Shown one piece after another: positions 1 through 64,000 of a stretch of 64,000 nt of DNA. Source of the DNA: Escherichia coli. GTDB lineage: Bacteria > Pseudomonadota > Gammaproteobacteria > Enterobacterales > Enterobacteriaceae. How positions within the stretch are numbered: the stretch's first letter is position 1; each line of letters begins with the position of its first letter. The position numbers were made by a program, and so were the translations under genes. The notes under the pieces were generated by a model. That model saw only the letters and a program-made list of their open reading frames with translations. It made no database searches and was not told the origin of the DNA. The stretch is taken from the NCBI RefSeq assembly GCF_011045215.1, contig NZ_CP049201.1; one strand, given 5' to 3'.

Positions 1-576
1 TGTTGGCGACGGCCAGCGCGTTGGTTTCATGCCCGGCGTTGACGGTGCGTTTGAAGTCGCTGGCGGAGATATTGTTTTTGGCGAAGACGTAGTAGCCGGG
101 GACGAGGAAGCCAGAGGTGGAGTTAGGATCGCCATTGCCGAAGGTGAGATCTTTCCGCTTCGCCAGCAGATCGCTCAGGTTGTTGATCGGGCTGTCTTTG
201 TTGACGATTAACACGCTCCAGTAACCCGGCGATCCATCCGCCGCGACGGTCTGAGCGAAGACCTGACCGTTGGCGCGATCCACTGCTTCCATCGCCGACA
301 GGTTGCCGTACCAGGCGATATCCACTTTGTTGAAACGCATTCCCTGGATAATGCCCGCGTAGTCCGGGGCAAAGAAGGCGTTGACCTTCACGCCCAGCTT
401 CTTCTCCATATCCTGTAAAAACGGCGTCCATTGCGGTTTCAGGTTTTGCTGTGATTCCGTTGAAATAATGCCGAAATTCAGCGCCTTTTCCTGCTCTTCG
501 GCGTGCGCCGGGCTAAACAGGGTGCTGAGGCTGAACATGCTGGTGAAGGCCAGCGAGGCAATTATCTTAGCGTTCA
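1..576 (-). CDS. phnD: Phosphonate ABC transporter periplasmic binding protein PhnD, N-terminal 192 codons (C-terminus lies beyond window start)
   Basis: Minus-strand frame from ATG at 574-576 encodes MNAKIIASLAFTSMFSLSTLF..., recognised as PhnD; sits upstream of phnC as in the phn operon. Confidence 0.9.
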
Positions 577-601
577 TTCGTTTTCCTCAATGATGGGGAT
601 G

Positions 602-1390
602 TCAGGCAGCTTTCGCGTTCTCTTCGATGCGATTAATGCTGCGGTAGAGATGGTCAAAACGTTCGTTATCAAACTGTTGGCTGCTGCCGTCGTAGAAGAC
701 GTGCCCCTGGCGCAGGGCGACGATGCGCTCGCAGTAGCGCAGGGCGTAATCCACCTGATGCAGCGTGACGACCACGGTGATGCCGTCGTTCTGGTTGATG
801 TCGCGCAGGGTGTCCATCACGATGCGCGCCGATTCCGGGTCCAGCGAGGCGATCGGTTCGTCGGCGAGAATCACCTTCGCCTGCTGCATTAGCGCGCGGG
901 CAATCGCTACACGCTGTTGCTGACCGCCGGAGAGGGTGGAAACGCGCTGATGGGCAAAATGCACCATGCCAACGCGGGTCAGCGCCTGTAACGCGCGCTG
1001 TTTCTGCTCGCGGGTGAACCAACTAAAACAGGTGCGCCAGAACGGCGTGCTGCCGAGCGCCCCAATCAGCACGTTCTCCAGTACGCTCAGGCGATTCACC
1101 AGGTTGAATTGTTGGAAGATGTAGCCGGTGTTGGCGCGGCTTTTGCGGATATCGTGGGCCAGGCGGCCTTCGCGCTGGACAGTGCGGCCCAGTAGCTCGA
1201 TATGGCTACCGGCGGATTTATCGCCGGTAATCAAACCGCTTAAATGACGTAAAAGGGTGGATTTGCCGGAACCGGACGGCCCCAGCAGAGCCACCATTTC
1301 ACCGTGATGAATGTTCAGATCAACCGCGTGCAGCGCCTGATGCTGATTAAAGGTTTTGGCGAGCTTCTCGACACGGATAATCGTTTGCAT
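602..1390 (-). CDS. phnC: Phosphonate ABC transporter ATP-binding protein PhnC
   Basis: 262-aa ORF with Walker [10 protein letters not shown] and ABC signature LSGGQQQR; recognised PhnC sequence. Confidence 0.95.
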
Positions 1391-1522
1391 GATGCAGCCT
1401 CCCTAAAAAAGTGGCTCCATCGTGGCGGATTATTGTGACGATTTGGTTAATTAAAAGTGACTAACAGATGAAGAGTTAACGGGAATTCGATGACAGTGCG
1501 GGAGGGCGGGCCTCCCGGCGGA

Positions 1523-1966
1523 TTATTGCGTTGGTTGTTGTTTGACGACATTAATCATCCACGGTACGCCAAATTTATCGGTGACTTTGCCGAAGCCATG
1601 CGCCCAGAAAGTTTCCTGCCAGGCCATTTCGATTTTTCCGTTGGCTGCAAGATTGTCAAACCAGCGTTTTCCTTCTTCGACCTGTTGCGAATCGAGCACC
1701 AGCGTAAAACCGGAGTAGCTGGCTTTTCCTGACGGTATAGCATCGCTCATCATGATATCGCTTCCGGCAATACGCACATTGGCGTGGGCGATGGCGGTAT
1801 CGGGAAATTGCATTCCGGAAGGGCAGTTCTCGGCGCTGTCCTGCGCTGATTTTGGCATTTCGCCGAAGCTGATTTTATAGAGCAGTTCAGCGCCCAACGT
1901 ACGTTGATAATAAGCAATTGCGTCGGCACAGTTACCGGCAAAAGAGAGGTAGGGACTTAACGGCAT
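1523..1966 (-). CDS. yjdN: YjdN (PhnB-like, glyoxalase/VOC-fold protein)
   Basis: Track ORF 1523-2065; start trimmed to internal Met of MPLSPYLSFAGNCADAIAYYQ, giving 147 aa. Confidence 0.85.
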   Translation of the reverse strand: MPLSPYLSFAGNCADAIAYYQRTLGAELLYKISFGEMPKSAQDSAENCPSGMQFPDTAIAHANVRIAGSDIMMSDAIPSGKASYSGFTLVLDSQQVEEGKRWFDNLAANGKIEMAWQETFWAHGFGKVTDKFGVPWMINVVKQQPTQ

Positions 1967-2028
1967 GATGGTGACCTCAGTTAAGAGAAGCCAGTTAAGT
2001 GTAGTTCGAAATTTGTACAGGTGAGGGG

Positions 2029-2111
<83 letters not shown>

Positions 2112-2124
2112 GATCACAATACAA

Positions 2125-2460
2125 TCAGTTCTTTTTCACGAACTCAGATTTCAGTTTCATCGGACCAAAACCGTCGATTTTGCAATCGATGTTATGGTCG
2201 CCTTCAACCAGGCGGATGTTTTTCACTTTGGTGCCAATTTTCAGCATCGAAGAGCTACCTTTCACCTTCAGATCTTTAATGATGGTAACGCTGTCGCCGT
2301 CAGCCAGCAGATTGCCGTTAGCATCTTTAACGATCAGCTCGTCGCTTTCCTGTGCAGGTTCTGCGTCGTTCCATTCGTAGGCACATTCCGGGCAGATGTA
2401 CATGCCGTTATCTTCGTAGGTGTATTCGGAATTGCATTTTGGGCAGTGTGGTAATGACAT
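2125..2460 (-). CDS. phnA: Alkylphosphonate utilisation protein PhnA (YjdM), zinc-ribbon protein
   Basis: 111-aa protein [30 protein letters not shown]... from ATG at 2458-2460; the longer track ORF is an upstream extension. Confidence 0.9.
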
Positions 2461-2861
2461 GTGGATTTCCTCAAAAGTCAGCAGGGCAAAAGCGCCAAAA
2501 AACGGCAGATTGCCGAAAAAGGCCGCAATTATACACAAAATCCCTGAGTTTGTCGGGGGTACTGCTGATTTTAGACGACGATCGTTTTCATTTGAAAGGA
2601 AACGCAAAAAGAAAATAATCTTTTTGCCTCCATTTATTATTTAAGATAAGGTTAATGCTCTACTTGTTCTTTTTTTTATTCACATGATATTTTTATCTTT
2701 CTGACGTTTTAAACGTATCGGAAGATGTTATTTATTCTAATAAAAAACAACACTCTAAATATAAAATTATTTCTTGCAGTAATTATAAAAGCCGAAAACA
2801 GAACTCAAAAACAATCTGGCTAAATAAAAGTAATAAAATTTGCTTTAAGGAAGAATTTTCT

Positions 2862-5099
2862 ATGTACACACAGACCCTGTATGAGTTAAGTCAGGAGTCT
2901 GAACGCCTGTTACAGCTTTCTCGCCAACAGTTGCAGTTACTGGAAAAAATGCCTCTCTCTGTACCCGGAGACGATGCGCCACAACGGGCTTTACCCTGGA
3001 GTCAGCCTAATATCGCCGAGCGTCACGCGATGCTGAATAATGAGTTGCGTAAAATTTCCCGACTGGAAATGGTGCTGGCGATTGTCGGTACTATGAAAGC
3101 AGGGAAATCAACCACCATTAATGCCATTGTTGGTACGGAGGTACTGCCTAATCGCAATCGCCCAATGACTGCGCTGCCGACGCTTATTCGCCATACGCCC
3201 GGGCAAAAAGAACCGGTACTGCATTTTTCACATGTCGCACCAATCGATTGTTTAATTCAAAAATTACAACAGCGCCTGCGTGATTGCGATATTAAGCATC
3301 TGACCGATGTGCTGGAAATAGATAAAGATATGCGTGCGCTTATGCAGCGGATCGAAAATGGCGTCGCTTTCGAAAAATATTATCTGGGTGCCCAGCCTAT
3401 TTTTCATTGTCTGAAAAGTTTGAATGATTTAGTGCGACTGGCGAAGGCGCTGGACGTCGATTTTCCTTTTTCTGCTTACGCCGCCATTGAGCATATTCCC
3501 GTGATTGAAGTGGAGTTTGTCCATCTGGCGGGGCTGGAGAGTTATCCCGGTCAGTTGACGTTACTGGATACCCCCGGGCCAAATGAAGCCGGGCAACCGC
3601 ATCTGCAAAAAATGCTTAACCAGCAGCTGGCTCGCGCCTCGGCGGTACTGGCGGTGCTGGCGGTGCTGGATTATACGCAACTGAAATCGATCTCCGATGA
3701 AGAGGTCCGTGAGGCGATTTTGGCGGTGGGGCAATCGGTGCCGCTGTATGTGCTGGTCAATAAGTTCGATCAACAGGATCGTAACAGTGACGACGCCGAC
3801 CAGGTGCGGGCACTGATTTCCGGGACGCTGATGAAAGGCTGTATTACGCCACAGCAGATATTTCCGGTGTCGTCGATGTGGGGCTACCTGGCAAATCGGG
3901 CGCGCCATGAGTTAGCCAACAACGGTAAGTTACCAGCGCCAGAGCAACAACGCTGGGTGGAAGATTTTGCCCATGCCGCGCTCGGCAGGCGCTGGCGTCA
4001 TGCCGATCTGGCGGACCTCGAACATATTCGTCATGCTGCCGATCAGTTGTGGGAAGATTCGCTGTTCGCCCAGCCAATTCAGATGTTGCTTCATGCCGCT
4101 TACGCTAACGCCTCGTTGTATGCTCTGCGATCTGCCGCGCATAAACTGTTGAATTACGCGCAGCAGGCGCGGGAATACCTGGATTTTCGTGCGCACGGGT
4201 TAAACGTCGCTTGTGAACAATTGCGGCAAAATATCCACCAGATCGAAGAAAGTTTGCAGCTATTGCAACTCAATCAGGCGCAGGTGAGCGGCGAGATTAA
4301 ACATGAAATCGAGCTGGCCCTGACCTCCGCCAACCACTTTCTGCGTCAACAGCAAGATGCGCTGAAGGTGCAGTTAGCCGCCTTGTTTCAGGATGATTCG
4401 GAGCCGTTAAGCGAGATTCGTACCCGCTGTGAGACACTGTTACAGACGGCGCAGAACACCATCAGTCGCGACTTTACGCTGCGTTTTGCCGAGCTTGAAT
4501 CCACCCTTTGCCGGGTGTTAACCGATGTTATTCGCCCCATTGAGCAACAAGTCAAAATGGAATTGAGCGAGTCAGGGTTTCGTCCTGGGTTTCATTTTCC
4601 TGTTTTTCACGGCGTAGTTCCCCACTTCAACACTCGCCAGCTGTTCAGTGAAGTCATTTCGCGCCAGGAAGCAACGGACGAGCAGAGCACGCGTTTAGGC
4701 GTTGTGCGTGAGACTTTTTCGCGCTGGTTGAATCAGCCTGACTGGGGACGGGGAAATGAGAAATCCCCGACAGAAACGGTTGATTACAGTGTGTTGCAAG
4801 GAGCATTAAGCGCAGAAGTCGATCTTTATTGCCAACAAATGGCTAAAGTTCTGGCAGAGCAGGTCGATGAATCTGTTACGGCAGGCATGAATACTTTTTT
4901 CGCTGAGTTCGCTTCATGTTTGACGGAATTACAGACGCGTTTACGCGAAAGTCTGGCTCTGCGTCAACAAAATGAATCGGTGGTCAGGCTGATGCAACAG
5001 CAATTGCAGCAGACTGTGATGACTCACGGCTGGATTTACACCGACGCTCAGCTGTTACGCGATGATATTCAAACACTTTTCACGGCAGAACGATATTGA
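2862..5099 (+). CDS. crfC: Dynamin-like clamp-binding sister replication fork colocalisation protein CrfC (YjdA)
   Basis: 745-aa ORF with P-loop GTMKAGKST; recognised YjdA/CrfC sequence. Confidence 0.92.
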   Translation: MYTQTLYELSQESERLLQLSRQQLQLLEKMPLSVPGDDAPQRALPWSQPNIAERHAMLNNELRKISRLEMVLAIVGTMKAGKSTTINAIVGTEVLPNRNRPMTALPTLIRHTPGQKEPVLHFSHVAPIDCLIQKLQQRLRDCDIKHLTDVLEIDKDMRALMQRIENGVAFEKYYLGAQPIFHCLKSLNDLVRLAKALDVDFPFSAYAAIEHIPVIEVEFVHLAGLESYPGQLTLLDTPGPNEAGQPHLQKMLNQQLARASAVLAVLAVLDYTQLKSISDEEVREAILAVGQSVPLYVLVNKFDQQDRNSDDADQVRALISGTLMKGCITPQQIFPVSSMWGYLANRARHELANNGKLPAPEQQRWVEDFAHAALGRRWRHADLADLEHIRHAADQLWEDSLFAQPIQMLLHAAYANASLYALRSAAHKLLNYAQQAREYLDFRAHGLNVACEQLRQNIHQIEESLQLLQLNQAQVSGEIKHEIELALTSANHFLRQQQDALKVQLAALFQDDSEPLSEIRTRCETLLQTAQNTISRDFTLRFAELESTLCRVLTDVIRPIEQQVKMELSESGFRPGFHFPVFHGVVPHFNTRQLFSEVISRQEATDEQSTRLGVVRETFSRWLNQPDWGRGNEKSPTETVDYSVLQGALSAEVDLYCQQMAKVLAEQVDESVTAGMNTFFAEFASCLTELQTRLRESLALRQQNESVVRLMQQQLQQTVMTHGWIYTDAQLLRDDIQTLFTAERY

Positions 5100-5974
5100 C
5101 CAAGACGTTACTGGACGGCCCCGGTCGCGTGCTGGAGTCGGTTTATCCCCGCTTTTTAGTGGATCTGGCGCAGGGCGATGATGCCCGCCTTCCACAAGCC
5201 CATCAGCAGCAGTTTCGTGAACGACTGATGCAGGAACTTCTTGCGCGCGTGCAGCTTCAGACATGGACGAACGGCGGCATGTTAAATGCGCCGCTTAGCC
5301 TGCGTCTGACATTGGTGGAAAAACTGGCGTCGATGCTGGATCCCGGTCATCTGGCACTGACGCAGATCGCGCAGCATCTGGCGCTGCTGCAAAAAATGGA
5401 TTACCGCCAGCACTCTGCTTTCCCGGAGCTCCCCCAGCAAATTGCCGCCTTGTATGAGTGGTTTTCAGCCCGTTGTCGCTGGAAGGAAAAGGCGTTAACG
5501 CAACGAGGCCTACTGGTGCAGGCGGGTGAACAGAGCGAGCAAATTTTTACCCGCTGGCGTGCTGGGGCGTATAACGCCTGGTCGTTACCTGGGCGCTGTT
5601 TTATCGTTCTCGAAGAGTTGCGTTGGGGGGCATTTGGCGATGCCTGTCGTCTGGGAAGCCCGCAAGCGGTGGCGTTGTTGCTGGGTGATTTGCGCGTGAA
5701 AGCGACACAACATCTGGCAGAGAGTATCAATGCGGCCCCGACCACGCGTCACTATTACCATCAGTGGTTTGCCTCTTCGACCGTTCCGACGGGCGGGGAT
5801 CATGCTGATTTTTTAAGTTGGCTGGGAAAGTGGACCACGGCAGATAAACAACCCGTTTGCTGGTCAGTGACCCAACGCTGGCAAACTGTCGCGCTGGGGA
5901 TGCCACGACTCTGTTCAGCGCAGCGTCTGGCGGGGGCAATGCTCGAGGAAATCTTCTCTGTAAATTTGGTGTAA
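5096..5974 (+). CDS. yjcZ: YjcZ, conserved protein co-transcribed with crfC
   Basis: 292-aa ORF overlapping the crfC stop by 4 nt; recognised YjcZ sequence. Confidence 0.88.
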   Translation: MTKTLLDGPGRVLESVYPRFLVDLAQGDDARLPQAHQQQFRERLMQELLARVQLQTWTNGGMLNAPLSLRLTLVEKLASMLDPGHLALTQIAQHLALLQKMDYRQHSAFPELPQQIAALYEWFSARCRWKEKALTQRGLLVQAGEQSEQIFTRWRAGAYNAWSLPGRCFIVLEELRWGAFGDACRLGSPQAVALLLGDLRVKATQHLAESINAAPTTRHYYHQWFASSTVPTGGDHADFLSWLGKWTTADKQPVCWSVTQRWQTVALGMPRLCSAQRLAGAMLEEIFSVNLV

Positions 5975-6237
5975 ATAATCAGTTACATCAATGAGTCCTA
6001 AACGAAATCCATGTGTGAAGTTGATCACAAATTTAAACGCTGGTAGGGTAAAAAGGTCATTAACTGCCCAATTCAGGCGTCAACTGGTTTGATTGTACAT
6101 TCCTTAACCGGAGGGTGTAAGCAAACCCGCTACGCTTGTTACAGAGATTGCATCCTGCAATTCCCGCTCCCCTTTTGCGGCCGTCGCGCTGATTTTTCTG
6201 GCGTTTGCGGAAATGGGCCAACTCTGCGAGGAAAGCT

Positions 6238-7740
6238 ATGCTGAAAAGGAAAAAAGTAAAACCGATTACCCTTCGTGATGTCACCATTATTGATGACGGT
6301 AAACTGCGTAAAGCCATTACCGCAGCATCACTGGGTAATGCAATGGAATGGTTTGATTTTGGTGTTTATGGTTTTGTTGCTTACGCATTAGGTAAAGTTT
6401 TTTTCCCGGGGGCTGACCCCAGCGTGCAGATGGTTGCTGCACTTGCCACTTTCTCCGTTCCCTTTCTGATTCGACCGCTTGGCGGACTCTTCTTTGGTAT
6501 GTTGGGCGATAAATATGGTCGCCAGAAGATCCTCGCTATCACTATTGTGATTATGTCGATCAGTACGTTCTGTATTGGCTTAATACCGTCCTACGACACG
6601 ATTGGTATTTGGGCACCGATTCTGCTGTTGATCTGTAAGATGGCACAAGGTTTCTCGGTCGGCGGTGAATATACCGGGGCGTCGATATTTGTTGCGGAAT
6701 ACTCCCCTGACCGTAAACGTGGCTTTATGGGCAGCTGGCTGGACTTCGGTTCTATTGCCGGGTTTGTGCTGGGTGCGGGCGTGGTGGTGTTAATTTCGAC
6801 CATTGTCGGCGAAGCGAACTTCCTCGACTGGGGCTGGCGTATTCCGTTCTTTATTGCTCTGCCGTTAGGGATTATCGGGCTTTACCTGCGCCATGCGCTG
6901 GAAGAAACTCCGGCGTTCCAGCAGCATGTTGATAAACTGGAACAGGGCGACCGCGAAGGTTTGCAGGATGGCCCGAAAGTCTCGTTTAAAGAGATTGCCA
7001 CTAAATACTGGCGCAGCCTGTTGACATGTATTGGTCTGGTAATTGCCACCAACGTGACTTACTACATGTTGCTGACCTATATGCCGAGTTATTTGTCGCA
7101 TAACCTGCATTACTCCGAAGACCACGGGGTGCTGATTATTATCGCCATTATGATCGGTATGCTGTTTGTCCAGCCGGTGATGGGCTTGCTGAGTGACCGT
7201 TTTGGCCGTCGTCCGTTTGTGCTACTTGGTAGTGTTGCACTGTTTGTGTTGGCGATCCCGGCGTTTATTCTGATTAACAGTAACGTCATCGGCCTGATTT
7301 TTGCCGGGTTACTGATGCTGGCGGTGATCCTTAACTGCTTTACGGGCGTTATGGCTTCTACCTTGCCAGCGATGTTCCCGACGCATATCCGTTACAGCGC
7401 GCTGGCGGCGGCATTTAATATTTCGGTGTTGGTTGCCGGTCTGACGCCAACACTGGCGGCCTGGCTGGTCGAAAGCTCGCAGAATCTGATGATGCCAGCC
7501 TATTACCTGATGGTAGTGGCGGTGGTTGGTTTAATCACCGGCGTAACCATGAAAGAGACGGCAAATCGTCCGTTGAAAGGTGCAACACCGGCGGCGTCAG
7601 ATATACAGGAAGCGAAGGAAATTCTCGTCGAGCATTACGATAATATCGAGCAGAAAATCGATGATATTGACCACGAGATTGCCGATTTGCAGGCGAAACG
7701 TACCCGCCTGGTGCAGCAACATCCGCGAATTGATGAATAA
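6238..7740 (+). CDS. proP: Proline/glycine-betaine:H+ symporter ProP (MFS osmosensor)
   Basis: 500-aa protein starting MLKRKKVKPITLRDV at ATG 6238; C-terminal coiled-coil HEIADLQAKRTRLVQQHPRIDE. Confidence 0.95.
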   Translation: MLKRKKVKPITLRDVTIIDDGKLRKAITAASLGNAMEWFDFGVYGFVAYALGKVFFPGADPSVQMVAALATFSVPFLIRPLGGLFFGMLGDKYGRQKILAITIVIMSISTFCIGLIPSYDTIGIWAPILLLICKMAQGFSVGGEYTGASIFVAEYSPDRKRGFMGSWLDFGSIAGFVLGAGVVVLISTIVGEANFLDWGWRIPFFIALPLGIIGLYLRHALEETPAFQQHVDKLEQGDREGLQDGPKVSFKEIATKYWRSLLTCIGLVIATNVTYYMLLTYMPSYLSHNLHYSEDHGVLIIIAIMIGMLFVQPVMGLLSDRFGRRPFVLLGSVALFVLAIPAFILINSNVIGLIFAGLLMLAVILNCFTGVMASTLPAMFPTHIRYSALAAAFNISVLVAGLTPTLAAWLVESSQNLMMPAYYLMVVAVVGLITGVTMKETANRPLKGATPAASDIQEAKEILVEHYDNIEQKIDDIDHEIADLQAKRTRLVQQHPRIDE

Positions 7741-7854
7741 GCTGAAACGGATGGCCTGATGTGACGCTGTCTTATCAGACCAACAATTGAACTCTTAAGG
7801 TTCACTTAATCTCTGCCGCGCATACTCTGCTCCAGGTTAACGGAGGAGAGTGCA

Positions 7855-7944
7855 ATGAAAAACCGTGTTTATGAAAGTTTAACTACCGTGTTCAGCGTGC
7901 TGGTGGTCAGCAGCTTTCTTTATATCTGGTTTGCCACGTACTGA
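7855..7944 (+). CDS. pmrR: Small membrane protein PmrR (29 aa)
   Basis: ATG at 7855 preceded by ggaggagag; encodes MKNRVYESLTTVFSVLVVSSFLYIWFATY; its 3' end overlaps the convergent basS 3' end; below the length cut-off of the ORF track. Confidence 0.85.
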   Translation: MKNRVYESLTTVFSVLVVSSFLYIWFATY

Positions 7945-9011
7945 TCTTTCTTCAGCCGTATCCAGGCGCGCGTGCCAGAAGTCTCTTGCCGGTTTTGCAG
8001 GAAAAACTGCCCGTGATGCAACTGTGTAATGCGGCTGACAATACTTAACCCCAGACCAATCCCGCCATAACGGCTGTCCATACGTACAAACGCTTTACTC
8101 AACTCCCCGCATTTACTCTCATCAATACCCGGTCCTTCATCTTCAACGGCCATGACGGCTCCGCCATCTTCTTGCAGCTTAATCATAATGTTGCTGCCTT
8201 GCGGGCTGTAACGATGGGCATTTTCTACCAGATTTCGCAATAACATCCGCAGCAGGGTTGCATCACCCTGAACGGTGATGTCGGCGGCGCTCTCTGGCAA
8301 TAGCAGGGTTTGCTGGCGCTGGTCGAGCATAGTACTGAGTTCGTCATACGAGGGGAGAATGACATCTTCCAGCAGTTTTACATGTTGATAATTACCGGAA
8401 GAAAATGACTGTCCGGCACGCGCCAGTTGCAGCAGCTGGGAGACGCTCTCCATCATCTGATCAAGCCGTGCCACTAACGGTGCTACATCAATGTGATGCG
8501 TTTTCGCCAGCAGTTCCAGATGCAAACGCACCCCCGCCAGTGGCGTTCGCAGTTCGTGCGCGACGTCAGCGGTAAATAACCTTTCGTTATCCAGCGTGCT
8601 GGTCAGGCGACTGACCAGATCGTTCAACGCCGAAACCACCGCTTCGATTTCGAGGGTGGCGCTGTGAATGGCAATGGGCGTTAAGTTGTCGGCGGTGCGC
8701 GCTTCCAGCTCTTTTTGCAGCTCCGCCAGCGGGCGGGTGATGCGGCGTACCGCCTGATAGCAGATAAATAGCGTCAGGCTGACCATAAAGACGCCGGGGA
8801 CAATCAGGCTGGCGACCGCCTCGCGGATCTCACGCATGATGTGGCGATCGTTGTTGCGATTGTCGCGTAGCGCCTGCTCAAACAGCTGAATCTGCTCGGT
8901 ACTTTCATGCCATAGCCAGAAGACGCTGATCAGCTCAAACACCAACAAAATGGCCCCGATGGTCAATATCAGCCGTTGGCGCAGCGATATTGGTCGGCGC
9001 AGAAAACGCAT
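7920..9011 (-). CDS. basS: Sensor histidine kinase BasS (PmrB)
   Basis: Recognised BasS sequence with H-box HELRTPL and ATPase G-boxes; start set at MRFLRR (363 aa), upstream ATG at 9020 is an alternative. Confidence 0.93.
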   Translation of the reverse strand: MRFLRRPISLRQRLILTIGAILLVFELISVFWLWHESTEQIQLFEQALRDNRNNDRHIMREIREAVASLIVPGVFMVSLTLFICYQAVRRITRPLAELQKELEARTADNLTPIAIHSATLEIEAVVSALNDLVSRLTSTLDNERLFTADVAHELRTPLAGVRLHLELLAKTHHIDVAPLVARLDQMMESVSQLLQLARAGQSFSSGNYQHVKLLEDVILPSYDELSTMLDQRQQTLLLPESAADITVQGDATLLRMLLRNLVENAHRYSPQGSNIMIKLQEDGGAVMAVEDEGPGIDESKCGELSKAFVRMDSRYGGIGLGLSIVSRITQLHHGQFFLQNRQETSGTRAWIRLKKDQYVANQI

Positions 9012-9020
9012 CAGATTCAA

Positions 9021-9689
9021 TTAGTTTTCCTCATTCGCGACAAGCATATAGCCAAAGCCGCGCACGGTGCGGATACGGGCTTTGCCCACTTTGTCGCGCA
9101 GATTGTGGATATGCACTTCCAGGGTGTTGGTCGAGGGTTCATTGTCCCAGTTATAGATGTCGTTGTAGAGAATTTCCCGATGCACCGGACTGCCTGCTTT
9201 GAGCATTAACCGTGACAGCAGAGCATATTCTTTGGGCGTCAGAATCAACTCTTCACCGCCCATCCATACCTGACGGCGACCCATGTTCAGCGTCAGATTG
9301 CCAACAATCAGCTCACTTTCGCCCTGATTATTATGGCGTCGTAGCAGGGCGCGGATACGGGCGTGTAACTCTTCCAGTGCAAAAGGCTTCACCAGATAGT
9401 CATCGGCACCGACATCCAGCCCGGCGATTTTGTCAGTCAGCGTATCGCGAGCGGTGAGGATCAGTACCGGCAGGGTATATTTTTTCTGCCGGATACGGGC
9501 GAGAAAATGCAGTCCATCTTCGTCGGGTAACCCTAAATCCAGTACCACCAGGCTGTAATGACCTGCCTCAAGGCTTTGTTCCGCCATCCGCGCGGTTGTC
9601 ACGCCATCGCACGCGTAGCCTTCGGTTTGCGCCGCCAGAATCAGTCCCTGCAATAACAGCGTATCGTCTTCAACAATCAGAATTTTCAT
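9021..9689 (-). CDS. basR: Response regulator BasR (PmrA), OmpR family
   Basis: 222-aa [19 protein letters not shown]... with receiver and winged-helix domains. Confidence 0.95.
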
Positions 9690-11329
9690 TCACTCACTCT
9701 CCTGCAAGTTTGCAGAATATCATCCGCAGCCTGGTAATACTTCGTCTCAACGCCAGTTAATCCCAATAGCGTGGAGAATAAATTGTCTTGTGAATAGTGT
9801 TGCGTTTGCGCCTGTTTTTGCAGACAGTTCTGGTCAACCTGATACCGTTTTTGATAATCCTCCGACAGCCACAGCAGCATCGGCACCTGTTTTTGGCTAT
9901 CCGGGGCGATGGCATAAGGCAGACCGTGCAGATAGATGCCATTTTCACCTAACGATTCACCGTGGTCAGAAAGATAAACCAGGCTGGTGGTAAATTTATC
10001 CTGATGTTCTTTCAGCAGATTAATCGCTTTATCAACAATATAGTCGACGTAAACCAGCGTGTTGTCGTAAGTGTTCACCAGTTGCTCTTTGGTACAGGTC
10101 TGGATCTCATTGGTGTCGCAGGTTGGGGTAAATTTCCTGAACTGCGGCGGATAGCGGTTGTAATAGGTCGGACCGTGGCTGCCGATGGTGTGTAAGACAA
10201 TCACGCCATCACCCTGCAGGTTATTGATGTACTCTTCCAGCCCGTGGAACAGCACTTCGTCATAGCATTCGCCGTTGATGCACTGATCAGGCAGATTCAG
10301 CGCGGTGACATTCTGGTGAGGCACGCGGTCGCAGGCACCTTTACAGCCGCCATCGTTGTCATTCCACAGCACGTTGATGCCCGCTCGCTGAATGATATCC
10401 AGCACGCCTTCCTGGTGCTGTGCCAGCTCTTCTTTGTAGTGCTCTCGCGGCATATCCGAGAACATGCACGGTACTGAAACTGCCGTTGCCGTGCCGCAAG
10501 ATGCGGTATTAGGGAAATAGACCACGTTATCTTTCGCCAGCCGCGGGTTAGTTTCACGCGGGTAGCCGTTGAGGGAGAAGTTCTCCGCCCGCGAGGTTTC
10601 GCCGACAATCAGGATGGTCAAATTTTTACGTTTTTCGTTCTGCATTAACGGGTTGCGGTGCGCGTCTTCACCAATTCGCACCAGCGGCAGATTTGCCAGT
10701 CGCTGATGGGAGTACCATGACCAGCTGGCAACAATGCTGTTAGAGGGGCTTAAGGACTTCACCAGCTCTTTGTTGTTGCGGAACAACGAGGCGTAGTCTT
10801 TATAAAATAGTGCGGCGACCAGCAAAATCAGCAGTACAGAAACCAGAATATTGGCTCCACGGAAAAGAACACTGCGCAGACGCGAGGTGGCAGGTTTGAT
10901 TTTAATCCAGCAGGCAATCAGCGCAGCAAGCACGCCGCTGAATCCCAGCGTTAATAACATTTGCGGTGTCATCAGCGCATAGCTTTCTGCCGGAGTGGTA
11001 TCAATAATATTGGCAATCATCGAGCGGTCGATGACGATGCCGTAAGTCATTATGAAATATTGTGCAGCCGCGCCAACCAGAATAAACAGGCAGGCCAGCG
11101 GTCGATTAAGCCATAAGAAAGAGCTTAGTGTCAGGACAATATTAATCACGCTGAAGGCGACGACCGGCATCGACAAGAAAACCAGTACGTTATGCAGCGA
11201 GTCCAGCGGCAGCGCCTGCAACACCTGTTTAAAAAAGGCAATATTCAGGCAGATAGAGATATAAAAAGCGGCCAACAATAGCCAGGCGAGTAAATTCAAA
11301 GAGGGTCTTTTTAGTAGGCGCTTCAACAT
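9686..11329 (-). CDS. eptA: Lipid A phosphoethanolamine transferase EptA (PmrC)
   Basis: Track ORF 9686-11374; start trimmed to [18 protein letters not shown] (547 aa); overlaps basR start, operon eptA-basRS. Confidence 0.93.
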
Positions 11330-11432
11330 CACGGTGTTTCCATCGAACAAAGTGCGCATATGCTCGCAAAGCAAAATTAAGCCAACCTTAAGTTCTTAAG
11401 GTTGGCTTTTATCTTTGCTGGATTAAGGGGAA

Positions 11433-12770
11433 TTAATCTTTGCTTATTGGTGCATCTAAGGGATACGGGTTTTTATGCAGCCGGTTGTAATTCAGCGCAT
11501 ACATGGCGGTGATGACCATCAGGGTGACAAATGACCACATAACCTCTTTCGCCCCGGACCCCACCACGGCCCAGATGCAGTAGAGGAAGGCAATGGTAGT
11601 AACTGCCAGATATGCCGGGCGTGCTTTACCAAAGTGACCGTGTCCGAGCAGCAGTAACGCCGCACAGGTGTAAAGATATGGCACCAGTGTAAAGATGACC
11701 GAGACGGAAGAAACCAGACCGAATTCTTTGGTCGCGTTTGGTGAAATGCTGCTGAGCTGGAAGATGGTCATCAAAATACCGACGATAATCAGCCCCGCCA
11801 CTGGCGTACCCGCTTTATTTACACGGGCAAAAATCGGTGGGAACAGTCCGTCATCGGCAGCGGCTTTCGCCGTTTGACCCGCCAGCAATGTCCAGCCGCC
11901 CAGTGAACCTAAGCAACCCGCAGCTGCGCAGAAGGAAACAATGGCCCCGGCGGTGTCACCCAACGCCATCCGTGCGGCATCACCGAATGGCGAAGCAGAA
12001 ACGCGCAGTGCGGCATTAGGGATCATCCCCATAATCGCGGTGGTGGAGAGCACATAGCAAACGGCGGCAATCAATACCCCACCAATGGTGGCGATAGGGA
12101 CGTTGCGTTTCGGGTTTTTCACCACACCTGCGGCAACGGAGGCACTTTCCACACCGATGAACGACCACAGCGTAACGTTAAGGGTACTTTGAATTGCACC
12201 GAAGGTGCCCAGGCCGCTGACGTTCCATGCCGCCATATAGGTTTCACCACGGAACCAGAACCAGCCAAATACGGCAATCCCGACGATGGGGATCAGCGCC
12301 AGCACGGTGGCAACGGCCTGCACACGGGTGATCATTTTCGGACCGACAATGTTCAGCAGGACGAAGATCCACAGCACCATGACGCAGGTGATGGTTAATA
12401 CCAATGGATCTTTCAGAATCGGGAAGAAGTAACTTAAATATCCTACGCCAATGACCACCATGGCGATATTGCCGATCCAGCAGGCCAGCCAGTAGAGGAC
12501 GTTGGTTTGATAACCGAGAAACGGGCCAAAGCAGCGGCGGGCGTAAGCGTAAGAACCACCAGGACTTGGGTCGAGGAACGACATTTTGGCGTATACCATC
12601 GAGAGCCCCAGCGCACCGATAATCGTCACCAACCATCCATAAATGGCAATCCCGCCAGTGGAGGCCAGGTTTGCAGGTAACAGAAAAACACCTGACCCCA
12701 TAATATTCCCCGACACCATCAGGGTGACGGGGATTAAGCCCACTTTGTGAGCATCAGCATCCGAAGACAT
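11433..12770 (-). CDS. adiC: Arginine:agmatine antiporter AdiC
   Basis: 445-aa APC-family transporter [32 protein letters not shown]... Confidence 0.95.
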
Positions 12771-12906
12771 AATTAAACTCCTGCGAAGGCGAGCTTCGTG
12801 ACAATAAATTACGTCATATCATACGCCTGCATTCGATAGTTGAATTATTATCGACCGGGTTATCGCTGATGCCGTTATTAATATAGCTCTTCGTTAAGGT
12901 TAAAAA

Positions 12907-13668
12907 TCAGGCGACAGTGCGTTCTCTGTGCTGACTAACATAATGCAGCGGCGTCATACCGTAGAAGTCTTTAAAGACAGAAATAAAGTACGACGTACTG
13001 TTGTAGCCGCAGGACTGTGATACCTGAGAGATATTTTTACCGTCCATCATTAATTCATTTACGGCATAACGCATGCGGCAGGTGGTGATTATTTGGCTAT
13101 AACTGGTGTTTTCGCTTTTCAGCTTTTTCTTTAACAGACTTGGGCTAAGACATAAACAACTGGCTACCATACTAAGATTCCAGTCTTTGTGAATATCGCT
13201 TTCAATAATTTGATAAACGCTGTCACTTACACAATTACGTAACATATACATCATTAATGAAAGGAATTTTTTACTGTCGAGAAAACGGGATAGCACCGTG
13301 AATAATAATGCGCGTGTTCGTTCCTTTTCTGACTCAGTTTCTGCGGGCATCATGCTGTGTTGCGCGGCAACGCGAAAGACGTCTGGTGTCAGGCATGGCA
13401 GGGTGAGAATGGGCGTAGCGCTACGTTGCCATACTGGTATTTGCGAGAGATCTTTATTCAGAAACCGGAGGTAATCTTTGATGATGTCGTGACTAATATG
13501 AGCAACCAAAGTGTTGTTAAGAGAGGAGACGTCGATAATATTATTTTCACAATTTAATAACGCCATATGGTTAGCTTTAAGGCTAATAGGTTCTTTCCCA
13601 TTCACCCTTATCCAGACATCTTTTTCAGTCAATAAAACAATACAAGGTTGGTCGCTGCAAATCCTCAT
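12907..13668 (-). CDS. adiY: AraC-family regulator AdiY
   Basis: 253-aa ORF with C-terminal AraC HTH; position between adiC and adiA. Confidence 0.93.
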   Translation of the reverse strand: MRICSDQPCIVLLTEKDVWIRVNGKEPISLKANHMALLNCENNIIDVSSLNNTLVAHISHDIIKDYLRFLNKDLSQIPVWQRSATPILTLPCLTPDVFRVAAQHSMMPAETESEKERTRALLFTVLSRFLDSKKFLSLMMYMLRNCVSDSVYQIIESDIHKDWNLSMVASCLCLSPSLLKKKLKSENTSYSQIITTCRMRYAVNELMMDGKNISQVSQSCGYNSTSYFISVFKDFYGMTPLHYVSQHRERTVA

Positions 13669-13992
13669 ACATGTACTCCTGAGTGCGAATAAAAGACCAG
13701 TTCTCGCTAAAGCAAAGCGATACCGGGAAATGGTTATATAATTGTATGATGAATATAAACATGCATAAAAATAACGAGTTTTACTAATATTACAAATTTT
13801 TATAGAAATTTCTCATGTACATATTTTTTTACAGGATAAATAACAGGCAAAAAAAAGCGCGGGGTGGGGCCGCGCAAAAAGTATGACATTTTTGTTTGCA
13901 GCAATTTTTATGAAAACGTTGCCATACTCAAAAGGCCTAAGGCCAGGCGGCGTAATGTTATTTAAACAATTACGCCTTCAGCGGAATAGTGG

Positions 13993-16260
13993 TTACGCTT
14001 TCACACACATAACGTGGTAAATACCGTCAATAATTTCAGTCCCTTCAGTTTCGTGTTCAAATCCAGGGAAATGATGATCCCAGGATTGCAGCGAGCGTAA
14101 ATAACTTACTTGCGGACTGTTTTTATCGCCGAAGTTTTCACCAGACAGCAGCATCGGGATTCCTGGCGGATACGGGATAACTGAGTTTGCCGCGATACGT
14201 CCTGGCAGATTTTCAATGGATACCAGTTCGACATTGTTGTCGACAATCGCGTTGTACGCTTCACGCGGGGTGATTTCCGCCACTGGCAGGCCGGAATAGG
14301 CTTCGTTCAACCGTGCGCCAGGGTTGTTTTCTTTCAGCCAGGCAAACATGGTGTCACCCAGATCGTGAATCCCCATGTTCGCATAAGTGTCAGGATATTG
14401 TTCAACAAGTTCCGGCATCACCTGCGCCAGCGGTGTGTTGGCGTCATAGTGGCGTTTGAAGGAGCAAAGGGTGTTAACCAGAGTCCCCCATTTCCCACGG
14501 GTTACGCCCATAGAGAACAGGAACATAATTTGGAAGTCAGTGGTGCGGGTAGGCACAATGCCGTGGCGACCAAGCCAGGCAGTGACCAGCGCCGCCGGAA
14601 CACCGGTTTCTTCCAGTTCACCATCTTCACCCATTCCCGGAGCAAGGATGCTGACTTTAATCGGGTCGAGCATACTCCAGTTATCCGGAATATCTTTGAA
14701 GCCGTGCCAGCTTTCGCCCGGATGCATTACCCAGCAGTCCTGAACGGTGGTCAGCAGTTTGGTTGGTGCGTCAGCAAAGTCATAGGTTTTGCCGGTTTGT
14801 GGGTCGGTGACGACTTCTTTGTTCCACGGTTTGAAGAACCAGCTACCGTCAGCGGTGAACTCTTTATACAGCCGCGCCATCGCCTGACGGAAATCAACCG
14901 CTTCGTCGATCACTTCCTGCGTCAGTGACAGGCCACTGTTGCCGTCCATCATCGACACCGCCACGTCGTTGGATGCGCAGATGGCATACAGCGGGGAGGT
15001 GGTGGCATGCATCATGTAGGCCTGGTTGAAGCGGGAGAAGTTAATCGCCCCACGACCTTCACGTACATGAATATAAGAGGCCTGTGACAGCGCATTCAGT
15101 AGTTTGTGGGTGGAGTGGGTGGCGAAAACGGTAGGACCGTTGTGATCGCCAGGTTCGCCGCGCATGGCATAGTGATCGGCATAGATCGGGTTGAAACGTG
15201 CATAGCCGTACCAGGCTTCGTCAAAGTGCAGACGATCGGAGGTTTTTTCCAGCAGATCCTGCGCTTCTTTAGCGTTATAACACACGCCGTCATAGGTGCA
15301 GTTGGTCACCACGCAGTAAGACGGTTTTTGCCCGGCTTTGTCTTTGGTCAGCGGGCTTTCACTGATTTTCTTCTGCAAGGTTTCAGGTTGCATTTCCTGC
15401 GGATAGATTGGCCCGATAATGCCGTAGCGGTTGCGGCTTGGCACCATATAGACCGGTTTCGCGCCTGTCAGCATCAAACCTTGTTCGATGGATTTATGGC
15501 AGTTACGGTCAACAACCACGACATCGTTATCGGTCATGCAAGCCTGCATGATGGTGCGGTTAGAGCCGGAAGTACCGACGACTACCGACCAGGAGCGATC
15601 GGCACCAAATACGCGTGCGGCATATTTTTCGCTTTCGCCAAATGCGCCAGTATGGTCAAGCAAAGAACCGAGGGAAGTTCGTTCGATGCCCATGTCGGTG
15701 CGGAACAGATTTTCACCATAGTAGTCATGGTAGAAACGTCCGGCGGGTGTTTTGGTAAAACCAACGCCGCCCTGGTGGCCTGGCGCTGCCCAGGAATATT
15801 CATGGATGTCGCTATATTTCATCAGTGCGCTGAACAGTGGCGGCAACAGCTGCTGGCGGTAGCGGGTCATCGCGGCAACGGCGCGTCCGGCGATAAAGTC
15901 GGCGGTATCTTCCAGAATCCAGGCGAATTCATCGACAAGCTCCAGCAGATCCCTGTCCATTGCGGCGAGGGCTTTTTCCCGATCGCCCAACAGGAAGACC
16001 GGCACGTTTTGTTGGCGCTCATGAAGCTTACTGATCAATTGTCTGACGTTTTGATGTTCGTCCGGATGTTCCATTTGATAGCTGAACATCAGGCAGTCAA
16101 TGGCTTCGTTTGAAGAGAGAATGGCAAAACCATCATCAAAGGAGGTGGATTTAATCACGGTAACATTTTGCTGGCTTAAAGCATCTGCCAGACGCTCAAC
16201 AGCGTTACCGACCCAGGTGTCTTGATGGAGAAACTCGCTTTCAACAATTAATACTTTCAT
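13993..16260 (-). CDS. adiA: Biodegradative arginine decarboxylase AdiA
   Basis: 755-aa Orn/Lys/Arg decarboxylase (PLP-lysine motif STHK), start at MKVLIVESE. Confidence 0.95.
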   Translation of the reverse strand: MKVLIVESEFLHQDTWVGNAVERLADALSQQNVTVIKSTSFDDGFAILSSNEAIDCLMFSYQMEHPDEHQNVRQLISKLHERQQNVPVFLLGDREKALAAMDRDLLELVDEFAWILEDTADFIAGRAVAAMTRYRQQLLPPLFSALMKYSDIHEYSWAAPGHQGGVGFTKTPAGRFYHDYYGENLFRTDMGIERTSLGSLLDHTGAFGESEKYAARVFGADRSWSVVVGTSGSNRTIMQACMTDNDVVVVDRNCHKSIEQGLMLTGAKPVYMVPSRNRYGIIGPIYPQEMQPETLQKKISESPLTKDKAGQKPSYCVVTNCTYDGVCYNAKEAQDLLEKTSDRLHFDEAWYGYARFNPIYADHYAMRGEPGDHNGPTVFATHSTHKLLNALSQASYIHVREGRGAINFSRFNQAYMMHATTSPLYAICASNDVAVSMMDGNSGLSLTQEVIDEAVDFRQAMARLYKEFTADGSWFFKPWNKEVVTDPQTGKTYDFADAPTKLLTTVQDCWVMHPGESWHGFKDIPDNWSMLDPIKVSILAPGMGEDGELEETGVPAALVTAWLGRHGIVPTRTTDFQIMFLFSMGVTRGKWGTLVNTLCSFKRHYDANTPLAQVMPELVEQYPDTYANMGIHDLGDTMFAWLKENNPGARLNEAYSGLPVAEITPREAYNAIVDNNVELVSIENLPGRIAANSVIPYPPGIPMLLSGENFGDKNSPQVSYLRSLQSWDHHFPGFEHETEGTEIIDGIYHVMCVKA

Positions 16261-16458
16261 CATTGCTTACCCGGTTATGAAGGAATCTTCGTTGCGGGCA
16301 AGTATCTTCCGGCCTTTTCGGGCTGTAAAGCGCGTGAAAAACAAACATTTTTGAAATATTTGTTTTTATAAACAATGTGTTATGTGATTATTTTAAATTA
16401 TTTTCACTGCTTATTATCGACGGCTAAACTATTTTTTTGGCTGATACTGATATCGTCT

Positions 16459-17367
16459 TTAGCCGGGAAACGTCTGGCGGCGCTGTTGGCTAAGTTTGCG
16501 GTATTGTTGCGGCGACATGCCGACATATTTGCCGAACGTGCTGTAAAAACGACTACTTGAACGAAAGCCTGCCGTCAGGGCAATATCGAGAATACTTTTA
16601 TCGGTATCGCTCAGTAACGCGCGAACGTGGTTGATGCGCATCGCGGTAATGTACTGTTTCATCGTCAATTGCATGACCCGCTGGAATATCCCCATTGCAT
16701 AGTTGGCGTTAAGTTTGACGTGCTCAGCCACATCGTTGATGGTCAGCGCCTGATCATAGTTTTCGGCAATAAAGCCCAGCATCTGGCTAACATAAAATTG
16801 CGCATGGCGCGAGACGCTGTTTTTGTGTGTGCGCGAGGTTTTATTGACCAGAATCGGTTCCCAGCCAGAGAGGCTAAATCGCTTGAGCATCAGGCCAATT
16901 TCATCAATGGCGAGCTGGCGAATTTGCTCATTCGGACTGTTTAATTCCTGCTGCCAGCGGCGCACTTCAAACGGGCTAAGTTGCTGTGTGGCTCGTGATT
17001 TGATCACCATGCCGTGAGTGACGTGGTTAATCAGGTCTTTATCCAGCGGCCAGGAGAGAAACAGATGCATCGGCAGATTAAAAATCGCCATGCTCTGACA
17101 GGTTCCGGTATCTGTTAGTTGGTGCGGTGTACAGGCCCAGAACAGCGTGATATGTCCCTGATTGATATTCACTTTTTCATTGTTGATCAGGTATTCCACA
17201 TCGCCATCGAAAGGCACATTCACTTCGACCTGACCATGCCAGTGGCTGGTGGGCATGATATGCGGTGCGCGAAACTCAATCTCCATCCGCTGGTATTCCG
17301 AATACAGCGACAGCGGGCTGCGGGTCTGTTTTTCGTCGCTGCTGCACATAAACGTATCTGTATTCAT
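16459..17367 (-). CDS. melR: Melibiose operon regulator MelR (AraC family)
   Basis: 302-aa ORF MNTDTFMCSSDEKQTRSPLSLYSEYQRMEIEFRAPH... Confidence 0.95.
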   Translation of the reverse strand: MNTDTFMCSSDEKQTRSPLSLYSEYQRMEIEFRAPHIMPTSHWHGQVEVNVPFDGDVEYLINNEKVNINQGHITLFWACTPHQLTDTGTCQSMAIFNLPMHLFLSWPLDKDLINHVTHGMVIKSRATQQLSPFEVRRWQQELNSPNEQIRQLAIDEIGLMLKRFSLSGWEPILVNKTSRTHKNSVSRHAQFYVSQMLGFIAENYDQALTINDVAEHVKLNANYAMGIFQRVMQLTMKQYITAMRINHVRALLSDTDKSILDIALTAGFRSSSRFYSTFGKYVGMSPQQYRKLSQQRRQTFPG

Positions 17368-17649
17368 GGATGGCTCTCTTTCCTGGAATATCAGAATTAT
17401 GGCAGGAGTGAGGGAGGATGACTGCGAGTGGGAGCACGGTTTTCACCCTCTTCTCAGAGAGGCTAGGGGACTGTCCGAGCATCATGAGGCCGAAAACTCT
17501 GCTTTTCAGGAAAATTATTCACATAAACTCAGATTTACTGCTGCTTCACGCAGGATCTGAGTTTATGGGAATGCTCAACCTGGAAGCCGGAGGTTTTCTG
17601 CAGATTCGCCTGCCATGATGAAGTTATTCAAGCAAGCCAGGAGATCTGC
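17368..17649. promoter_or_regulatory. melR / melAB divergent promoter region (MelR and CRP binding region expected)
   Basis: Intergenic region between divergent melR and melA; individual sites not mapped here. Confidence 0.6.
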
Positions 17650-19005
17650 ATGATGTCTGCACCCAAAATTACATTTATCGGCGCTGGTTCGACGATTTTC
17701 GTTAAAAATATTCTTGGTGATGTGTTCCATCGCGAGGCGCTGAAAACGGCGCATATTGCCCTGATGGACATTGACCCCACCCGCCTGGAAGAGTCGCATA
17801 TTGTGGTGCGTAAGCTGATGGATTCAGCAGGGGCCAGCGGCAAAATCACCTGCCACACCCAACAGAAAGAAGCCTTAGAGGATGCCGATTTTGTCGTGGT
17901 GGCATTTCAGATTGGCGGTTATGAACCTTGCACGGTGACTGATTTCGAGGTCTGTAAGCGGCATGGTCTGGAACAAACCATTGCCGATACGTTGGGGCCG
18001 GGCGGTATTATGCGCGCGCTACGTACCATTCCGCATCTGTGGCAAATTTGCGAGGACATGACGGAAGTCTGCCCCGATGCCACCATGCTCAACTATGTTA
18101 ACCCAATGGCGATGAATACCTGGGCGATGTATGCCCGCTATCCGCATATCAAACAGGTCGGGCTGTGCCATTCGGTGCAGGGAACGGCGGAAGAGCTGGC
18201 GCGTGACCTCAATATCGACCCGGCTACGCTGCGTTACCGTTGCGCAGGTATCAACCATATGGCGTTTTACCTGGAGCTGGAGCGCAAAACCGCCGACGGC
18301 AGTTACGTGAATCTCTACCCGGAACTGCTGGCGGCTTATGACGCAGGGCAGGCACCGAAGCCGAATATTCACGGCAATACTCGCTGCCAGAATATTGTGC
18401 GCTATGAAATGTTCAAAAAGCTGGGCTATTTCGTCACGGAATCGTCAGAACATTTTGCTGAGTACACACCGTGGTTTATTAAGCCAGGTCGTGAGGATTT
18501 GATTGAGCGTTATAAAGTACCGCTGGATGAGTACCCGAAACGCTGCGTCGAGCAGCTGGCGAACTGGCATAAAGAGCTGGAGGAGTATAAAAACGCCTCC
18601 CGGATTGATATTAAACCGTCACGGGAATATGCCAGCACAATCATGAACGCTATCTGGACGGGCGAGCCGAGTGTGATTTACGGCAACGTCCGTAACGATG
18701 GTTTGATTGATAACCTGCCACAAGGATGTTGCGTGGAAGTAGCCTGTCTGGTTGATGCTAATGGCATTCAGCCGACCAAAGTCGGTACGCTACCTTCGCA
18801 TCTGGCCGCCCTGATGCAAACCAACATCAACGTACAGACGCTGCTGACCGAAGCTATTCTTACGGAAAATCGCGACCGTGTTTACCACGCCGCGATGATG
18901 GACCCGCATACTGCCGCCGTGCTGGGCATTGACGAAATATATGCTCTTGTTGACGACCTGATTGCCGCCCACGGCGACTGGCTGCCAGGCTGGTTGCACC
19001 GTTAA
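17650..19005 (+). CDS. melA: Alpha-galactosidase MelA (NAD/Mn-dependent, GH4)
   Basis: 451-aa ORF MMSAPKITFIGAGSTIFVKN... Confidence 0.96.
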   Translation: MMSAPKITFIGAGSTIFVKNILGDVFHREALKTAHIALMDIDPTRLEESHIVVRKLMDSAGASGKITCHTQQKEALEDADFVVVAFQIGGYEPCTVTDFEVCKRHGLEQTIADTLGPGGIMRALRTIPHLWQICEDMTEVCPDATMLNYVNPMAMNTWAMYARYPHIKQVGLCHSVQGTAEELARDLNIDPATLRYRCAGINHMAFYLELERKTADGSYVNLYPELLAAYDAGQAPKPNIHGNTRCQNIVRYEMFKKLGYFVTESSEHFAEYTPWFIKPGREDLIERYKVPLDEYPKRCVEQLANWHKELEEYKNASRIDIKPSREYASTIMNAIWTGEPSVIYGNVRNDGLIDNLPQGCCVEVACLVDANGIQPTKVGTLPSHLAALMQTNINVQTLLTEAILTENRDRVYHAAMMDPHTAAVLGIDEIYALVDDLIAAHGDWLPGWLHR

Positions 19006-19107
19006 AACGCGACTAAACGCTACTGCGCCGGGGGATTTATTCCGGCGCACACCTCTGACGATACCAATAACAGAAGGCAGGCGTTGGTAACAGCGACCCG
19101 ATACCCT

Positions 19108-20529
19108 ATGAGCATTTCAATGACTACAAAACTCAGTTATGGATTTGGAGCGTTCGGGAAGGATTTTGCGATCGGCATTGTGTATATGTACCTCATGTAT
19201 TACTACACCGATGTCGTCGGGCTGTCTGTGGGTTTGGTCGGTACTTTGTTTCTGGTGGCGAGGATCTGGGATGCTATTAACGATCCGATTATGGGATGGA
19301 TTGTAAATGCTACGCGATCGCGATGGGGTAAGTTCAAACCCTGGATCCTGATCGGTACGTTGGCAAACTCTGTAATCTTATTTCTCCTCTTTAGTGCGCA
19401 TCTGTTTGAAGGTACTACTCAGATTGTCTTTGTTTGCGTGACCTACATCCTCTGGGGCATGACTTACACCATTATGGATATTCCCTTCTGGTCGCTGGTT
19501 CCAACCATCACGCTCGATAAACGTGAGCGTGAACAACTGGTTCCTTATCCGCGTTTTTTTGCCAGTCTGGCGGGCTTTGTTACGGCAGGTGTGACGCTAC
19601 CATTTGTTAATTATGTCGGCGGTGGCGATCGGGGATTTGGCTTTCAGATGTTCACACTGGTACTGATCGCCTTTTTTATTGTTTCAACCATCATCACTCT
19701 GCGCAATGTGCATGAAGTCTTTTCGTCAGACAATCAACCGTCTGCTGAAGGAAGCCATCTGACACTTAAAGCCATCGTTGCGCTTATTTATAAAAACGAT
19801 CAGCTTTCATGCCTCTTGGGTATGGCTCTTGCTTATAATGTAGCCAGCAATATTATTACCGGCTTTGCTATCTATTATTTCTCATATGTTATCGGTGATG
19901 CGGATTTGTTCCCCTATTATCTGTCGTATGCGGGAGCTGCTAACCTGGTGACGTTAGTATTCTTCCCACGCTTAGTTAAATCATTATCCCGACGCATTTT
20001 ATGGGCCGGAGCATCTATTCTTCCGGTGTTAAGCTGTGGTGTTCTCCTGTTAATGGCATTAATGAGCTATCACAACGTCGTCCTCATTGTGATTGCGGGT
20101 ATTTTGCTGAATGTGGGAACGGCGCTTTTCTGGGTATTACAGGTCATCATGGTGGCAGATACCGTTGATTACGGTGAATATAAACTGCACGTACGCTGTG
20201 AAAGCATCGCTTACTCCGTGCAGACTATGGTGGTGAAGGGCGGTTCAGCCTTTGCGGCTTTTTTCATTGCGGTTGTGTTAGGGATGATTGGCTATGTACC
20301 GAATGTTGAACAGTCTACGCAAGCCCTATTAGGTATGCAGTTTATTATGATTGCTCTACCGACTCTGTTTTTCATGGTAACGCTGATTCTCTACTTCCGT
20401 TTCTATCGCCTCAATGGCGACACGCTGCGCAGGATCCAGATTCATCTGCTGGATAAATATCGCAAAGTACCGCCCGAGCCTGTTCATGCTGATATTCCGG
20501 TCGGTGCAGTGAGTGATGTGAAAGCCTGA
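19108..20529 (+). CDS. melB: Melibiose:Na+ symporter MelB
   Basis: Start trimmed to [35 protein letters not shown] (473 aa). Confidence 0.94.
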
Positions 20530-20549
20530 CGTGGACAATGGCTAACGAA

Positions 20550-20660
20550 AATGGCCTGATGCGATATGTTTATCAGGCCACGTCTTAATGTAATGCTTTG
20601 GATTTGCAAATTTTGTAGACCGGATAAGGAATTCACGCCGCATCCGGCATCAACAAAGTG
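20550..20660. repeat. REP/BIME elements downstream of melB
   Basis: REP-type palindromes ggcctgatgcgatatgtttatcaggcc and gtagaccggataagg...cgccgcatccggcatc. Confidence 0.75.
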
Positions 20661-20667
20661 CACGTTG

Positions 20668-21297
20668 TTATCCGGTTATCAAGCCAAAGCGCCGTAGCTG
20701 GCGGCAATGAAAGCGAGCGAGGAATATCACCGTCGTTAATGCGCCAAGTAGCGCGCAGAACATATCGGATTGCGTGTCCCACTGGTCGCCCTGGGTGCCG
20801 AGAAAATCATCCGCTCCCTGGCCCATTGCCAGCGCCGCCCACCACTCGATTAATTCATACATCGCGCTTATCGCCAGCGCCACGCAACAGACCAGAAACG
20901 CCACCATTTTACGTCCGCGAACGTACATCCCGCGCACAAGGATCTCACGTGCCACCAGTGCAGGCACCAGCCCCTGGAAAAAATGCCCCAGCTTGTCATA
21001 CGGATTACGGCTCAACTTCAGCCATTCCTGCACCTCAAAACCAACGGGGACTTTCGCGTAGGTGTATTGTCCGCCGACCATCAGGATGATGGCGTGAAAG
21101 AAAATGAGCGTATAGAGCAGCGGTGTTAACGGATAACGTTTAGCGGTGGCAAGCAGTAGCGGCACGACAATAATCACCGGTGTCACTTCCATCAGCCAGG
21201 TGAGTTTGTCATGGGCCGAAATGCCGGTATAAATGAGGATTAACGTTAGCGCCAGTGCGCCGGTGTTAAGAATTAACGGCTTGAGTGTGCGGGTCAT
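20668..21297 (-). CDS. yjdF: Inner membrane protein YjdF
   Basis: 209-aa hydrophobic ORF MTRTLKPLILNTGALALTLILIYTGISAHDKL... Confidence 0.9.
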   Translation of the reverse strand: MTRTLKPLILNTGALALTLILIYTGISAHDKLTWLMEVTPVIIVVPLLLATAKRYPLTPLLYTLIFFHAIILMVGGQYTYAKVPVGFEVQEWLKLSRNPYDKLGHFFQGLVPALVAREILVRGMYVRGRKMVAFLVCCVALAISAMYELIEWWAALAMGQGADDFLGTQGDQWDTQSDMFCALLGALTTVIFLARFHCRQLRRFGLITG

Positions 21298-21419
21298 GGT
21301 GAGTTCGCAAGTCAGGGAAAATACTGACTATTCACCAGCAAGCGTGAAATTACAATCGCAAAAGAGGTGGCCCAGGGGGATCACCTGGCAGCATGCTGCC
21401 AGGCGCTGGGCCGAAGAGG

Positions 21420-23066
21420 TTACTTAGTGCAGTTCGCGCACTGTTTGTTGACGATTTGCTGGAAGAAGTCGTTACCTTTGTCATCGACCAGGATAAACGC
21501 CGGGAAATCTTCTACTTCGATTTTCCAGATAGCTTCCATACCCAGCTCCGGATAAGCGACGCATTCCAGATGCTTGATGCTCTGCTGCGCCAGTACCGCC
21601 GCCGGACCGCCGATGCTACCGAGGTAGAAGCCGCCGTGTTTATGACACGCGTCGGTAACCTGCTGACTGCGGTTACCTTTCGCTAGCATGATCATGCTGC
21701 CGCCGTGGGATTGCAGCAGATCCACGTAGGAGTCCATACGACCTGCGGTAGTTGGGCCAAGTGAACCTGATGGATAACCGGCAGGGGTTTTCGCCGGACC
21801 CGCGTAGTAGATCGGGTGATCTTTGATGTACTGCGGAAGTTCTTTACCGGCGTCAATCAGCTCTTTCAGCTTGGCGTGTGCAATATCTCGGCCCACGATA
21901 ATGGTGCCGGTGAGCGACAAACGAGTGGAAACCGGATATTGCGAAAGCTGGGCGAGGATCTCTTTCATCGGGCGGTTAAGGTCGACCTTCACCGCTTCGC
22001 CTTCACCGGCCTGGCGCAGTTCTTGTGGAATGTACTGACCTGGATTGTGTTCCAGTTTTTCGATCCAGATACCTTCGCGGTTGATTTTCGCTTTAATGTT
22101 ACGGTCAGCGGAGCAGGAGACGCCCATGCCTACCGGGCAGGATGCGCCGTGACGTGGCAGACGGATAACGCGAATGTCGTGCGCGAAGTATTTACCGCCA
22201 AACTGCGCGCCAAGACCGAGTTTCTGGGCCTCTTCCAGCAGTTCCTGTTCCAGCTGGACATCGCGGAACGCCTGACCATGTTCGTTCCCTTCCGTCGGCA
22301 GTTCATCGTAATAGTGAGCGCTTGCTAACTTAACGGTTTTCAGGTTGGTTTCCGCAGACGTACCGCCAATCACAAACGCGATATGGTACGGCGGGCAGGC
22401 TGCAGTACCGAGGGTACGCATTTTCTCGACGAGGAAGTTTTTCAGTTTGCCGGGAGTCAGCAGGGCTTTGGTTTCCTGGTAGAGATAGGTTTTGTTGGCA
22501 GAGCCGCCGCCTTTCGCAACGCAAAGGAATTTGTACTCATCGCCATCTACCGCGTACAGGTCGATTTGTGCAGGCAGGTTAGTGCCGGTGTTGACCTCTT
22601 TGTACATGTCCAGCGCCGCGTTTTGCGAGTAGCGCAGGTTATCCTCGATATAGGTGTTATAGACGCCTTTCGACAGCGCTTCTTCATCACCGCCACCGGT
22701 CCACACGCGCTGGCCTTTTTTACCGACGATGATCGCGGTGCCGGTATCCTGGCAGGTCGGCAGCACGCCTTTGGCGGCGATTTCGGAGTTTCTTAAGAAT
22801 TGCAGTGCCACGTACTTGTCGTTTTCGCTGGCTTCTGGATCGTGAAGAATAGCCGCAACCTGTTTCTGGTGTGCCGGACGGAGCATGAAAGAAGCGTCGT
22901 GAAAGGCTTGCTGCGCCAGCAGGGTCAGGGCTTCTGGTTCCACTTTCAGGATGGTTTCGCCGTCGAAGTCGGCAACGCTAACGTAATCGGAAGTGAGTAG
23001 ATAGTATTCGGTATTGTCTTTCCCCATCGGGAAAGGTGCCTGGTAGATAAAGGGTTTGTTTGACAT
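21420..23066 (-). CDS. fumB: Fumarate hydratase class I, anaerobic (FumB)
   Basis: 548-aa [27 protein letters not shown]...; adjacent to dcuB, which separates it from fumA. Confidence 0.95.
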
Positions 23067-23143
23067 AGCTTCCAGCCTGTAACTCTGTATTTGTTATTCG
23101 AAAATGGCGTGCCGCGTAGTAACGGGCGGCACGCAAAGTGCAT

Positions 23144-24484
23144 TTATAAGAACCCGTACATCGCGGCGAAGATCCAGCCGAAGACGCACGATACGCTCAC
23201 ACCAATCAACCCCGGCAGAATAAAGCTGTGGTTGATGACGAAGCGACCGATGTGGGTGGTGCCGGAACGGTCAAACTGAATCGCTGCCAGATCGCTCGGA
23301 TAAGTCGGCAGGATGTAATAACCGTAGCAAGCCGGTGCTGAAGCCACGATGTATGCCGGATCAACGCCGATCGCTAGCGCGACCGGAACAATCGCCGCCA
23401 GCGCCGCAGCCTGAGAGTTTACAAACTTGGAAACCAGCAGCAGAACAATGGCATAGGCCCACGGATACTCTTTCACCATTTCACCCAGTACGCCCTGAAT
23501 TTCAGACATATGCGCACCGAACATGGTTTCTGCCATCCATGCGATACCGTACACCGCCACGATGGCGATCATACCGGAACGGAAGACTTCGTTTTTTGAG
23601 ATAGACGCGGGATTGGTTTTGGTCAGGATAATAATCAGCGCCCCGGTCAGCAGCATAAACATCTGAATAACCAGTACCATCGACAGCGGTTTGCCGCCGA
23701 AGGATGGACGCAGGTCCGAATCAGCACCAAGAAGTGCGACTACAGCGATTGCCCCGAGGAAAATCCACATTGCCAGCCAGTTGCTTTTCGGCAGTTTTTT
23801 ATCCAGCAGCGTCGCGGTATCACCGTAAACATACTCACGGTTTTCCGGTACGGAGATGAATTTCTGGAACTCTTCGTCTTTATCCAGATCTTTACCGCGG
23901 AACCAGCTGAAGATACCGATCGCCAGGATACCGATTAACGTCGATGGAATGGTGATTGCCAGCAGGTCGAGGAACTCAAGATGGCGACCATCAAAGGTGA
24001 CATTACCCAGCATTGCAACCAGAGACACGACCGCAACCGACACCGGACTGGCGATAATCCCCATCTGTGCACCGATAGAACTTGCCGCCATCGGACGTTC
24101 CGGACGGATGTTGTTCTTAATGGCGACGTCGTAGATGATCGGCAGAATGGTGTAAACCACATGACCCGTACCGCAAAGAATGGTCAGCGTACAGGTCACA
24201 AACGGCGCGACAATTGAGACATATTTCGGGTTGCGGCGCAGCAGCTTCTCGGCAATTTGCAGCATGACATCAAGACCGCCCGAAGCTTGCAAGGTCGCCG
24301 ATGCCGCAACCACCGCAATGATAACCAGCATGACATCAACCGGTGGTTTACCTGGCTGAAGGTGGAAGACGAAGACCAGAATGACCAGACCGATACCGCC
24401 TAATAAACCCAGCGCGATACCACCCTTTCTGGCACCATAAAACAGACATATCAGTATTATGATAAGTTGGATAGTAAATAACAT
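23144..24484 (-). CDS. dcuB: Anaerobic C4-dicarboxylate transporter DcuB
   Basis: 446-aa polytopic membrane protein [22 protein letters not shown]... Confidence 0.96.
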
Positions 24485-25054
24485 GTGTGAACCCTCGCGA
24501 TAATCCTATTTAAATTTTTGCTGAATAGATCACAGTCACGTTCTGTTTTGTATGAACTGTTTTCAGAGCCTGACTAAATATCCGTTTGGTCGTTACCGGC
24601 TTTAGCAAATACCTCACAGTGAATATTGGCTGATTAAAGCAGCGGCAAATTTATGCACTGTGATAAGCGGCTTTTTCAGAGAGAAAAACTCTCTGGCGAT
24701 GGGTTTAAAGTTTGTACTGCGCAGATGTTAATGTTTTGTTTGCTGTTATCTTATTGATATTTATCGGTCTATTTTTTGTTCTCAGGGCAGATATCATTAG
24801 GTTTATAGATTAATCTGATCTACCCATTTGTGGGTAAAAATACACATAATGCGGGTGACATAATAGTTAATTAACTTTTGTTAGCGTTTTGAAATTAAAA
24901 ACACCGTTCACCTGAAGAGATATTAATTTTTAGCGATGATGGAGGGATAATTATATTTGATCTGGCACAAGTTTTACTGATGAAGGATGTAACTTGTGCC
25001 AGGGGTATTTTGCATTACGGTAATAATTATTACTTACAGATAACCAGCGATCCG
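24485..25054. promoter_or_regulatory. Long AT-rich dcuB promoter/regulatory region
   Basis: 570-bp AT-rich non-coding region upstream of dcuB, expected to carry DcuR, FNR, CRP and NarL sites; sites not individually mapped. Confidence 0.6.
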
Positions 25055-25774
25055 TTATTGGCAATATTGTTTCAGTAGTGAGTAGTGTTCTGCCTGAATA
25101 CGGTAACGGTAAACCGGACGCCCCGTGACGCCATAATGGATACTGGTGAACAAGATGTGGCAGTTGACCAGCCAGATGAGGTATTTACGGCAGGAAACAC
25201 GCGAGATGTTAACCTCGTTAGCCAGCTCGTCGGTTGAAAACTCATAGTCCTGATGCGCGTCAATCCACTGGCACAGCGTGCGTAACGTCTGCGGCGTTAA
25301 GCCTTTTGGCAAGCGACGAGGATCCTGCTCGTTGGAGCTGCTGCCGTGGATTAACTGATCAAGCTCGGCCTGGTCATAATACTGATGTTTTTCCAGCGCC
25401 ATTTTCTTTTGCCGCCAGCCGGTGAGCGCCTCTTCAAAGCGGGAAGCCTGGAAGGGTTTGATCAGGTAATCCACGACACCGTAATGCAGCGAATCTTTAA
25501 TGGTTGCCGCATCGGCTGCGGAGGAGATGACAATCACATCACTTTTGTAACGCGCGTTATGCAGGACAGGCAGTAAATCGAGCCCGTTCTCTTTTTGCAT
25601 ATAGATATCGAGCAATATCAGGTCGATAGGCGTATCGCTATTGAAGATAATCTCTTTGGCTTTCTCCAGCGTCGAGGCTGTTCCACAGCATTGAAAGCCT
25701 GGGATTTGTGCTACGTATCGGCGATTCAGCTCCGCAACCATTGCGTCGTCATCGATAATTAATACATTGATCAT
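25055..25774 (-). CDS. dcuR: Response regulator DcuR
   Basis: 239-aa ORF MINVLIIDDDAMVAELNRRYVAQIPGFQCCG... Confidence 0.95.
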   Translation of the reverse strand: MINVLIIDDDAMVAELNRRYVAQIPGFQCCGTASTLEKAKEIIFNSDTPIDLILLDIYMQKENGLDLLPVLHNARYKSDVIVISSAADAATIKDSLHYGVVDYLIKPFQASRFEEALTGWRQKKMALEKHQYYDQAELDQLIHGSSSNEQDPRRLPKGLTPQTLRTLCQWIDAHQDYEFSTDELANEVNISRVSCRKYLIWLVNCHILFTSIHYGVTGRPVYRYRIQAEHYSLLKQYCQ

Positions 25775-27402
25775 CTGTTCGACCTCTCCCCGTCCCAGGG
25801 TATCTGGACAAAAAATTGTGTGAAAATCCCGGGTTCCGATTCCACGGCGATGCTGCCGCCGAGATTTTCTACCTGTTGTTTGACAAGTGCTAAACCGACG
25901 CCTCGCTCGCTTCCTTTTGTCGAGACACCTTTGTCAAAAATGTGATCGATTTTGTCGGGTGCGATCCCCGGTCCATCATCGTTAACTTCGCAGTGCAGCC
26001 AGCCGTGACGGTAGTGCAATGTTACGCTAATTTCGCCACCGGGTTCCGGCCCTAATGCTTCCAGCGCGTTTTCTATCAGATTTCCCAATGTGGTAATCAG
26101 CGTCGCGACCTGGTCCTCACTGCCGCTGTCTGGCAGCTGGCTTTCACTGTTTAAAATCAGCGTATGGCCTAAATCGGTCGCGCGGTTAATCTTGCTGATT
26201 AAAAAACCAGCGATAACCGGAGATTTGATCTTACCCAGCAGAGAGCCAATCTCTTCCTGATAGTTATTGGCTGTTTTGAGAATGTAATCTTCCAACTGCT
26301 TATAACTCTTCAGATGCAATAATCCGAGAATCACATGCAATTTATTCATAAATTCGTGGGATCGTTCACGAAGTGCGTCAGCATAGTTGACCAGACCATC
26401 GAGTCGCTGCATCAGTTTACGTACTTCAGTTTTGTCCCTGAAGGTTGAAATGGCACCGATGATAACGCCATTACTGCGCACCGGAACGGTGTTGATCAGT
26501 AATAGCCGATCTTTAATCGTAATCTCTTCGTCGCGGCGCGGGGTACCGTCGCGTAACACTTCCGAGACATCTACCACCTGTGACCACGAGTGGCTGAGCG
26601 TCGACAGTTTCTCATCGTCCTGCGACTTACGGTAATTCAGCAATTCTTGTGCGGCATCGTTGATCAGCGTGACCTCGCCGCGATCGTCCACGGCAACGAC
26701 GCCTTCTTTGATAGACTGCAACATGGCCTGGCGTTGCTCAAACAGCGTGGAGATTTCGTAGGGTTCCAGGCCGAAAAGGATTTTTTTCAGTACTTTAACC
26801 AGAATGCAGGTGCCAATCAGTCCGACCAGCATGCCAAATAATACTGACCAGATAATGCTCCAGCGACTGTCATTGATCTGTTGGGTCACGCGGCTTAACT
26901 CAAGGCCGATCGCCACCACGCCAATTTGTTTATGATTTTCATCATAGATGGGGGTAAATACGCGTAAAGCCTGCGCCAGAAAACCGCGATTGATAGCGAC
27001 ATTTTCTTCGCCCTTCAGCGCTTTAAGGATGTCATCACCTTTAAATGGCTGACCAATACGCTGGGCTTCAGGATGCGAGTAGCGAAGACTTTGCATATCG
27101 GTAACGACAATAAACAGCAGATCGTTGCGTTTGCGCACGGCTTCCGCGATGGCCTGGATGCCGCTCTCCTGCGGTTTTTTCTGCAAGCCCTGACGGATTT
27201 CCGGCGAGTCGGCGAGAGTACGCGCCACTGCCAGTGCCTTGTTGGCTAGCCCGTCTCGCGTCATATCACTGATTTGCGAGAAGTAAATCAGATGCACCAC
27301 CAATAGCACCGAGAACAGTACCGCGCTGACCATTAAGATCACTGTGGTACTCAATTTCATCGGACGTTTGCGTAACATGCGGTAGGGCAATGAATGTCTC
27401 AT
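25771..27402 (-). CDS. dcuS: C4-dicarboxylate sensor histidine kinase DcuS
   Basis: 543-aa ORF with two TM segments, PAS domains and kinase core; overlaps dcuR start. Confidence 0.95.
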   Translation of the reverse strand: MRHSLPYRMLRKRPMKLSTTVILMVSAVLFSVLLVVHLIYFSQISDMTRDGLANKALAVARTLADSPEIRQGLQKKPQESGIQAIAEAVRKRNDLLFIVVTDMQSLRYSHPEAQRIGQPFKGDDILKALKGEENVAINRGFLAQALRVFTPIYDENHKQIGVVAIGLELSRVTQQINDSRWSIIWSVLFGMLVGLIGTCILVKVLKKILFGLEPYEISTLFEQRQAMLQSIKEGVVAVDDRGEVTLINDAAQELLNYRKSQDDEKLSTLSHSWSQVVDVSEVLRDGTPRRDEEITIKDRLLLINTVPVRSNGVIIGAISTFRDKTEVRKLMQRLDGLVNYADALRERSHEFMNKLHVILGLLHLKSYKQLEDYILKTANNYQEEIGSLLGKIKSPVIAGFLISKINRATDLGHTLILNSESQLPDSGSEDQVATLITTLGNLIENALEALGPEPGGEISVTLHYRHGWLHCEVNDDGPGIAPDKIDHIFDKGVSTKGSERGVGLALVKQQVENLGGSIAVESEPGIFTQFFVQIPWDGERSNR

Positions 27403-27582
27403 CAGCTTCCTTGTGTGACAAATTTCTTAAGCATTATCTCTGATGAGGCGGGTAATTCAAAGGGAGTAAGAATGATTGGCTATATAGGGGAAGAGACTCT
27501 GGCAACGGAAACTGCCAGTGCTGTATGAAGATTCCAGGGCTATGCTTATAGTGAAAACCATACTGATGAGAGAGGGAAGGTC

Positions 27583-27813
27583 ATGGATCAGGCGCTACTG
27601 GACGGGGGTTATCGCTGTTATACCGGCGAAAAGATCGATGTCTATTTCAACACTGCGATATGTCCGCATTCTGGCAATTGCGTACGTGGCAACGGCAAGT
27701 TATTTAATCTCAAACGAAAGCCGTGGATCATGCCGGATGAAGTCGACGTTGCCACTGTGGTTAAAGTGATTGATACGTGCCCGAGCGGCGCGCTGAAATA
27801 CCGTCATAAATAA
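27583..27813 (+). CDS. yjdI: YjdI, small cysteine-rich protein
   Basis: 76-aa [41 protein letters not shown]... Confidence 0.85.
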
Positions 27814-27824
27814 GCGAGGGTAAA

Positions 27825-28097
27825 ATGGAAATACGCGAAGGCCACAATAAATTTTACATTAATGATGAACAGGGCAAGCAAATCGCTGAAATTGTCTTTG
27901 TGCCGACCGGAGAGAATTTAGCAATTATCGAACATACCGATGTCGATGAAAGCCTGAAAGGGCAAGGGATTGGTAAACAGCTGGTTGCGAAAGTCGTGGA
28001 AAAAATGCGTCGGGAAAAACGAAAAATTATCCCATTATGTCCATTTGCGAAACACGAATTTGATAAAACGCGGGAGTATGATGATATTCGCAGTTGA
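27825..28097 (+). CDS. yjdJ: YjdJ, GNAT-like acetyltransferase
   Basis: 90-aa ORF with GNAT motif [15 protein letters not shown]. Confidence 0.85.
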
Positions 28098-28323
28098 TGG
28101 GAGAGTACAGATTCACGATATTTTTCATGCTCTCCACGGTGTGATGCAGGAGAGCATCTGAAGGGTAGGGGGATGCACAAAGAATGGGCAGAGAGCGCGT
28201 TTTTTTGTCCCAAGTCATCCCCTTTACTGAGCAAAAAAAAGAATATCTCCTATATGAGAATCATCAATCGGGGTTAATAAGTTTTGCGTCCCCAGAGTGT
28301 TCAATATTGATAGGAGTCATATT

Positions 28324-28620
28324 ATGGAAGGTAAAAACAAGTTCAATACTTATGTTGTTTCTTTTGATTATCCATCATCTTATTCCTCAGTGTTCTTAAG
28401 GTTAAGATCATTGATGTATGATATGAATTTCTCTTCTATCGTGGCTGATGAATATGGGATACCACGACAATTGAATGAAAACTCCTTCGCAATAACGACA
28501 TCGTTAGCCGCAAGTGAAATCGAAGATTTAATCAGGCTTAAATGCTTAGACTTACCGGATATTGACTTTGACCTCAACATTATGACAGTTGATGACTATT
28601 TCCGTCAGTTTTACAAGTAG
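28324..28620 (+). CDS. ghoS: Type V antitoxin GhoS (endoribonuclease that cleaves ghoT mRNA)
   Basis: 98-aa protein from MEGKNKFNTYVVSFDYPSSY...; the track ORF starts 9 codons upstream. Confidence 0.85.
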   Translation: MEGKNKFNTYVVSFDYPSSYSSVFLRLRSLMYDMNFSSIVADEYGIPRQLNENSFAITTSLAASEIEDLIRLKCLDLPDIDFDLNIMTVDDYFRQFYK

Positions 28621-28647
28621 CCAGGAAGGATAAGAAGAACATAAAAA

Positions 28648-28821
28648 ATGGCACTATTCTCTAAAATATTAATTTTTTATGTGATTGGTGTGAACATATC
28701 CTTTGTCATTATCTGGTTTATCTCACATGAGAAAACACATATTCGTTTACTTAGTGCATTCCTGGTCGGAATAACCTGGCCAATGAGTCTGCCTGTGGCA
28801 TTACTTTTTTCTCTCTTTTAG
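28648..28821 (+). CDS. ghoT: Small membrane toxin GhoT (57 aa)
   Basis: ATG 28648 to TAG 28819-28821 encodes MALFSKILIFYVIGVNISFVIIWFISHEKTHIRLLSAFLVGITWPMSLPVALLFSLF; below ORF-track cut-off. Confidence 0.85.
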   Translation: MALFSKILIFYVIGVNISFVIIWFISHEKTHIRLLSAFLVGITWPMSLPVALLFSLF

Positions 28822-28939
28822 GAGCTGTAGTTGAGTGGACCCGCTGGTTATCGTGAAACGAAGCGTCTCTCCTCAAAACTGGATTTGCGGAACGATGAAC
28901 GAAGCAGTCGCCTGACTGCTTCGTTCACTAAAGTGAAAT

Positions 28940-30457
28940 TTATTTCTGTGGGCGCATCGCCGGGAAGAGAATAACGTCGCGAATAGTATGACTGTTTGTA
29001 AACAGCATAATCATTCGGTCGATACCAATACCCAGACCAGCGGTTGGCGGCAGACCATATTCCAGCGCAGTCACGTAATCTTCGTCATAGAACATGGCTT
29101 CGTCGTCACCTGCAGCTTTAGCGTTAACCTGTTCCTGGAAACGTTCAGCCTGATCTTCTGCGTCGTTTAATTCGCTAAAACCATTACCGATTTCACGACC
29201 ACCGATGAAGAATTCAAAACGGTCGGTGATTTCCGGGTTAACATCATTACGGCGTGCCAGCGGTGACACTTCTGCCGGATATTCCGTAATAAAGGTTGGC
29301 TGAATCAGATGTGCTTCTGCCACTTCATCAAAGATCTCCGTGACAATACGTCCCAGCCCCCAGCTTTTCTCTACCGTAATACCGATAGATTCAGCTAATG
29401 CTTTAGCAGCATCAAAATTATCCAGGTCGGCCATATCGGTTTCTGGACGATATTTTTTGATTGCTTCGCGCATGGTGAGTTTTTCAAACGGTTTGCCGAA
29501 ATCAAACACATGCTCGCCATAAGTGACTTTAGTGGTACCCAGAACCTCTTGTGCCAGGGTGCGGAACAGTGACTCTGTCAGTTCAATCAAATCGTGGTAA
29601 TCCGCATACGCCATGTAGAGTTCCATCATTGTGAACTCAGGATTATGGCGAACAGAAATACCTTCATTACGGAAGTTACGGTTGATTTCGAATACCCGTT
29701 CAAAACCGCCTACAACCAGACGTTTCAGATACAGCTCCGGCGCGATACGCAGATACATATCTAAATCCAGAGCATTATGATGGGTAATAAACGGGCGAGC
29801 AGATGCCCCACCTGGAATTACCTGCATCATCGGGGTTTCTACTTCCATAAAGCCGCGCGCGACCATGAACTGACGGATAGCGGCCAGAATTTTTGAACGG
29901 ACAACAAACGTTTGACGGGATTTATCGTTAGCGATGAGGTCCAGATAACGTTGACGATAACGGACTTCCTGATCCTGCAGACCATGGAATTTATCTGGTA
30001 AAGGACGTAGTGCTTTTGTCAGCAGGCGCAGCTCAGTACAGTGAATGGAAAGCTCACCCGTTTGCGTCTTAAACAGCGTACCGCGGGCACCGATAATGTC
30101 ACCCAGATCCCATTTTTTAAACTGATCGTTATAAACACCTTCTGGCAGGCTATCTCGTGCGACGTACAGTTGAATACGGCCACCGACATCCTGCAACGTT
30201 ACAAAGGAGGCTTTCCCCATGATACGACGGGTCATCATTCGGCCAGCAACCGAGACTTCAATGTTTAAGGATTCCAGTTCCTGGTTATCCTTCGCATCAA
30301 ACTCTTCGTGCAACTGGTCAGAGGTATGGTCGCGGCGAAAATCATTGGGAAACGCCACACCTTGCTGACGTAGTGCCGCCAGTTTTTCGCGGCGATTTCT
30401 CAGTTCATCGTTAAAATCAATAGCCTCATTGGCTCCCCGTGTTTCTTGTTCAGACAT
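28940..30457 (-). CDS. lysU: Lysine--tRNA ligase, heat-inducible (LysU)
   Basis: 505-aa class II aaRS starting [15 protein letters not shown]; located beside the cad locus as lysU is (lysS is elsewhere). Confidence 0.93.
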
Positions 30458-30693
30458 TTTGGTTCCTCTAAATCCAGCTTTCAATTTAGCGTAGATAAAG
30501 AGACAGATCGGTACACTGTATTATCTGCCTCGACTATTAGTAACTCAGTTTATCTTATCGAAACTAACGCTTACCTCAAGTTGATATCACTAATAAATAA
30601 CCATCAAAATGGTTTAAATGACTTATTAATATCGATTTGCTAGTGTTATAAACTGAAAGTTAATTTATTCATAACTAATTGTTTTTACGACAG

Positions 30694-32151
30694 TTAATCG
30701 TTGCTCTCCTGTACCATATTCGTCGGCGTGCTAAACAGAAAACGGGTAGCAAAGGCCAATACGACGATGATCGCGACACAAGCCAACGTCCACTCTCCCA
30801 TCTGAGAAAAGAATCGCTGGTAAGCTGCAATTGCCATACCGCTAATTTGCGACTCTGTCGTCTGCTGTGCCACTACGCCTGCCAGCCAGTTGGCGACCGC
30901 GCCTGTTGCCAGCATATAAATCCCGGTTAATACGCCAGACATTTTCAGACGCGTGATTTGCGCAATCGCCACCGGGTCAATAAAGAGTTCGGCAAAGCCC
31001 ATTAGCGCCAGCCCGGATACCATCACGCCCATTGACGCTTGACCGTCAGCCGCTGCATGTCGGGCATCAAATGCCAGCAACATAAAGCCACAAGCCATCA
31101 GCAGTAAGCCAAAGGCAAACTTCAGCCAGACGCGCAATGTTGAGTTGCCGTGGCTTTCTGGCGACGCCAGCCAGGCCAGAACAACCCCAGCGAGCATCAC
31201 CGCAATTGCATTCACCGACTGGAATAGTGCAGTAGGTACTTCAATATTGAATGCCTGACGATTCACAAAGCGATCGATAAACAGACTGATGGTACTGCCG
31301 CCCTGTTGTGCCAGTACCCAGAACAATGTCCCGACAAACATCAACAATACAATTTGCCAAAGAGCACGGCGGTGTTCGGGGAATTTGATCATCATGCGGG
31401 CAATGATTTGTGCGGCAATGAGGCAAACGATCGCCAGCAAATATCCGGACCAGTCGTTCTCCAGCAGCAGGGTAAAAAATACTGGGGCTAAACAGAGCAT
31501 CACCACTAACCAGCTCCATACTGGTAAGGCAAATTTCACGCTAGTGAGCGCTTTTTTATCCATACTACGCGTGGACTGGAAATGACGATGACCGCTTAAG
31601 AAAATCAACAAACCGATAAACATGCCGCCACCCGCAAGGGCAAAGCCAACATGCCATCCATACCACTGAGCAGCCAGGCCGCAGGCGATGGGGGCTGCGA
31701 TAGAACCGATATTGCCCGCAGCATACAGCAGCGAAAAACCGCCATCACGTCGATGATCGTTCTCGTCGTAGAGCTCGCCAAGCAAACAGCTGATGTTTGA
31801 TTTGAATAAACCGTAGCCACAAATAATGATTGCCAGCGCCAGATACAGGCTAAAGGTTGAATTTGTATCAATGCCCAGCACCACATGGCCAAGGGTCATT
31901 AACAGCGCGCCGGCAATCACTGCAGTGCGGTTGCCGAGCAGGCGGTCGGCAAGCCAGCCGCCGAGAATAGGGGTAACGTAAACCAGAGAAGCATATGCGC
32001 TGAACAGGCTGATGGCATGGTTATCATCAAAACCAAGCTGATGGGTGAGATAGAGAATGAGTAAGGCACGCATGCCGTAAAAACTGAAGTACTCCCAGAT
32101 TTGGATCGCCACGATATAGTATATCGCGCGCGGCTGTGAGGGTGTTTTCAT
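30694..32151 (-). CDS. dtpC: Dipeptide/tripeptide permease DtpC (YjdL), POT family
   Basis: 485-aa [38 protein letters not shown]... Confidence 0.94.
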
Positions 32152-32209
32152 GTGTTCTCCTTATGAGCAAAAAAGGGAAGTGGCAAGCCACTTCCCTTGT
32201 ACGAGCTAA

Positions 32210-34357
32210 TTATTTTTTGCTTTCTTCTTTCAATACCTTAACGGTATAGCGGCCATCAGCCTGACGGTATGCACCGTGAATATCGGTTTCAAAGCCCGGA
32301 TAGTGAGCGCCGATTTCACACAGCATCTGCAGGAACTCCAGAACCGGACGGCTTTCTTCGGTGATCATTTCACCCGGCATTACCAGAGGAACTCCCGGCG
32401 GATATGGAAGGATCATATTGGCGTTAATACGACCTACCATTTCGTCGAGGTAAACTTCTTCGATCATACCGTGCAGCTCTTTCTGGAACGCAGCATACGG
32501 AGTCATTACCATTGTCGGCAGCACTTCAAATGCGCGATACATCAGATCCGGCAGATTGTGGTGAACAATCCGTTTGTGGATATTCTGAGCCAGTTCCTGA
32601 ATACGCATGTTTTCATAGAATTCAGGATCTTCACGATACAGAGACGGCAGCATGTTTTTCACACGCAGGTTCAGGTCGAACGCACGTTTGAAGTCAGTCA
32701 GAGCACGCAGCAGGCTCAGTGCTTTGGTCTTATCGATACCGATGCTGAACAGGAACAGCAGGTTATACGGACCGGTTTTCTCAACAACGATGCCATGTTC
32801 GTCGAGGTATTTCGCCACGATGCTGGCCGGAATACCAAAGTCGCTCATGGTGCCGTCTTTTTCCATCCCCGGAGTCAGCAGGGTGACTTTGATCGGGTCA
32901 AGATACATGTGCTCGTTATCGATGTTTTTGAAGCCGTGCCAGGTGCTGTCAGAACGCAGCGGCCAGCATTCAGTCGTATCGATATGATCCGGCTGCCAAA
33001 CATCAAAGAACCAGCCATCAGATTCCGTTCTCAGACGTTTGATCTCTTTACGGAATTTGATCGCACGTTCAATGGAACCGTTGATCAGACGCTTACCAGC
33101 ATTACCTTTCATCATCGCCGCAGCGGTTTCAGTGGACGCCACGATACCGTAGTGTGGAGAAGTGGTGGTGTGCATCATGTAGGCTTCGTTAAAGGTTTCT
33201 TCGTTTACGTCACCTTTAACGTGGATCATGGAAGCCTGAGAGAACGCCGCCAGCAGTTTGTGAGTAGACTGGGTTTCGTAAATCACTTTCCCTTCTACAC
33301 GGCCACCGCTCATACCGCATTTACCTTCGTAAATCGGTGAGAAGTTGGTGTAAGGCACCCACGCGGAGTCAAAGTGGATGGATTTCACATCCAGTGTTTT
33401 CTTGATGAAGTCGGTGTTGTACAGCAGACCATCATAGGTAGAGTTAGTAATTACAGCATGTACCGGCCAGGTTGCGTTTGGTGTTTCCTTCACGCGCTTA
33501 GCAATGGTAGCGTGCTGGAATTCACTCTGTGGGATACCACCAAGAATACCGTAAGCGTTACGGGTCGGGCGGAAATAGATTGGCGTAACATCGCTCATCA
33601 TCATCAGGTGGGTCAGCGATTTGTGGCAGTTACGGTCAATCAGAATGGTGCTGCCTGCTGGAGCAGAGTACATACCAACAATTTTGTTCGCAGTGGAAGT
33701 ACCGTTGGTCACCATGTAGCTGCGGTCTGCGTTAAAGACGCGAGCGATATACTGTTCTGCTTCTTTGTGTGGACCACTGTGATCCAGCAGAGAACCCAGT
33801 TCAGATACTGAAATGGAAATATCAGATTTCATGGTATTCGGACCAAAGAAATCATAGAACAGGCTACCTACCGGGCTTTTCTGGAATGCAGTACCGCCCA
33901 TGTGACCAGGAGTACAGAAAGTATATTTACCTTCACGAACATATTTAAACAGTGCTTTAGTCAGCGGAGGCAGAATAGTGTTGATATATTCGTCAGTGGT
34001 CTGCTTGATCTTGTTAGCAATATCTTCAGCAGCACCTAGCGCATATTCAAAGAAGCTAATCTGTAAACGCAGGTCATTCAGGCTTACATCGAGAGTGGAA
34101 TACGTATTAGCGAACGCGTACAACGGCAGGTTCTCGTTCATTTTGCTAATTTCTTCGCACAGCTCGAGATTATATTTATCCCAGTCAAAAATAACGCCGC
34201 ACAGACGCGCATTGTTTTCGATCAGTTTTAATAAGTCGTCACGGTCGTTCGGGTAAACAATCTGGAAGTTCAGACGTTCAAGCGCGCGATGAAGTTCACG
34301 GATGGGTTCTTCTTTAAAATAAACCCCCATGTGATTCAATATTGCAATAACGTTCAT
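32210..34357 (-). CDS. cadA: Inducible lysine decarboxylase CadA
   Basis: Start trimmed to MNVIAILNHMGVYFKEEPIRELHRALERLNF (715 aa). Confidence 0.96.
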   Translation of the reverse strand: MNVIAILNHMGVYFKEEPIRELHRALERLNFQIVYPNDRDDLLKLIENNARLCGVIFDWDKYNLELCEEISKMNENLPLYAFANTYSTLDVSLNDLRLQISFFEYALGAAEDIANKIKQTTDEYINTILPPLTKALFKYVREGKYTFCTPGHMGGTAFQKSPVGSLFYDFFGPNTMKSDISISVSELGSLLDHSGPHKEAEQYIARVFNADRSYMVTNGTSTANKIVGMYSAPAGSTILIDRNCHKSLTHLMMMSDVTPIYFRPTRNAYGILGGIPQSEFQHATIAKRVKETPNATWPVHAVITNSTYDGLLYNTDFIKKTLDVKSIHFDSAWVPYTNFSPIYEGKCGMSGGRVEGKVIYETQSTHKLLAAFSQASMIHVKGDVNEETFNEAYMMHTTTSPHYGIVASTETAAAMMKGNAGKRLINGSIERAIKFRKEIKRLRTESDGWFFDVWQPDHIDTTECWPLRSDSTWHGFKNIDNEHMYLDPIKVTLLTPGMEKDGTMSDFGIPASIVAKYLDEHGIVVEKTGPYNLLFLFSIGIDKTKALSLLRALTDFKRAFDLNLRVKNMLPSLYREDPEFYENMRIQELAQNIHKRIVHHNLPDLMYRAFEVLPTMVMTPYAAFQKELHGMIEEVYLDEMVGRINANMILPYPPGVPLVMPGEMITEESRPVLEFLQMLCEIGAHYPGFETDIHGAYRQADGRYTVKVLKEESKK

Positions 34358-34436
34358 AGTCATATCTCCAGGTAAAAAAGGCCCCTCCCAACACATGGGA
34401 CAAAATGAAAGGAGGAGCCTCGGAAAATACTTTTAA

Positions 34437-42760: not shown

Positions 42761-44128
42761 ATGGCTGAAATGTCTGTTCTCTGTGCATACGAAGCAGAGC
42801 AGGCCGTTCTGGGCGGTCTGATGCTGGAGAATGAACGCTGGGATGAAGTGGTGCTGATGCTGAGTCCTGACGATTTTTATGTGGCTCCGCACCGGGTCAT
42901 TTTTCGTGCCATGTCTGAACTGGCGGTGAATGGCCAGCCTCTGGACCTGATTACACTGTCAGAACTCCTGGAACATCAGGGCAGGCTGGACGTACTGGGC
43001 GGTTTTGCTTATCTGGCAGAGCTCAGCAAGAACACACCTTCTGCGGCCAACATCATGGCCTATGCAGGCATTGTGGTGGAGAAAAGCGTTCTGCGTCAGT
43101 TACAGGCCACCGGAAACACCCTGATTGCTGATGTGGCGGCACCGAACGCCACATCACGGGACGTGCTGGATACTGCAGAGCGGCGTCTGTTTGCTCTTGC
43201 GCAGAACAGGACGCTCCGGGAGCGCACGGAAGCCTCTCTTTCATCCGCGCTCGATACCGTTCTGCAGCAACTGGAAAGTGTGCTCGGTTCCGGCGGTGTG
43301 ACCGGTACCCCCACGGGATTTGACTGTCTGGATGAAATGACCTGTGGCCTGCAGCCAGGTGACCTGGTCCTGCTGGCTGCCCGTCCGTCAATGGGGAAAA
43401 CCTCTCTGGCACTGTCCATGTGTCTCAGTGCCGCCCTGCGGCGGACGGAAGAGAGCGTTCTGGTATTCAGCATCGAGATGCCGAAGGAGCAACTGATTCT
43501 GCGCATGCTTTCCATGCTGGGACGTGTGGAACTGAATCATCTGCGCAGTGGCAACATGGATGATGAGGACTGGACGAGGGTGTCATCTGCGGTTGGCATG
43601 GCGCTGGGTGACGGAGGCATGGATGCGCTGGGTGAGCGCCTGATAATTGATGACTGCAGCCAGCAGACACCGTCATCGCTGCGTGCCAGTGCCCGCCGTT
43701 ATACCCGCCTGTACGGTAAACCCGCTCTGATTATGGTGGATTATCTGCAGCTGATTCGTGCGCCGGAGCTGGAGAACCGCACCCAGGAAATTGCTGAAAT
43801 TTCCCGTTCCCTGAAAGCGCTGGGGAAGGAGCTGGGATGTCCGGTGCTGGCCCTCTCCCAGCTTAATCGTCAGGTGGAACAGCGTGCAGATAAACGCCCC
43901 AATAACGGTGACCTGCGTGATTCCGGGGCACTGGAGCAGGATGCTGACCTGATTATGTTTATTTACCGCGACGAGGTCTATAACCCCGATTCACTGGCAA
44001 AGGGGGAGGCTGAAATTATTGTCAGCAAGCAGCGTCAGGGGCCCACAGGCACGGTGCGGGTCAGGTTCGACGGTCGTTACACACTGTTTACGCCCTCTGA
44101 AAATGACGGACAGGGAGGATATGCGTGA
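42761..44128 (+). CDS. DnaB-family replicative helicase (island-encoded)
   Basis: N-terminal DnaB-like domain and RecA-like domain with Walker A AARPSMGKTSLAL; start ATG 42761 preceded by gggggagggg; track ORF start 42596 is an upstream extension. Confidence 0.85.
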   Translation: MAEMSVLCAYEAEQAVLGGLMLENERWDEVVLMLSPDDFYVAPHRVIFRAMSELAVNGQPLDLITLSELLEHQGRLDVLGGFAYLAELSKNTPSAANIMAYAGIVVEKSVLRQLQATGNTLIADVAAPNATSRDVLDTAERRLFALAQNRTLRERTEASLSSALDTVLQQLESVLGSGGVTGTPTGFDCLDEMTCGLQPGDLVLLAARPSMGKTSLALSMCLSAALRRTEESVLVFSIEMPKEQLILRMLSMLGRVELNHLRSGNMDDEDWTRVSSAVGMALGDGGMDALGERLIIDDCSQQTPSSLRASARRYTRLYGKPALIMVDYLQLIRAPELENRTQEIAEISRSLKALGKELGCPVLALSQLNRQVEQRADKRPNNGDLRDSGALEQDADLIMFIYRDEVYNPDSLAKGEAEIIVSKQRQGPTGTVRVRFDGRYTLFTPSENDGQGGYA

Positions 44129-45804
44129 TGGCACACAAACCACTGAATCTCGGGGCTGCCATTATGCAGCCCGGTCGTCAGGCCAGTGCCGCCGGTAATG
44201 TGGTGGCGCTGGGGGAAACCCCCATGATTCTGACGCTGGACCAGTTGCGTCCGAATCCGGATAACCCGCGCACCACGCGCAATCCGCGTTATGACGACAT
44301 CAAAAACTCCATTCACGCCCGCGGGCTGGATACAGTGCCCAAAGTCACCCGTATGCCGGACAGTGAGCCGGATGTGTATATCTTCAGTGACGGGGGAAAC
44401 ACCCGTTACCAGATACTGACGGAACTCTGGAAAGAAACGGGGGACCCGCGTTTTTACCGTATTCATGTGCTGTTCAAACCCTGGCCGGGACGGCTTCAGT
44501 GTGTGATTGGTCATCTGGCGGAAAATGAAGTTCGCGGTGAACTGACCTTTATTGAGAAGGCACAGGGCATTCACAAGGCAAGACAAATTCATGAGGAACA
44601 ACTCGGCAGAAAAGTTTCCCTTCGTGAACTGGCGGATTTGTTAACCCATGAAGGGTTGCCGGTACACAACTCCACGATCAGCAGAATGGAGGATGCCCTG
44701 AAATATCTGTACCCCTGGATCCCCGACCTGATGGAGTCAGGACTGGGGCGACATCAGATTACGGCACTGCTGGCACTTCGTCAGGACGCAGAGCGTGTCT
44801 GGGGACAGTTTGCGCTGACGTCCGGCACGGACGCGGAATTTGACCGCGTGTTCGGGGAAAGCTGCCGGAAGTTTAATTCGCCGGAGCTGTGGTCACTGGA
44901 GATGTTTCGGGATGAGCTGATTGGAGATTTGTTGCAGGCGCTGCCACATCCCTCCCTGGACTATGACCGGTGGCTGTTGGAGCTGGATCCGAAAGAGCGG
45001 AACCGTCGTCACCATTTTGGTGAGCCGGAACCGGTGGTGGTACCGCCGTCAGTCCGTGACAGTGGCACAGGGCAGTCCGGTGCACCGGTATCCCGTATCC
45101 GGCCGGAGGTACCGGAAATCTCTGCCCCTGATACTGAGCCCGGACAGCATGATGTTGCCCGACCGGAGAACGCTGTTTCTGACACAGGCCTCACTGAAAA
45201 ATGCGGGTTTCCTTCCCCGGAGGAGACTGCAGACAGAGCGCCTTCTTCTGCCGGGAAAGTCCGGCGTTCAGAGATGCAGCCGGATATGTACGGCGGTGAG
45301 CCGGTCTTCAGCGGTGATGCTGTGGACGCGGGGATTGCCGGGGCCGCTGTGCCATCCGTTATGACCGGCGATACAGTGCCGTCCGGAACACCTGATGTAC
45401 TTCCCGTGTCTGTGACGCATTTTGCTGAAGGACGGGATGATATCGAGCATCTGCAGAATGAGGCCTTCCGGCTGGCATGGGAACTGGCTGAATCTGCCGG
45501 CTGTGCTGAAGAAATTGCCATGGACAGAGAAAGTGACCTGTCGGCTGGTTTCGGGACTGCAGAGGAGAAATGTTCGCCGGTGACGGCATTTCTGATGGGG
45601 CTGACCGGCGATGCGCCGCTGACAGTGTCTCCCGTCAGTCTGACAGACCTGCTGACAGGCGGCAGTGCGCCGGAAGCATGGCCACTGCTGGATGATGAAC
45701 ATGCCGTGAAGCTGCTGCGTCTTCTGAGTGTGCTGCGCCGTCTGCGCGCCCTGCAGCGCAGTGTGTTACCCGAAGATGATGAGGAGGATGAAAGTGATGA
45801 GTGA
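44125..45804 (+). CDS. ParB-like nuclease/partition domain protein (559 aa)
   Basis: N-terminal ParB-like region (LTLDQLRPNPDNPR...), long acidic C-terminus; start overlaps the helicase stop. Confidence 0.7.
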   Translation: MMAHKPLNLGAAIMQPGRQASAAGNVVALGETPMILTLDQLRPNPDNPRTTRNPRYDDIKNSIHARGLDTVPKVTRMPDSEPDVYIFSDGGNTRYQILTELWKETGDPRFYRIHVLFKPWPGRLQCVIGHLAENEVRGELTFIEKAQGIHKARQIHEEQLGRKVSLRELADLLTHEGLPVHNSTISRMEDALKYLYPWIPDLMESGLGRHQITALLALRQDAERVWGQFALTSGTDAEFDRVFGESCRKFNSPELWSLEMFRDELIGDLLQALPHPSLDYDRWLLELDPKERNRRHHFGEPEPVVVPPSVRDSGTGQSGAPVSRIRPEVPEISAPDTEPGQHDVARPENAVSDTGLTEKCGFPSPEETADRAPSSAGKVRRSEMQPDMYGGEPVFSGDAVDAGIAGAAVPSVMTGDTVPSGTPDVLPVSVTHFAEGRDDIEHLQNEAFRLAWELAESAGCAEEIAMDRESDLSAGFGTAEEKCSPVTAFLMGLTGDAPLTVSPVSLTDLLTGGSAPEAWPLLDDEHAVKLLRLLSVLRRLRALQRSVLPEDDEEDESDE

Positions 45805-46522
45805 TATGCCGCATCAGGAGCGTCTGGTCAGACGGGTCAGGAAACTGCTGGAGCTGAGTCGCAATAACAGTAATGCCCATGAGGCCGGGCTGGCGCTTGC
45901 AAGGGCGCAACAGCTGATGGCGAAACACGGTATCACGGAGCAGGATGCCGGACTTTCTTCGGTGCAGACGTCTTCATCACAGGGGGCACCTTCTGAGGCT
46001 GAAAAAGTTCCGGCGTGGATGTTTCGTCTGGTCATGGTGGTGTCACAGACATTTGGCTGCAGGGCGTATTACGACTGGCGGTTGATGCCCGGTGGCAGGT
46101 ATCGCCGGTGTGTGACGTTTTACGGTTTCAGTGAACGTCCTCAGGTGGCGGCTTATGCGTTTGATGTTCTGTGCCGCCAGTTGAGGGACGCAACGGATGC
46201 GTATCTCCGTACACAGAGCCGGCGGCTGAAACTGAGCACCCGCCGCGCCCGGGCCGCTCAGTTCCGCGATGGCTGGGTTCAGGGCGTTCGTCAGGTGGTG
46301 ATGCCATTCAGTGTGACAGAAGAGGAAAGCCGGCTGATGCGCCTCTGGCTGGAGCAGCAGGAGATGGAGACGGTGGACCCCCGGGAGGTGAAAGCCTGTC
46401 GCGGCGGTGACCAGGCCCGCTGGCAGGGGTATGAGGCCGGGAAAAATGCCTTACTGCATCATGGTGTGGGGGGAACAGCCCGCCAGATGGTGCCGGGGCT
46501 GATGATACGGGAGGCGTCATGA
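45797..46522 (+). CDS. Hypothetical ICE-associated protein (~241 aa)
   Basis: ORF overlapping the parB-like stop; start ATG 45797 or 45806; no domain recognised with confidence. Confidence 0.5.
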   Translation: MSDMPHQERLVRRVRKLLELSRNNSNAHEAGLALARAQQLMAKHGITEQDAGLSSVQTSSSQGAPSEAEKVPAWMFRLVMVVSQTFGCRAYYDWRLMPGGRYRRCVTFYGFSERPQVAAYAFDVLCRQLRDATDAYLRTQSRRLKLSTRRARAAQFRDGWVQGVRQVVMPFSVTEEESRLMRLWLEQQEMETVDPREVKACRGGDQARWQGYEAGKNALLHHGVGGTARQMVPGLMIREAS

Positions 46523-47097
46523 ATAACAGCTTATCTCAGGCAACCAACGGTCTGCTGATGCAACTGGTGATGGACCTCAGGAGCGGCTATCTGCGTCGCT
46601 GTGAATCTCTGGGACTGGCCCGGGAGGAAATGCAGATGCTGCAGGGACTGACCATTGAGGAAATCCATTACCTGTCTAACTCGGAAGTGTCGGTTATCCG
46701 GCTGGACATTAATCATGAAAACCTGCTGCGAATGCTGCAGCAGGCCCGGACGGAGCAGAAACGTCTGCAGCGCATTGACCGTGCCCTGGCGCTGGGTGGT
46801 TCCATTGAGCTGATGGCGTTTTACTTTGGACTTTCCAGTGTGGATGTTGCGGCGCGCCGGCGCATTGCCGGTATTGATGTTCGTCCGGGACGTGGTGTCA
46901 CGCTGAGCGATGAGGAAAGTGCAGAGCTGTGGCGGTTATGGCAGAAGGCGGGCATCACGGATGTGGAGAGTGCGGACGGACTGGATGTCATGATGCTGGC
47001 TGCGGAGCAGATGAATATCCCGCTGACGGCTATCTGGCATGCAGTAAGGGGTTGGTGCGCTGACCGGCAGACGGAGCCGGTAAGGAATGCGTCATGA
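46519..47097 (+). CDS. Hypothetical ICE-associated protein (192 aa)
   Basis: ORF translationally coupled (4-nt overlap) to the previous gene. Confidence 0.5.
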   Translation: MNNSLSQATNGLLMQLVMDLRSGYLRRCESLGLAREEMQMLQGLTIEEIHYLSNSEVSVIRLDINHENLLRMLQQARTEQKRLQRIDRALALGGSIELMAFYFGLSSVDVAARRRIAGIDVRPGRGVTLSDEESAELWRLWQKAGITDVESADGLDVMMLAAEQMNIPLTAIWHAVRGWCADRQTEPVRNAS

Positions 47098-47342
47098 AAA
47101 TGACAGAGCTGGCACCGGGCATTCTGGCCAGCCCGTGCGTTCCGCCGGCCTGCTGTCGTAAGGCGGTTCAGATGGTCATTCTGTTCCGGCAGGGTGTGCG
47201 TAATTACCGGCAACTGAATGACCGGGGGACCCGTTATTACAAGATAAACGTCGGACGTGCCTGGCGTCTGCTGAGCCGTAACCGGGGAGAGACCTGGGAA
47301 CTGCTCAGTCATGAGCGTTACAACAGCGCCAGACGTAAATGA
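47094..47342 (+). CDS. Hypothetical small protein (82 aa)
   Basis: ORF coupled to the previous gene by a 4-nt overlap. Confidence 0.4.
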   Translation: MKMTELAPGILASPCVPPACCRKAVQMVILFRQGVRNYRQLNDRGTRYYKINVGRAWRLLSRNRGETWELLSHERYNSARRK

Positions 47343-47415
47343 AGCGTGCAGGCCGGACCGGAGTATCGGGGCCGGCCCTGTTGACGACAGGGTATTGCAC
47401 AGGAAATTGATTCCC

Positions 47416-47691
47416 ATGAATGAGCTTAGCTGGAAGGCGTTAAGTAAGGCGGTAAAAAGATATCAGGATGTGCTGTCGTGGAGTCGTTCAGACAGACACA
47501 GTCCGGGCGCTGAGCGGGAATTAGCTGCTGCAGCCGGAAATATCAGGAAGGCCATTGGTGATCAGGAAATTGACGTGATTGTGGAACTGGTGACGGAACT
47601 GGAAGATGCAGAATGGAGAATTACAGTATACGGCACCCTCTTATTATGGACGTGGGCATTAATCGCCCTGTACATCCTGTATTACCGGTGA
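47416..47691 (+). CDS. Hypothetical small protein with C-terminal transmembrane helix (91 aa)
   Basis: ATG 47416 preceded by aggaaa; paralogous in its N-terminal region to the next gene product. Confidence 0.45.
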   Translation: MNELSWKALSKAVKRYQDVLSWSRSDRHSPGAERELAAAAGNIRKAIGDQEIDVIVELVTELEDAEWRITVYGTLLLWTWALIALYILYYR

Positions 47692-47705
47692 ACAGGAGAC
47701 AACCA

Positions 47706-48134
47706 ATGAACAGTATTCATTATCAGGCACTGCGTGAAGTTGCACAAAACTATCAGTCGACGCTGGCGTGGTATCAGGCTATCCCGGATAGCCCAAACGC
47801 TGAGGTTGATTGTGATGAGGCTTTGGCTGCGTTTAAGCGTCAAATCCGTCACAGGGAAGTGGATATTATCGCCGATCTGCTGGATGAACTGGAAGCCGCA
47901 AAAAAGCGTATTGCGGAACTGGAGGAAGAGAAAGAAACGTTGCGTCCGGTTGGTGTTATGAGCAGGAGAGCATTTTGGCGGCTTGAGAATAGAGGACCAC
48001 GATTTATTGCACTCTGGCCCGGACCGGGAATATACCTGCTGCGTAAACGTCCTGATGATGGCGTTATTGTTTACGCCAGAACTGACGCCGGCATTGGCGT
48101 GAAGCAGCAAAATGACGCAGGGATTAAGGATTAA
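47706..48134 (+). CDS. Hypothetical protein, soluble paralog of the preceding gene (142 aa)
   Basis: ATG 47706 preceded by aggag; shares motif IRHREVDIIADLLDELEAA with the upstream paralog (IGDQEIDVIVELVTELEDA). Confidence 0.45.
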   Translation: MNSIHYQALREVAQNYQSTLAWYQAIPDSPNAEVDCDEALAAFKRQIRHREVDIIADLLDELEAAKKRIAELEEEKETLRPVGVMSRRAFWRLENRGPRFIALWPGPGIYLLRKRPDDGVIVYARTDAGIGVKQQNDAGIKD

Positions 48135-48237
48135 TCGAAAGTGTTCAGCCAGCCCCCTGCATCCAGCAGGGGGCTGTAATAAGCATTTTTGTACCGGATA
48201 AAAAGCGGCGATATTGCCGCTACTGAATGAGGTGATT

Positions 48238-49482
48238 ATGGCGTTACCTGCGGAAAGCCTGATTGCGTATACCCTGGAAAAAATGAAGCACCGTATGACC
48301 ACCGGAGCCCGGAAGGAGGAGGGGCGAATACGCAGCGGACTGTTGTTCACCGGCAATGTGCACGATGCCATTCCGCGTCGTCTGTTGCTGGATACGCGTC
48401 TTTCACCGCTGGACAAGATGGCATGGATGATGATCCGGCTGTATGCGCAGAATAATGAGGGGGCCATTTTTCCTACTTACGATGAACTGCAACTGCAGCT
48501 GGCATCGCCGGGAAAGGGAAAAGCTTCCAGAGAAACCGTCAGCCGGGTATTGCTGATGTTGCGGATCACGGGCTGGCTGAGCCTGTGTAAACGGGTACGT
48601 GATGATAAAGGCCGGGTTCGGGGAAACATTTACGCCCAGCATGACGAGCCCCTGACGTTCTGCGATGCAGAGGCGATGGATCCGCGTTATCTGGATATAG
48701 TGGCAGAAGCCTGTATGAGCCGGAACCGGACCATCAGTCAGACGGCACGGGATATTCTTTGTGAAATAAAAAATGATCCGGGAATGCGTCACTATCACAG
48801 CCATATCAGTCAGCTGGAAGCCCGGATAGGAAGTGCCCAGACACCGGGGCAGATGGCTGCCCGTCAGCGGGTGACAGAGGACAGAATGCGGCCGGGTTCG
48901 GAAACCGAACCAGTGGTGAGAACACTGAGTTCGGCACCGGAAAAGCTGAGTTCGGAAACCGAACCGGGTAAAAAAATGGGGCAAAAAAGACAGAGTTCGG
49001 ATCCCGAACCATCAGGAAAATCAGCAGGTTATCACAGAGTCCGGGAACCGAACCATTACGTACGTAATATCACACACAGTGTGATTAAAAACACGTACGT
49101 ACTGCCGGCGTCGCTGACGGGGCAAATCAGGGAGGAAGATGCCATCATGCTGACTAGTCAGTTGCAGGCGTTGCCGGAAGCGCTGGCACAGGGGGTGCTG
49201 GAAAGCCTGTCAGGGATGCTGGGCAGTCAGTCACTGCAGAACCCGGTGGGCTGGCTGCTTGCAGTGCTGAAGCGTGCCCGGGAGGGAAATTTTTATCCAC
49301 CGAAACAGAAACAGCGCGTCGCTGCATCAGCCACCATACAGGCGGGAGCGGGAGGGCGCACCACTTCGCAGCCTGTTGTCACCCGGAAACGTACAGAACC
49401 CATTTCAGCAGAACGTCTGAGTGGCATTGTGGCAGGACTACGGGCCTCCCTTCGCAACCGTCCTGCGATGAGAGCCCGGTGA
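48238..49482 (+). CDS. Island replication-protein-like gene (resembles the SPI-7 STY4528-type family)
   Basis: ATG 48238 preceded by gaggtga; ~414 aa; immediately followed by the iteron array; family assignment from memory, unverified. Confidence 0.6.
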   Translation: MALPAESLIAYTLEKMKHRMTTGARKEEGRIRSGLLFTGNVHDAIPRRLLLDTRLSPLDKMAWMMIRLYAQNNEGAIFPTYDELQLQLASPGKGKASRETVSRVLLMLRITGWLSLCKRVRDDKGRVRGNIYAQHDEPLTFCDAEAMDPRYLDIVAEACMSRNRTISQTARDILCEIKNDPGMRHYHSHISQLEARIGSAQTPGQMAARQRVTEDRMRPGSETEPVVRTLSSAPEKLSSETEPGKKMGQKRQSSDPEPSGKSAGYHRVREPNHYVRNITHSVIKNTYVLPASLTGQIREEDAIMLTSQLQALPEALAQGVLESLSGMLGSQSLQNPVGWLLAVLKRAREGNFYPPKQKQRVAASATIQAGAGGRTTSQPVVTRKRTEPISAERLSGIVAGLRASLRNRPAMRAR

Positions 49483-49506
49483 TGGCGTTGTGATTCACGT
49501 TCACAG

Positions 49507-50076
49507 AGAGCAAAAATCAACCAGTGCTGCCAGTGGCAGCATAGAGCAAAAATTAGCCAGTGCTGCTCGGGGCAGCATAGAGCAAAAATTAGCCAGTGCT
49601 GCCCGGGGCAGCATAGAGCAAAAATCAGCCAGTGCTGCCCGGGGCAGCATAGAGCAAAAATCAGCCAGTGCTGCCCGGAGCAGCATAGAGCAAAAATTAG
49701 CCAGTGCTGCCCGGGGCAGCATAGAGCAAAAATTAAGCAGTGCTGCCCGGGGCAGCATAGAGCAAAAATTAGCCAGTGCTGCCCGGGGCAGCATAGAGCA
49801 AAAATCAGCCAGTGCTGCCCGGGGCAGCATAGAGCAAAAATTAAGCAGTGCTGCCCGGGGCAGCATAGAGCAAAAATTAGCCAGTGCTGCCCGGGGCAGC
49901 ATAGAGCAAAAATCAGCCAGTGCTGCCCGGGGCAGCATAGAGCAAAAATCAGCCAGTACTGCCCGGAGCAGCATAGAGGAAAAATTAGTCAGTGCTGCCC
50001 GGGGCAGCATAGAGCAAAAATTAGGCAGTGCAGCCCGGGACAGCATAGAGTGAAAATTAGCCAGTGCTGCCAGTGT
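49507..50076. repeat. Tandem array of ~15 direct 36-bp repeats, each containing the 17-bp perfect palindrome tgctgcccggggcagca (iteron-like; candidate origin or centromere)
   Basis: Unit agagcaaaaat(t/c)agccagtgctgcccggggcagcat repeated head-to-tail with few substitutions; first and last units degenerate. Confidence 0.9.
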
Positions 50077-50354
50077 CACCAAAGAACAAAAATTATGCTG
50101 CGTCAGCAGCATGGAAGGCGGCGGCACTGAATATCCTGAAACATCTGACGGTAAACCGCCGAAGCCCGGCGTCAGCCGGAAACGTCCTGACAGGATGCAG
50201 TGCTCTCCCCGGCCCTGCCAGACCCTGTTTGTTTCAGGAAAAAGCCTGTGTCACATAAAAGAACCGGAGTACAGAGGTAAAACAGAATACTTGCCGCCGT
50301 TTTTTCCGTCAGTATACTTTTTCGTGCTGAAATTCTGGCTAAGGAAAGATTTTT

Positions 50355-51101
50355 ATGACAAATATTAAAATTCTGGCATTCAGTGTGCTGGCAGCCTTTT
50401 CAGTGGGTGCCGCGCATGCGGAAAGTACGCTGACAGTGGGGGCCGGGGTCGGCGTTGTTGAACAATCCTATAAAGGGTATGACGCAAAGGCTTACCTGAT
50501 CCCTGCGGTTTCTTATGACAGTGATTATTTCTGGTTCCGGGGGCTGGGCGGGGGCTTTTATCTGTGGAATGACAGTGCGGATACGCTTTCTGTGACGGCA
50601 TACTGGGCACCGATGTATTTTAAACCGGATGACAGTAATGACCATCAGTTACGTCTGCTGGATGAGCGTAAAAGCACACTGATGGCGGGGATATCCTGGT
50701 CTCATAATACGCCATATGGTTTCCTGCGCACGGGGCTTGCTGCGGATGTACTGGATAACAGTAATGGTGTTGTTGGTGATGTGGCGTGGTTATACCGTTA
50801 TGTGAATGGTGGATTCACCCTGACACCGGGGATTGGTGTGGAGTGGAGCAGCCAGAAACAGAACGACTATTATTATGGCGTATCGCGTCGTGAATCTGCG
50901 CGCAGCGGTCTGGAGCGGTATAAAGCGGATAATGGCTGGTCACCTTACCTTGAAATCAGTGCAAATTACACCTTTGCCGGCAACTGGGGGATCTACGGAA
51001 CCGCACGTTACAGCCGCTTATCTGATGAAGTTAAAAACTCTCCCATGGTGGATAAGTCATGGGATGGACTGTTTTCCACCGGGATCACTTATCGTTTCTG
51101 A
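50355..51101 (+). CDS. MipA/OmpV-family outer membrane protein
   Basis: Signal peptide MTNIKILAFSVLAAFSVGAAHA, beta-barrel-like alternating pattern, C-terminal ITYRF; promoter-like ttgccg-N16-tatact upstream. Confidence 0.7.
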   Translation: MTNIKILAFSVLAAFSVGAAHAESTLTVGAGVGVVEQSYKGYDAKAYLIPAVSYDSDYFWFRGLGGGFYLWNDSADTLSVTAYWAPMYFKPDDSNDHQLRLLDERKSTLMAGISWSHNTPYGFLRTGLAADVLDNSNGVVGDVAWLYRYVNGGFTLTPGIGVEWSSQKQNDYYYGVSRRESARSGLERYKADNGWSPYLEISANYTFAGNWGIYGTARYSRLSDEVKNSPMVDKSWDGLFSTGITYRF

Positions 51102-51265
51102 TATCGGTATGATCTGATGCTCACCGGTGCCGGATCATGGGCACCGGTGTACTGAACTTCCCTTTCTTCCCCATTTTTCTGTGGCCTGAATCTGGTTTTC
51201 TGTTGTTCCTTCTGCGCTTCGTCCTGACGATCTCACTTTATCCCTGATTGTTATAAGGAACTGAT

Positions 51266-51964
51266 ATGAGTGAAGATAAACTGAACCAGAAAGATGTCCG
51301 GGCCGGCGCATTGCAGTCCTCGCTGTCCATTCTGTTACATACCCATTATGCCATTCGTCTTTGGGAAGGACGTTTACCCGGACGAAAGCCCGGGAATATG
51401 CCCTGGATTATGAGTATGCCGCAGGCAATAAAACGTGCCGGGGGGATTTACCGGGATTCCCTGGCGGATAATCCCTATGCCGATGAAGCGATGTGGAAGG
51501 TGGAAAATGCAATTAATGCTGCCAGTGAAAAAGTACATGCTCTGGTTGGCTGGCTGGAGCAGGTTCTGTGTGCCGTGCCGGCGAATATTACCATGACTGA
51601 TGTTGTATCCCGTTCTCCATTAAATATTGGGGTTTACAGTAGTTCTCCGCTGGGGTATCGCTGTGTCTGGCTGCTTGTGGGATATGATCAGATGGCTCTG
51701 AAAGCGTTTCAGGCATCCCACTTTGGCCTGATTTCCCGGCAGAAACGGGACGAGTTACTCTCACATGGCGGGTATCTTATCCGGAAAATTTACGGCATTT
51801 TAAGGGGTTATTATGCCATCCCTGTCACACGACAGGATCTTGAAGAAAAAACACCGGCGGGAGAACAGGCGATGGCACGCCTGGGGCTCCCTGATGCTGA
51901 GATTATGAATGGGCAGTTGCGATCATCATTTTCTCCTCCGCTGAAGAAAAAGAAGAATAAATAG
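51266..51964 (+). CDS. Hypothetical ICE-associated protein (232 aa)
   Basis: ORF directly upstream of topB. Confidence 0.55.
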   Translation: MSEDKLNQKDVRAGALQSSLSILLHTHYAIRLWEGRLPGRKPGNMPWIMSMPQAIKRAGGIYRDSLADNPYADEAMWKVENAINAASEKVHALVGWLEQVLCAVPANITMTDVVSRSPLNIGVYSSSPLGYRCVWLLVGYDQMALKAFQASHFGLISRQKRDELLSHGGYLIRKIYGILRGYYAIPVTRQDLEEKTPAGEQAMARLGLPDAEIMNGQLRSSFSPPLKKKKNK

Positions 51965-51974
51965 TGGGGGATAA

Positions 51975-53984
51975 ATGCAACTTTACTTGTGTGAAAAACC
52001 GTCACAGGCGCGGGATATTGCCCGGGTGCTGGGGCTCAGCGGGCGGGGAGAGGGCTGTATTGAAGGTGATACTGTCACGGTCACCTGGGCTGTGGGGCAT
52101 CTGCTGGAGCTGGCCGCCCCGGAAGCGTACGGGGAACAGTTCGGGGTTCCCTGGCGTATGGAGTCGCTTCCCGTTCTGCCTGAAAAGTGGCAGATGACGG
52201 TTAAACCGCAGACGAAATCCCAGTTTACGGTGATCAGCCGCCTGCTGAAGCGTGCGTCTGAAGTGGTGATTGCCACGGATGCGGACAGGGAAGGAGAAGT
52301 CATCGCCCGGGAACTGCTGACGTACTGCCGGTACCGGGGGCCAGTCCGTCGGCTGTGGCTGTCTGCCCTGGATGAGGCCAGCGTCCGGGAGGCGCTGGCA
52401 AATATTCTGCCCGGTGAGCAGACGGCCCGTCTGTATGATGCCGGCCTGGCCCGTGGTCAGGCTGACTGGCTGATCGGGATGAACCTGACGCGTCTGTATA
52501 CCCTTAAGGCCCGGGCGTCGGGGATCCAGGATGTGTTGTCCGTCGGAAGGGTACAGACGCCGACACTTGCCATGGTGGTCAGACGGGATCAGGAGATTGC
52601 CGGTTTTGTGCCACGCCCCTGGTGGCAGGTGTTTGTCGGGCTGGAGAAAGACGGGATCCGGTTCCGGGTCGTCTGGGTGGCGGCAGAGCAGTACTGCGAT
52701 GAAGAGAAACGGTGCGTGAACGTTCAGGCGGCCCGGGCTGTTCTTCAGTTGTGTCAGCAGACACCGTCAGCGGTGGTGCATGAGGTGACCCGGAAGTGTG
52801 AAAAAACACCGGCTCCGCTCTGTTTTTCGCTGGGTACACTGCAGGAGGCCTGCTCCCGGAAATTTGGTATGGGAGCGCAGACTGTGCTGAATATCGCGCA
52901 GTCCCTGTATGAGACGCACAAAGCCACGACGTATCCCCGGACGGACTGTGGCTATCTGCCTGAATCCATGCAACAGGAAAGCCGGGAGGTACTGGCGGCG
53001 ATGGCGCGTTCAGACCCGGCCCTGACGCCGGTTCTGGCACAGCTCGATCCCGGTTTTGTTTCACGTATCTGGAATGACAAAAAGATTACGGCACACCATG
53101 CCATTATTCCGACCCGGCAGGTCTTTGATATCAGGGCACTGAGTGAAGATGAACTGAAGGTGTATCAGCTTATCCGCCAGCATTATCTGGCCCAGTTTCT
53201 GCCCCTGCAGGAGTCTGATATTACTGATGCAACACTGACACTCGGCGGGCAACGGTTCAGGGCCCGCGGGAAAGTGAATGTGGTGACGGGCTGGCGAAGC
53301 CTGTTTTCCGGGGAGGCTGCAGAAGTTGCTGAAGGTGAAGATGAACAGACGACGGAAATGGCGTTGCCGGCGCTTGAACGGGGAGAGCACTGCCGGATTA
53401 GCGGTTCAGAACTGAAGGACCGGATGACGTCACCTCCGGCACCTTTTACGGAAGGAACCCTGATTGCCGCCATGAAGAATGCTGCCAGTCAGGTCAGCGA
53501 CCCGAAGCTGAAAAAAGTGCTGCGGGAGAATGCCGGTCTGGGGACGGAGGCCACGCGGGCCGGTGTGCTGGAGGTGTTATTTGCCCGGCAGTATCTGGAG
53601 AAGAGCGGGAAGCATATCCGGTCAACGCAACGGGGCAGGGAACTGACGGCCGCCCTGCCGGAAGCCCTGACCAGTCCGGGCATGACGGCGCTGTGGGAGC
53701 AGGCTCTGGATGATATTGCACAGGGCAGAATGTCACTGGATACCTTTATGGGCAGACAGCAGCAGTGGGTGCGTCATCTGGTCTCATCCGGGCGGGAACA
53801 GCCCTTCAGTATGACGGTTCCGGTGACGCCGCCGTGCCCGCTTTGTCAGGGGCCGACCCGGCAGCGAAAGGGAAAGCACGGACTGTTCCGGAGCTGTCAG
53901 CGGTATCCTGAGTGTAAGGGCGTGGTGAACACGCAGAAAAAGGCCGGGCGACGAAAAAACGCGGGAAAAACTAAAACGGAGTAA
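51975..53984 (+). CDS. topB: DNA topoisomerase III (TopB-like), island-encoded
   Basis: 669-aa ORF: Toprim N-terminus MQLYLCEKPSQARDIARVLG, type IA core, C-terminal zinc ribbons CPLCQG...CQRYPEC. Confidence 0.88.
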   Translation: MQLYLCEKPSQARDIARVLGLSGRGEGCIEGDTVTVTWAVGHLLELAAPEAYGEQFGVPWRMESLPVLPEKWQMTVKPQTKSQFTVISRLLKRASEVVIATDADREGEVIARELLTYCRYRGPVRRLWLSALDEASVREALANILPGEQTARLYDAGLARGQADWLIGMNLTRLYTLKARASGIQDVLSVGRVQTPTLAMVVRRDQEIAGFVPRPWWQVFVGLEKDGIRFRVVWVAAEQYCDEEKRCVNVQAARAVLQLCQQTPSAVVHEVTRKCEKTPAPLCFSLGTLQEACSRKFGMGAQTVLNIAQSLYETHKATTYPRTDCGYLPESMQQESREVLAAMARSDPALTPVLAQLDPGFVSRIWNDKKITAHHAIIPTRQVFDIRALSEDELKVYQLIRQHYLAQFLPLQESDITDATLTLGGQRFRARGKVNVVTGWRSLFSGEAAEVAEGEDEQTTEMALPALERGEHCRISGSELKDRMTSPPAPFTEGTLIAAMKNAASQVSDPKLKKVLRENAGLGTEATRAGVLEVLFARQYLEKSGKHIRSTQRGRELTAALPEALTSPGMTALWEQALDDIAQGRMSLDTFMGRQQQWVRHLVSSGREQPFSMTVPVTPPCPLCQGPTRQRKGKHGLFRSCQRYPECKGVVNTQKKAGRRKNAGKTKTE

Positions 53985-54220
53985 TCTTAATTTCTCCCTG
54001 TTCAGGATCGGGTAGTGTGGTTAAGCTTTGATGTATACCCCCGTTATCAGCGGGAGGCTGGCTCAACGAAAACACAACGGCGTTCAGTCAGCTACTGATA
54101 CCACAACCGGCCATCGCACATCCTGTCGGGTTGTAAGGCGCATGCCCTCCGTGAAAAACGCGCCGGGATTTATCCCCGGAGACAAGTGAGATAACCACCG
54201 GGCTGGTACCCCCCTGTAAC

Positions 54221-54248
54221 GGCGCTGTATTTGCAGCGCCGTTTTTTA
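54221..54248 (+). terminator. Rho-independent terminator-like hairpin
   Basis: ggcgctg-tatttg-cagcgcc followed by gtttttt. Confidence 0.6.
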
Positions 54249-54614
54249 TTCCGGGTTGACTTTCCATGGATGTGTTTTAAAAATAACCGGGCTTATTTGC
54301 TGCATCTGCAGCCAGCCAATGTTTCAGCAGTCTGAGAGAAACGCCTTCGGGTGACTGCCAGCCAACGTTTCACCGGCCTGAGAGAAACACCTTCGGGTGG
54401 CCGGAATATCCTCGTAGCCTGAAAGAGGATGCCTGTGGGCGGTACATCCGTTTAACCTCTGGAAACGGATATCACTGTTCAGTGATTGAGGTCTTTTTAC
54501 TTCTCAGACAGCCGGAATTCAGCTGATCCGGCATCCCCGACGGGAACATTCACTTCCGTCAGGGATGGTGATGTTCTCCGTCATCACATTTTTTAACTCC
54601 ATGGAGAAATCATC

Positions 54615-55070
54615 ATGTCTGTAAATACTGCTAAAACTGAATACTTTAATCTGACCCTGAAAGGTCTGGGGTATCTCAGTAATGTACGTCAGGTGAATCA
54701 CCAGAACGGCTCGTTTCTCAGCTGTGTGGTGAATGCGCTGAGCGGACCCACGGACAGCCCGTCCTACGTCCGTTTTGATGTCACGGTTGCCGGTAAAGAG
54801 GCGACTGCCCTGATTGCCCGCTGCCAGAAGGCGGTGGATGAAGATCGCAAGGTGCTGCTTGGCTTCACGCTGAGCAACCTGTCCACTGACATCTTCACTC
54901 TGAACAAGGGAGAGCATGCCGGTGAACAACGCGTCAGCCTGAAGGCCCGCCTGATCAAGGTGGACTGGATCAAGATAGGCCAGGAGATGGTTTACAAGGC
55001 TGAAAAATCAGACTCCCAGCCGCCGCAAAACGGCACCATGCAACAGCAATACGCAGAAAACTCTTTCTGA
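54615..55070 (+). CDS. ICE-associated protein (151 aa; resembles the SPI-7 STY4534-type family)
   Basis: ATG preceded by ggaga; conserved position between topB and ssb; family assignment from memory. Confidence 0.55.
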   Translation: MSVNTAKTEYFNLTLKGLGYLSNVRQVNHQNGSFLSCVVNALSGPTDSPSYVRFDVTVAGKEATALIARCQKAVDEDRKVLLGFTLSNLSTDIFTLNKGEHAGEQRVSLKARLIKVDWIKIGQEMVYKAEKSDSQPPQNGTMQQQYAENSF

Positions 55071-55160
55071 TCGTACTTTTCTCAACCGTCCTGATGAAAA
55101 CAGACTGCCTCATCAGGGCGGTCTGTTTTCTTATTGTCTTTATCTTTAAGGAAACTTCTT

Positions 55161-55364
55161 ATGCAACAGCCAAATGGCATGCTGGCCGCACAGGCCGGCT
55201 ATACGTTACCCCTTCAGGTTCTCCGCAGCGTACGTGGTTATTATATTGGTACTCAGTGTGATGAGGGACCGGTGTCCCGCGAATCCGTGGAGTATTACAG
55301 AGACCATGAGCAGGCGGCACAGGCGCTGGAAAGCGGCACCTGGACGCAGCGGACGTGTGCGTGA
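55161..55364 (+). CDS. Hypothetical small protein (67 aa)
   Basis: ATG 55161 preceded by aagga; directly upstream of ssb. Confidence 0.4.
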   Translation: MQQPNGMLAAQAGYTLPLQVLRSVRGYYIGTQCDEGPVSRESVEYYRDHEQAAQALESGTWTQRTCA

Positions 55365-55379
55365 GGATGAGGAGGCTAT

Positions 55380-55913
55380 ATGGCATCACGCGGTATTAAT
55401 AAGGTGATACTGATAGGACATCTTGGACAGGATCCGGAGATTCGTTATCTTCCCAATGGCGGAGCCGTGGCGAACCTGACCCTGGCCACCAGTGAATCCT
55501 GGCGTGATAAACAGAGCGGTGAAATGAAGGAGCAGACCGAGTGGCACCGCGTGGTGATTTTCGGAAAACTGGCGGAGATAGCCGGTGAATACCTGCGTAA
55601 GGGTTCACAGGTGTACATCGAGGGCCAGTTAAAGACCCGGAAGTGGTTCGATCAGCAGAATGGTGTTGATCGCTACGCAACGGAAGTGGTGGTGAGTGTC
55701 AACGGCACCCTGCAGATGCTGGGCTCTCCGCGCCAGCAGGCCAGTGGTGCCGCACCCGTACACAGCGGTCAGGGAACTGCCGGTGCGCCGGCGGGTAACT
55801 CACCGTCACCGGCTTCCGGGAACGGCGGGGGAATGCCGATGGATTTTGACGACGACATTCCCTTCAGTGGACCGGGATATGGCGCTGAACGGCGGATTAT
55901 CCATGCCATGTAA
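55380..55913 (+). CDS. ssb: Single-stranded DNA-binding protein (island-encoded SSB)
   Basis: OB-fold N-terminus [44 protein letters not shown], Gly/Pro-rich linker, acidic tail DFDDDIPF. Confidence 0.92.
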
Positions 55914-55961
55914 TGTTAACCCCGGGGGCATCACTGCCCCCATTTTTACCAAGGAGGTATC

Positions 55962-56894
55962 GTGAGTGAAAAAAATCATACCACCCCCACGCCACACGAT
56001 GCGGCGTTCAGGGCGATGATGGAAACCCCTTCGGTTGCAAGGGATTTTCTGGAGGCTGCGTTGCCGCCGGCACAGTTACAGCGGTGCGATATGAACACCC
56101 TGAAGCTGGAGCCGGCCACGTTTGTGGATCCGGATTTGCGTCAGTATGCCAGTGACGTTCTGTGGAGCATGAAAACCACCGACGGGCGTGATGGTTACAT
56201 CTACGCGCTGACGGAACATCAGAGCTCTGCGGATCGTTTTATGGCCCTGCGCATGATGCATTATGTGCTGGCGATAATGTATCGTCACCTGAAAACGCAT
56301 AATCAGGCCCCCGTTGTGATCCCGGTGCTTTTTTATCACGGTGAACCCAGTCCGTATCCGTACAGCCTGAACTGGCTGGACTGTCTGGACGATCCGGCGC
56401 TTGGTCGTGAGCTTTACGGCGAAGGAAAGCCGCCCCGCGTCATTGATGTGGGTCTTCTTGATGATGAGGGTATCCGTCACTATCAGCAGATGGCGGCCCT
56501 GATGCTTCTGATGAAGGTCCGTCAGCGGAAGGGCGATCTGATGACGCAGCTTGACTTTCTGTCACAGTTGCTTCAGATACAGGGAACACACGATCAGGTG
56601 GTGGTTCTGTTAAACTATATGGTGAAGGCGTGCGATTCGGCTTCACCGGAATTTATACGGGTGATGGCAGAACATCTGCCCCGGTATGAGGATGATATTA
56701 TGACTATCGCTGAACGACTTGAACTGGCGGGTATCGAAAAAGGTATCGAAAAAGGCCGTCAGGAAGAGAGAGAAAAGGCGCTTGAGAAGACGCTTGAGGC
56801 TGCCCGTCGGATGCAGAAGATGGGGATGTCGCCTGAGAGTATTCAGGAGATCCTGCAGCTTTCTGATGACGAGCTGCGGAAAGCGCTCGGTTAA
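55962..56894 (+). CDS. Rpn-family (YhgA-like) PD-(D/E)XK recombination-promoting nuclease / putative transposase
   Basis: N-terminus TPHDAAFRAMMETPSVARDFL...YASDVLWSMKT...YIYALTEHQS resembles E. coli RpnA-E; C-terminal helical domain. Confidence 0.75.
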   Translation: MSEKNHTTPTPHDAAFRAMMETPSVARDFLEAALPPAQLQRCDMNTLKLEPATFVDPDLRQYASDVLWSMKTTDGRDGYIYALTEHQSSADRFMALRMMHYVLAIMYRHLKTHNQAPVVIPVLFYHGEPSPYPYSLNWLDCLDDPALGRELYGEGKPPRVIDVGLLDDEGIRHYQQMAALMLLMKVRQRKGDLMTQLDFLSQLLQIQGTHDQVVVLLNYMVKACDSASPEFIRVMAEHLPRYEDDIMTIAERLELAGIEKGIEKGRQEEREKALEKTLEAARRMQKMGMSPESIQEILQLSDDELRKALG

Positions 56895-56963
56895 TCCGTT
56901 TCCGTGTTATCACGGGGCGGGGTGTGGCTGATATGAGAGGCCACTTTCCGCATAATCAACATC

Positions 56964-56992
56964 ACGCCAGCTTTTACGCTGGCGTTTTTTTT
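56964..56992 (+). terminator. Rho-independent terminator downstream of the rpn-like gene
   Basis: acgccagc-tttt-acgctggcgt hairpin followed by an 8-T run. Confidence 0.8.
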
Positions 56993-57079
56993 GTTTACTG
57001 ATAATGAGTTGTTCGTTGAGCCTGCCGGCGCTTCTTTGCACAGTGACCGCTGTTTTATCACTGCAGAGGAGTTATCCGG

Positions 57080-57682
57080 ATGAAGATGCAACCCGGGATC
57101 TTATTTTCCCTGGTTACCCTGGCCCTGCTGGCCGGGTGTAACAGCCCACAAAAACTTCAGCAACGTGCGCCGGCCACGCCGGTACCTTCCGTCAGCGTTT
57201 CCCGCAATGTACAGCCGGTGTCACAGGATATTTATGCGCAGCCGGCACCGGAGGTGGTGCGTTACGACCGTTACCTGCTGGTCAGCACGGCACCGCAGGC
57301 CGCGCAGCGTGACCCGCTTTCCCAGGTGATTGATATCCGTATTCCGGCGTCGTTAAAGCCCACCGTGGCTGATGCCATGCGTTATGCCCTGAAACAGTCC
57401 GGTTACACGCTGTGTGTCACCGGGCCGGCCAATGGTGTGTTGTACCGCCAGCCCCTGCCCGCCGTGCAGTATCAGCAGGGACCGGTGCGACTGCGTACGG
57501 CCCTGCAGGTGATGGCGGGACCGGCCTGGCAACTGGAGGTGGATGACGTTCAGCGTGTGGTCTGCCACAGCCTGCGGGCGGGGTATCAGTTACCGGCAGG
57601 CCAGCTGGCACCCGTGTCGGTTTCCCCGGTAATCACGGCCCCGGTGGTGCAACCGGTTAAGGGAGGCTTCCTGAAAAAATGA
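57080..57682 (+). CDS. PilL-like conjugative-transfer lipoprotein
   Basis: Lipoprotein signal MKMQPGILFSLVTLALLAGC; position and size match ICE pilL-type genes. Confidence 0.6.
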   Translation: MKMQPGILFSLVTLALLAGCNSPQKLQQRAPATPVPSVSVSRNVQPVSQDIYAQPAPEVVRYDRYLLVSTAPQAAQRDPLSQVIDIRIPASLKPTVADAMRYALKQSGYTLCVTGPANGVLYRQPLPAVQYQQGPVRLRTALQVMAGPAWQLEVDDVQRVVCHSLRAGYQLPAGQLAPVSVSPVITAPVVQPVKGGFLKK

Positions 57683-58452
57683 GCAAACAACAGGAGATGA
57701 TGACACCTGTTCCGGCAGATAACCCCACAACACGCCGGTGTTCACTTCTGCGGGGTGTGGCAGTCGGCTCCCTGATCCTGCTGGTTATGGTGGCGGGCAT
57801 GGCGCTGTATCTGACAGGGCGCGGCATGCTGGCGATGGATACCCGCCTGGCAACACTGGAACAACAGCAGGGGGAGCGTCTGACACCGGCGGCGCTGGCC
57901 CCGTTACAGTCACGACTGAGTGAACTGGAGACGAAGCTGCAGACGGAGAGTGCGCGTCTGGCGCAGCTGGCCCGGCAGCCCGTTCTGACGGAGGTTCAGC
58001 AGACGCAGCTTAATGGACTGCCGGCGTCCCTTGAGCAGATTCAGGCGGCACAGAAGGCCCTTTTCCTGCGGCTGGACACACTGGCGGCACTGGCAGAGAA
58101 GTCACAGTCCCGGGCGGTTCAGTCCGAATCCCCCTCTGCTTCCGGTACTGAGAAAAAGGACGTATCCGGAACGAAAGAACCCTCTCCGGTGGTACAGAAA
58201 ATCGCCCGCCCTGCAACGGCACGCTCAGGTACGTCACACACCTCCCGTTACGCACCGTTTGTGCTGACCGGCACCGAGCGCCGGGGGGCGCTGTCATATG
58301 CGGCGGTGGCACCCCGGGGATATACCAGCCTGTCGCAGGTGGCACTGCTCGGGGAAGGTGAGAGTGTGGCCGGCTGGACACTGATTCATGCCGGTCACGA
58401 ACAGGCGACGTTCCGGGTGAACGGACGTCCGGTACAGGTCAGGGTGGAGTGA
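57679..58452 (+). CDS. ICE conjugation-module protein, single-pass membrane with coiled-coil
   Basis: N-terminal TM helix VAVGSLILLVMVAGMALYL; translationally coupled to the pilL-like gene. Confidence 0.5.
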   Translation: MSKQQEMMTPVPADNPTTRRCSLLRGVAVGSLILLVMVAGMALYLTGRGMLAMDTRLATLEQQQGERLTPAALAPLQSRLSELETKLQTESARLAQLARQPVLTEVQQTQLNGLPASLEQIQAAQKALFLRLDTLAALAEKSQSRAVQSESPSASGTEKKDVSGTKEPSPVVQKIARPATARSGTSHTSRYAPFVLTGTERRGALSYAAVAPRGYTSLSQVALLGEGESVAGWTLIHAGHEQATFRVNGRPVQVRVE

Positions 58453-59178
58453 GTGAAGATGAGACTGAAATCCCTGTTACTGGTGATGCTGATACCTGCA
58501 CTGGCGCAGGCTGCAGACCAGAACACGACCGGGACGGACGCGTCCCGCACGGATACGTCACAGCATACGCAGAGCACCACGCAGTCGCTGCAACAGCAGG
58601 CTGGCCGGTGGGGACTGAGTGAGGAGGACTGGGGGCGTTATCAGGAACTGATGGCGGGACCCCGCGGGATACAGTCGCCGGGTCTGGACCCGCTGACAGC
58701 ACTGGGTATTGAGGCCCGTACACCGGCTGAACGCCGTGCATATGCCGAAAAGTGGGTGAAGGAAGAGTATGCCCGTACGGAGAAGGAGCTGGCTTTTCAG
58801 CGGGAGGTTGATGCGGCATGGCAGCGTCTTTATCCCGGAAAGCTGCCGGTCAGTATGGGCAATACCGGTATTCTGACCGGGGACACCGGAGGCAGACTGG
58901 CGCTGTTTGTGAAGGCGAAGGACTGTGCGTCCTGTGATATCCGCCTGAGTAAGGTGCTGGCATCCGGTAAGCCGGTGGATATTTATCTGGTGGACAGTCA
59001 GGGGAAAGACGGAGTGCTTCGTCAGTGGGCACGTGAGCACAACATCCCACCAGAGAAGGTCCGCAGCCGGCATATCACCCTGAACCATGATGCGGGGCGC
59101 TGGCTGCGTTTTGGTGAGGGACAGATGCCGGTGGTACTGCAGCAGGGGGCAGACGGATGGCGCGTGGCTGCATTCTGA
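58453..59178 (+). CDS. Exported ICE conjugation-module protein with a CxxC motif
   Basis: Signal peptide MKMRLKSLLLVMLIPALAQA; contains CASC. Confidence 0.5.
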   Translation: MKMRLKSLLLVMLIPALAQAADQNTTGTDASRTDTSQHTQSTTQSLQQQAGRWGLSEEDWGRYQELMAGPRGIQSPGLDPLTALGIEARTPAERRAYAEKWVKEEYARTEKELAFQREVDAAWQRLYPGKLPVSMGNTGILTGDTGGRLALFVKAKDCASCDIRLSKVLASGKPVDIYLVDSQGKDGVLRQWAREHNIPPEKVRSRHITLNHDAGRWLRFGEGQMPVVLQQGADGWRVAAF

Positions 59179-59819
59179 GTCTTCTGCTGATGACGGGCAT
59201 GTGTCAGGCCGTTGCGCAGACCATTCCGGACGGCTATGTGCAGGTGGCCCGTGCACATGGGATTCCGGCAGAAGTGCTGTATGCCGTCTCCCTGACAGAG
59301 ACCGCCATGGCACCCGGGGATGTGGCCGGCGTCATGCAGTATTCCCGCCGCGACGGGCGTCTGCCGGATGTCTCCCGCCCCTGGCCCTGGACACTCAATG
59401 TGGCCGGGAAGGGGTACCGTTATGCCAGCCGTCTGGAGGCCTGGCAGGCACTGCAGGTGTTTCTGAAACGTTATCCGGCCAGACGCATTGATGTCGGGAT
59501 AGCGCAGGTCAATCTGGGGTGGAATGGTCATCGCTTCCCGTCAACATGGGCGGCCTTTGACCCGTACATCAGTCTTGAGACGGCGGCGGTCATTCTGCAG
59601 GAGTGCCGTCAGCGCCATCCCGACAGCTGGCTGAAGACAGCCGGTTGTTATCACCATCCTGCCGGTGGAAAGCCGGCCGCCCGTTACACCGCTGTGGTCA
59701 GACGTCATCTGGACCGGCTGTATGTCCGGTCAGCAACAACAGGTATGACGTCACGGCAGACAGCCATGCTGGCACCGGCTGCGGATTATATCTGGACAGA
59801 GCCCCGGAGGCGCGAATGA
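59157..59819 (+). CDS. Lytic transglycosylase (SLT domain), conjugation-associated
   Basis: Signal peptide, motifs AVSLTETAM and VGIAQVN typical of SLT domains. Confidence 0.6.
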   Translation: MARGCILSLLLMTGMCQAVAQTIPDGYVQVARAHGIPAEVLYAVSLTETAMAPGDVAGVMQYSRRDGRLPDVSRPWPWTLNVAGKGYRYASRLEAWQALQVFLKRYPARRIDVGIAQVNLGWNGHRFPSTWAAFDPYISLETAAVILQECRQRHPDSWLKTAGCYHHPAGGKPAARYTAVVRRHLDRLYVRSATTGMTSRQTAMLAPAADYIWTEPRRRE

Positions 59820-60343
59820 ACAGACTGAAACGGATTATCCCTTTTACTTTTCCTGTATGGCTTCTGTTTTCAGCGAACGTCAGTGCTGAACTGACGGTGA
59901 TTGCTGACCTGGGCGGCAGGGATGCTGCTCCTTTTTTTGAGGGTATCAACCGGCAGGCACCGGCTTCTGCTCCGGTTGTTTCACCACCGCCTCTTCTGCA
60001 GGGGGAAGCCGCGATGCTGCCGGTCAGCACACCTGAAATGTCACCCGGCGAGGTGACACCACGCCCGCTTCAGCTACCGGGCATCGGTGCACTTTTCCTT
60101 GTGGGGGATGATGCGTATTCCCGCGAGTGGCTGCAGAAAAATGCTGCTGCGCTCCGGGCGCGCCATGCCGTCGGGATGGTGGTGAATGTGGCTGATGAAA
60201 ACGGCCTGCGCACGCTGCGTGAACTGGCCCCCGGCGTGGCGATGGCACCGGCATCCGGTTCTGCGCTGGCCCGCCGGTTACAGCTGAAGTCTTACCCGGT
60301 ACTGATAACGGACAACGGGCTGTCACAGGAGGTGGTGCCATGA
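59816..60343 (+). CDS. Exported ICE conjugation-module protein
   Basis: Signal peptide MNRLKRIIPFTFPVWLLFSANVSA; overlapping start/stop with neighbours; the track ORF start 59603 is an upstream extension. Confidence 0.5.
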   Translation: MNRLKRIIPFTFPVWLLFSANVSAELTVIADLGGRDAAPFFEGINRQAPASAPVVSPPPLLQGEAAMLPVSTPEMSPGEVTPRPLQLPGIGALFLVGDDAYSREWLQKNAAALRARHAVGMVVNVADENGLRTLRELAPGVAMAPASGSALARRLQLKSYPVLITDNGLSQEVVP

Positions 60344-60945
60344 TGCCGGCACCAGTGATAACCGCAGCCCTGCTGGTCAGCCCGGTGCTGATGGCCTGTC
60401 TGATGCTCTGCCTGCTGACCGTGTTGCTGATGCTCATTCTGCGGGAATGTCGACGGAAACGGGGAGGTGTCCGGAACCGTCGCCATCAGCGTTACCGTGC
60501 CACCGCCGCCCGGGTACTGGGCAGACTGAAGACGCTGCCGGGGGATGCGCATCGTCTGAAGTATCTGCGCAAAATCAACCCGTATGTCTTCGAAGAATTG
60601 CTGTTACTGGCCCTGAAGCAGCAGGGGATGACGGTTATCCACAATCCCTGCTACAGCGGTGATGGTGGTCTGGACGGACAGGTGATGATTAACGGTGAGC
60701 GCTGGCTGATACAGGCAAAGCGCTACGGACGGACCATCCGCCCGGCACATATTGATGCCTTCGGGGAACTGCTGCGCCGGGAGGGCTGCCGGGGGTTTTT
60801 TATTCATACCGGCCGTACGGGGCCGGCCAGCCGGGCCAGGCTGACACTGTGGCCGGATATCGAACTGGTCAGCGGGCAGCGTCTGCTGAAACTGCTGAAC
60901 GGAACATTACTGACAGATGAACTTACCAGAGGGGAGCGGAGATGA
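60340..60945 (+). CDS. Membrane-anchored protein with Mrr-like restriction-endonuclease catalytic domain
   Basis: N-terminal TM helix, basic stretch, then PD-(D/E)XK-like GDGGLDGQVMINGERWLIQAKRY. Confidence 0.5.
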   Translation: MMPAPVITAALLVSPVLMACLMLCLLTVLLMLILRECRRKRGGVRNRRHQRYRATAARVLGRLKTLPGDAHRLKYLRKINPYVFEELLLLALKQQGMTVIHNPCYSGDGGLDGQVMINGERWLIQAKRYGRTIRPAHIDAFGELLRREGCRGFFIHTGRTGPASRARLTLWPDIELVSGQRLLKLLNGTLLTDELTRGERR

Positions 60946-61454
60946 TGACGGTAAAACGGATGTTTATGCTTTTATTCAGAGTGGTGATTGTCTGGCCGGC
61001 CATGCTGACGGGATGCCTGATGATGCTGTATTTCGCAGAGGTTGCCAGCGGTGGTGTGACAGGGCTGGCGCAGCGTTATGAGGCGGAGTCTGCCCGCTGG
61101 CGTGATGCGCCGGAAGGGGCGGTGATGATGCTCCGGTGTCCGTCGCGTCCCTTTGTGGTGCCGGTAACAACCGGGGAGTGGCGTGCACTGTCCGCCACTG
61201 ATGCAGAATGCCTCCGGGCACCGCGCTCTTTCAGGCAGGCTGCGGAGGCAGATTTTCAGTCACTGCACATACTGGCGCTGACACTGCTGCTGGCATCCGT
61301 GGTTCTGGAAGGCATTTCGGCCGGCATGTTGCGCCGGAAAACCGCATCCGTACCGGTATCACCACACTGTGGATGTGGCCGGGGCCGTGGTGCGGTTGCA
61401 CACTGGCCTGAGCGTGACAGTGATGCGACATCACAGAAGGGAGGCCCGGTATGA
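60942..61454 (+). CDS. ICE integral membrane protein
   Basis: Hydrophobic N-terminus MMTVKRMFMLLFRVVIVWPAMLTGCLMMLYF; coupled to the previous gene. Confidence 0.5.
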   Translation: MMTVKRMFMLLFRVVIVWPAMLTGCLMMLYFAEVASGGVTGLAQRYEAESARWRDAPEGAVMMLRCPSRPFVVPVTTGEWRALSATDAECLRAPRSFRQAAEADFQSLHILALTLLLASVVLEGISAGMLRRKTASVPVSPHCGCGRGRGAVAHWPERDSDATSQKGGPV

Positions 61455-61469
61455 CCGTTTCACTGCTGG

Positions 61470-61625
61470 CCCGTGTGCAGGCAAATGTTCCTTGCAAAAT
61501 GGCATCTGAATCGATCGCAGTTTGGCATTCGAATCGATCATGATTTGGCATCCATCTCCGATCACAGTTTGGCATCACAATCGATCACGATTTGGCATAC
61601 TTCCGATCATTGATTGGAATTCGCC
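61470..61625. repeat. IS21-family terminal region with multiple direct repeats (putative transposase binding sites)
   Basis: Five copies of tttggcat-N8-10-gatc(a/g) immediately upstream of istA. Confidence 0.7.
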
Positions 61626-61693
61626 AGTCACTCCGGGAATTAACTCTTTTCACCACAGTCTCCATTGCCGTGTTTAAACCAGTGGAGACGTCA

Positions 61694-64000: not shown

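What the first reader, a model, noticed from the sequence alone, without database searches (positions are those of the whole stretch)
3642..3668. Three tandem copies of a 9-bp unit inside crfC (encoding AVL-AVL-AVL)
gcggt(a/g)ctg is repeated three times in frame, giving ...ASAVLAVLAVLDYT. From memory the K-12 protein has two copies (742 versus 745 aa), so this would be an in-frame expansion of a slippage-prone repeat inside a dynamin-like GTPase.
Basis: partly seen in the sequence, partly recalled or inferred. Interest (0 to 1): 0.2.

Follow-up and report, generated by a model that had tools for sequence, protein, structure and literature searches.

The report
Rare 9-bp in-frame duplication in crfC
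This E. coli strain carries a real but very rare three-residue (Ala-Val-Leu) insertion in the GTPase domain of CrfC/RdcA. A 9-bp mini-repeat went from two copies to three, an ordinary slippage-type mutation whose effect on the protein is untested.

Summary
Window 3642-3668 reads GCGGTACTG GCGGTGCTG GCGGTGCTG, in frame in crfC (= rdcA = yjdA; 2862-5099, 745 aa), giving AVL-AVL-AVL.

K-12 has two copies (742 aa), as do 5409 of 5410 matching records of complete E. coli genomes. The only other three-copy genome there (PE144) duplicated the other unit, so it arose separately.

The window allele is the PapM-32-1 allele plus this 9-bp gain and one private substitution (A13S). An independent assembly of run SRR11014969 reproduces it, so an assembly artefact is unlikely.

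Public assemblies also hold a K-12-type backbone with three copies, and with one copy in two forms. These are the reciprocal products of the two kinds of gain. Small gains and losses therefore recur here at low frequency, as expected for slipped-strand mispairing.

The insertion sits at the helix/strand junction between the G3 (DTPG) and G4 (NKFD) motifs. This stretch has no indel in about 250 homologues. AlphaFold keeps the strand, lengthens the preceding helix by three residues and loses 11-13 pLDDT points locally.

Verdict: a real, rare, ordinary allelic variant. It is not phase variation, its function is untested, and interest is low.

The parts
2862..5099 (+). crfC (= rdcA = yjdA), 745-aa dynamin-like GTPase; 742 aa in K-12
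   Evidence: ORF and translation; RefSeq annotation of matching genomes; Pfam Dynamin_N E=9e-17; AlphaFold model with mean pLDDT 89.5, best Foldseek matches IniA, BDLP and SynDLP at E about 4e-13
3642..3650 (+). repeat unit 1, GCG GTA CTG (A261 V262 L263)
3651..3659 (+). repeat unit 2, GCG GTG CTG (A264 V265 L266). This unit, or equivalently unit 3 or the register CTGGCGGTG at 3648-3656, is the extra copy absent from K-12 and PapM-32-1.
   Evidence: alignments (gap placed at 3648-3656)
3660..3668 (+). repeat unit 3, GCG GTG CTG (A267 V268 L269)
3641..3669 (+). full 9-bp periodic tract (3.2 copies). Units 2-3 with their flanks form a perfect 22-bp periodic run, CTGGCGGTG CTGGCGGTG CTGG.
   Evidence: Tandem Repeats Finder; sequence
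3087..3113 (+). G1 / P-loop GTMKAGKST (residues 76-84)
   Evidence: translation; G76, K79, G81, K82, S83 and T84 invariant in 109 homologues
3567..3578 (+). G3 motif DTPG (residues 236-239), 22 residues upstream of the repeat
3759..3770 (+). G4 motif NKFD (residues 300-303)
2898..2898 (+). private G->T substitution (A13S) at a conserved N-terminal position. It is the only other difference from the PapM-32-1 allele.
   Evidence: exact 41-mer absent from all 5426 complete genomes
2985..2987 (+). codon 42 CGG (L42R), inside the published clamp-binding motif 41-QLALP, which reads QRALP here
   Evidence: motif from PMC6374313; exact 41-mer in 42 of 5426 genomes
5096..5974 (+). rdcB (yjcZ), intact partner gene overlapping the crfC stop by 4 nt
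   Evidence: Pfam YjcZ E=1.9e-144 over the full profile; annotation

Best explanation
The feature is a genuine, strain-specific allele of crfC/rdcA. A 9-bp unit of a pre-existing imperfect two-unit direct repeat (GCGGTACTG GCGGTGCTG, encoding AVL-AVL) was duplicated in tandem. The most likely route is slipped-strand mispairing during replication: the nascent strand re-pairs one unit back, using the CTGG / GGCGGT microhomologies. Because the unit is 9 bp, the reading frame is kept and the protein gains Ala-Val-Leu. The insertion lies in the G domain between G3 (DTPG) and G4 (NKFD), at the junction of the helix after switch II and the buried strand AVLAVLD. Because the inserted residues repeat the strand sequence, the last two copies can still form the strand, and the first copy is absorbed as a roughly one-turn extension of the helix. 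Shown here: the sequence, its rarity, the recurrence of reciprocal gains and losses, and the conservation of the site. Inferred: the slippage mechanism and the structural accommodation. Unknown: whether GTPase activity, DgcE activation or clamp-related function is altered.
For: 1. The repeat is confirmed, is in frame and is not a chance pattern.
2. A synthetic two-copy query matches 5409 of 5410 records at 95% identity or more over its full length. Only PE144 falls to 90.7%, and it has three copies.
3. The window crfC differs from PapM-32-1 crfC only by the 9-bp gain and one SNP. No other difference occurs between window 2431 and 7829.
4. A Logan assembly of run SRR11014969 is 100% identical to the window over 6014 bp, including all three copies.
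5. Independent events exist. The window allele is GTA-GTG-GTG; PE144 and a K-12-type backbone are GTA-GTA-GTG. One-copy alleles exist in both a GTA form and a GTG form on K-12-identical DNA. These are the exact reciprocal products.
6. Every change is by one whole unit, bounded by microhomology.
7. The site is highly constrained. The G3-G4 spacing is 65 aa in 118 of 121 Enterobacteriaceae cluster representatives. There is no indel between K-12 residues 248 and 268 in 132 homologues of 31-57% identity.
8. AlphaFold models differ as expected. K-12 has helix 246-258 and strand 261-267, with pLDDT 91 and 95 for the two 10-residue blocks. The window allele has helix 246-261 and strand 264-270, with pLDDT 78 and 84.
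Against: 1. The mechanism is inferred from the products; no mutation rate was measured.
2. Both assemblies showing the window allele probably derive from the same isolate, so a mutation that arose during laboratory culture cannot be excluded.
3. The A-A-G alleles in PE144 and on the K-12-type backbone have identical local flanks. They could share one origin spread by recombination, which lowers the count of independent gains from three to two.
4. The local pLDDT drop may only reflect the alignment gap at the inserted residues.
Confidence: 0.85

Rival explanations
1. Assembly or sequencing artefact: the extra 9 bp does not exist in the organism.
For: The exact 745-aa protein is on record from only one NCBI genome (QIF14896.1 / WP_164475953.1; one contig of 5,409,430 bp) and one read-set assembly. 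No genome in the RefSeq complete set carries this allele.
Against: An independent Logan assembly of SRR11014969 gives the identical sequence over 6 kb. A clean insertion of one whole 9-bp unit is not a typical read-error pattern. Analogous one-unit gains and losses occur in unrelated assemblies.
Confidence: 0.04
2. A selected, function-tuning copy-number polymorphism. Under this reading, 1, 2 or 3 AVL units set different GTPase or DgcE-activating properties of RdcA, and the variants are adaptive, for example by loss or alteration of biofilm-matrix activation.
For: Gains and losses recur. The site is in the G domain next to switch II. Per PMC6510439, the RdcA nucleotide state decides DgcE activation: T103D is inactive and K82A is active. 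The window allele also carries a second private protein-altering change (A13S) and no synonymous change relative to its nearest allele.
Against: Two copies are present in 5409 of 5410 records. Each variant is seen in only a few contigs (1-21). The segment is indel-free in about 250 homologues, which argues for purifying selection against length change. Two private changes in 2.2 kb is not statistically distinguishable from chance. No phenotype data exist.
Confidence: 0.08
3. Classical phase-variable contingency locus, with repeat-number changes switching the gene on and off.
For: It is a tandem repeat inside a coding region whose copy number varies between strains.
Against: The 9-bp unit cannot shift the reading frame. 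All observed alleles (739, 742 and 745 aa) are full-length ORFs. Only 1-3 copies are seen, and four copies were not found on the K-12-type backbone, the only one looked up. Variation is extremely rare among complete genomes.
Confidence: 0.01
4. The three-copy tract was imported by recombination from another lineage or species in which three copies are the norm.
For: The region around crfC is mosaic relative to PapM-32-1, with SNPs clustered at 11.4-17 kb of the window.
Against: No orthologue examined has three copies: 118 Enterobacteriaceae representatives have a 65-aa spacing, and other genera read AVLAVM. The flanks are identical to PapM-32-1 for 5.4 kb apart from one SNP. The only other three-copy type has a different internal unit.
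Confidence: 0.02

Closest known systems
E. coli K-12 CrfC / RdcA (YjdA; UniProt RDCA_ECOLI, 742 aa)
   Same: Same gene, same locus (yjdM - crfC - rdcB - proP) and 99% protein identity. G1-G4 motifs, operon partner RdcB and overall predicted fold are all retained.
   Different: One extra AVL unit (745 aa), A13S, L42R in the published clamp-binding motif, and five further substitutions: Q134K, Y349H, P359A, A408M and R647G in window numbering.
Short in-frame tandem-repeat indels generated by slipped-strand mispairing (established knowledge of short direct-repeat instability in bacteria)
   Same: The ancestral allele already has two head-to-tail units. Changes are by whole units, are bounded by microhomology, and recur as reciprocal gain and loss products.
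   Different: The tract is very short and imperfect (2 units, 8/9 identical), so instability is low. Only 1 of 5410 complete-genome records deviates.
Bacterial dynamin-like proteins with solved structures (Nostoc BDLP 2j68, M. smegmatis IniA 6j72, SynDLP 7zw6)
   Same: Best structural matches of the model, at E about 4e-13. The strand AVLAVLD corresponds to the hydrophobic strand after switch II; BDLP reads HAILFVM in the weak HMMER alignment.
   Different: Only about 14% sequence identity. CrfC is described as soluble and lacking the typical membrane-binding motif (PMC6374313, PMC6510439). None of these structures tests a three-residue insertion at this junction.
E. coli PE144 crfC (WP_104214061.1) and the K-12-type 745-aa allele (P0287, UniRef UPI000B7FBDA9)
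   Same: Identical protein-level change (AVL x3) at the same site.
   Different: A different unit was duplicated (GTA-GTA-GTG against GTA-GTG-GTG here), on different backbones. They therefore arose in separate events.

Membership tests
CrfC/RdcA orthologue (dynamin-like GTPase) | G1 P-loop GxxxxGKS/T | tested here: met
   GTMKAGKST at residues 76-84; invariant across 109 homologues
CrfC/RdcA orthologue (dynamin-like GTPase) | G2 threonine (T103), G3 DxxG and G4 N/TKxD | tested here: met
   T103 invariant; DTPG at 236-239; NKFD at 300-303
CrfC/RdcA orthologue (dynamin-like GTPase) | Pfam Dynamin_N above the gathering threshold, and a bacterial-dynamin fold | tested here: met
   PF00350 at 62 bits against a cut-off of 27; AlphaFold pLDDT 89.5; Foldseek top hits IniA, BDLP, SynDLP and mitofusin
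CrfC/RdcA orthologue (dynamin-like GTPase) | Conserved locus and operon with rdcB (yjcZ) | tested here: met
   rdcB overlaps the crfC stop; Pfam YjcZ E=1.9e-144; yjdM-crfC-rdcB-proP order as in annotated genomes
CrfC/RdcA orthologue (dynamin-like GTPase) | N-terminal beta-clamp-binding motif 41-QLALP (PMC6374313) | tested here: inconclusive
   Q41 is retained but the motif reads QRALP (L42R). The same variant occurs in 42 of 5426 genomes. Clamp binding cannot be tested with these tools.
CrfC/RdcA orthologue (dynamin-like GTPase) | GTP hydrolysis, DgcE/RdcB interaction and clamp binding of this allele | not testable with these tools
   Requires biochemistry or genetics. The K-12 protein was characterised in PMC6510439 and PMC6374313.
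Slippage-type short tandem-repeat indel polymorphism | The ancestral allele already holds two or more head-to-tail units | tested here: met
   K-12 and PapM-32-1 read GCGGTACTG GCGGTGCTG, 8/9 identical
Slippage-type short tandem-repeat indel polymorphism | Length changes by whole units between otherwise near-identical alleles | tested here: met
   +9 bp against PapM-32-1 with one other difference in the gene. On K-12-type DNA, +9 with 0 differences and -9 with 0-1 difference outside the repeat.
Slippage-type short tandem-repeat indel polymorphism | Recurrent, independent gains and losses | tested here: met
   Two gain products (A-G-G and A-A-G) and two loss products (GTA and GTG)
Slippage-type short tandem-repeat indel polymorphism | Elevated mutation rate at the tract relative to unique sequence | not testable with these tools
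   Needs a fluctuation or reporter assay
Phase-variable contingency locus | Repeat changes shift the reading frame or the promoter spacing | tested here: not met
   The 9-bp unit lies inside the CDS, and all alleles remain full-length
Phase-variable contingency locus | Frequent copy-number variation among close relatives | tested here: not met
   5409 of 5410 complete-genome records carry two copies

The most novel reading that the evidence does not exclude
The AVL mini-repeat at the switch-II-helix/strand junction could be a low-frequency mutational 'dial' on the RdcA GTPase cycle. In this reading, the 1-, 2- and 3-copy alleles differ in GTP binding or hydrolysis, and hence in activation of the master diguanylate cyclase DgcE. 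Rare variants such as this one, here paired with a private A13S change, would be selected shifts in the motility/biofilm balance in particular hosts.
Probability: 0.07. Interest if true: 0.35.

Novelty: new member of a known kind. Interest (0 to 1): 0.12.

Why it matters
In practice it matters little. It is one rare natural allele of a non-essential, already characterised gene, made by a textbook mutational mechanism.

It has modest value in two ways. First, it is a natural three-residue insertion in a G-domain segment that is otherwise indel-free across distant homologues. It could therefore serve as a ready-made probe of how much the junction after switch II tolerates. Second, the 1/2/3-copy series could be used to test how RdcA nucleotide state couples to DgcE activation.

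For annotation, the 745-aa length should be treated as a true variant, not an error.

Tried and rejected
1. Metagenome scan for three or more copies (TCGGCGGTRCTGGCGGTRCTGGCGGTRCTGG). It returned 12 hits, all unrelated G+C-rich repeats from other organisms and none in crfC. This says nothing about frequency, because E. coli is sparse in that collection.
2. PDB sequence search. Only the P-loop region aligns significantly. The alignment of the repeat region to BDLP is below threshold and was used only as a hint. Structural placement rests on the AlphaFold models instead.
3. Literature. No paper describing this repeat polymorphism was found. PMC4759930 reports an unrelated crfC nonsense mutation (E693Stop) from laboratory evolution.
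4. Phase variation was rejected because the unit is a multiple of three and almost no variation is seen.
5. Artefact was rejected because of the independent Logan assembly and the analogous alleles elsewhere.
6. Import from another species was rejected because no orthologue has three copies.
7. Four-copy alleles were looked up only on the K-12-type backbone and not found. A PapM-type (A13) three-copy allele and a window-type (S13) two-copy allele were also not found. The order of the two private changes therefore cannot be resolved.
8. The antisense ORF at 3561-3908 (115 aa) overlaps the repeat, but nothing supports it as a gene.

Full report
**Observation.** Window 3642-3668 reads gcggtactg gcggtgctg gcggtgctg. 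The only long ORF here is 2862-5099 on the + strand (745 aa). Position 3642 is a codon start, so the tract encodes AVL-AVL-AVL within ...QQLARAS AVLAVLAVL DYTQLKS.... Tandem Repeats Finder reports one array in the gene: 3641-3669, period 9, 3.2 copies, 95% matches. It is the only 3 x 9-bp tandem with at most 1 mismatch in the whole window. None occurred in 200 dinucleotide-preserving shuffles.

**What the gene is.** Megablast against 5,426 complete E. coli genomes places the segment in the gene annotated 'crfC: clamp-binding protein CrfC', between yjdM and rdcB/proP.
- Pfam gives Dynamin_N (E=9e-17). The downstream ORF 5096-5974 is a full-length YjcZ/RdcB (E=1.9e-144).
- The motifs are G1 GTMKAGKST (76-84), T103, G3 DTPG (236-239) and G4 NKFD (300-303).
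- An AlphaFold model (mean pLDDT 89.5) best matches the bacterial dynamin-like proteins IniA, BDLP and SynDLP, then mitofusins, at Foldseek E about 4e-13.
- In the literature the protein is CrfC, with a clamp-binding motif 41-QLALP and a role in nucleoid partition (PMC6374313).
- It is also RdcA, a GTPase that together with RdcB activates the diguanylate cyclase DgcE. In that work T103D was inactive and K82A active (PMC6510439).

**Copy number elsewhere.**
- K-12 (TOP10) crfC is 742 aa with two units, GCG GTA CTG GCG GTG CTG. The UniProt K-12 entry RDCA_ECOLI is the same 742-aa sequence.
- A 107-nt three-copy query gave only one record above 95% identity, strain PE144. The other 5,409 records aligned with a 9-nt gap.
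- The reciprocal test used a synthetic 98-nt two-copy query. It matched all 5,410 records over their full length: 5,409 at 95% or more, and PE144 alone at 90.7%.
- A one-copy allele would have fallen in the 90-95% band and a four-copy allele in the 80-90% band. None did.

**Origin of the window allele.**
- The closest crfC in the collection is that of PapM-32-1, a baboon isolate from the Gambia, at 99.6%.
- Base-by-base, the two genes differ only by the 9-bp gain and one G->T change at 2898 (A13S). There is no other difference between window 2431 and 7829.
- The exact 745-aa protein is on record as QIF14896.1 / WP_164475953.1 from one 5.41-Mb contig.
- It also occurs in a Logan assembly of run SRR11014969 whose contig is 100% identical to the window over 6,014 bp.
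- I infer from accession proximity only that the source belongs to the same primate study, which used Unicycler Illumina plus nanopore hybrid assemblies (PMC7643976).
- An assembly artefact is therefore unlikely. A mutation that arose in culture cannot be excluded.

**Recurrence.**
- PE144 has GTA-GTA-GTG whereas the window has GTA-GTG-GTG. Different 9-mers were duplicated: GCGGTACTG in PE144 and CTGGCGGTG here.
- The PE144-type protein occurs on 21 contigs.
- I made synthetic alleles and looked them up by exact sequence. The K-12 protein with three AVL units exists (P0287, 18 contigs). The K-12 protein with one unit also exists (P0288, 10 contigs).
- The following were not found: four copies on the K-12-type backbone (the only one looked up), three copies on the P0004 backbone, three copies on the PapM (A13) backbone, and two copies on the window (S13) backbone.
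- At the DNA level, the K-12-type three-copy allele is GTA-GTA-GTG on K-12-identical DNA.
- The one-copy alleles come in two forms, GCG GTA CTG (L025, L026) and GCG GTG CTG (L027, L028). These are the reciprocal deletion products of the two duplication types.
- That makes at least four independent events (two gains, two losses), and five if PE144 and the K-12-type gain are separate.
- All changes are by one whole unit bounded by CTGG or GGCGGT microhomology. This is the signature expected of slipped-strand mispairing. The mechanism is inferred, not measured.
- A metagenome scan for three or more copies found only unrelated sequences.

**Where the insertion sits in the protein.**
- In 121 CrfC cluster representatives that carry both motifs (Escherichia, Citrobacter, Salmonella, Kosakonia, Enterobacter and others), the G3-to-G4 segment is 65 residues in 118. 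It is 68 only in the two three-copy alleles. Other genera read AVLAVM.
- In 132 more distant homologues (31-57% identity, one per 50% cluster), there is no gap or insertion anywhere between K-12 residues 248 and 268.
- In the same set, S260-AVLAVLD-YTQL is among the best conserved stretches. Length variation is confined to the loop after GQ(246) and to the segment before the next strand.
- The K-12 AlphaFold model has helix 246-258, a two-residue loop and strand 261-267 (AVLAVLD). Block pLDDT is 91 and 95.
- The window model has helix 246-261 and strand 264-270 (again AVLAVLD), with block pLDDT 78 and 84. Confidence in most other blocks is equal or higher.
- The prediction is that the strand is preserved by the two C-terminal units and the extra unit lengthens the helix after switch II by three residues.
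- The confidence drop may partly reflect the alignment gap at those residues. Neither model says anything about activity.

**Interpretation.** This is a real, rare, in-frame one-unit expansion of a weakly unstable mini-repeat. It lies in a segment of the G domain that evolution otherwise keeps at fixed length. It is most simply read as slippage noise that is neutral to mildly deleterious.
- It is not a phase-variation switch. The unit is a multiple of three, all alleles are full-length, and variation is extremely rare.
- A functional effect is possible in either direction, given the published RdcA genetics. Loss of folding or of GTP hydrolysis would mimic the inactive T103D or deletion alleles. 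Loss of GTP binding alone could leave the protein active, like K82A (PMC6510439).
- The window allele carries a second private, protein-altering change (A13S, in none of 5,426 genomes) and no synonymous change relative to its nearest relative. This is noted, but two events are too few to infer selection.

**Novelty and score.** The gene, the mutational mechanism and even the sequence itself (in public databases) are known. The copy-number series at this site does not appear in the papers searched. I rate it a new member of a known kind, with low interest (0.12).

Noticed in passing
window 2985-2987 (crfC codon 42): The published beta-clamp-binding motif 41-QLALP reads QRALP here (L42R, CTG->CGG). 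The exact 41-mer carrying this base occurs in 42 of 5426 complete E. coli genomes from varied hosts, including PapM-32-1. It is therefore a minor natural allele, with an untested effect on clamp binding.
   Followed up: partly
window 2898 (crfC codon 13): A private G->T change (A13S) in the conserved N-terminal 'SQEAERLL' helix. The 41-mer centred on it is absent from all 5426 complete genomes. It and the 9-bp gain are the only differences from PapM-32-1 between window 2431 and 7829.
   Followed up: yes
window 38292-64000: Core-genome synteny with PapM-32-1 ends at 38343. Window 38292-38340 (minus strand) is the 3' 49 nt of tRNA-Phe (pheU), too short for ARAGORN to call. Everything beyond is an SPI-7/PAPI-1-type integrative conjugative element. 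In the related island of strain RM11911 the genes are annotated dnaB-PI helicase, ParB, STY4528-family replication protein, topoisomerase III, STY4534, Ssb, PilL and TIGR03759. The island runs off the end of the window.
   Followed up: partly
window 49507-50095: A 36-bp unit repeated 16.4 times (92% matches, score 968), directly downstream of the STY4528-family 'island replication protein' ORF (48214-49482). The unit AGAGCAAAAATTAGCCAGTGCTGCCCGGGGCAGCAT contains a palindrome. In RM11911 the array has 20.5 copies, with the same AGAGCAAAAATTA..CCAGTG part but a different palindromic core (TGTTGGCAGTGCCA). It may be an iteron-like or origin-like array of the ICE. It is annotated there only as a hypothetical protein on the minus strand.
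   Followed up: partly
window 61500-61623: Degenerate 23/47-bp tandem repeats (TGGCATCCGAATCGATCACAATT, about 4.3 copies, 70-77% matches) inside the ICE, just upstream of a 555-aa ORF (61592-63259).
   Followed up: no
window 54311-54399: A 46-bp unit repeated 1.9 times (score 143) in the ICE between the topoisomerase III gene and the STY4534-family gene. The same repeat is present in RM11911 (L006 11088-11176).
   Followed up: no
window 2030-2114 against L005 11069-11153 and 11169 onward: PapM-32-1 carries an extra tandem copy of an about 85-bp segment of the yjdN-yjdM intergenic region that is single-copy in the window.
   Followed up: no
window 11400-17100: Nearly all SNPs relative to PapM-32-1 cluster here (eptA-adiC-adiY-adiA region), whereas 2431-7829 is almost identical. 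This looks like a recombination mosaic.
   Followed up: no
protein P0060 (NCBI, 525-aa CrfC fragment): Another in-frame tandem duplication in the same G-domain region of an E. coli CrfC: DTPGPNEAGQPHLQKMLNQQ occurs twice in tandem (20 aa).
   Followed up: no
L002 (E. coli TOP10, NZ_CP080620.1) 1-1463: In this K-12 derivative, casB and casA lie immediately next to yjdM in place of yjdN and the phn operon. This is a rearrangement or deletion junction specific to that strain or assembly, and is not present in the window.
   Followed up: no

What the first reader, a model, noticed from the sequence alone, without database searches (positions are those of the whole stretch)
7855..7944. pmrR small ORF convergently overlapping the 3' end of basS
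The 29-aa membrane peptide gene overlaps the basS 3' end on the opposite strand (7920-7944). This is a known arrangement and is recorded because it falls below the ORF-track size cut-off.
Basis: established knowledge. Interest (0 to 1): 0.2.

Follow-up and report, generated by a model that had tools for sequence, protein, structure and literature searches.

The report
pmrR small membrane peptide gene
This is the already well-known E. coli gene pmrR, a 29-residue membrane peptide switched on by the PmrA/BasR regulator to block the lipid A kinase LpxT; it is intact here, and the only mildly new point is a conserved RNA hairpin that hides its ribosome-binding site in transcripts coming from upstream.

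Summary
Observation confirmed and interpretation supported. Window 7855-7944 (+) is a 29-codon ORF, base-for-base identical to MG1655 pmrR (b4703). It scores 74.2 bits against NCBIfam PmrR (cut-off 30). The same stretch is annotated pmrR in 5408 of 5426 complete E. coli genomes. It overlaps the basS/pmrB 3' end by exactly 25 nt (7920-7944).

A perfect PmrA box, CTTAAGGTTCACTTAAT, lies at 7794-7810, 61 nt before the ATG. It is followed by a -10-like CATACT and a GGAGGAG Shine-Dalgarno sequence.

In 55 of 80 pmrB loci from other genera, the same box, spacing and a 28-33 codon (mostly 29-30) hydrophobic ORF recur. The CDS overlap with pmrB varies from -8 to +57 nt, so the overlap itself is not the conserved feature.

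Beyond the finding, the Shine-Dalgarno sequence is the 3' arm of a covarying hairpin (7824-7851). Its 5' arm lies upstream of the inferred PmrA-dependent start site. A published plus-strand RNA 3' end maps 5-6 nt after it. Rfam already models this region as 'sRNA STnc630'. I propose the hairpin insulates pmrR from read-through; this is untested.

The window carries a private C7829G change that weakens this stem.

Verdict: known gene, low interest.

The parts
7752..7782 (+). REP-like hairpin just after the proP stop (7738-7740). It differs from MG1655 by one G>A change and a 3-nt insertion at 7781-7783.
   Evidence: Alignment; fold. Xu et al. box a predicted Rho-independent terminator in this intergenic region; which stem-loop they boxed was not checked here.
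7794..7810 (+). PmrA (BasR) box CTTAAGGTTCACTTAAT: two YTTAAK half-sites separated by 5 nt. It starts 61 nt before the pmrR ATG.
   Evidence: 0 mismatches, 2 hits in the window against 0.10 expected. The box is conserved at 57-63 nt before the ATG in most of the 55 loci with the module (54-63 as the script called starts). Deleting this box in E. coli abolishes PmrR function (PMC8129183).
7821..7826 (+). Inferred -10 hexamer CATACT, exactly 10 nt after the box. It implies a PmrA-dependent transcription start at about 7833-7834.
   Evidence: In the A3 alignment, gAnACT has a fixed 10-nt spacing from the box in 50 of 51 sequences, with A at position 2 and T at position 6 nearly invariant. The eptA promoter has the same geometry. 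The start site is inferred, not mapped.
7824..7851 (+). Conserved covarying hairpin. The 5' arm is 7824-7833 (ACTCTGCTCC), the loop is 7834-7841, and the 3' arm is 7842-7851 (GGAGGAGAGT, which contains the Shine-Dalgarno sequence). The window has a private G at 7829, giving a G.G mismatch.
   Evidence: The hairpin is included in the consensus structure of Rfam RF02052.
7842..7848 (+). Shine-Dalgarno sequence GGAGGAG, 6 nt before the ATG.
   Evidence: Sequence; GAGG is nearly invariant in A3.
7855..7944 (+). pmrR coding sequence: 29 codons plus TGA. It encodes a single-pass membrane peptide with a charged N-terminus (MKNRVYES) and a hydrophobic core from L9 to F26.
7920..7944 (.). 25-nt antiparallel overlap between pmrR codons 22(last base)-29 plus stop and the last 7.3 codons plus stop of basS. 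Third codon positions coincide.
7920..9020 (-). basS/pmrB sensor kinase. The TTG start is the PGAP call; the K-12 ATG start is at 9011.
7945..8044 (+). Probable pmrR 3' UTR, antisense to basS. The end point is transferred from the mapped MG1655 3' terminus 4332305.
   Evidence: Supplementary data of PMC10687069. A long imperfect stem spans 7952-8038 (z=-1.5, not significant).
11376..11392 (-). Second PmrA box, CTTAAGGTTGGCTTAAT, in the eptA-basRS promoter. It belongs to the same regulon and has the same box, 10-nt spacer and -10 geometry.

Best explanation
The ORF is pmrR, a real and intact gene for a 29-residue inner-membrane peptide. When BasS/PmrB senses Fe3+ or mild acid (or receives PhoPQ input through PmrD), phosphorylated BasR/PmrA binds the box at 7794-7810. 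This box takes the place of a -35 element. Transcription is then activated from the weak -10 CATACT, starting at about 7834 (inferred). The short leader carries a free, strong Shine-Dalgarno sequence, and the peptide inserts into the inner membrane. There it binds and inhibits LpxT, the enzyme that turns lipid A 1-phosphate into 1-diphosphate. This leaves position 1 free for phosphoethanolamine addition by EptA, which is encoded by the convergent PmrA-activated operon. The surface charge drops and polymyxin resistance rises, at the cost of deoxycholate resistance. These functional steps are taken from published work on the identical K-12 sequence and on Salmonella; they were not shown here.

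In such RNA the Shine-Dalgarno sequence is locked in a 10-bp hairpin whose 5' arm lies upstream of the PmrA-dependent start site. If so, only PmrA-initiated transcripts would be translated, and upstream transcripts would end at the hairpin.
For: Identity. The CDS is 90/90 nt identical to b4703. NF033224 PmrR scores 74.2 bits against a cut-off of 30. The stretch is annotated pmrR in 5408 of 5426 E. coli genomes.

Regulation. A perfect PmrA box is present, and the only other one in the 64 kb lies before eptA. Box-to-ATG spacing is conserved at 57-63 nt in most of 55 loci from about 20 genera.

Coding. ORF length is 29-30 aa in 54 of 56 sequences after correcting GTG starts called one or two codons too early (range 28-33). 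M1, F21 and W25 are invariant. Codon-position variability is 0.51/0.28/0.63.

Function, from the literature. Deleting the PmrA box of pmrR makes a PmrA-constitutive E. coli polymyxin-sensitive and deoxycholate-resistant, and lpxT deletion reverses this (PMC8129183). Ribo-RET start-site reads rise 5-fold in low Mg2+, PmrR-6xHis fractionates with membranes, and an ATG>TAA mutant fails to complement (PMC11429745).

Hairpin. 88% of cells are paired, against 40-53% when the partner is slid. Pair 18-39 shows CG17/AU16/GC6/GU6. The covariation score is 0.269 against 0.05-0.11 in controls, and 0 of 500 shuffles reach it. RNAalifold finds the hairpin independently. The MG1655 fold is -22.7 kcal/mol, z=-3.3, while RNA starting at 7834 is unstructured at -2.4. 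Mapped plus-strand 3' termini at MG1655 4332112-4332126 lie 5-6 nt after the stem.
Against: Nothing argues against the gene identity.

On function, part of the E. coli phenotype is LpxT-independent: the growth defects of deletion and overexpression persist in a delta-lpxT strain (PMC11429745). LpxT inhibition may therefore not be the only role.

On the hairpin inference, the transcription start is inferred from promoter geometry only; I found no mapped start. The stem is symmetric, so it also forms in the antisense basS 3' UTR. Strand preference is modest: the sense strand is more stable in 33 of 51 sequences, and core-helix G.U to A.C counts are 33:9. In Klebsiella a canonical uvrB terminator precedes the box, so read-through there should already be low.
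Confidence: 0.97

Rival explanations
1. The region is a non-coding small RNA (Rfam STnc630), and the ORF is incidental.
For: Rfam RF02052 'Enterobacterial sRNA STnc630' matches 7786-7951 (+) at 169 bits against a gathering score of 55.
Against: The Rfam model spans the PmrA box, the Shine-Dalgarno sequence and the whole ORF, so it simply covers the pmrR gene. Translation is shown by Ribo-RET, and the phenotype depends on the start codon (PMC11429745). The ORF and its hydrophobic pattern survive to about 25% identity in genera where the Rfam model no longer matches. Codon-position variability is that of a coding sequence. A dual role is not excluded.
Confidence: 0.05
2. The main purpose of the convergent arrangement is antisense control. 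pmrR transcription running about 125 nt into basS, and eptA-basRS transcription running across pmrR, would interfere with each other or create RNase III substrates (an 'excludon'). This would give feedback on BasS levels that does not depend on the peptide.
For: The pair is listed as a convergent excludon from RNA-seq coverage (PMC12288877). A mapped plus-strand 3' end lies 100 nt past the pmrR stop, inside basS. The length of the pmrB 3' downstream region changes pmrB mRNA level about 315-fold in BL21 constructs (PMC8004244).
Against: Both promoters are PmrA-activated, which is the opposite of the mutually exclusive logic of excludons. The CDS overlap is not conserved (-8 to +57 nt). The phenotypes are complemented by the peptide in trans and lost with ATG>TAA. 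This may be an extra layer, but it is not the primary function.
Confidence: 0.15
3. The conserved hairpin acts on the other strand, as a 3' stabiliser or terminator of eptA-basRS mRNA, and not on pmrR translation.
For: The inverted repeat folds on the minus strand too: -20.3 kcal/mol, z=-2.8 in MG1655. The terminal pair has 17 A.C cells, which would be G.U on the minus strand. Xu et al. saw loss of pmrB mRNA and colistin resistance when the construct ended at +86, which is 7834, inside the loop. Partial rescue came at +103, which is 7817 and includes the whole stem.
Against: In the core helix, G.U pairs outnumber A.C pairs 33 to 9 on the plus strand. An alifold consensus appears only on the plus strand: -4.1 against 0. 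The mapped 3' end is on the plus strand. No U-tract follows the stem on the minus strand. The same truncation points also remove the pmrR promoter step by step, so the Xu data do not discriminate. Half-life was unchanged.
Confidence: 0.25
4. It is a chance small ORF in the proP-basS spacer.
For: Dozens of ORFs of this size occur by chance.
Against: See and the experimental literature.
Confidence: 0.01

Closest known systems
PmrR of E. coli K-12 (b4703) and Salmonella enterica (Kato et al. 2012, Mol Cell 47:897, cited; not readable here)
   Same: The nucleotide and protein sequences are identical to b4703. The position convergent to pmrB, the PmrA box, and the single hydrophobic helix are all the same.
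   Different: The coding sequence does not differ at all. The window differs from MG1655 only outside it: C at 7816, a private G at 7829 in the leader or promoter, and an altered REP-like hairpin upstream.
Rfam RF02052 STnc630 ('Enterobacterial sRNA')
   Same: It matches full-length, positions 1-166 of 166, at 169 bits. The Rfam consensus structure contains the same stem that sequesters the Shine-Dalgarno sequence.
   Different: Rfam files it as an sRNA gene. Here it is the promoter, leader and CDS of a translated peptide gene. The Rfam model reaches only Escherichia and Citrobacter amalonaticus among 20 loci tested, whereas the box, hairpin and ORF module extends to Klebsiella, Raoultella, Kluyvera, Kosakonia and others.
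Other small membrane-protein regulators of two-component circuits (MgrB, MgtS, SafA, PmrD)
   Same: These are short peptides, mostly single-pass membrane proteins. They are induced by a two-component system and act by binding a larger membrane protein (PMC11429745).
   Different: PmrR targets a lipid A-modifying enzyme (LpxT), not a kinase or a transporter. There is no sequence similarity and no Pfam family.
Fold-back inhibition of read-through translation in IS10/Tn10 (Davis, Simons and Kleckner 1985, pmid 2416461, cited in PMC2965389; mechanism recalled from established knowledge)
   Same: An inverted repeat pairs with the ribosome-binding site. The element's own promoter appears to start between the arms, so only foreign transcripts fold.
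   Different: This is a chromosomal regulon gene, not a transposase. The start-site position is inferred only. The hairpin also coincides with a mapped 3' end of upstream RNA.

Membership tests
PmrR (NCBIfam NF033224, LpxT activity modulator) | Sequence match above the curated cut-off | tested here: met
   74.2 bits against a cut-off of 30, positions 1-29 of 29. The sequence is identical to b4703 and WP_000797657.1.
PmrR (NCBIfam NF033224, LpxT activity modulator) | About 29-30 aa with one hydrophobic membrane helix | tested here: met
   29 aa; the best 15-residue Kyte-Doolittle mean is 2.18. Membrane fractionation of the identical peptide is reported in PMC11429745.
PmrR (NCBIfam NF033224, LpxT activity modulator) | Located downstream of pmrCAB and convergent to pmrB | tested here: met
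   The gene order is eptA-basR-basS on the minus strand and pmrR on the plus strand. The same synteny holds in 55 loci.
PmrR (NCBIfam NF033224, LpxT activity modulator) | PmrA box in the promoter | tested here: met
   CTTAAGGTTCACTTAAT at 7794-7810 with 0 mismatches.
PmrR (NCBIfam NF033224, LpxT activity modulator) | PmrA-dependent transcription | not testable with these tools
   Published genetics on the identical K-12 promoter only (PMC8129183).
PmrR (NCBIfam NF033224, LpxT activity modulator) | Binds and inhibits LpxT | not testable with these tools
   Literature only. Some E. coli phenotypes are LpxT-independent.
Rfam RF02052 STnc630 | Covariance-model score at or above the gathering threshold | tested here: met
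   169.3 bits against 55.
Rfam RF02052 STnc630 | Acts as a non-coding regulatory RNA | not testable with these tools
   No paper in the library mentions STnc630. The coding evidence argues for an mRNA.
Convergent excludon | Overlapping convergent transcripts | tested here: inconclusive
   The CDS overlap of 25 nt is shown. The transcript overlap of about 125 nt is inferred by transferring a published MG1655 3' end. The pair is listed in PMC12288877.
Convergent excludon | Mutually exclusive expression of the two genes | tested here: not met
   Both promoters carry PmrA boxes in activating geometry, so co-induction is expected. No expression data were computed here.
IS10-type fold-back protection from read-through | An inverted repeat sequesters the ribosome-binding site | tested here: met
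IS10-type fold-back protection from read-through | The gene's own promoter starts between the arms | tested here: inconclusive
   Inferred from the box, 10-nt spacer and -10 geometry, plus a conserved A 7-8 nt after the -10. No mapped start was found.
IS10-type fold-back protection from read-through | Read-through transcripts exist and are not translated | not testable with these tools
   Existence is supported by the mapped 3' end at the stem and by the SEnd-seq remark. Translation status is unknown.

The most novel reading that the evidence does not exclude
The pmrR promoter is nested inside an RNA hairpin. The 5' arm (7824-7833) is the last three bases of the -10 plus the discriminator, and the 3' arm is the Shine-Dalgarno sequence. 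Transcripts entering from the co-oriented upstream gene (proP, or uvrB in other genera) would fold, end at the stem and stay untranslatable. PmrA-initiated transcripts would start between the arms and be fully open. This would be a conserved, covarying insulation device for a peptide whose overexpression impairs growth, extending well beyond the taxa covered by Rfam STnc630. The window's private C7829G change would partly disable it.
Probability: 0.4. Interest if true: 0.4.

Novelty: already known. Interest (0 to 1): 0.15.

Why it matters
The finding itself matters only for annotation completeness: a functional regulon member falls below the ORF size cut-off. pmrR links the BasRS/PmrAB system to the choice between diphosphate and phosphoethanolamine at lipid A position 1. 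That choice trades polymyxin resistance against bile-salt resistance (PMC8129183). The side result may interest people working on small proteins and on colistin resistance. It offers a concrete sequence-level reading of why 103-126 bp downstream of pmrB were needed in the BL21 study (PMC8004244), because those end points coincide with the pmrR -10 and PmrA box. It also suggests a testable way in which a small membrane peptide that impairs growth when overexpressed could be shielded from read-through expression.

Tried and rejected
1. The terminator-like hairpin inside the CDS (7898-7912) was considered as the site where proP transcripts stop. I rejected it because no mapped 3' end lies there and the fold is no better than shuffles (z=+1.05).

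2. I looked for a mapped pmrR transcription start. Kato 2012 and Hong 2018 are not held. The Cappable-seq and SMRT-Cappable-seq supplements have no entry near 43320xx-43321xx. The start therefore remains inferred.

3. Pfam has no family for the peptide.

4. An 'STnc630' literature search found nothing.

5. I considered a tiny minus-strand ORF after the mirrored Shine-Dalgarno sequence (ATG at 7822, 5 codons). I dismissed it because the ATG is not conserved outside Escherichia.

6. The 100% identity of pmrR to MG1655, against 98.7-99.3% for its neighbours, is not significant for 90 nt and is not used as evidence of constraint.

7. The proximal CTTAAT half-site acting as a -10 was rejected, because PmrA binding there would repress, contrary to the genetics.

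Full report
**Observation**

The window has an ATG-initiated ORF at 7855-7944 on the plus strand. It encodes MKNRVYESLTTVFSVLVVSSFLYIWFATY, 29 aa. On the minus strand, basS/pmrB runs from 9020 to 7920, and its TAA stop is the complement of 7920-7922. Reading the coordinates directly, pmrR codon 23 is 7921-7923 and the last sense codon of basS is 7925-7923. The third codon positions of the two genes thus coincide throughout the overlap, which is the antiparallel phase that constrains both genes least.

The surrounding gene order is rdcA/rdcB, proP, pmrR on the plus strand, then basS, basR, eptA on the minus strand. This is the order in E. coli K-12.

**Is it more than chance?**

A 29-codon ORF alone is not evidence: 91 ORFs of 20 aa or more overlap a 6-kb stretch here. 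The evidence that it is real comes from several directions.

- The 90-nt CDS is identical to MG1655 pmrR b4703.
- The peptide scores 74.2 bits against the NCBIfam equivalog model NF033224 'LpxT activity modulator PmrR', whose cut-off is 30.
- The 260-nt stretch around it is present in 5408 of 5426 complete E. coli genomes, where it is annotated pmrR overlapping pmrB (annotation tables).
- A strong Shine-Dalgarno sequence, GGAGGAG (7842-7848), lies 6 nt before the ATG.

**The PmrA box**

The suggested check is positive. The pattern YTTAAK-N5-YTTAAK occurs twice in the 64-kb window, against 0.10 expected. One copy is CTTAAGGTTCACTTAAT at 7794-7810 (+), 61 nt before the pmrR ATG. The other is CTTAAGGTTGGCTTAAT at 11376-11392 (-), 63 nt before the eptA ATG at 11329.

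Both boxes are followed after exactly 10 nt by a weak -10-like hexamer with A at position 2 and T at position 6: CATACT at 7821-7826, and GAGCAT before eptA. This is the geometry expected of an OmpR/PhoB-family activator that replaces the -35 element (established knowledge). It puts the PmrA-dependent start at about 7833-7834. That start is an inference; I could not find a mapped one.

**Related loci**

A scan of one genome per species with BasS as query returned 80 loci. In 55 of them I found the same module convergent to pmrB. All 55 have PmrB at 61% identity or more, and they span Escherichia, Citrobacter, Klebsiella, Raoultella, Kluyvera, Kosakonia, Phytobacter, Pseudocitrobacter, Trabulsiella, Yokenella, Pluralibacter and others.

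The module consists of a PmrA box with at most one mismatch, an ATG (once a GTG) 57-63 nt downstream in most loci (54-63 as the script called starts), and an ORF of 28-33 aa. After correcting GTG starts that the script called one or two codons too early, 54 of 56 sequences (the 55 loci plus the window) are 29 or 30 aa.

Protein identity to the E. coli peptide falls to 17-45% for the genera outside Escherichia and Citrobacter amalonaticus. M1, F21 and W25 are nevertheless invariant, a small residue precedes F21, and the hydrophobic core is kept. 15 of 28 representatives still hit NF033224. Nucleotide variability by codon position is 0.51/0.28/0.63, the signature of a translated hydrophobic peptide.

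Eight further Enterobacteriaceae-like loci (PmrB at 61% identity or more) and all 17 more distant loci lack the module next to pmrB. The distant group comprises Pectobacterium, Rahnella, Rouxiella, Ewingella, Chimaeribacter, Edaphovirga, Serratia sp. and two unclassified Enterobacterales.

The CDS overlap with pmrB ranges from -8 to +57 nt. In E. coli it falls on the C-terminal tail of BasS, which no longer aligns in other genera: the tblastn matches end at residues 344-365, mostly 354-358. The module has also moved. Its upstream, co-oriented neighbour is proP in Escherichia and C. amalonaticus, but uvrB in Klebsiella and Trabulsiella, and a co-oriented ORF of the same size (about 675-715 aa) in most other genera.

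**What it does (from the literature; not tested here)**

In E. coli, deleting only the PmrA box of pmrR in a PmrA-constitutive strain causes polymyxin B sensitivity and restores deoxycholate resistance. Deleting lpxT reverses this, and arnT induction is unaffected (PMC8129183). This fits the Salmonella model (Kato et al. 2012, cited): PmrR binds and inhibits LpxT, so lipid A position 1 stays available for EptA.

Ribo-RET shows a 5-fold rise in initiation at the pmrR start codon in low Mg2+. PmrR-6xHis fractionates with membranes. The deletion phenotype is complemented by the peptide but not by an ATG>TAA allele. Both deletion and overexpression cause growth defects that persist without LpxT, which hints at a second partner (PMC11429745).

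**A structure not in the finding**

Aligning the promoter and leader of the 55 loci shows that the Shine-Dalgarno sequence is the 3' arm (7842-7851, GGAGGAGAGT) of an inverted repeat. Its 5' arm (7824-7833) begins inside the -10 hexamer and ends where the inferred start site lies.

- Across 51 distinct sequences, 88% of cells are standard pairs, against 40-53% when the partner is slid by 1-3 columns.
- Pair 18-39 is CG in 17, AU in 16, GC in 6 and GU in 6. Pair 19-38 is UA in 36, CG in 6 and UG in 6.
- The covariation score is 0.269 against 0.05-0.11 for slid controls, and no shuffle out of 500 reaches it.
- RNAalifold predicts the same helix unaided.
- The MG1655 version folds at -22.7 kcal/mol (z=-3.3). 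RNA beginning at 7834 is essentially unstructured at -2.4 kcal/mol (z=+1.1).

The stem is symmetric, so it also forms in the antisense basS 3' UTR (-20.3 kcal/mol). The plus strand is nevertheless modestly favoured. Core-helix G.U against A.C counts are 33:9. The sense strand is more stable in 33 of 51 sequences, and an alifold consensus appears on the sense strand only.

Independent experimental data fit the plus strand. Published 3'-end maps of MG1655 place plus-strand termini at 4332112-4332126, with peaks at 4332117/8. That is 5-6 nt after the stem and on the pmrR start codon. A second terminus lies at 4332305, which is window 8044, 100 nt past the pmrR stop. The authors note that SEnd-seq shows the upstream gene terminating inside pmrR (PMC10687069).

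My reading, at probability about 0.4, is as follows. Transcripts arriving from the upstream gene fold, end at the stem and cannot be translated. PmrA-initiated transcripts start between the arms and are open. The closest precedent is fold-back protection of IS10 transposase from external promoters (pmid 2416461, cited).

Some points argue for caution. In K. pneumoniae a canonical uvrB terminator already abuts the box, whereas in Trabulsiella there is none. The start site is not mapped. The antisense role cannot be excluded.

**How new is the hairpin?**

It is not wholly new. Rfam RF02052 'Enterobacterial sRNA STnc630' matches 7786-7951 (+) at 169 bits, and its consensus structure includes this stem. 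In effect Rfam catalogues the pmrR gene as an sRNA. The model reaches only the Escherichia and C. amalonaticus loci among 20 tested, so most of the covariation reported here lies outside it.

Xu et al. predicted stem-loops on the pmrB strand and truncated at their borders. Converting their coordinates, with +n equal to 7920-n:
- +86 is 7834, the inferred start site, so no promoter is included. The MIC was unchanged.
- +103 is 7817, which includes the -10 and the whole stem but no box. The MIC was 4.
- +126 is 7794, the first base of the PmrA box. The MIC was 16.

[quoted passage not shown] This is an inference. It does not explain why the chromosomal pmrR of the host did not suffice, nor their difference in pmrB mRNA level.

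**A private variant**

The window has G at 7829 where the stem needs C. This gives a G.G mismatch in the middle of the helix and drops the 70-nt fold from -22.7 to -15.9 kcal/mol. A 30-nt exact-word search finds this allele in 0 of 5426 genomes. The two control queries with C find 5358 and 5360. It may be a real strain-specific change or a sequencing error, and its effect is unknown.

**Verdict**

The gene is already known and experimentally characterised, so interest in the finding as given is low. The nested-promoter hairpin is a modest, testable addition.

Noticed in passing
window 7829: There is a private C>G change in the centre of the conserved stem that sequesters the Shine-Dalgarno sequence; the site is also in the discriminator of the pmrR promoter. 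The allele is absent from all 5426 complete E. coli genomes, while 5358-5360 carry C. It weakens the predicted fold by about 7 kcal/mol.
   Followed up: partly
window 7786-7951 (+): Rfam RF02052 'sRNA STnc630' is in fact the pmrR promoter, leader and coding sequence (169 bits). The family annotation as a non-coding sRNA looks outdated.
   Followed up: partly
window 11376-11392 (-): A second perfect PmrA box lies before eptA, with the same box, 10-nt spacer and -10 geometry. A further TTAAG half-site sits just upstream, at 11396-11400.
   Followed up: partly
window 7752-7782: The REP-like hairpin after proP differs from MG1655 by G>A in the stem and a 3-nt insertion at 7781-7783. Only 26 of 5409 records are 99% or more identical over 7741-8000.
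   Followed up: no
window 7898-7912 (+): A terminator-like hairpin with a T-run lies inside the pmrR CDS. No mapped 3' end lies there and the fold is no better than shuffles, so it is probably chance.
   Followed up: yes
L023 3703-3721 (-), L021 3690-3750 (-): In Klebsiella and Trabulsiella (and, judging by a co-oriented ORF of the same size, most other genera) the pmrCAB-pmrR module lies after uvrB, not proP. K. pneumoniae has a canonical uvrB terminator whose T-tail runs into the PmrA box. Trabulsiella has only 24 nt between the uvrB stop and the box, and no terminator.
   Followed up: partly
window 7920-9689 (-): BasS carries H2R, D283G and V351I, and BasR carries S29G, relative to MG1655. 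EptA is identical at the protein level. BasS differs from strain XH990 by one residue (T242A).
   Followed up: no
window 7794, 7817, 7834: The truncation end points +126, +103 and +86 of the BL21 'pmrB 3' downstream region' study (PMC8004244) fall on the first base of the PmrA box, 4 nt upstream of the -10, and the inferred pmrR start site. This suggests that study was dissecting the pmrR promoter or hairpin.
   Followed up: partly

What the first reader, a model, noticed from the sequence alone, without database searches (positions are those of the whole stretch)
28324..28821. ghoS-ghoT type V toxin-antitoxin pair intact in the core region
Both genes are intact (GhoS 98 aa, GhoT 57 aa with its hydrophobic helices), followed by a hairpin (gaacgaagcagtc...gactgcttcgttc) shared with the convergent lysU. 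This is a known system, noted because ghoT is missed by length-filtered ORF calling.
Basis: established knowledge. Interest (0 to 1): 0.2.

Follow-up and report, generated by a model that had tools for sequence, protein, structure and literature searches.

The report
Ordinary intact E. coli ghoS-ghoT pair
This is the well-known E. coli ghoS-ghoT toxin-antitoxin gene pair, intact, encoding the same two proteins as the K-12 reference and present in about 97% of complete E. coli genomes, so it is ordinary.

Summary
ghoS (28324..28620, 98 aa) and ghoT (28648..28821, 57 aa) lie on the + strand, 27 nt apart. Gene order is the K-12 order: dcuS, yjdI, yjdJ, ghoS, ghoT, then convergent lysU, dtpC and cadA. 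Both proteins are 100% identical to K-12 b4128 and b4559. ghoS has four synonymous base changes; ghoT and the spacer have none. GhoS matches PDB 2LLZ at 98 of 98 residues. Pfam gives PF11080 (6e-41) and PF10753 (9e-26). The pair occurs in 5272 of 5426 complete E. coli genomes, on no genuine plasmid and in no phage record.

The quoted hairpin is real: 28896..28927, a 14-bp stem with a GCCT loop, about -24 kcal/mol, and its 13-bp core is invariant in seven strains compared. It lies 12 nt past the lysU stop and 74 nt past the ghoT stop. It has no U-tract on either strand, so "shared terminator" is plausible but not shown.

Features tied to the published mechanism are present: GhoS R28, GhoT F38 and two hydrophobic helices, and three MqsR GCU sites in ghoS against none in ghoT.

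Verdict: already known, low interest. In passing, an SPI-7-type integrative conjugative element (ICE) is inserted in the tRNA-Phe gene pheU from 38341 to the window end.

The parts
28098..28323 (+). yjdJ-ghoS intergenic region (226 nt). It presumably holds the ghoST promoter and 5' UTR. A Shine-Dalgarno AGGAG lies at 28312..28316, 7 nt before the ATG.
   Evidence: Sequence. There are 6 substitutions versus K-12. No significant overall fold (z -0.67). The only + strand promoter-like match is at 28060..28088 inside the end of yjdJ, and the region's match count is no more than shuffles give. The promoter is not mapped here.
28324..28620 (+). ghoS (yjdK), 98 aa, type V antitoxin: a Cas2-like endoribonuclease
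   Evidence: Protein identical to K-12 b4128. PDB 2LLZ matches 98/98, E 8e-62. Pfam PF11080, 6e-41. R28, L25 and M31 are present (sequence; residue roles from PMC4010927). GCU sites at 28444, 28536 and 28544.
28621..28647 (+). 27-nt ghoS-ghoT spacer, A/G-rich (ccaggaaggataagaagaacataaaaa)
   Evidence: Identical to K-12; sequence.
28648..28821 (+). ghoT (yjdO), 57 aa, small hydrophobic membrane toxin
   Evidence: DNA and protein identical to K-12 b4559. Pfam PF10753 Toxin_GhoT_OrtT, 9e-26. Two hydrophobic segments (about residues 1-26 and 34-57) are separated by polar SHEKTHIR; GRAVY is 1.5. F38 and I21 are present and there is no GCU site.
28896..28927 (.). Perfect 14-bp hairpin with a GCCT loop between the convergent ghoT and lysU genes
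   Evidence: Fold energies -23.6 and -25.1 kcal/mol, z about -7. Unique in the window. The 13-bp core is invariant in 7 E. coli strains. No U-tract, and not called by the terminator scan.
28940..30457 (-). lysU (inducible lysyl-tRNA synthetase), the convergent neighbour. This is context, not part of the toxin-antitoxin system.
   Evidence: Syntenic with K-12 b4129, 10 substitutions in 1518 nt.

Best explanation
The region is the chromosomal ghoST operon of Escherichia coli, the founding type V toxin-antitoxin system, intact and with both proteins identical to the K-12 reference. ghoS and ghoT are adjacent on the same strand, antitoxin first. GhoT is a 57-aa peptide with two helices that inserts into the inner membrane, dissipates the membrane potential, lowers ATP and, when overproduced, gives lysed 'ghost' cells or persisters. 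GhoS does not bind GhoT and is not labile. It is a Cas2-like endoribonuclease that cleaves ghoT mRNA in A/U-rich stretches, so the toxin is not made. Under stress the type II toxin MqsR, a GCU-specific RNase, degrades the ghoS part of the transcript, which has three GCU sites. The ghoT part has none and is spared, so GhoT is then made. Shown here: intactness, identity to the experimentally studied proteins, family membership, gene order, the GCU asymmetry, and species-wide conservation. Inferred from published K-12 work on identical sequences: RNase activity, membrane damage and the MqsR cascade. The downstream hairpin most likely ends or stabilises the lysU transcript, and possibly the ghoST transcript too. 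That is inference.
For:: gap-free alignment to K-12 with 4 synonymous changes in ghoS, 0 in ghoT and 0 in the spacer; GhoS and GhoT translations are identical. GhoS equals PDB 2LLZ (YjdK) over 98/98 residues. PF11080 GhoS at 138.8 bits against a cut-off of 21, and PF10753 Toxin_GhoT_OrtT at 90.4 bits against 22.1. RefSeq annotates the same DNA as ghoS/ghoT; the same neighbours as K-12 (dcuS, yjdI, yjdJ, ghoS, ghoT, lysU, dtpC, cadA); at least 80% of the pair is present in 5272 of 5426 complete genomes; 3 GCU in ghoS and 0 in ghoT; F38 and I21 present; two hydrophobic segments. Literature: PMC3997798 for GhoS being not labile, cleaving ghoT mRNA in A/U-rich regions, and MqsR degrading ghoS mRNA. 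PMC3905216 for ghoT mRNA lacking GCU. PMC4010927 for R28 as the key catalytic residue and the Cas2 homology. PMC4344625 for the two transmembrane helices and for F38R abolishing toxicity.
Against: No expression or activity was measured for this strain. The absence of GCU from the 174-nt ghoT CDS is weak on its own, because 10% of composition-matched shuffles also have none. The mqsRA locus is not in the window, so the upstream arm of the cascade cannot be confirmed for this genome. No promoter was mapped: the one + strand consensus match is inside yjdJ, and the region's match count is at the level of shuffles. The original papers (Wang 2012, Wang 2013) were not in the held library, so mechanistic statements rest on secondary accounts and on later papers from the same group.
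Confidence: 0.95

Rival explanations
1. The two genes are intact, but in the cell they do not behave as a toxin-antitoxin switch. On this view GhoT toxicity is an overexpression effect of a small hydrophobic membrane peptide, and GhoS is mainly an RNase that tunes other transcripts, about 20 of them in purine and pyrimidine metabolism.
For: GhoS overproduction lowers about 20 other transcripts (PMC4010927; PMC3997798). The pair is a fixed, non-mobile core locus in about 97% of genomes, with no copy on a genuine plasmid or in a phage. It matches nothing in PADLOC. This is unlike typical addiction or defence modules.
Against: Published K-12 experiments on identical sequences report ghost cells, lower ATP, loss of toxicity with F38R, and specific cleavage of ghoT mRNA by GhoS. 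Nothing in the sequence argues against that mechanism.
Confidence: 0.1
2. The hairpin at 28896..28927 belongs to lysU alone, as its 3'-end terminator or stabiliser. On this view ghoST transcription ends elsewhere or reads into the antisense strand of lysU, so the hairpin is not 'shared'.
For: The hairpin starts 12 nt after the lysU stop but 74 nt after the ghoT stop. A second, weaker structure at 28831..28876 lies nearer ghoT. There is no U-tract after the stem on the + strand.
Against: A perfect palindrome forms the same stem in both transcripts: -23.6 kcal/mol on the + strand and -25.1 kcal/mol on the - strand. The - strand also lacks a U-tract, so the sequence does not favour either direction. 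The weaker structure is not significant on the + strand (z -1.55).
Confidence: 0.4
3. The pair is decayed or disrupted in this strain, that is, a pseudogene or a divergent allele.
For: None. The full 861-nt query is only 95-99% identical to most genomes, which might have hinted at a divergent allele.
Against: The differences are confined to synonymous sites and flanking spacers. The proteins are identical to K-12 and to the RefSeq entries WP_000398619.1 and WP_001173343.1 annotated on 100%-identical DNA.
Confidence: 0.01

Closest known systems
GhoT/GhoS type V toxin-antitoxin system of E. coli K-12 (b4559/b4128; Wang et al. 2012, Nat Chem Biol 8:855, cited through)
   Same: Everything that could be tested is the same: identical proteins, identical 27-nt spacer, identical gene order and neighbours, the same downstream hairpin core, and the same GCU asymmetry.
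   Different: Only 4 synonymous substitutions in ghoS, 6 substitutions in the upstream spacer, and 1 substitution next to the hairpin. That last one, 28928 C versus T in K-12, costs one extra closing A-U pair on the + strand.
OrtT (YdcX), the orphan GhoT homologue of E. coli (PMC4344625)
   Same: Same Pfam family, PF10753 Toxin_GhoT_OrtT. Also a 57-aa two-helix membrane toxin with conserved F38.
   Different: OrtT has no adjacent antitoxin, is not controlled by GhoS, and its mRNA carries two GCU sites. The gene here sits directly after ghoS and has no GCU, so it is GhoT and not OrtT.
Cas2 (CRISPR-associated endoribonuclease)
   Same: GhoS has a ferredoxin-like fold and conserved catalytic residues shared with Cas2 (literature).
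   Different: No CRISPR array or cas genes lie nearby (annotation). GhoS is a stand-alone antitoxin. The fold comparison was not rerun here.

Membership tests
GhoS endoribonuclease antitoxin (Pfam PF11080) | Sequence match to the family profile above the curated cut-off | tested here: met
   138.8 bits against a cut-off of 21, E 6.1e-41, covering profile positions 6-93 of 94.
GhoS endoribonuclease antitoxin (Pfam PF11080) | Identity to the experimentally characterised protein (K-12 YjdK/GhoS, PDB 2LLZ), including catalytic R28 | tested here: met
   98/98 identical to 2LLZ and to b4128. R28 is present in the translation. The role of R28 is from PMC4010927.
GhoS endoribonuclease antitoxin (Pfam PF11080) | Sequence-specific cleavage of ghoT mRNA | not testable with these tools
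   This needs an in vitro RNase assay or in vivo transcript mapping. It is inferred from identity to the K-12 protein and mRNA.
GhoT/OrtT membrane toxin (Pfam PF10753) | Sequence match to the family profile above the curated cut-off | tested here: met
   90.4 bits against a cut-off of 22.1, E 8.9e-26, covering the full 55-position profile.
GhoT/OrtT membrane toxin (Pfam PF10753) | Small peptide of about 57 aa with two hydrophobic transmembrane helices and F38 | tested here: met
   57 aa with GRAVY 1.5. Hydropathy maxima fall over residues 1-26 and 34-57, with a polar turn SHEKTHIR. F38 and I21 are present. Helix ranges and the F38R result are from PMC4344625.
Type V toxin-antitoxin system (GhoTS) | Adjacent, co-oriented antitoxin and toxin genes, with ghoS upstream of ghoT | tested here: met
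   ghoS 28324..28620 and ghoT 28648..28821, both on the + strand with a 27-nt spacer. The arrangement is the same as in K-12.
Type V toxin-antitoxin system (GhoTS) | The protein antitoxin acts on the toxin's mRNA, not on the toxin protein, and is not labile | not testable with these tools
   Literature only (PMC3997798; PMC3905216).
MqsR-controlled cascade (Wang et al. 2013) | GCU (MqsR) sites present in ghoS mRNA and absent from ghoT mRNA | tested here: met
   GCU at 28444, 28536 and 28544 in ghoS; none in the spacer or in ghoT. Absence by chance occurs in 9.7% of shuffles, so this is consistent but weak on its own.
MqsR-controlled cascade (Wang et al. 2013) | The mqsRA locus is present in the same genome | not tested
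   mqsRA is not in the region annotated through GF3-3 and A41. The genome outside the window is not available.
Intrinsic (Rho-independent) terminator, bidirectional | G+C-rich stem-loop followed directly by a U-tract, on each strand | tested here: not met
   The stem is present, but the 3' tails are CUAAAGUGAAAUUUAUUU on the + strand and UCGUUCCGCAAAUCC on the - strand. The scan finds 0 terminator-like sites in 27300..29200. The hairpin may still act as a 3'-end or stability element.

The most novel reading that the evidence does not exclude
The most novel reading not excluded is that the conserved, U-tract-less palindrome between ghoT and lysU is a functional bidirectional 3'-end element. It would couple the two convergent transcripts, for example if induced lysU read-through made antisense RNA over ghoT, or the reverse. 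That would add a layer of toxin control beyond GhoS and MqsR. Nothing here supports this beyond the position and invariance of the hairpin.
Probability: 0.07. Interest if true: 0.3.

Novelty: already known. Interest (0 to 1): 0.05.

Why it matters
It matters little as a discovery. It confirms that this strain carries a reference-identical copy of a textbook toxin-antitoxin system at its usual chromosomal site. The practical point is about annotation: a 57-aa toxin gene falls below common ORF length filters, so pipelines with such filters would report ghoS without its toxin partner. The locus also serves as a marker of the conserved chromosomal backbone in a window whose last 25 kb is a rare mobile element.

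Tried and rejected
- **Rfam.** I scanned the whole window at gathering score and 27300..29300 at E up to 1. No RNA family falls in or next to ghoST; the only local match (E 0.47, a plant-virus pseudoknot) is chance.
- **Promoters and terminators.** The scan finds no terminator and no convincing ghoST promoter.
- **Upstream spacer fold.** Folding the 226-nt spacer gives z -0.67, so there is no structured leader to report.
- **NCBIfam and PADLOC.** Neither has a model matching GhoS or GhoT. That is a gap in those libraries, not evidence against the assignment.
- **Mobility.** tblastn of GhoS gives no phage hit. It gives 9 'plasmid' records of 94 kb to 4.9 Mb, all E. coli and all non-mobilizable. 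The megabase-size records are clearly chromosomes and the rest look like chromosome segments filed as plasmids, though none was inspected.
- **Covariation in the hairpin.** An alignment of seven strains shows the core is invariant, so it says nothing either way.
- **Primary papers.** Wang 2012 and Wang 2013 were not held in the library.
- **Large database scans.** I did not run the homologue, metagenome or genome-contig scans. The identification was already unambiguous and the cost was not justified.

Full report
**Observation.** The sequence at 28324..28821 holds two uninterrupted + strand ORFs. One runs from ATG 28324 to a stop ending at 28620 (98 aa). The other runs from ATG 28648 to a stop ending at 28821 (57 aa). 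They are 27 nt apart. An AGGAG lies 7 nt before the first ATG.

Its arms are at 28897..28909 and 28914..28926 around a GCCT loop, and the stem extends to 14 bp (28896..28927). The pattern is unique in the window, with zero expected by chance. The isolated element folds at -23.6 kcal/mol on the + strand and -25.1 kcal/mol on the - strand, z about -7.

**Identity.** A gap-free alignment of window 27400..30700 to K-12 MG1655 (locus L001) gives 36 substitutions in 3.3 kb:

| Segment | Substitutions vs K-12 |
|---|---|
| ghoS | 4, all synonymous |
| 27-nt spacer | 0 |
| ghoT | 0 |
| 118-nt ghoT-lysU spacer | 1 |
| lysU | 10 |

- The GhoS and GhoT translations equal b4128 and b4559 exactly.
- GhoS matches the sequence of the solved structure 2LLZ ('yjdK') at 98 of 98 residues, E 8e-62.
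- Pfam assigns PF11080 GhoS (138.8 bits, cut-off 21) and PF10753 Toxin_GhoT_OrtT (90.4 bits, cut-off 22.1).
- DNA 100% identical to the window is annotated in RefSeq as ghoS, ghoT and a lysine--tRNA ligase.
- The gene order is that of K-12: dcuS, yjdI, yjdJ, ghoS, ghoT, then convergent lysU, dtpC and cadA.

**Distribution.**
- The 498-nt pair is found in 5318 of 5426 complete E. coli genomes, and in 5272 at 80% coverage or more, almost always once per genome.
- tblastn of GhoS finds no phage copy.
- It finds nine 'plasmid' records of 94 kb to 4.9 Mb, all non-mobilizable. The megabase-size records are clearly chromosomes and the rest look like chromosomal segments filed as plasmids; none was inspected.
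- Its G+C content is 34-35%, against about 46-54% for the flanks. That fits an old foreign origin, but I did not pursue it.

**Mechanism.** Because the proteins are identical and the operon DNA differs only at four synonymous ghoS sites, the published K-12 mechanism applies by inference.
- GhoT is a two-helix inner-membrane peptide that damages the membrane and lowers ATP. F38R abolishes its toxicity (PMC4344625).
- GhoS is a Cas2-like endoribonuclease with R28 as the key residue (PMC4010927).
- GhoS is not labile, and it cleaves ghoT mRNA in A/U-rich regions (PMC3997798).
- MqsR, a GCU-specific RNase, preferentially destroys ghoS mRNA and so releases GhoT synthesis.

The sequence features these accounts depend on are all present here:
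- R28, L25 and M31 in GhoS.
- F38, I21 and two hydrophobic segments separated by SHEKTHIR in GhoT.
- Three GCU sites in ghoS (28444, 28536, 28544) and none in the spacer or in ghoT.

The GCU absence alone is weak, because 9.7% of composition-matched shuffles also have none. Activity, expression and the presence of mqsRA in this genome were not tested and could not be.

**The hairpin.**
- It begins 12 nt after the lysU stop (28940) and 74 nt after the ghoT stop.
- Neither strand has a U-tract after the stem, and the terminator scan reports nothing in 27300..29200.
- The 13-bp core is invariant in seven strains, including K-12, an O25b:H4 strain and an ETEC strain. Variation occurs only at the closing pair and just 3' of the stem. 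There is therefore no covariation to weigh.
- As a perfect palindrome it forms in both transcripts, so a shared 3'-end or stability element is plausible. Its position fits lysU at least as well as ghoT.
- I rate 'shared' as unproven.
- In strain 102651 an IS1 sits 13 nt after the ghoT stop, and the spacer beyond ghoT, hairpin included, no longer matches; lysU is no longer the adjacent gene. ghoST is still annotated as intact there, so the pair does not need this hairpin to remain intact.

**Other checks.** No Rfam family falls in or near the locus. The upstream spacer has no significant fold. NCBIfam and PADLOC have no model for either protein. A literature search from 2019 on turned up nothing that revises the picture.

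**Verdict.** This is an already known system in its reference state, and interest is very low.

**Outside the finding.** The window stops being collinear with an ordinary chromosome at 38340, inside the tRNA-Phe gene pheU. ARAGORN finds no intact tRNA in the window. From 38341 to the window end lies an SPI-7-type integrative conjugative element (ICE). It carries ParA, DnaB-PI, ParB, an STY4528-family replication protein, topoisomerase III, STAXI RNA, Ssb, Rpn and PilL. Only 5 of 5426 genomes match it at 80% coverage or more. It includes four ORFs at 39897..42413 that have no Pfam or PADLOC match.

Noticed in passing
window 38341..64000 (runs off the window end); tRNA fragment at 38292..38340: An SPI-7/PAPI-1-type integrative conjugative element (ICE) is inserted in pheU (tRNA-Phe). 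Only the 3' 49 nt of the tRNA remain at the junction, and ARAGORN finds no tRNA in the window. Genes include ParA 38422-39315, dnaB-PI 42596-44128, ParB 44125-45804, an STY4528-family replication protein 48214-49482, topoisomerase III 51975-53984, ssb 55380-55913 and Rpn 55962-56894, followed by PilL and ICE proteins. Only 5 of 5426 complete E. coli genomes cover at least 80% of 38200-63000.
   Followed up: partly
window 39897..42413 (+): Four consecutive or overlapping ORFs (250, 171, 221 and 245 aa) lie between the ICE's ParA and dnaB-PI. They have no Pfam or PADLOC match. This stretch of the window appears not to be matched by E. coli A41's related element, inferred from coordinates and 80% query coverage, not aligned. 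They are possibly unknown cargo.
   Followed up: partly
window 54298..54448 (+): STAXI RNA (RF01728, 135 bits) lies between the topoisomerase III and ssb genes of the ICE, the usual context for this motif.
   Followed up: no
window 61592..63259 (+): A 555-aa ORF with an rve integrase core and a Mu-transposase C-terminal domain lies inside the ICE. It is probably a transposon or IS insertion.
   Followed up: no
window 7786..7951 (+) and 2031..2107 (-): The sRNA STnc630 (RF02052, 169 bits) and naRNA4/CssrE (RF02564, 104 bits, a REP-derived element) are present. Near 2030..2113 the window lacks about 420 bp that strain GF3-3 has.
   Followed up: no
window about 37935..38094 (-): By collinearity with GF3-3 and A41, a frameshifted tyrosine-recombinase pseudogene remnant lies between cadC and the pheU fragment. 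This suggests an older integration event at the same tRNA site.
   Followed up: no
window 28150..28900: ghoST and its flanking spacers have 34-39% G+C, against about 46-54% in neighbouring genes. This forms a small low-GC islet inside the core chromosome.
   Followed up: partly
L011 (E. coli 102651) 2546..3243; H60 (E. coli ET220): These are variants in other strains. In 102651 an IS1 sits 13 nt after the ghoT stop, the match ends at the ghoT stop and lysU is no longer adjacent, yet ghoST stays intact. In ET220 only the first 50 nt of ghoS match.
   Followed up: partly

What the first reader, a model, noticed from the sequence alone, without database searches (positions are those of the whole stretch)
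47416..48134. Tandem pair of paralogous small proteins, one membrane-anchored and one soluble
The 47416 and 47706 gene products share an N-terminal helical region (motif IRHREVDIIADLLDELEAA versus IGDQEIDVIVELVTELEDA). The first ends in a hydrophobic helix (LLLWTWALIALYILYY); the second has a coiled-coil and basic C-terminal extension instead. The function is unknown; such divergent duplicated pairs occur in toxin-antitoxin, exclusion and anti-defence modules.
Basis: seen in the sequence. Interest (0 to 1): 0.4.

Follow-up and report, generated by a model that had tools for sequence, protein, structure and literature searches.

The report
Two phage Ea22-type genes in an ICE
Two small neighbouring genes in an E. 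coli conjugative island are relatives of the phage lambda Ea22 protein, one ordinary and soluble and one an unusual version ending in a membrane-type helix; they are optional cargo in a variable slot, not a locked two-gene module.

Summary
Gene 1 (47416-47691, 91 aa) and gene 2 (47706-48134, 142 aa) share a 70-residue N-terminal helical module (34% identity, E=3e-13). Gene 1 ends in a hydrophobic helix. Gene 2 has a short coiled-coil stretch and a basic C-terminal part.

Gene 2 is an Ead/Ea22-like protein (Pfam PF13935), and RefSeq already names it so. Its first ~200 nt are 82-87% identical to prophage ea22-like genes in over 1,100 E. coli genomes. Gene 1 is a narrow-lineage derivative found in 24 of 5,426 complete E. 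coli genomes, with the coiled coil and C-terminal domain replaced by the hydrophobic tail.

Both lie in a variable slot of a SPI-7-type conjugative island, between a ParE-like gene and the STY4528 replication gene. In 49 related islands from other species the slot is empty. Close E. coli and Salmonella relatives carry gene 1 alone, gene 2 alone, or other phage-type small genes. A toxin-antitoxin-style obligate pair is therefore not supported.

The function is inferred only. The likeliest role is accessory modulators like lambda Ea22, expressed with the island's activation genes. Interest is modest.

The parts
47094..47342 (+). ParE-like toxin-domain gene (82 aa). It is the last conserved backbone gene before the variable slot.
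   Evidence: PF24732, 3.9e-19. It follows the DUF2857 gene directly in all but 2 of the related islands whose sequence reaches that far. Homology to the Kluyvera and Erwinia islands ends at window 47340.
47341..48246 (+). Variable cargo slot of the island (~900 nt here). It holds gene 1, gene 2 and their flanking hairpins.
   Evidence: The slot is about 110 nt in the Kluyvera and Erwinia islands, and none of the 49 other-species islands has an Ea22-type ORF. Sister E. coli islands fill it with DUF7446, one or two Ead/Ea22-like genes and other small ORFs.
47416..47691 (+). Gene 1: 91-aa Ea22-type N-module fused to a hydrophobic C-terminal helix. RefSeq calls it 'hypothetical protein'.
47416..47622 (+). 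Gene 1 N-module (aa 1-69), homologous to the N-module of Ead/Ea22-like proteins up to the conserved R-I of the 'KRIAELE' motif.
   Evidence: BLASTP 3e-13 to gene 2. phrog_16519, 1.5e-9. Alignment A1. Segregating sites 8 nonsynonymous: 8 synonymous, p=0.013 against the neutral expectation.
47623..47688 (+). Gene 1 hydrophobic tail (aa 70-91), a putative tail anchor. It occurs as two allele classes plus in-frame length variants.
   Evidence: KD19 1.76-2.27. Helix over residues 53-90. Segregating sites 16 nonsynonymous: 1 synonymous. An ILY-repeat expansion variant is P0136.
47692..47705 (+). 14-nt spacer carrying the AGGAG ribosome-binding site for gene 2. It was left by a 66-nt deletion between GGTGAA repeats.
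   Evidence: Alignment A3. In other islands the 66 nt are a remnant of the 3' end of a DUF7446 gene, with most positions identical in the alignment to L061.
47706..48134 (+). Gene 2: 142-aa Ead/Ea22-like family protein.
   Evidence: PF13935, 43.5 bits against a cut-off of 27. RefSeq name 'ead/Ea22-like family protein'. 896 homologues.
47706..47942 (+). Gene 2 N-module plus short coiled-coil stretch (aa 1-79, acidic).
   Evidence: Helices 6-25, 32-47 and 51-75 with block pLDDT 86-91. The 5' ~200 nt are 82-87% identical to prophage ea22-like genes in more than 1,100 E. coli genomes.
47943..48131 (+). Gene 2 C-terminal part (aa 80-142, pI 10.9), an exchangeable module.
   Evidence: Replaced by a different sequence in islands L007 and L069. 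Residues 64-138 of gene 2 are 66% identical to a Salmonella phage PAT1 protein. Modelled at low confidence.
48150..48176 (+). GC-rich hairpin (11-bp stem) after the gene 2 stop codon, with a T-run 8 nt downstream. It may be a terminator.
   Evidence: RNAfold of 48135-48215 gives -35.5 kcal/mol. The hairpin is conserved in all four islands aligned. The simple terminator scan did not call it.
48214..49482 (+). STY4528-family island replication gene, the first backbone gene after the slot. The RefSeq start corresponds to about 48238.
   Evidence: NF040582, 5.4e-121. Homology to other-species islands resumes at 48237-48247.
44125..47097 (+). Upstream same-strand backbone genes: ParB-family (BisD-like), DUF2786, and DUF2857 (BisC-like). 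The DUF2786, DUF2857 and ParE-like genes overlap each other by 4 nt.
   Evidence: TIGR03764 1.2e-113, PF10979, and PF11198 3.9e-66. BisC of ICEclc carries DUF2857 and BisD carries a ParB domain (PMC7423338).

Best explanation
SHOWN. The two genes are members of the phage Ead/Ea22-like family carried as optional cargo in a hot-spot of a SPI-7-type (PFGI-1 class) integrative conjugative element of E. coli. The slot lies between the ParE-like gene and the STY4528 replication gene.

Gene 2 is a standard soluble family member. It has a three-helix N-module, a short coiled-coil stretch, and an exchangeable basic C-terminal part. Its 5' end has recently exchanged with prophage ea22-like genes.

Gene 1 is a lineage-restricted derivative. 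It keeps the N-module exactly up to the start of the coiled-coil stretch. Everything after that is replaced by a roughly 21-residue hydrophobic helix.

The two genes are gained and lost independently of each other.

INFERRED. Gene 1 is a tail-anchored inner-membrane protein that displays the Ea22 N-module to the cytoplasm. Gene 2 oligomerises through its helix 3 and coiled-coil stretch, as lambda Ea22 (a tetramer) does, and uses its C-terminal part to bind a host or element target. Both are co-transcribed with the upstream bisDC-like activator genes.

They would act as independent accessory modulators when the island is activated or established. By analogy with the pro-lysogenic lambda Ea22, they would bias the cell toward survival and maintenance of the element. 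They would not act as a toxin and its antidote.
For: Family and homology:
- PF13935 above threshold for gene 2.
- Gene 1 to gene 2 BLASTP E=3e-13.
- Both hit phrog_16519.
- RefSeq names gene 2 'ead/Ea22-like family protein'.
- Lambda Ea22 itself matches PF13935 at 1e-28.

Cargo in a variable slot:
- 0 of 49 other-species islands carry an Ea22-type ORF, and where both genes lie within the stretch recovered, ParE-like and STY4528 are adjacent.
- Sister E. coli islands hold different phage-type arrays in the same slot, including two Ead/Ea22 genes in tandem.
- A DUF7446 remnant lies between the two genes in some islands.

Independence of the two genes:
- Gene 1 alone in L068.
- Gene 2 alone in L077 and L075.

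Exchange with prophages:
- 82-87% nt identity over the first ~200 nt of gene 2 in more than 1,100 E. coli genomes. The two examples read lie downstream of the replication genes of lambdoid prophages.
- The C-terminal part is swapped between islands.

Gene 1 is a real gene:
- Intact in all 9 alleles read, and annotated as a CDS in all 24 complete genomes that carry it.
- Several variants differ by in-frame indels only.
- N-module pN/pS 0.21, the same as ParE-like at 0.20; segregating sites 8N:8S, p=0.013.
- Hydrophobic tail kept in both allele classes.

Operon context and analogy:
- Same strand, 4-nt overlaps between the DUF2786, DUF2857 and ParE-like genes upstream, and a hairpin only after gene 2.
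- DUF2857 corresponds to BisC, which with the ParB-domain protein BisD forms the ICEclc activator complex (PMC7423338).
- Lambda Ea22 is tetrameric, has a coiled coil and a variable C-terminal domain, and is pro-lysogenic (PMC10834534 and PMC7093339).
Against: No experiment or expression data bear on either gene.

Gene 2 shares only the profile-level N-terminal and coiled-coil region with lambda Ea22. Pairwise BLASTP is not significant and the C-terminal parts are unrelated. Transfer of function from lambda is therefore weak, and the mechanism of lambda Ea22 is itself unknown.

Gene 1 does not reach any Pfam threshold.

The gene 1 tail shows no purifying selection at the residue level (16N:1S). 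A mutation simulation finds retention of a charge-free core only marginally unusual (p about 0.06-0.08).

Disrupted copies of gene 1 exist (P0012, P0134).

The slot carries rearrangement scars, so gene 1 could be a by-product of them.

Membrane insertion, oligomerisation and co-transcription are all untested.
Confidence: 0.5

Rival explanations
1. Anti-defence or establishment cargo. The slot would be part of an early-expressed accessory region of the island. Ea22-type proteins would use a constant N-module as an oligomerisation handle and swappable C-terminal parts to neutralise host defences or resident elements when the island enters or is activated.
For: - The N-modules most similar to that of gene 1 lie in conjugative-element or phage small-gene arrays beside Lar restriction-alleviation genes. 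One of them carries a dATP/dGTP pyrophosphohydrolase C-terminal domain.
- C-terminal parts are exchanged like cassettes.
- A STAXI RNA motif and ssb lie about 6 kb downstream. From my own knowledge, untested here, plasmid leading regions carry ssb together with anti-restriction genes.
- The tail of gene 1 and the rest of gene 2 evolve fast.
Against: This is association only. Neither gene matches an anti-defence or defence model. The origin of transfer and entry order of this island are unknown. The only experimental data on the family, from lambda Ea22, concern the lysis-lysogeny choice.
Confidence: 0.2
2. Gene 1 is a non-functional by-product. A deletion inside a longer array would have fused the 5' end of an Ea22-like gene to unrelated sequence that happens to read as hydrophobic residues. 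Only gene 2, if either, would do anything.
For: - Rearrangement scars flank it: the DUF7446 remnant and a 66-nt deletion between direct repeats.
- Distribution is very narrow: 24 of 5,426 E. coli genomes, and one full-length cluster in 1.84 billion representatives.
- The tail has 16 nonsynonymous and 1 synonymous segregating sites, and its hydrophobicity is not significantly protected.
- Frameshifted copies exist.
Against: - The N-module shows a deficit of nonsynonymous changes (p=0.013; pN/pS 0.21, equal to the conserved ParE-like gene).
- The ORF is intact in all 9 alleles read, including islands that have lost gene 2. Those alleles vary in length only by in-frame indels.
- It keeps an AGGAAA ribosome-binding site and the family's conserved core residues.
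Confidence: 0.17
3. Membrane-tethered decoy. Gene 1 would bind Ea22-type proteins through the shared N-module, either its neighbour or those of resident lambdoid prophages. It would hold them at the membrane, as an anti-factor does, letting the island tune its own Ea22 activity or prophage behaviour.
For: - The N-module fold and core residues are shared.
- The gene 2 module is 82-87% identical at the nucleotide level to prophage copies present in about a fifth of E. coli genomes.
- Gene 1 persists without gene 2, which fits a target encoded elsewhere.
Against: Only 34% identity between the two modules. It is unknown whether the N-module, rather than the coiled coil that gene 1 lacks, mediates oligomerisation. 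No co-variation or complex prediction was possible with the tools at hand.
Confidence: 0.08
4. Toxin-antitoxin, abortive-infection or exclusion pair. The membrane protein would be a toxin or effector, and the soluble paralogue its partner.
For: Small adjacent same-strand genes, one ending in a hydrophobic helix, next to a ParE-like toxin-domain gene.
Against: Each gene occurs without the other in close relatives: gene 1 alone in five complete genomes, and gene 2 alone in L077 and L075. There are no hits to toxin, antitoxin or defence models. The ParE-like gene belongs to the conserved backbone, which exists without the pair.
Confidence: 0.05

Closest known systems
Phage lambda Ea22 and the Pfam family Ead_Ea22 (PF13935); the ea22 genes of Stx phages
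   Same: Gene 2 passes the family model. It has the family layout of an N-terminal region, then a coiled-coil stretch, then a variable C-terminal part. Other alleles in the same slot end in the family's K/RGE-type tail, 'GIRIKGE'. It sits among small accessory genes next to replication and recombination genes, as its prophage relatives do.
   Different: It is encoded in a conjugative island rather than a phage. Its coiled-coil stretch is much shorter than that of lambda Ea22 (about 25 residues). Its C-terminal part is unrelated and basic, whereas the published ones are acidic. Pairwise similarity to lambda Ea22 is not significant. In the window allele the tail motif has decayed to 'GVKQQ'.
Ead/Ea22-like genes in sister E. 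coli SPI-7-type islands (L061-L067)
   Same: Same slot, same upstream and downstream backbone genes, and the same N-module type. One of these islands has two such genes in tandem.
   Different: Those are 199-244 aa proteins with long C-terminal parts and are accompanied by DUF7446 and other small genes. None has a hydrophobic tail.
Bacterial tail-anchored membrane proteins
   Same: Gene 1 has a single hydrophobic helix in its last ~21 residues, a polar helical N-terminal part, and no signal peptide.
   Different: Localisation has not been shown. The helix is aromatic-rich and only just above the usual hydropathy threshold in the window allele (1.76 against 1.6).
The alpA-parA-shi-bisD-bisC-orf96323-orf95213-inrR operon of ICEclc
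   Same: The window has a ParB-family gene and a DUF2857 gene in the same order and on the same strand, followed by small genes.
   Different: ICEclc was not compared directly here. Equivalence of the downstream genes, and co-transcription in this island, are inferred.

Membership tests
Ead/Ea22-like (Pfam PF13935) | Match to the family profile above Pfam's gathering score | tested here: met
   Gene 2 scores 43.5 bits against a cut-off of 27, E=5.9e-11, over residues 4-75. Gene 1 on its own has no Pfam hit at E<=0.1. It is linked to the family only through gene 2 (BLASTP 3e-13), phrog_16519 (1.5e-9) and phmmer hits to Ea22-type N-termini.
Ead/Ea22-like (Pfam PF13935) | Layout: N-terminal region, then a coiled coil, then a variable C-terminal domain | tested here: met
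   Gene 2: helices 6-25, 32-47 and 51-75, about 3.5 heptads at 55-79 by hand inspection, and a divergent C-terminal part that differs between islands. Gene 1 fails this feature, because its coiled coil and C-terminal domain are replaced by a hydrophobic helix.
Ead/Ea22-like (Pfam PF13935) | Common C-terminal K/RGE motif (noted in PMC7093339) | tested here: inconclusive
   Present as 'GIRIKGE(ND..IKD)' in slot alleles L007, L069 and L070 and in prophage relatives. It has decayed to 'GIGVKQQNDAGIKD' in the window allele.
Ead/Ea22-like (Pfam PF13935) | Tetrameric state and pro-lysogenic activity | not testable with these tools
   Known only for the lambda and Stx-phage proteins.
Toxin-antitoxin or two-gene defence module | The two genes are inherited together; the toxin is not found without its partner | tested here: not met
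   Gene 1 is intact with gene 2 deleted in L068-type islands. Gene 2 is present without gene 1 in L077 and L075. Neither gene is present in 49 related islands.
Toxin-antitoxin or two-gene defence module | Similarity to a known toxin, antitoxin or defence protein family | tested here: not met
   No significant hits for either protein in Pfam, NCBIfam or PADLOC. The best PDB sequence hits have E>=0.23.
Toxin-antitoxin or two-gene defence module | Toxicity of one product and rescue by the other | not testable with these tools
   Needs expression assays.
Tail-anchored membrane protein (gene 1) | One hydrophobic segment of about 19 or more residues at the extreme C-terminus, with no N-terminal signal peptide | tested here: met
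   KD19 of 1.76 at residues 69-87, and 1.76-2.27 in the variants. The N-terminus is polar and helical.
Tail-anchored membrane protein (gene 1) | Membrane localisation with the N-terminal part in the cytoplasm | not testable with these tools
   Needs fractionation or reporter fusions.
SPI-7-type / PFGI-1-class ICE (context) | Signature backbone genes in conserved order | tested here: met
   TIGR03764 ParB (1.2e-113), DUF2786, DUF2857, ParE-like and STY4528 family (5.4e-121). RefSeq annotation of 96-97% identical islands lists the SPI-7-type DnaB helicase, PFL_4669, topoisomerase III, STY4534, SSB, PilL2 and TIGR03759.

The most novel reading that the evidence does not exclude
Gene 1 would be a recently born, membrane-tethered decoy of the Ea22 N-module. 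A conjugative island would use it to capture Ea22-type proteins of resident lambdoid prophages, or its own gene 2 product, at the membrane. It would thereby interfere with another element's lysis-lysogeny decision. That would be a new form of conflict between mobile elements and a first handle on what the Ea22 N-module binds.
Probability: 0.07. Interest if true: 0.6.

Novelty: new variant of a known kind. Interest (0 to 1): 0.25.

Why it matters
Taken alone the finding is modest. Gene 2 is an already-annotated member of a large phage family of unknown mechanism.

Three points have some value:
- Conjugative islands of the SPI-7 type have a defined hot-spot, right after their bisDC-like activator genes. 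It collects the same small accessory genes that lambdoid phages keep beside their replication and recombination genes, and it exchanges them with resident prophages.
- Gene 1, which RefSeq lists only as a hypothetical protein, is an Ea22 N-module on a putative membrane anchor. No other example of this layout was found in 1.84 billion representative proteins. It is a natural dissection of the family: N-module alone, no coiled coil, no C-terminal domain. That could help find what the N-module does.
- Tractable strains carry the pair (NC101, NGF-1, UMNK88), and natural single-gene variants exist, so the questions can be tested directly.

Tried and rejected
1. Origin of the gene 1 tail as an out-of-frame reading of Ea22-like or DUF7446 sequence. 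Short-query BLASTP of all three frames against 120 homologues gave nothing significant. The DNA alignment shows DUF7446 homology starting only after the gene 1 stop codon. The tail's origin remains unknown.

2. Fold recognition. Foldseek of the gene 2 model against PDB and BFVD gave no match with E<0.2. Sequence and profile searches of PDB gave only coiled-coil noise.

3. Test of selection for hydrophobicity in the tail by mutation simulation. The result was only marginal (p about 0.06-0.08 for a charge-free core, about 0.3 for hydropathy). I do not claim it as shown.

4. Co-folding of the pair. The structure tool takes one chain and returns no interface measures, so a linker fusion would have been uninterpretable. 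It was not run.

5. The simple terminator scan did not call the hairpin after gene 2. It is reported as a candidate only, from RNAfold.

6. The longer 126-aa reading of gene 1 from the ATG at 47311, used by some gene callers (P0001-P0003), was rejected. Family homology starts at the M of the 91-aa form, and the extension overlaps the ParE-like gene.

7. Other copies of the module in the window: none were found.
Full report
OBSERVATION

The two ORFs exist as described. Gene 1 is 47416-47691 (+, 91 aa) and gene 2 is 47706-48134 (+, 142 aa). They are 14 nt apart, and an AGGAG lies 7 nt before the second ATG.

Their products align without gaps over residues 1-70 at 34% identity and 59% positives, E=3e-13. 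Both match the N-terminus of the phage protein family phrog_16519.

Gene 1 ends in a hydrophobic stretch. The best 19-residue Kyte-Doolittle window is 1.76, and 1.76-2.27 in all full-length variants. AlphaFold2 models it as part of one long helix over residues 53-90, at low confidence (pLDDT 63).

Gene 2 has three confidently modelled helices at 6-25, 32-47 and 51-75 (block pLDDT 86-91). Residues 55-79 show about 3.5 heptads by hand inspection. The C-terminal part is poorly modelled and basic (pI 10.9), while residues 1-79 are acidic (pI 4.6).

IGDQEID... is in gene 1 and IRHREVD... is in gene 2.

WHAT THE GENES ARE

Gene 2 passes the Pfam model Ead_Ea22 (PF13935, 43.5 bits against a cut-off of 27). 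RefSeq names it 'ead/Ea22-like family protein' in E. coli genomes carrying 96-97% identical islands. Phage lambda's own Ea22 matches the same model at 1e-28, although it is not significantly similar to gene 2 pairwise.

Gene 2 has 896 detectable homologues. An alignment shows the family's modular build: a conserved N-module of about 70 residues, a 'KRIAELE' coiled-coil start, a highly variable middle and C-terminal part, and often a shared 'AAGIRIKGE' tail. That tail is the K/RGE motif noted by Dydecka et al. (PMC7093339).

At the DNA level, the first ~200 nt of gene 2 are 82-87% identical to ead/Ea22-like genes in more than 1,100 of 5,426 complete E. coli genomes. The two examples read lie among small accessory genes downstream of the replication genes of lambdoid prophages, including one from an O157:H7 strain. 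A Citrobacter prophage has a full-length relative in the same kind of place. In P22-like phages the relatives lie in the 'ea' region next to xis and int.

Gene 1 is different. RefSeq calls it 'hypothetical protein'. It has no Pfam hit and only 13 close clusters in a 5.8-billion-protein collection. In an exhaustive phmmer search of 1.84 billion representatives it finds its own cluster, some fragments, and otherwise only Ea22-type N-termini at 39% identity or less.

Gene 1 keeps the family's conserved residues (A8, L9, Y16, Q17, L20, W22, P30, E33, E51, D53, I55, L58, L62, E63, R68, I69). It departs from the family exactly where the coiled coil begins: 'KRIAELE' becomes 'WRITVYG', followed by the hydrophobic tail. 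It is therefore a derivative of the family rather than a recent copy of its neighbour.

CONTEXT

The window is E. coli chromosome. The island abuts cadC and is of the SPI-7 type, PFGI-1 class. The same-strand gene order is DnaB, a ParB-family gene (TIGR03764), DUF2786, DUF2857, ParE-like, gene 1, gene 2, and the STY4528-family replication gene. Further on come MipA, PFL_4669, topoisomerase III, STY4534, SSB and pilus genes.

The DUF2786, DUF2857 and ParE-like genes overlap each other by 4 nt. A strong hairpin (48150-48176) appears only after gene 2.

In ICEclc, the DUF2857 protein BisC and the ParB-domain protein BisD form the master activator of transfer competence, and further genes of the same operon lie downstream of bisC (PMC7423338). 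By inference, genes 1 and 2 ride on the equivalent transcript.

CONSERVATION IN RELATED ISLANDS (THE DECISIVE TEST)

A scan of one genome per species with a DUF2857 profile returned 49 related islands. They come from Erwinia, Kluyvera, Pantoea, Serratia, Pectobacterium, Xenorhabdus, Photorhabdus and others. Wherever the recovered stretch reaches that far, STY4528 follows DUF2857 and ParE-like directly (two islands lack a detectable ParE-like gene), and no ORF in any of the 49 loci matches the Ea22 N-module. Against the Kluyvera and Erwinia islands, homology stops at window 47340 and resumes at about 48240. The slot is about 110 nt there and about 900 nt here.

Sister E. coli islands (DUF2857 86-88% identical, very common) fill the same slot with other phage-type small genes. 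These include DUF7446, one or two Ead/Ea22-like genes of 199-244 aa, and four or five more ORFs.

The 66 nt that separate genes 1 and 2 in some islands are a remnant of the 3' end of such a DUF7446 gene. In the window they have been deleted between GGTGAA repeats.

Among the closest relatives all four slot states occur:
- Both genes: the window, NC101, NGF-1, UMNK88 and others.
- Gene 1 intact with the 5' 300 nt of gene 2 deleted: strain C5 type, five complete genomes.
- Gene 2 with the 300-nt gene 1 segment (47394-47693) replaced by 66 unrelated nt: L077.
- Gene 2 preceded by other small ORFs: a Salmonella Muenchen island, L075.

The C-terminal part of gene 2 is also swapped between islands that keep gene 1 (L007, L069).

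IS GENE 1 A REAL GENE?

For:
- It is present in 24 of 5,426 complete genomes and annotated as a CDS in every one.
- All nine alleles I read are intact, and length changes among them and among several protein variants are in-frame. Examples are a 3-nt and a 12-nt deletion, loss of 'LSWSRS', and an 'ILY' repeat expansion.
- In the N-module, segregating sites are 8 nonsynonymous to 8 synonymous, where neutrality predicts 3.5 to 1 (p=0.013). Pairwise pN/pS is 0.21, the same as the conserved ParE-like gene at 0.20.

Against:
- The tail has 16 nonsynonymous and 1 synonymous segregating sites. This differs from the N-module (Fisher p=0.007) but not significantly from neutrality (p=0.076).
- Its two allele classes stay hydrophobic. 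However, a mutation simulation makes that only marginally surprising (p about 0.06-0.08).
- Frameshifted copies exist (P0012, P0134).

I conclude that the N-module is under constraint, and that the tail is either a loosely constrained anchor or fast-evolving.

MECHANISM

Shown: family membership, the modular build, cargo status, exchange with prophages, and independent gain and loss of the two genes.

Inferred:
- Gene 2 would oligomerise through helix 3 and the coiled-coil stretch and present its basic C-terminal part to a target. Lambda Ea22 is a tetramer whose C-terminal domain is thought to contact an unknown host partner, and it favours lysogeny and host survival (PMC10834534 and PMC7093339).
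- Gene 1 would place the same N-module at the inner face of the membrane.
- Both would be made when the bisDC-like operon is on. They would act as separate accessory modulators of the island's activation or establishment.

I put about 0.5 on this package. Most of the doubt lies in the functional part.

Rivals:
- An anti-defence or establishment role (0.2). The N-modules most like that of gene 1 sit beside Lar restriction-alleviation genes, one of them fused to a dATP/dGTP pyrophosphohydrolase domain, and a STAXI motif with ssb lies 6 kb downstream.
- Gene 1 as a rearrangement by-product (0.17).
- A membrane-tethered decoy for Ea22-type proteins (0.08).
The presence and absence patterns and the lack of any matching model contradict it.

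COMPARISON WITH WHAT IS KNOWN, AND NOVELTY

Gene 2 is a member of a known, already annotated family, in an unusual but not unique host element. Gene 1 is a new architectural variant of that family: the N-module plus a hydrophobic tail, with no coiled coil and no C-terminal domain. Nothing like it was seen elsewhere in very large searches.

The observation that this ICE family has a phage-gene hot-spot after its activator genes, and that the slot trades alleles with prophages, is a useful but incremental point.

Structure and fold searches added nothing on function.

VERDICT

The identity is resolved: Ead/Ea22-like cargo in a variable slot of a conjugative island. The coupled-pair interpretation is not supported, and the function remains inferred. 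Interest is 0.25.

Noticed in passing
window 49507-50095: A tandem array of 16.4 copies of a 36-nt unit (92% matches) lies just after the STY4528 gene. It is open on both strands: 187 aa 'SAARGSIEQKLA' repeats on the + strand and 208 aa on the - strand. RefSeq annotates a 'saposin' on the minus strand in related islands, and the array length differs between islands.
   Followed up: partly
window 47094-47342 (and 46519-47097): A ParE-like toxin-domain gene (PF24732, 3.9e-19) overlaps the end of the DUF2857 (BisC-like) gene by 4 nt. It is conserved in that position in nearly all of the 49 related islands. No separate antitoxin gene is evident, and its role in the island backbone is unexplained.
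   Followed up: partly
window 54298-54448: A full-length STAXI RNA motif (Rfam RF01728, 135 bits) lies between the topoisomerase III gene and the STY4534 and ssb genes of the island.
   Followed up: no
window 7786-7951 and 2031-2107: Two chromosomal sRNA matches lie outside the island: STnc630 (169 bits) and naRNA4/CssrE (104 bits).
   Followed up: no
window 47343-47415: The intergenic stretch after the ParE-like stop codon folds into GC-rich hairpins (-28.9 kcal/mol). Its first 33-50 nt are conserved even in islands with different cargo downstream (L075, L077). This may mark the left edge of the recombination hot-spot.
   Followed up: partly
L078 4001-4738; L080 4001-4660: Ea22-type N-modules occur fused to other C-terminal parts, one of them a dATP/dGTP pyrophosphohydrolase domain. 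They sit in conjugative-element or phage small-gene arrays next to Lar restriction-alleviation genes.
   Followed up: partly
window 35800-38600: The left end of the island abuts cadC and includes an annotated tyrosine recombinase and ParA. ARAGORN finds no tRNA gene anywhere in the window, although a related island (L001) has a 'tRNA-OTHER' at its edge.
   Followed up: no
window 47613-47705: Because of the 66-nt deletion, the reading frame of gene 2 is open upstream to an ATG at 47613, inside the gene 1 tail. This gives a possible 173-aa form. It is closed in islands that keep the 66 nt, so it is probably not used.
   Followed up: partly

Follow-up and report, generated by a model that had tools for sequence, protein, structure and literature searches.

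Head-to-tail 36-bp units lying just downstream of an initiator-like gene form an untranslated, non-coding cis element of the maintenance module of an ICE of the SPI-7/pKLC102/ICEHin1056 family, which is inserted beside cadC. By sequence comparison, this array is the enterobacterial 36-bp version of a repeat locus carried by all SPI-7/pKLC102/ICEHin1056-type conjugative islands, and is homologous to the repeats of pKLC102, SGI-4, ICEHin1056 and a Pantoea plasmid. The array belongs to an already described kind of repeat that is labelled putative oriV in relatives, but the evidence fits a centromere-like docking array better than a putative replication origin. Our reading, which we regard as plausible though short of probable, is that it is a sopC/parS-like multi-dimer docking array, the candidate binder probably being the ParB-family protein of the island.

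The island and its maintenance genes

The array was analysed in a 64-kb stretch of Escherichia coli DNA, referred to here as the window. A preliminary description of this DNA had placed ParA, ParB and DnaB genes upstream of the array, and a ParA-like ATPase, a ParB-family protein and a DnaB-type helicase were indeed identified there. The genes relevant to the array are the following.

38422-39315, plus strand: ParA-like Walker ATPase, encoded beside the chromosomal cadC at the island's left end
42596-44128, plus strand: replicative DNA helicase of SPI-7-type islands (DnaB-PI; NF040583, 689.6 bits)
44125-45804, plus strand: ParB-family protein of the ICE_PFGI_1_parB type (TIGR03764), homologue of ICEclc BisD
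46519-47097, plus strand: DUF2857 protein, homologue of ICEclc BisC, the FlhC-like partner of BisD (PMC7423338)
48238-49482, plus strand: STY4528-family initiator-like 'replication protein', just upstream of the array
50355-51101, plus strand: MipA/OmpV-family cargo gene, between the array and the next backbone gene
51266-51964, plus strand: PFL_4669-family protein (TIGR03761; Pfam AcaB, PF08900), first gene of the topB-ssb operon

The profile match of the ParA-like ATPase lies below curated cut-offs, and the syntenic counterpart of its gene is annotated ParA in two related loci (L001 and L045). In the ParB-family protein, which has a ParB/KorB-like fold, a ParB/Srx N-domain and a helix-turn-helix are joined by a long disordered linker to a C-terminal domain. 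The STY4528-family protein consists of an N-terminal winged helix of the DnaD/RepA_N/RctB kind, a disordered middle (~220-285) and a C-terminal helical domain. For these two proteins, a PDB sequence search returned nothing useful and a Pfam search found no domain. The island also encodes its own replication genes, namely DnaB, topoisomerase III and SSB. The array occupies a slot common to the family, flanked upstream by the STY4528-family gene and downstream by the PFL_4669-family gene, to which mipA has been added in the window; this cargo gene is missing from most relatives outside Escherichia.

Anatomy of the array

Positions 49507-50095 are recovered by Tandem Repeats Finder (TRF) as a single array with a period of 36, 16.4 copies, 92% matches, no indels and a score of 968. 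Its parts, together with the palindrome at its right edge, are as follows.

49507-50082, no strand: array units 1-16, head-to-tail, 36 bp each (from TRF, a per-unit table and a pattern search against shuffles)
50083-50095, no strand: partial 17th unit, consisting of the A-box only (AGAACAAAAATTA)
50095-50112, minus strand: terminal palindrome ATGCTGC-GTCA-GCAGCAT, terminator-like, with a T-run next on the minus strand

Each unit begins with an A-rich box, AGAGCAAAAAT[T/C]AGCCAG, and continues with a 17-bp dyad, TGCTGCCC-G-GGGCAGCA. The preliminary description had spoken of about 15 tandem 36-bp iterons directly after a replication-protein-like gene, each with a perfect 17-bp palindrome. The period, the unit sequence (in TRF and in the in-register units) and the position, 24 nucleotides past the stop codon of the 48238-49482 gene, are all borne out, but the count rises to 16 units and a partial 17th. 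The dyad is also 17 bp long, but is better described as 8+1+8 than as 7+3+7, and is perfect in only 11 of the 16 units of the per-unit table, with one or two arm mismatches in units 2, 5, 13, 15 and 16. The dyad of unit 1 differs from the others and yet is perfect (TGCTGCCA-G-TGGCAGCA), a degenerate version of the same variant being found in unit 16.

The pattern TGCTGCCNNNGGCAGCA, with at most two mismatches, has 16 matches in the array and two weak ones elsewhere, against a shuffle expectation of 0.43, and none of 100 shuffles reached 18 matches. Dyads of the array family were not found elsewhere in the 64-kb window. A scan for intrinsic terminators and promoters found none inside the units, the right-edge hairpin on the minus strand being the only terminator-like feature. 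A known RNA family was rejected, as no Rfam family matched the array and the sole match was a sub-threshold miRNA (E=0.84), and a CRISPR array was rejected because the units run head-to-tail with no spacers.

Non-coding nature of the array

Two long open reading frames run across the array, one on each strand.

49490-50053, plus strand: artefactual repeat ORF of 187 aa, with 6 synonymous and 23 non-synonymous inter-unit differences
49501-50127, minus strand: artefactual repeat ORF of 208 aa, with 4 synonymous and 25 non-synonymous inter-unit differences

Both frames stay open for the sole reason that the unit is a whole number of codons (36 bp, 12 codons) and can be read without a stop in four of its six frames. 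Unrelated non-repeat spacers of 72-250 bp part the corresponding sites of relatives, so that any reading frame is broken there. The preliminary description had called the ORFs on both strands artefactual, which agrees with the codon counts and the 12-codon period; translation as a repeat protein, the possibility it had raised against its own interpretation, was checked and is contradicted both by these counts and by the spacers.

Annotation and assembly of the array have their own difficulties. The PGAP pipeline calls the equivalent of the minus-strand ORF 'saposin' or 'hypothetical protein' in E. coli relatives, and the practical point is that the array induces false calls of this kind in annotation pipelines. 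Short-read assemblies also seem to break off or collapse at the array: several contigs end near the initiator-like gene, and in one contig whose initiator protein is 100% identical the array is about four units shorter.

Homologous arrays in relatives

In many relatives, the STY4528-family gene is followed by units of an A-box and a TG-dyad, or by dyads alone. E. coli relatives carry 14 and 26 copies, and array lengths among complete E. coli genomes differ by multiples of 36. SGI-4 of Salmonella has 11.4 units of 36 bp (AAAAAGTGTACGG-TGTTGGCA-C-TGCCAGCA), ICEHin1056 of Haemophilus influenzae has 4.6 units of 36 bp, a 90-kb Pantoea plasmid has three copies in a 36-bp array, Erwinia has two to seven copies, and Mixta, Brenneria, Pectobacterium and Xenorhabdus have one to five. 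The pKLC102 element of Pseudomonas aeruginosa has a 57-bp unit in about 15-16 copies (15.2 computed), with six different perfect dyads coexisting in the one array, and PFGI-1 has four repeats of 46 bp (PMC2647930). The remark in the preliminary description that related elements have repeats of other unit lengths is therefore upheld, the comparison with the oriV regions of relatives yielding homologous arrays of 36, 46 and 57 bp in 1 to 26 copies.

The position of the sites is also conserved. The first site lies 16-54 bp past the initiator gene in nearly all relatives. The start codon of the PFL_4669-family gene follows the last dyad of relatives at a distance of about 110-150 bp, in most cases 120-125 bp, a spacing that is kept even with 1-3.6 kb of cargo between the first and last dyads. 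In Pantoea and E. ludwigii, four dyads with exact 36-bp spacing are instead found inside the parB reading frame, with none after the initiator gene and one further identical dyad inside a distant gene. Dyad-like sites 2-4 kb upstream of dnaB in three loci (L023, L026 and L038) belong to a chromosomal gene that is not part of the island; they were set aside as chance matches.

The repeats of pKLC102 and PFGI-1 share with the array the slot between the STY4528-family and PFL_4669-family genes and companion dyads, GTTCGG(N3)CCGAAC, inside the upstream gene; they are likewise head-to-tail units, each with a perfect TG...CA dyad (in pKLC102, GTGGTGCCA-C-TGGCACCAC). They differ from it in unit length, in the inner bases of the dyad and in the mipA cargo gene that follows the array here, and pKLC102 is without the A-rich box that is present here and in ICEHin1056. 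In ICEHin1056 and SGI-4 the period is likewise 36 bp and the A-box again precedes the dyad; the A-box of ICEHin1056, ACAAAAATTAACCA, is almost the same as the GCAAAAATTAGCCA found here, although the ICEHin1056 dyad is AT-rich (TGTAAAG-GGG-CTTTACA, 7+3+7) and both elements have fewer units than the window.

Homologous repeats of the pKLC102/PFGI-1 type are termed putative oriV (PMC2647930, PMC2258188), a label that in the available text of these papers rests on sequence features. The 2007 and 2009 papers that use the label cite the 2004 description of pKLC102, and an experimental test of it was not found in the available text of either.

Symmetry of the dyads

Symmetry statistics were collected for 85 distinct in-register sites. 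Changes in both arms occur in 115 cells, as compared with 49 +/- 5 in shuffles (0 of 500), and the arm covariation score is 0.381 versus 0.127, with slid controls reaching at most 0.105. The innermost pair of the dyad is complementary in 84 of the 85 sites, even though single-strand folding leaves this pair open, as it could not pair across a 1-nucleotide loop. Conservation of a pair that is open in the hairpin points to duplex sites for protein dimers, rather than to hairpins selected for stability.

Origin hallmarks and a second dyad set

An AT-rich unwinding region, a DnaA-box cluster and an IHF site were sought beside the array and none was found. GC content is 0.48-0.59 across the array, and the mipA start codon falls within the only stretch where AT reaches 75% or more. 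DnaA-like boxes with one mismatch occur once inside the STY4528-family gene and once in mipA, and no match to the IHF consensus was found. In addition, the winged helix of the initiator, including its DNA-reading helix and wing, is invariant across all dyad classes, whereas the array dyads vary between and within elements.

A set of dyads that does not vary is found inside the initiator gene itself, next to a palindrome cluster.

48892-49053, no strand: companion cis element of 4-5 GTTCGGnnnCCGAAC dyads, inside the STY4528-family gene
49054-49104, no strand: palindrome cluster ATTACGTACGTAAT / ATCACACACAGTGTGAT / TAAAAACACGTACGTAC, underlying the invariant protein motif PNHYVR..THSV.K

The GTTCGGnnnCCGAAC dyads are located at 48895, 48928 (degenerate), 48949, 48994 and 49038, the last copy being in a different reading frame, and they lie in the part of the gene that codes for the disordered linker. 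Among 46 sequences (45 loci and the window), 130 sites of this type are inside STY4528 genes as against 15 outside, of which 11 are weak and four are in the disrupted gene of locus L042. The companion palindrome of PFGI-1, (CT)GAGTTCGGAATCCGAACTC(AG) (PMC2647930), is present just upstream of the repeats in 4-5 copies in the window.

This arrangement is reminiscent of lambda ori and RepA_N origins, in that 4-5 repeated dyads are found in the disordered-linker part of the gene, and the STY4528-family protein has a weak PHROG match to 'replication initiation O-like'. Origins inside initiator genes are known from phage lambda, where ori lies in gene O, and from RepA_N plasmids such as pSK41 and pAD1. 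The initiator-like protein differs from both in having no sequence-level membership and no Pfam match, and an origin role for the companion element is putative. The initiator's own origin sites would more probably be these invariant dyads than those of the array.

A proposed docking array for a ParB-family protein

With one symmetric 17-bp site and one asymmetric A-rich box per unit, the array has room for about 16 protein dimers next to one another. It would offer the ParB-family protein encoded 3.7 kb upstream a place to dock or load that tolerates changes of position and, together with this protein and the ParA-like ATPase, would keep hold of the island in its excised circular form and segregate it; it might also set expression of the adjacent operon.

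For comparison, the unit of sopC in the F plasmid is 43 bp long, is repeated in tandem and contains a 16-bp inverted repeat to which SopB binds, and the copy number of sopC and parS clusters is variable and largely dispensable. The array is similar in its head-to-tail units with one dyad each, suited to a dimeric ParB-type protein, in its clustered sites and variable copy number, and in the presence of ParA- and ParB-family genes on the same element; the outer bases TGTT...AACA of the dyad also recall chromosomal parS (TGTTNCACGTGNAACA). It differs in having no adjacent parAB operon, in the odd length of its 17-bp dyad, and in that the ParB-family protein is a BisD homologue. Odd-length palindromes of 13 bp (OB) are bound by KorB of RK2, which combines partition with transcriptional control and whose fold is matched by the ParB-family protein, but KorB sites are single and dispersed at promoters, whereas those of the window are all in one array.

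Several features count in favour of docking, namely a family-wide element whose symmetry is kept through change, a copy number free to range from 1 to 26, a flexible position (as evidenced by the dyads inside parB in Pantoea and E. ludwigii), a ParA-like ATPase on the island, and an initiator that is a poor match to the array dyads and has dyads of its own, in a region where origin hallmarks are absent. Counted against it are the distance of the array from parB (3.7 kb) and parA (about 10 kb), with no par operon adjoining, and the role of the ICEclc homologue BisD as a subunit of the transcription activator BisDC (PMC7423338). The promoter motif proposed for ICEclc BisDC was compared with the array dyads and rejected as a relative, the two showing no resemblance. 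The presence of several perfect dyads per array, six in the case of pKLC102, is hard to explain for a sequence-reading dimer, and the constant position of the first site, 16-54 bp past the initiator gene, and the literature's placing of the repeats in oriV also count against docking.

The association of a recognition-helix residue of the ParB-family protein with dyad class is weak and confounded by phylogeny, with locus L026 as an exception, and column-wise mutual information with dyad class, which is a hint only, reaches similar maxima in ParB, DUF2857 and DnaB. In Xenorhabdus, whole-protein comparison of ParB, STY4528, AcaB-like, DUF2857, DnaB, topoisomerase III and STY4534 is uninformative because the elements are mosaic and none of these proteins clusters by site class. 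The anatomy of the array, its homology and conserved slot, its lack of coding, the covariation of the dyad arms and the folds of the proteins are shown by the analysis; that the ParB-family protein is what binds the dyads, and that the function served is partition or loading, is what we infer.

Alternative readings

The main alternative is that the array consists of origin iterons or copy-control sites whose dyads are bound by the STY4528-family initiator, via its C-terminal part or as a dimer, either as a component of oriV, which is what has been published for pKLC102 and PFGI-1, or by titrating or 'handcuffing' the initiator like P1 incA and F incC. The array does begin 24 nucleotides after a gene encoding an initiator-like fold, with a DnaD/RepA_N/RctB-like winged helix and weak phage-initiator matches; the first-site position is kept in nearly all relatives, the island has its own DnaB, topoisomerase III and SSB, some relatives are recorded as circular plasmids (pKLC102, and Pantoea plasmids of 72-208 kb), and homologous repeats carry the putative oriV label. 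However, classical iteron origins, such as those of R6K, RK2, P1 and F oriS, have direct repeats that are 17-22 bp long, are not palindromic and recur about every two helical turns, whereas the units here are 17-bp dyads at 36-bp spacing with no adjoining AT-rich unwinding element or host-factor sites. A classical iteron origin is weakened by this absence of origin hallmarks, by the invariant winged helix, and by the second, invariant dyad set, which is a better partner for an invariant domain; the location of the Pantoea and E. ludwigii array within parB and a copy number of 1 to 26 also speak against it. Moreover, measured replication of the excised ICEclc element depended on the relaxase and oriT1 (PMC6561031). 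We consider the iteron reading unlikely, if by no means negligible. The preliminary description had offered the array as a replication origin or a centromere, and what stands is a non-coding cis element of the maintenance module, the iterons being the less supported half of that proposal because of the dyads spaced 36 bp apart, the missing hallmarks, the invariant winged helix, the separate dyads internal to the initiator gene, and the array dyads that one lineage has in parB. An improbable reading is that the array is a local operator or enhancer for the promoter of PFL_4669-topB-STY4534-ssb, with the AcaB-like PFL_4669 or a BisDC-like ParB/DUF2857 pair as regulator, and with array expansion tuning the threshold through regulator titration. 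The near-constant spacing of the last dyad from the PFL_4669-family start in relatives, despite the cargo, is suggestive of such a role, as is the match of PFL_4669 to Pfam AcaB, described in the literature as a ribbon-helix-helix-like activator. The downstream operon may, from gene order, match the bistable inrR-ssb operon of ICEclc in position, and the ICEclc alpA-bisDC transcript ends after orf96323 (PMC7423338). In the window and in E. coli relatives, however, mipA lies between the array and the PFL_4669 gene, which has no dyad left upstream of it; the dyad occurs nowhere else in the island, which excludes it as the box of an activator serving a whole regulon; ICEclc has a different promoter motif; 16-26 tandem operators would be unusual; and the Pantoea sites sit in coding sequence.

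A two-part system, quite improbable in our estimation, would join lambda-O-like origin dyads in the initiator gene to an array that serves as a loading or titration platform for a ParB-fold subunit belonging to a master activator of the BisDC type. Here, the copy number of the array would set the amount of activator sequestered, and island segregation would thereby be coupled to the bistable transfer switch, while the perfect symmetry seen in so many different dyads of one array would be due to hairpin-templated (template-switch) correction and not to the reading of specific bases. It is very unlikely that the array acts instead through single-stranded DNA hairpins on the transferred or displaced strand, as priming, single-strand-origin or structure-specific protein sites. 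All variable arm positions co-vary and several perfect palindromes exist per array, which suggests pairing rather than base reading; each unit can form a 7-bp hairpin (-7.6 kcal/mol), and ssb and topoisomerase III genes lie downstream. Yet the innermost pair is complementary where a hairpin could not use it, the stems are short, the fold of a single unit is only marginally better than that of shuffled sequence (z = -1.8 to -2.2), there is no Rfam family, no strand-specific G-T tolerance is evident in the array dyads, and the conserved A-box is left unexplained. Scarcely credible is a neutral minisatellite, selfish and slippage-prone, or a gene for the 187- or 208-aa repeat protein, for which the VNTR-like copy variation and the ORFs called over the array by annotation pipelines could be cited: unit architecture and position are kept from Haemophilus to Pseudomonas with changes compensated, and the repeat protein was rejected on the mostly non-synonymous inter-unit differences in the open frames and on the unrelated spacers of relatives.

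Significance

Islands of the SPI-7, PAPI-1/pKLC102, ICEHin1056, SGI-4 and ICEclc type spread genes for virulence, metal resistance and antibiotic resistance. Their repeat locus consists of two different dyad sets, a distinction that turns the 'putative oriV' label into separable questions of binding and function. One lies within the initiator gene, where its copies fall in two reading frames, and the arrayed set behaves like a movable, copy-variable platform for protein dimers.

Genetic context of the array

The island begins after chromosomal cadB and cadC, and the genes surrounding the repeat array are arranged as follows.

34437-37675, cadB and cadC, chromosomal genes
38422-39315, ParA-like ATPase gene
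42596-44128, SPI-7-type DnaB gene
44125-45804, gene for a ParB-family protein of the ICE_PFGI_1 type
between the ParB-family and STY4528-family genes, genes for DUF2786 and DUF2857 proteins
48238-49482, STY4528-family 'pathogenicity island replication protein' gene (initiator-like gene)
49507-50095, repeat array
50355-51101, mipA
51266-51964, PFL_4669-family (Pfam AcaB) protein gene
downstream of the PFL_4669-family gene, genes for topoisomerase III, STY4534 and SSB

Among complete E. coli genomes, 92 of 5426 carry the closest matches, which are SPI-7-family islands with identities up to 92%, and 100%-identical counterparts of the window proteins occur in assembly GCA_009901295.1 and 'Enterobacteriaceae bacterium TzEc077'. 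At its junction with cadB and cadC (34437-38422) the island has no integrase, whereas the E. coli relative L001 carries one before parA, and no tRNA genes were detected across the whole window. The mipA product is a MipA/OmpV-family outer-membrane protein, cargo that is found in E. coli relatives and missing from most other genera; in Xenorhabdus, other cargo occupies the space between the first and last dyad.

Further repeats are present in the window. A 21-bp tandem duplication (ATGAGAACATCGCAACATATG twice, 42127-42168) lies inside ORF 41676-42413, upstream of dnaB, and two 46-bp direct repeats (GCCAGCCAAYGTTTCASCRGYCTGAGAGAAACRCCTTCGGGTGRC, 54311-54399) lie between the topoisomerase III and STY4534 genes, preceded by a terminator-like hairpin at ~54222-54250. 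Five ~23-bp direct repeats, TTTGGCAT-N6-ATCGATCAYRA, each with a GATC site, lie in the conjugation module (61500-61623), in the intergenic space that separates an ORF ending at 61454 from its downstream neighbour; given their classical-iteron-like spacing, these represent a possible oriT or regulatory site.

A conserved, non-coding repeat

Tandem Repeats Finder identifies one strong array, at 49507-50095, with a period of 36, 16.4 copies, 92% matches and zero indels. The consensus unit, AGAGCAAAAATTAGCCAG-TGCTGCCC-G-GGGCAGCA-T, consists of an A-rich box (A-box) followed by a 17-bp dyad of two 8-bp arms and one central base. The preliminary description was correct as to a 36-bp tandem array, but the ~15 units that it reported, each with a perfect palindrome, come to 16 in register (49507-50082), with a partial 17th after them, and the dyad is perfect in 11 of the 16. 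The dyad of unit 1, TGCTGCCA-G-TGGCAGCA, is also perfectly symmetric; relative to the inner units it has two changes that compensate each other. The last unit carries a degenerate copy of this variant. The dyad pattern has 16 matches in the array and essentially none in the rest of the 64 kb, against a chance expectation of 0.43.

Because 36 bp correspond to 12 codons and four of the six frames of the unit are stop-free, long ORFs run along both strands, and PGAP annotates the corresponding arrays of E. coli and SGI-4 as 'saposin' or 'hypothetical protein'. Differences between units are overwhelmingly non-synonymous, with 6 synonymous versus 23 non-synonymous in the plus-strand open frame and 4 versus 25 in the minus-strand frame, and in relatives the same sites are parted by unrelated DNA (72, 105-108, 173 or 250 bp). 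These observations rule out a protein-coding gene, including the translated repeat protein that had been considered, and confirm that the repeat ORFs are artefactual. What lies at 49507-50095 is a genuine cis element that is conserved and does not code for protein.

Homologous arrays in related elements

Forty loci of other species were gathered via the STY4528-family protein, to which loci from E. coli, SGI-4, pKLC102, ICEHin1056 and one Pantoea plasmid were added. The same type of site is found 3' of the initiator-like gene in nearly all of them.

Arrays in relatives: element, unit length, copies
E. coli: 36 bp, x14.4 and x26.5
SGI-4: 36 bp, x11.4
Erwinia psidii: 36 bp, x7.3
Mixta: x5
90-kb Pantoea plasmid: x3.1
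ICEHin1056: 36 bp, x4.6; A-box ACAAAAATTAACCA, nearly identical to that of the window
Xenorhabdus: 108-bp repeat (3 x 36)
pKLC102: 57 bp, x15.2

The pKLC102 array is presumably the '16 x 57-bp direct repeats' of the pKLC102 oriV. Islands with iteron-like oriVs include pKLC102, SPI-7 and PAPI (PMC2258188), and in PFGI-1 the repeats number four, are 46 bp long, contain a 21-bp inverted repeat apiece and directly precede PFL_4669 (PMC2647930); in these two papers the 'oriV' label is based on sequence features only. The preliminary description, which stated that iterated origin repeats of different unit length are reported for related elements, is right as regards pKLC102 (57 bp) and PFGI-1 (46 bp; PMC2647930). 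The window array is homologous to the repeats labelled 'putative oriV' in islands of the pKLC102 type.

Among the E. coli matches, coordinate offsets from the query are close to multiples of 36 bp (about -13 to +10 units), indicating a copy-number-variable locus. In the draft contig L043 (WWMP01000025.1), the STY4528-family protein is 100% identical and the intergenic region is 144 bp (four units) shorter than that of the window, and several draft contigs of other species stop just past the STY4528-family gene. Short-read assemblies are probably collapsed or broken by the array.

Symmetry of the dyads

The outer positions of the dyad are near-constant across elements (TG.TG....n....CA.CA), and positions 3, 6, 7 and 8 vary both between elements and within arrays. 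Observed half-sites include TGTTGGCA, TGCTGGCA, TGTTGCCA, TGCTGCCC, TGTTGCCC, TGTTGACA, TGCTGTCA, TGTTGCAC, TGTTGCAG and TGTTGGAG, with six different half-sites in pKLC102 alone. Across 85 distinct in-register sites, collected with no symmetry filter, 88% of cells are paired (74% when shuffled), and 115 cells are altered on both arms as compared to 49 +/- 5 in shuffled sites, the observed count being reached in 0 of 500 shuffles. The covariation score is 0.381, versus 0.127 for shuffled sites and at most 0.105 for slid controls.

A single-strand fold of the array unit forms only a 7-bp stem and a 3-nt loop, leaving the innermost pair open, yet this pair is complementary in 84 of the 85 sites, 16 double changes among them. 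Hairpin stability as such therefore fails to explain the symmetry, and single-strand hairpin signals are a very improbable function for the array. Rather, the pattern argues that the twofold symmetry of the duplex is preserved, as would be expected for a dimeric protein, although restoration by template-switch correction may be an alternative cause.

A second cis element within the initiator-like gene

Inside the STY4528-family gene, four to five copies of GTTCGGnnnCCGAAC are present at 48892-49053, and more palindromes (ATTACGTACGTAAT, ATCACACACAGTGTGAT) cluster 3' of these internal dyads, in the region to 49104. The internal dyad corresponds to the '23-bp palindrome CTGAGTTCGGAATCCGAACTCAGT' listed for PFGI-1 as the initial half of its putative oriV (PMC2647930). 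Four copies are found in pKLC102, and the dyads are conserved from Pseudomonas to Escherichia with a spacing of 54/45/44 bp. In 46 sequences (45 loci and the window), 130 such sites fall inside STY4528-family genes, as opposed to 15 outside them in ~695 kb, of which 11 are weak and 4 come from locus L042, where the gene is disrupted. The last internal dyad is always in a different reading frame, coding for an invariant VR(K/E)PN; the internal dyads are thus conserved at the DNA level.

The AF2 model of the STY4528-family protein (mean pLDDT 76.7) has three parts: a winged helix at the N terminus, modelled with confidence; a disordered linker, residues 220-285, that coincides exactly with the part encoded by the internal dyads; and a helical domain at the C terminus. 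For lambda O and the RepA_N initiators, the origin repeats lie within the gene of the initiator itself. By analogy, the internal dyads, rather than the array, are the more likely initiator sites. Together with the palindrome cluster, likewise in the linker-coding part (48892-49104), they are candidates for the place where the initiator binds and the true origin lies.

Possible binders and function of the array

The main rival interpretation, in keeping with published descriptions, is that the array represents initiator iterons or a copy-control element. The recognition helix and wing of the initiator (ASRETVSRVLLMLRITGWLS...RVRGNIYAQHDEP), however, are essentially invariant in all enterobacterial elements whatever the dyad class, a 15-bp variant included, which would suit the invariant internal dyads and fit the variable array poorly. 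GC content across the array is 0.48-0.59, no DnaA-box cluster or IHF consensus is found beside it, and the sole AT-rich 40-mer beside it spans the start of mipA. For excised ICEclc, replication as measured needs the relaxase and oriT1, with a possible additional mechanism mentioned by the authors (PMC6561031). Initiator iterons or copy control are thus considered unlikely. A local operator is less probable still. In its favour, the distance from the last dyad to the PFL_4669-family gene downstream of it varies little among relatives (110-150 bp), which is suggestive of a role at a local promoter; the window has mipA inserted between the two. Within this island the dyad is confined to the array, so it is no regulon-wide box.

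For the ParB-family protein, the four residues opening the predicted recognition helix are variable (HNST in the window), and residue 182, one of the four, shows the strongest association of all columns with dyad position 3. In Xenorhabdus, for instance, elements with TGTTG dyads have SASH, those with TGCTG have SDGH or SDSH, and those with the 15-bp form have SRSY, one exception apart. This weak association with dyad class is only a hint; other proteins score similarly, and whole-protein comparisons reveal mosaicism. In Pantoea/E. ludwigii, the initiator gene directly adjoins its downstream neighbour and no dyad is found 3' of it; four dyads, GTGTTGCCA(G/C)TGGCAACAC, at exact 36-bp spacing instead lie in-frame within the disordered linker of parB (8539-8647 in locus L016, likewise in L017 and L024); one further identical dyad lies inside a distant conjugation-module ORF (L016 19072). 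Movement of the site into coding sequence with its spacing kept is centromere- or loading-site-like rather than origin-like.

In ICEclc, bisD is the gene that used to be called parB, bisC encodes the DUF2857 protein, and the two products act jointly as a heteromeric master activator of transfer competence (PMC7423338). The window proteins of 44125-45804 and 46519-47097 are homologues of BisD and BisC, respectively, with a DUF2786 gene between their genes. Since BisD is an activator subunit, the ParB-family protein may be mainly a regulator. The motif proposed for BisDC promoters (PMC9286271 S3 Fig) is unrelated to the arrayed dyads.

From these comparisons we infer both binder and function of the array, and tentatively favour a tandem platform of duplex dimer sites, similar to sopC/parS, on which dimers of, probably, the ParB-family protein would dock, whereas the initiator would use the dyads inside its own gene.
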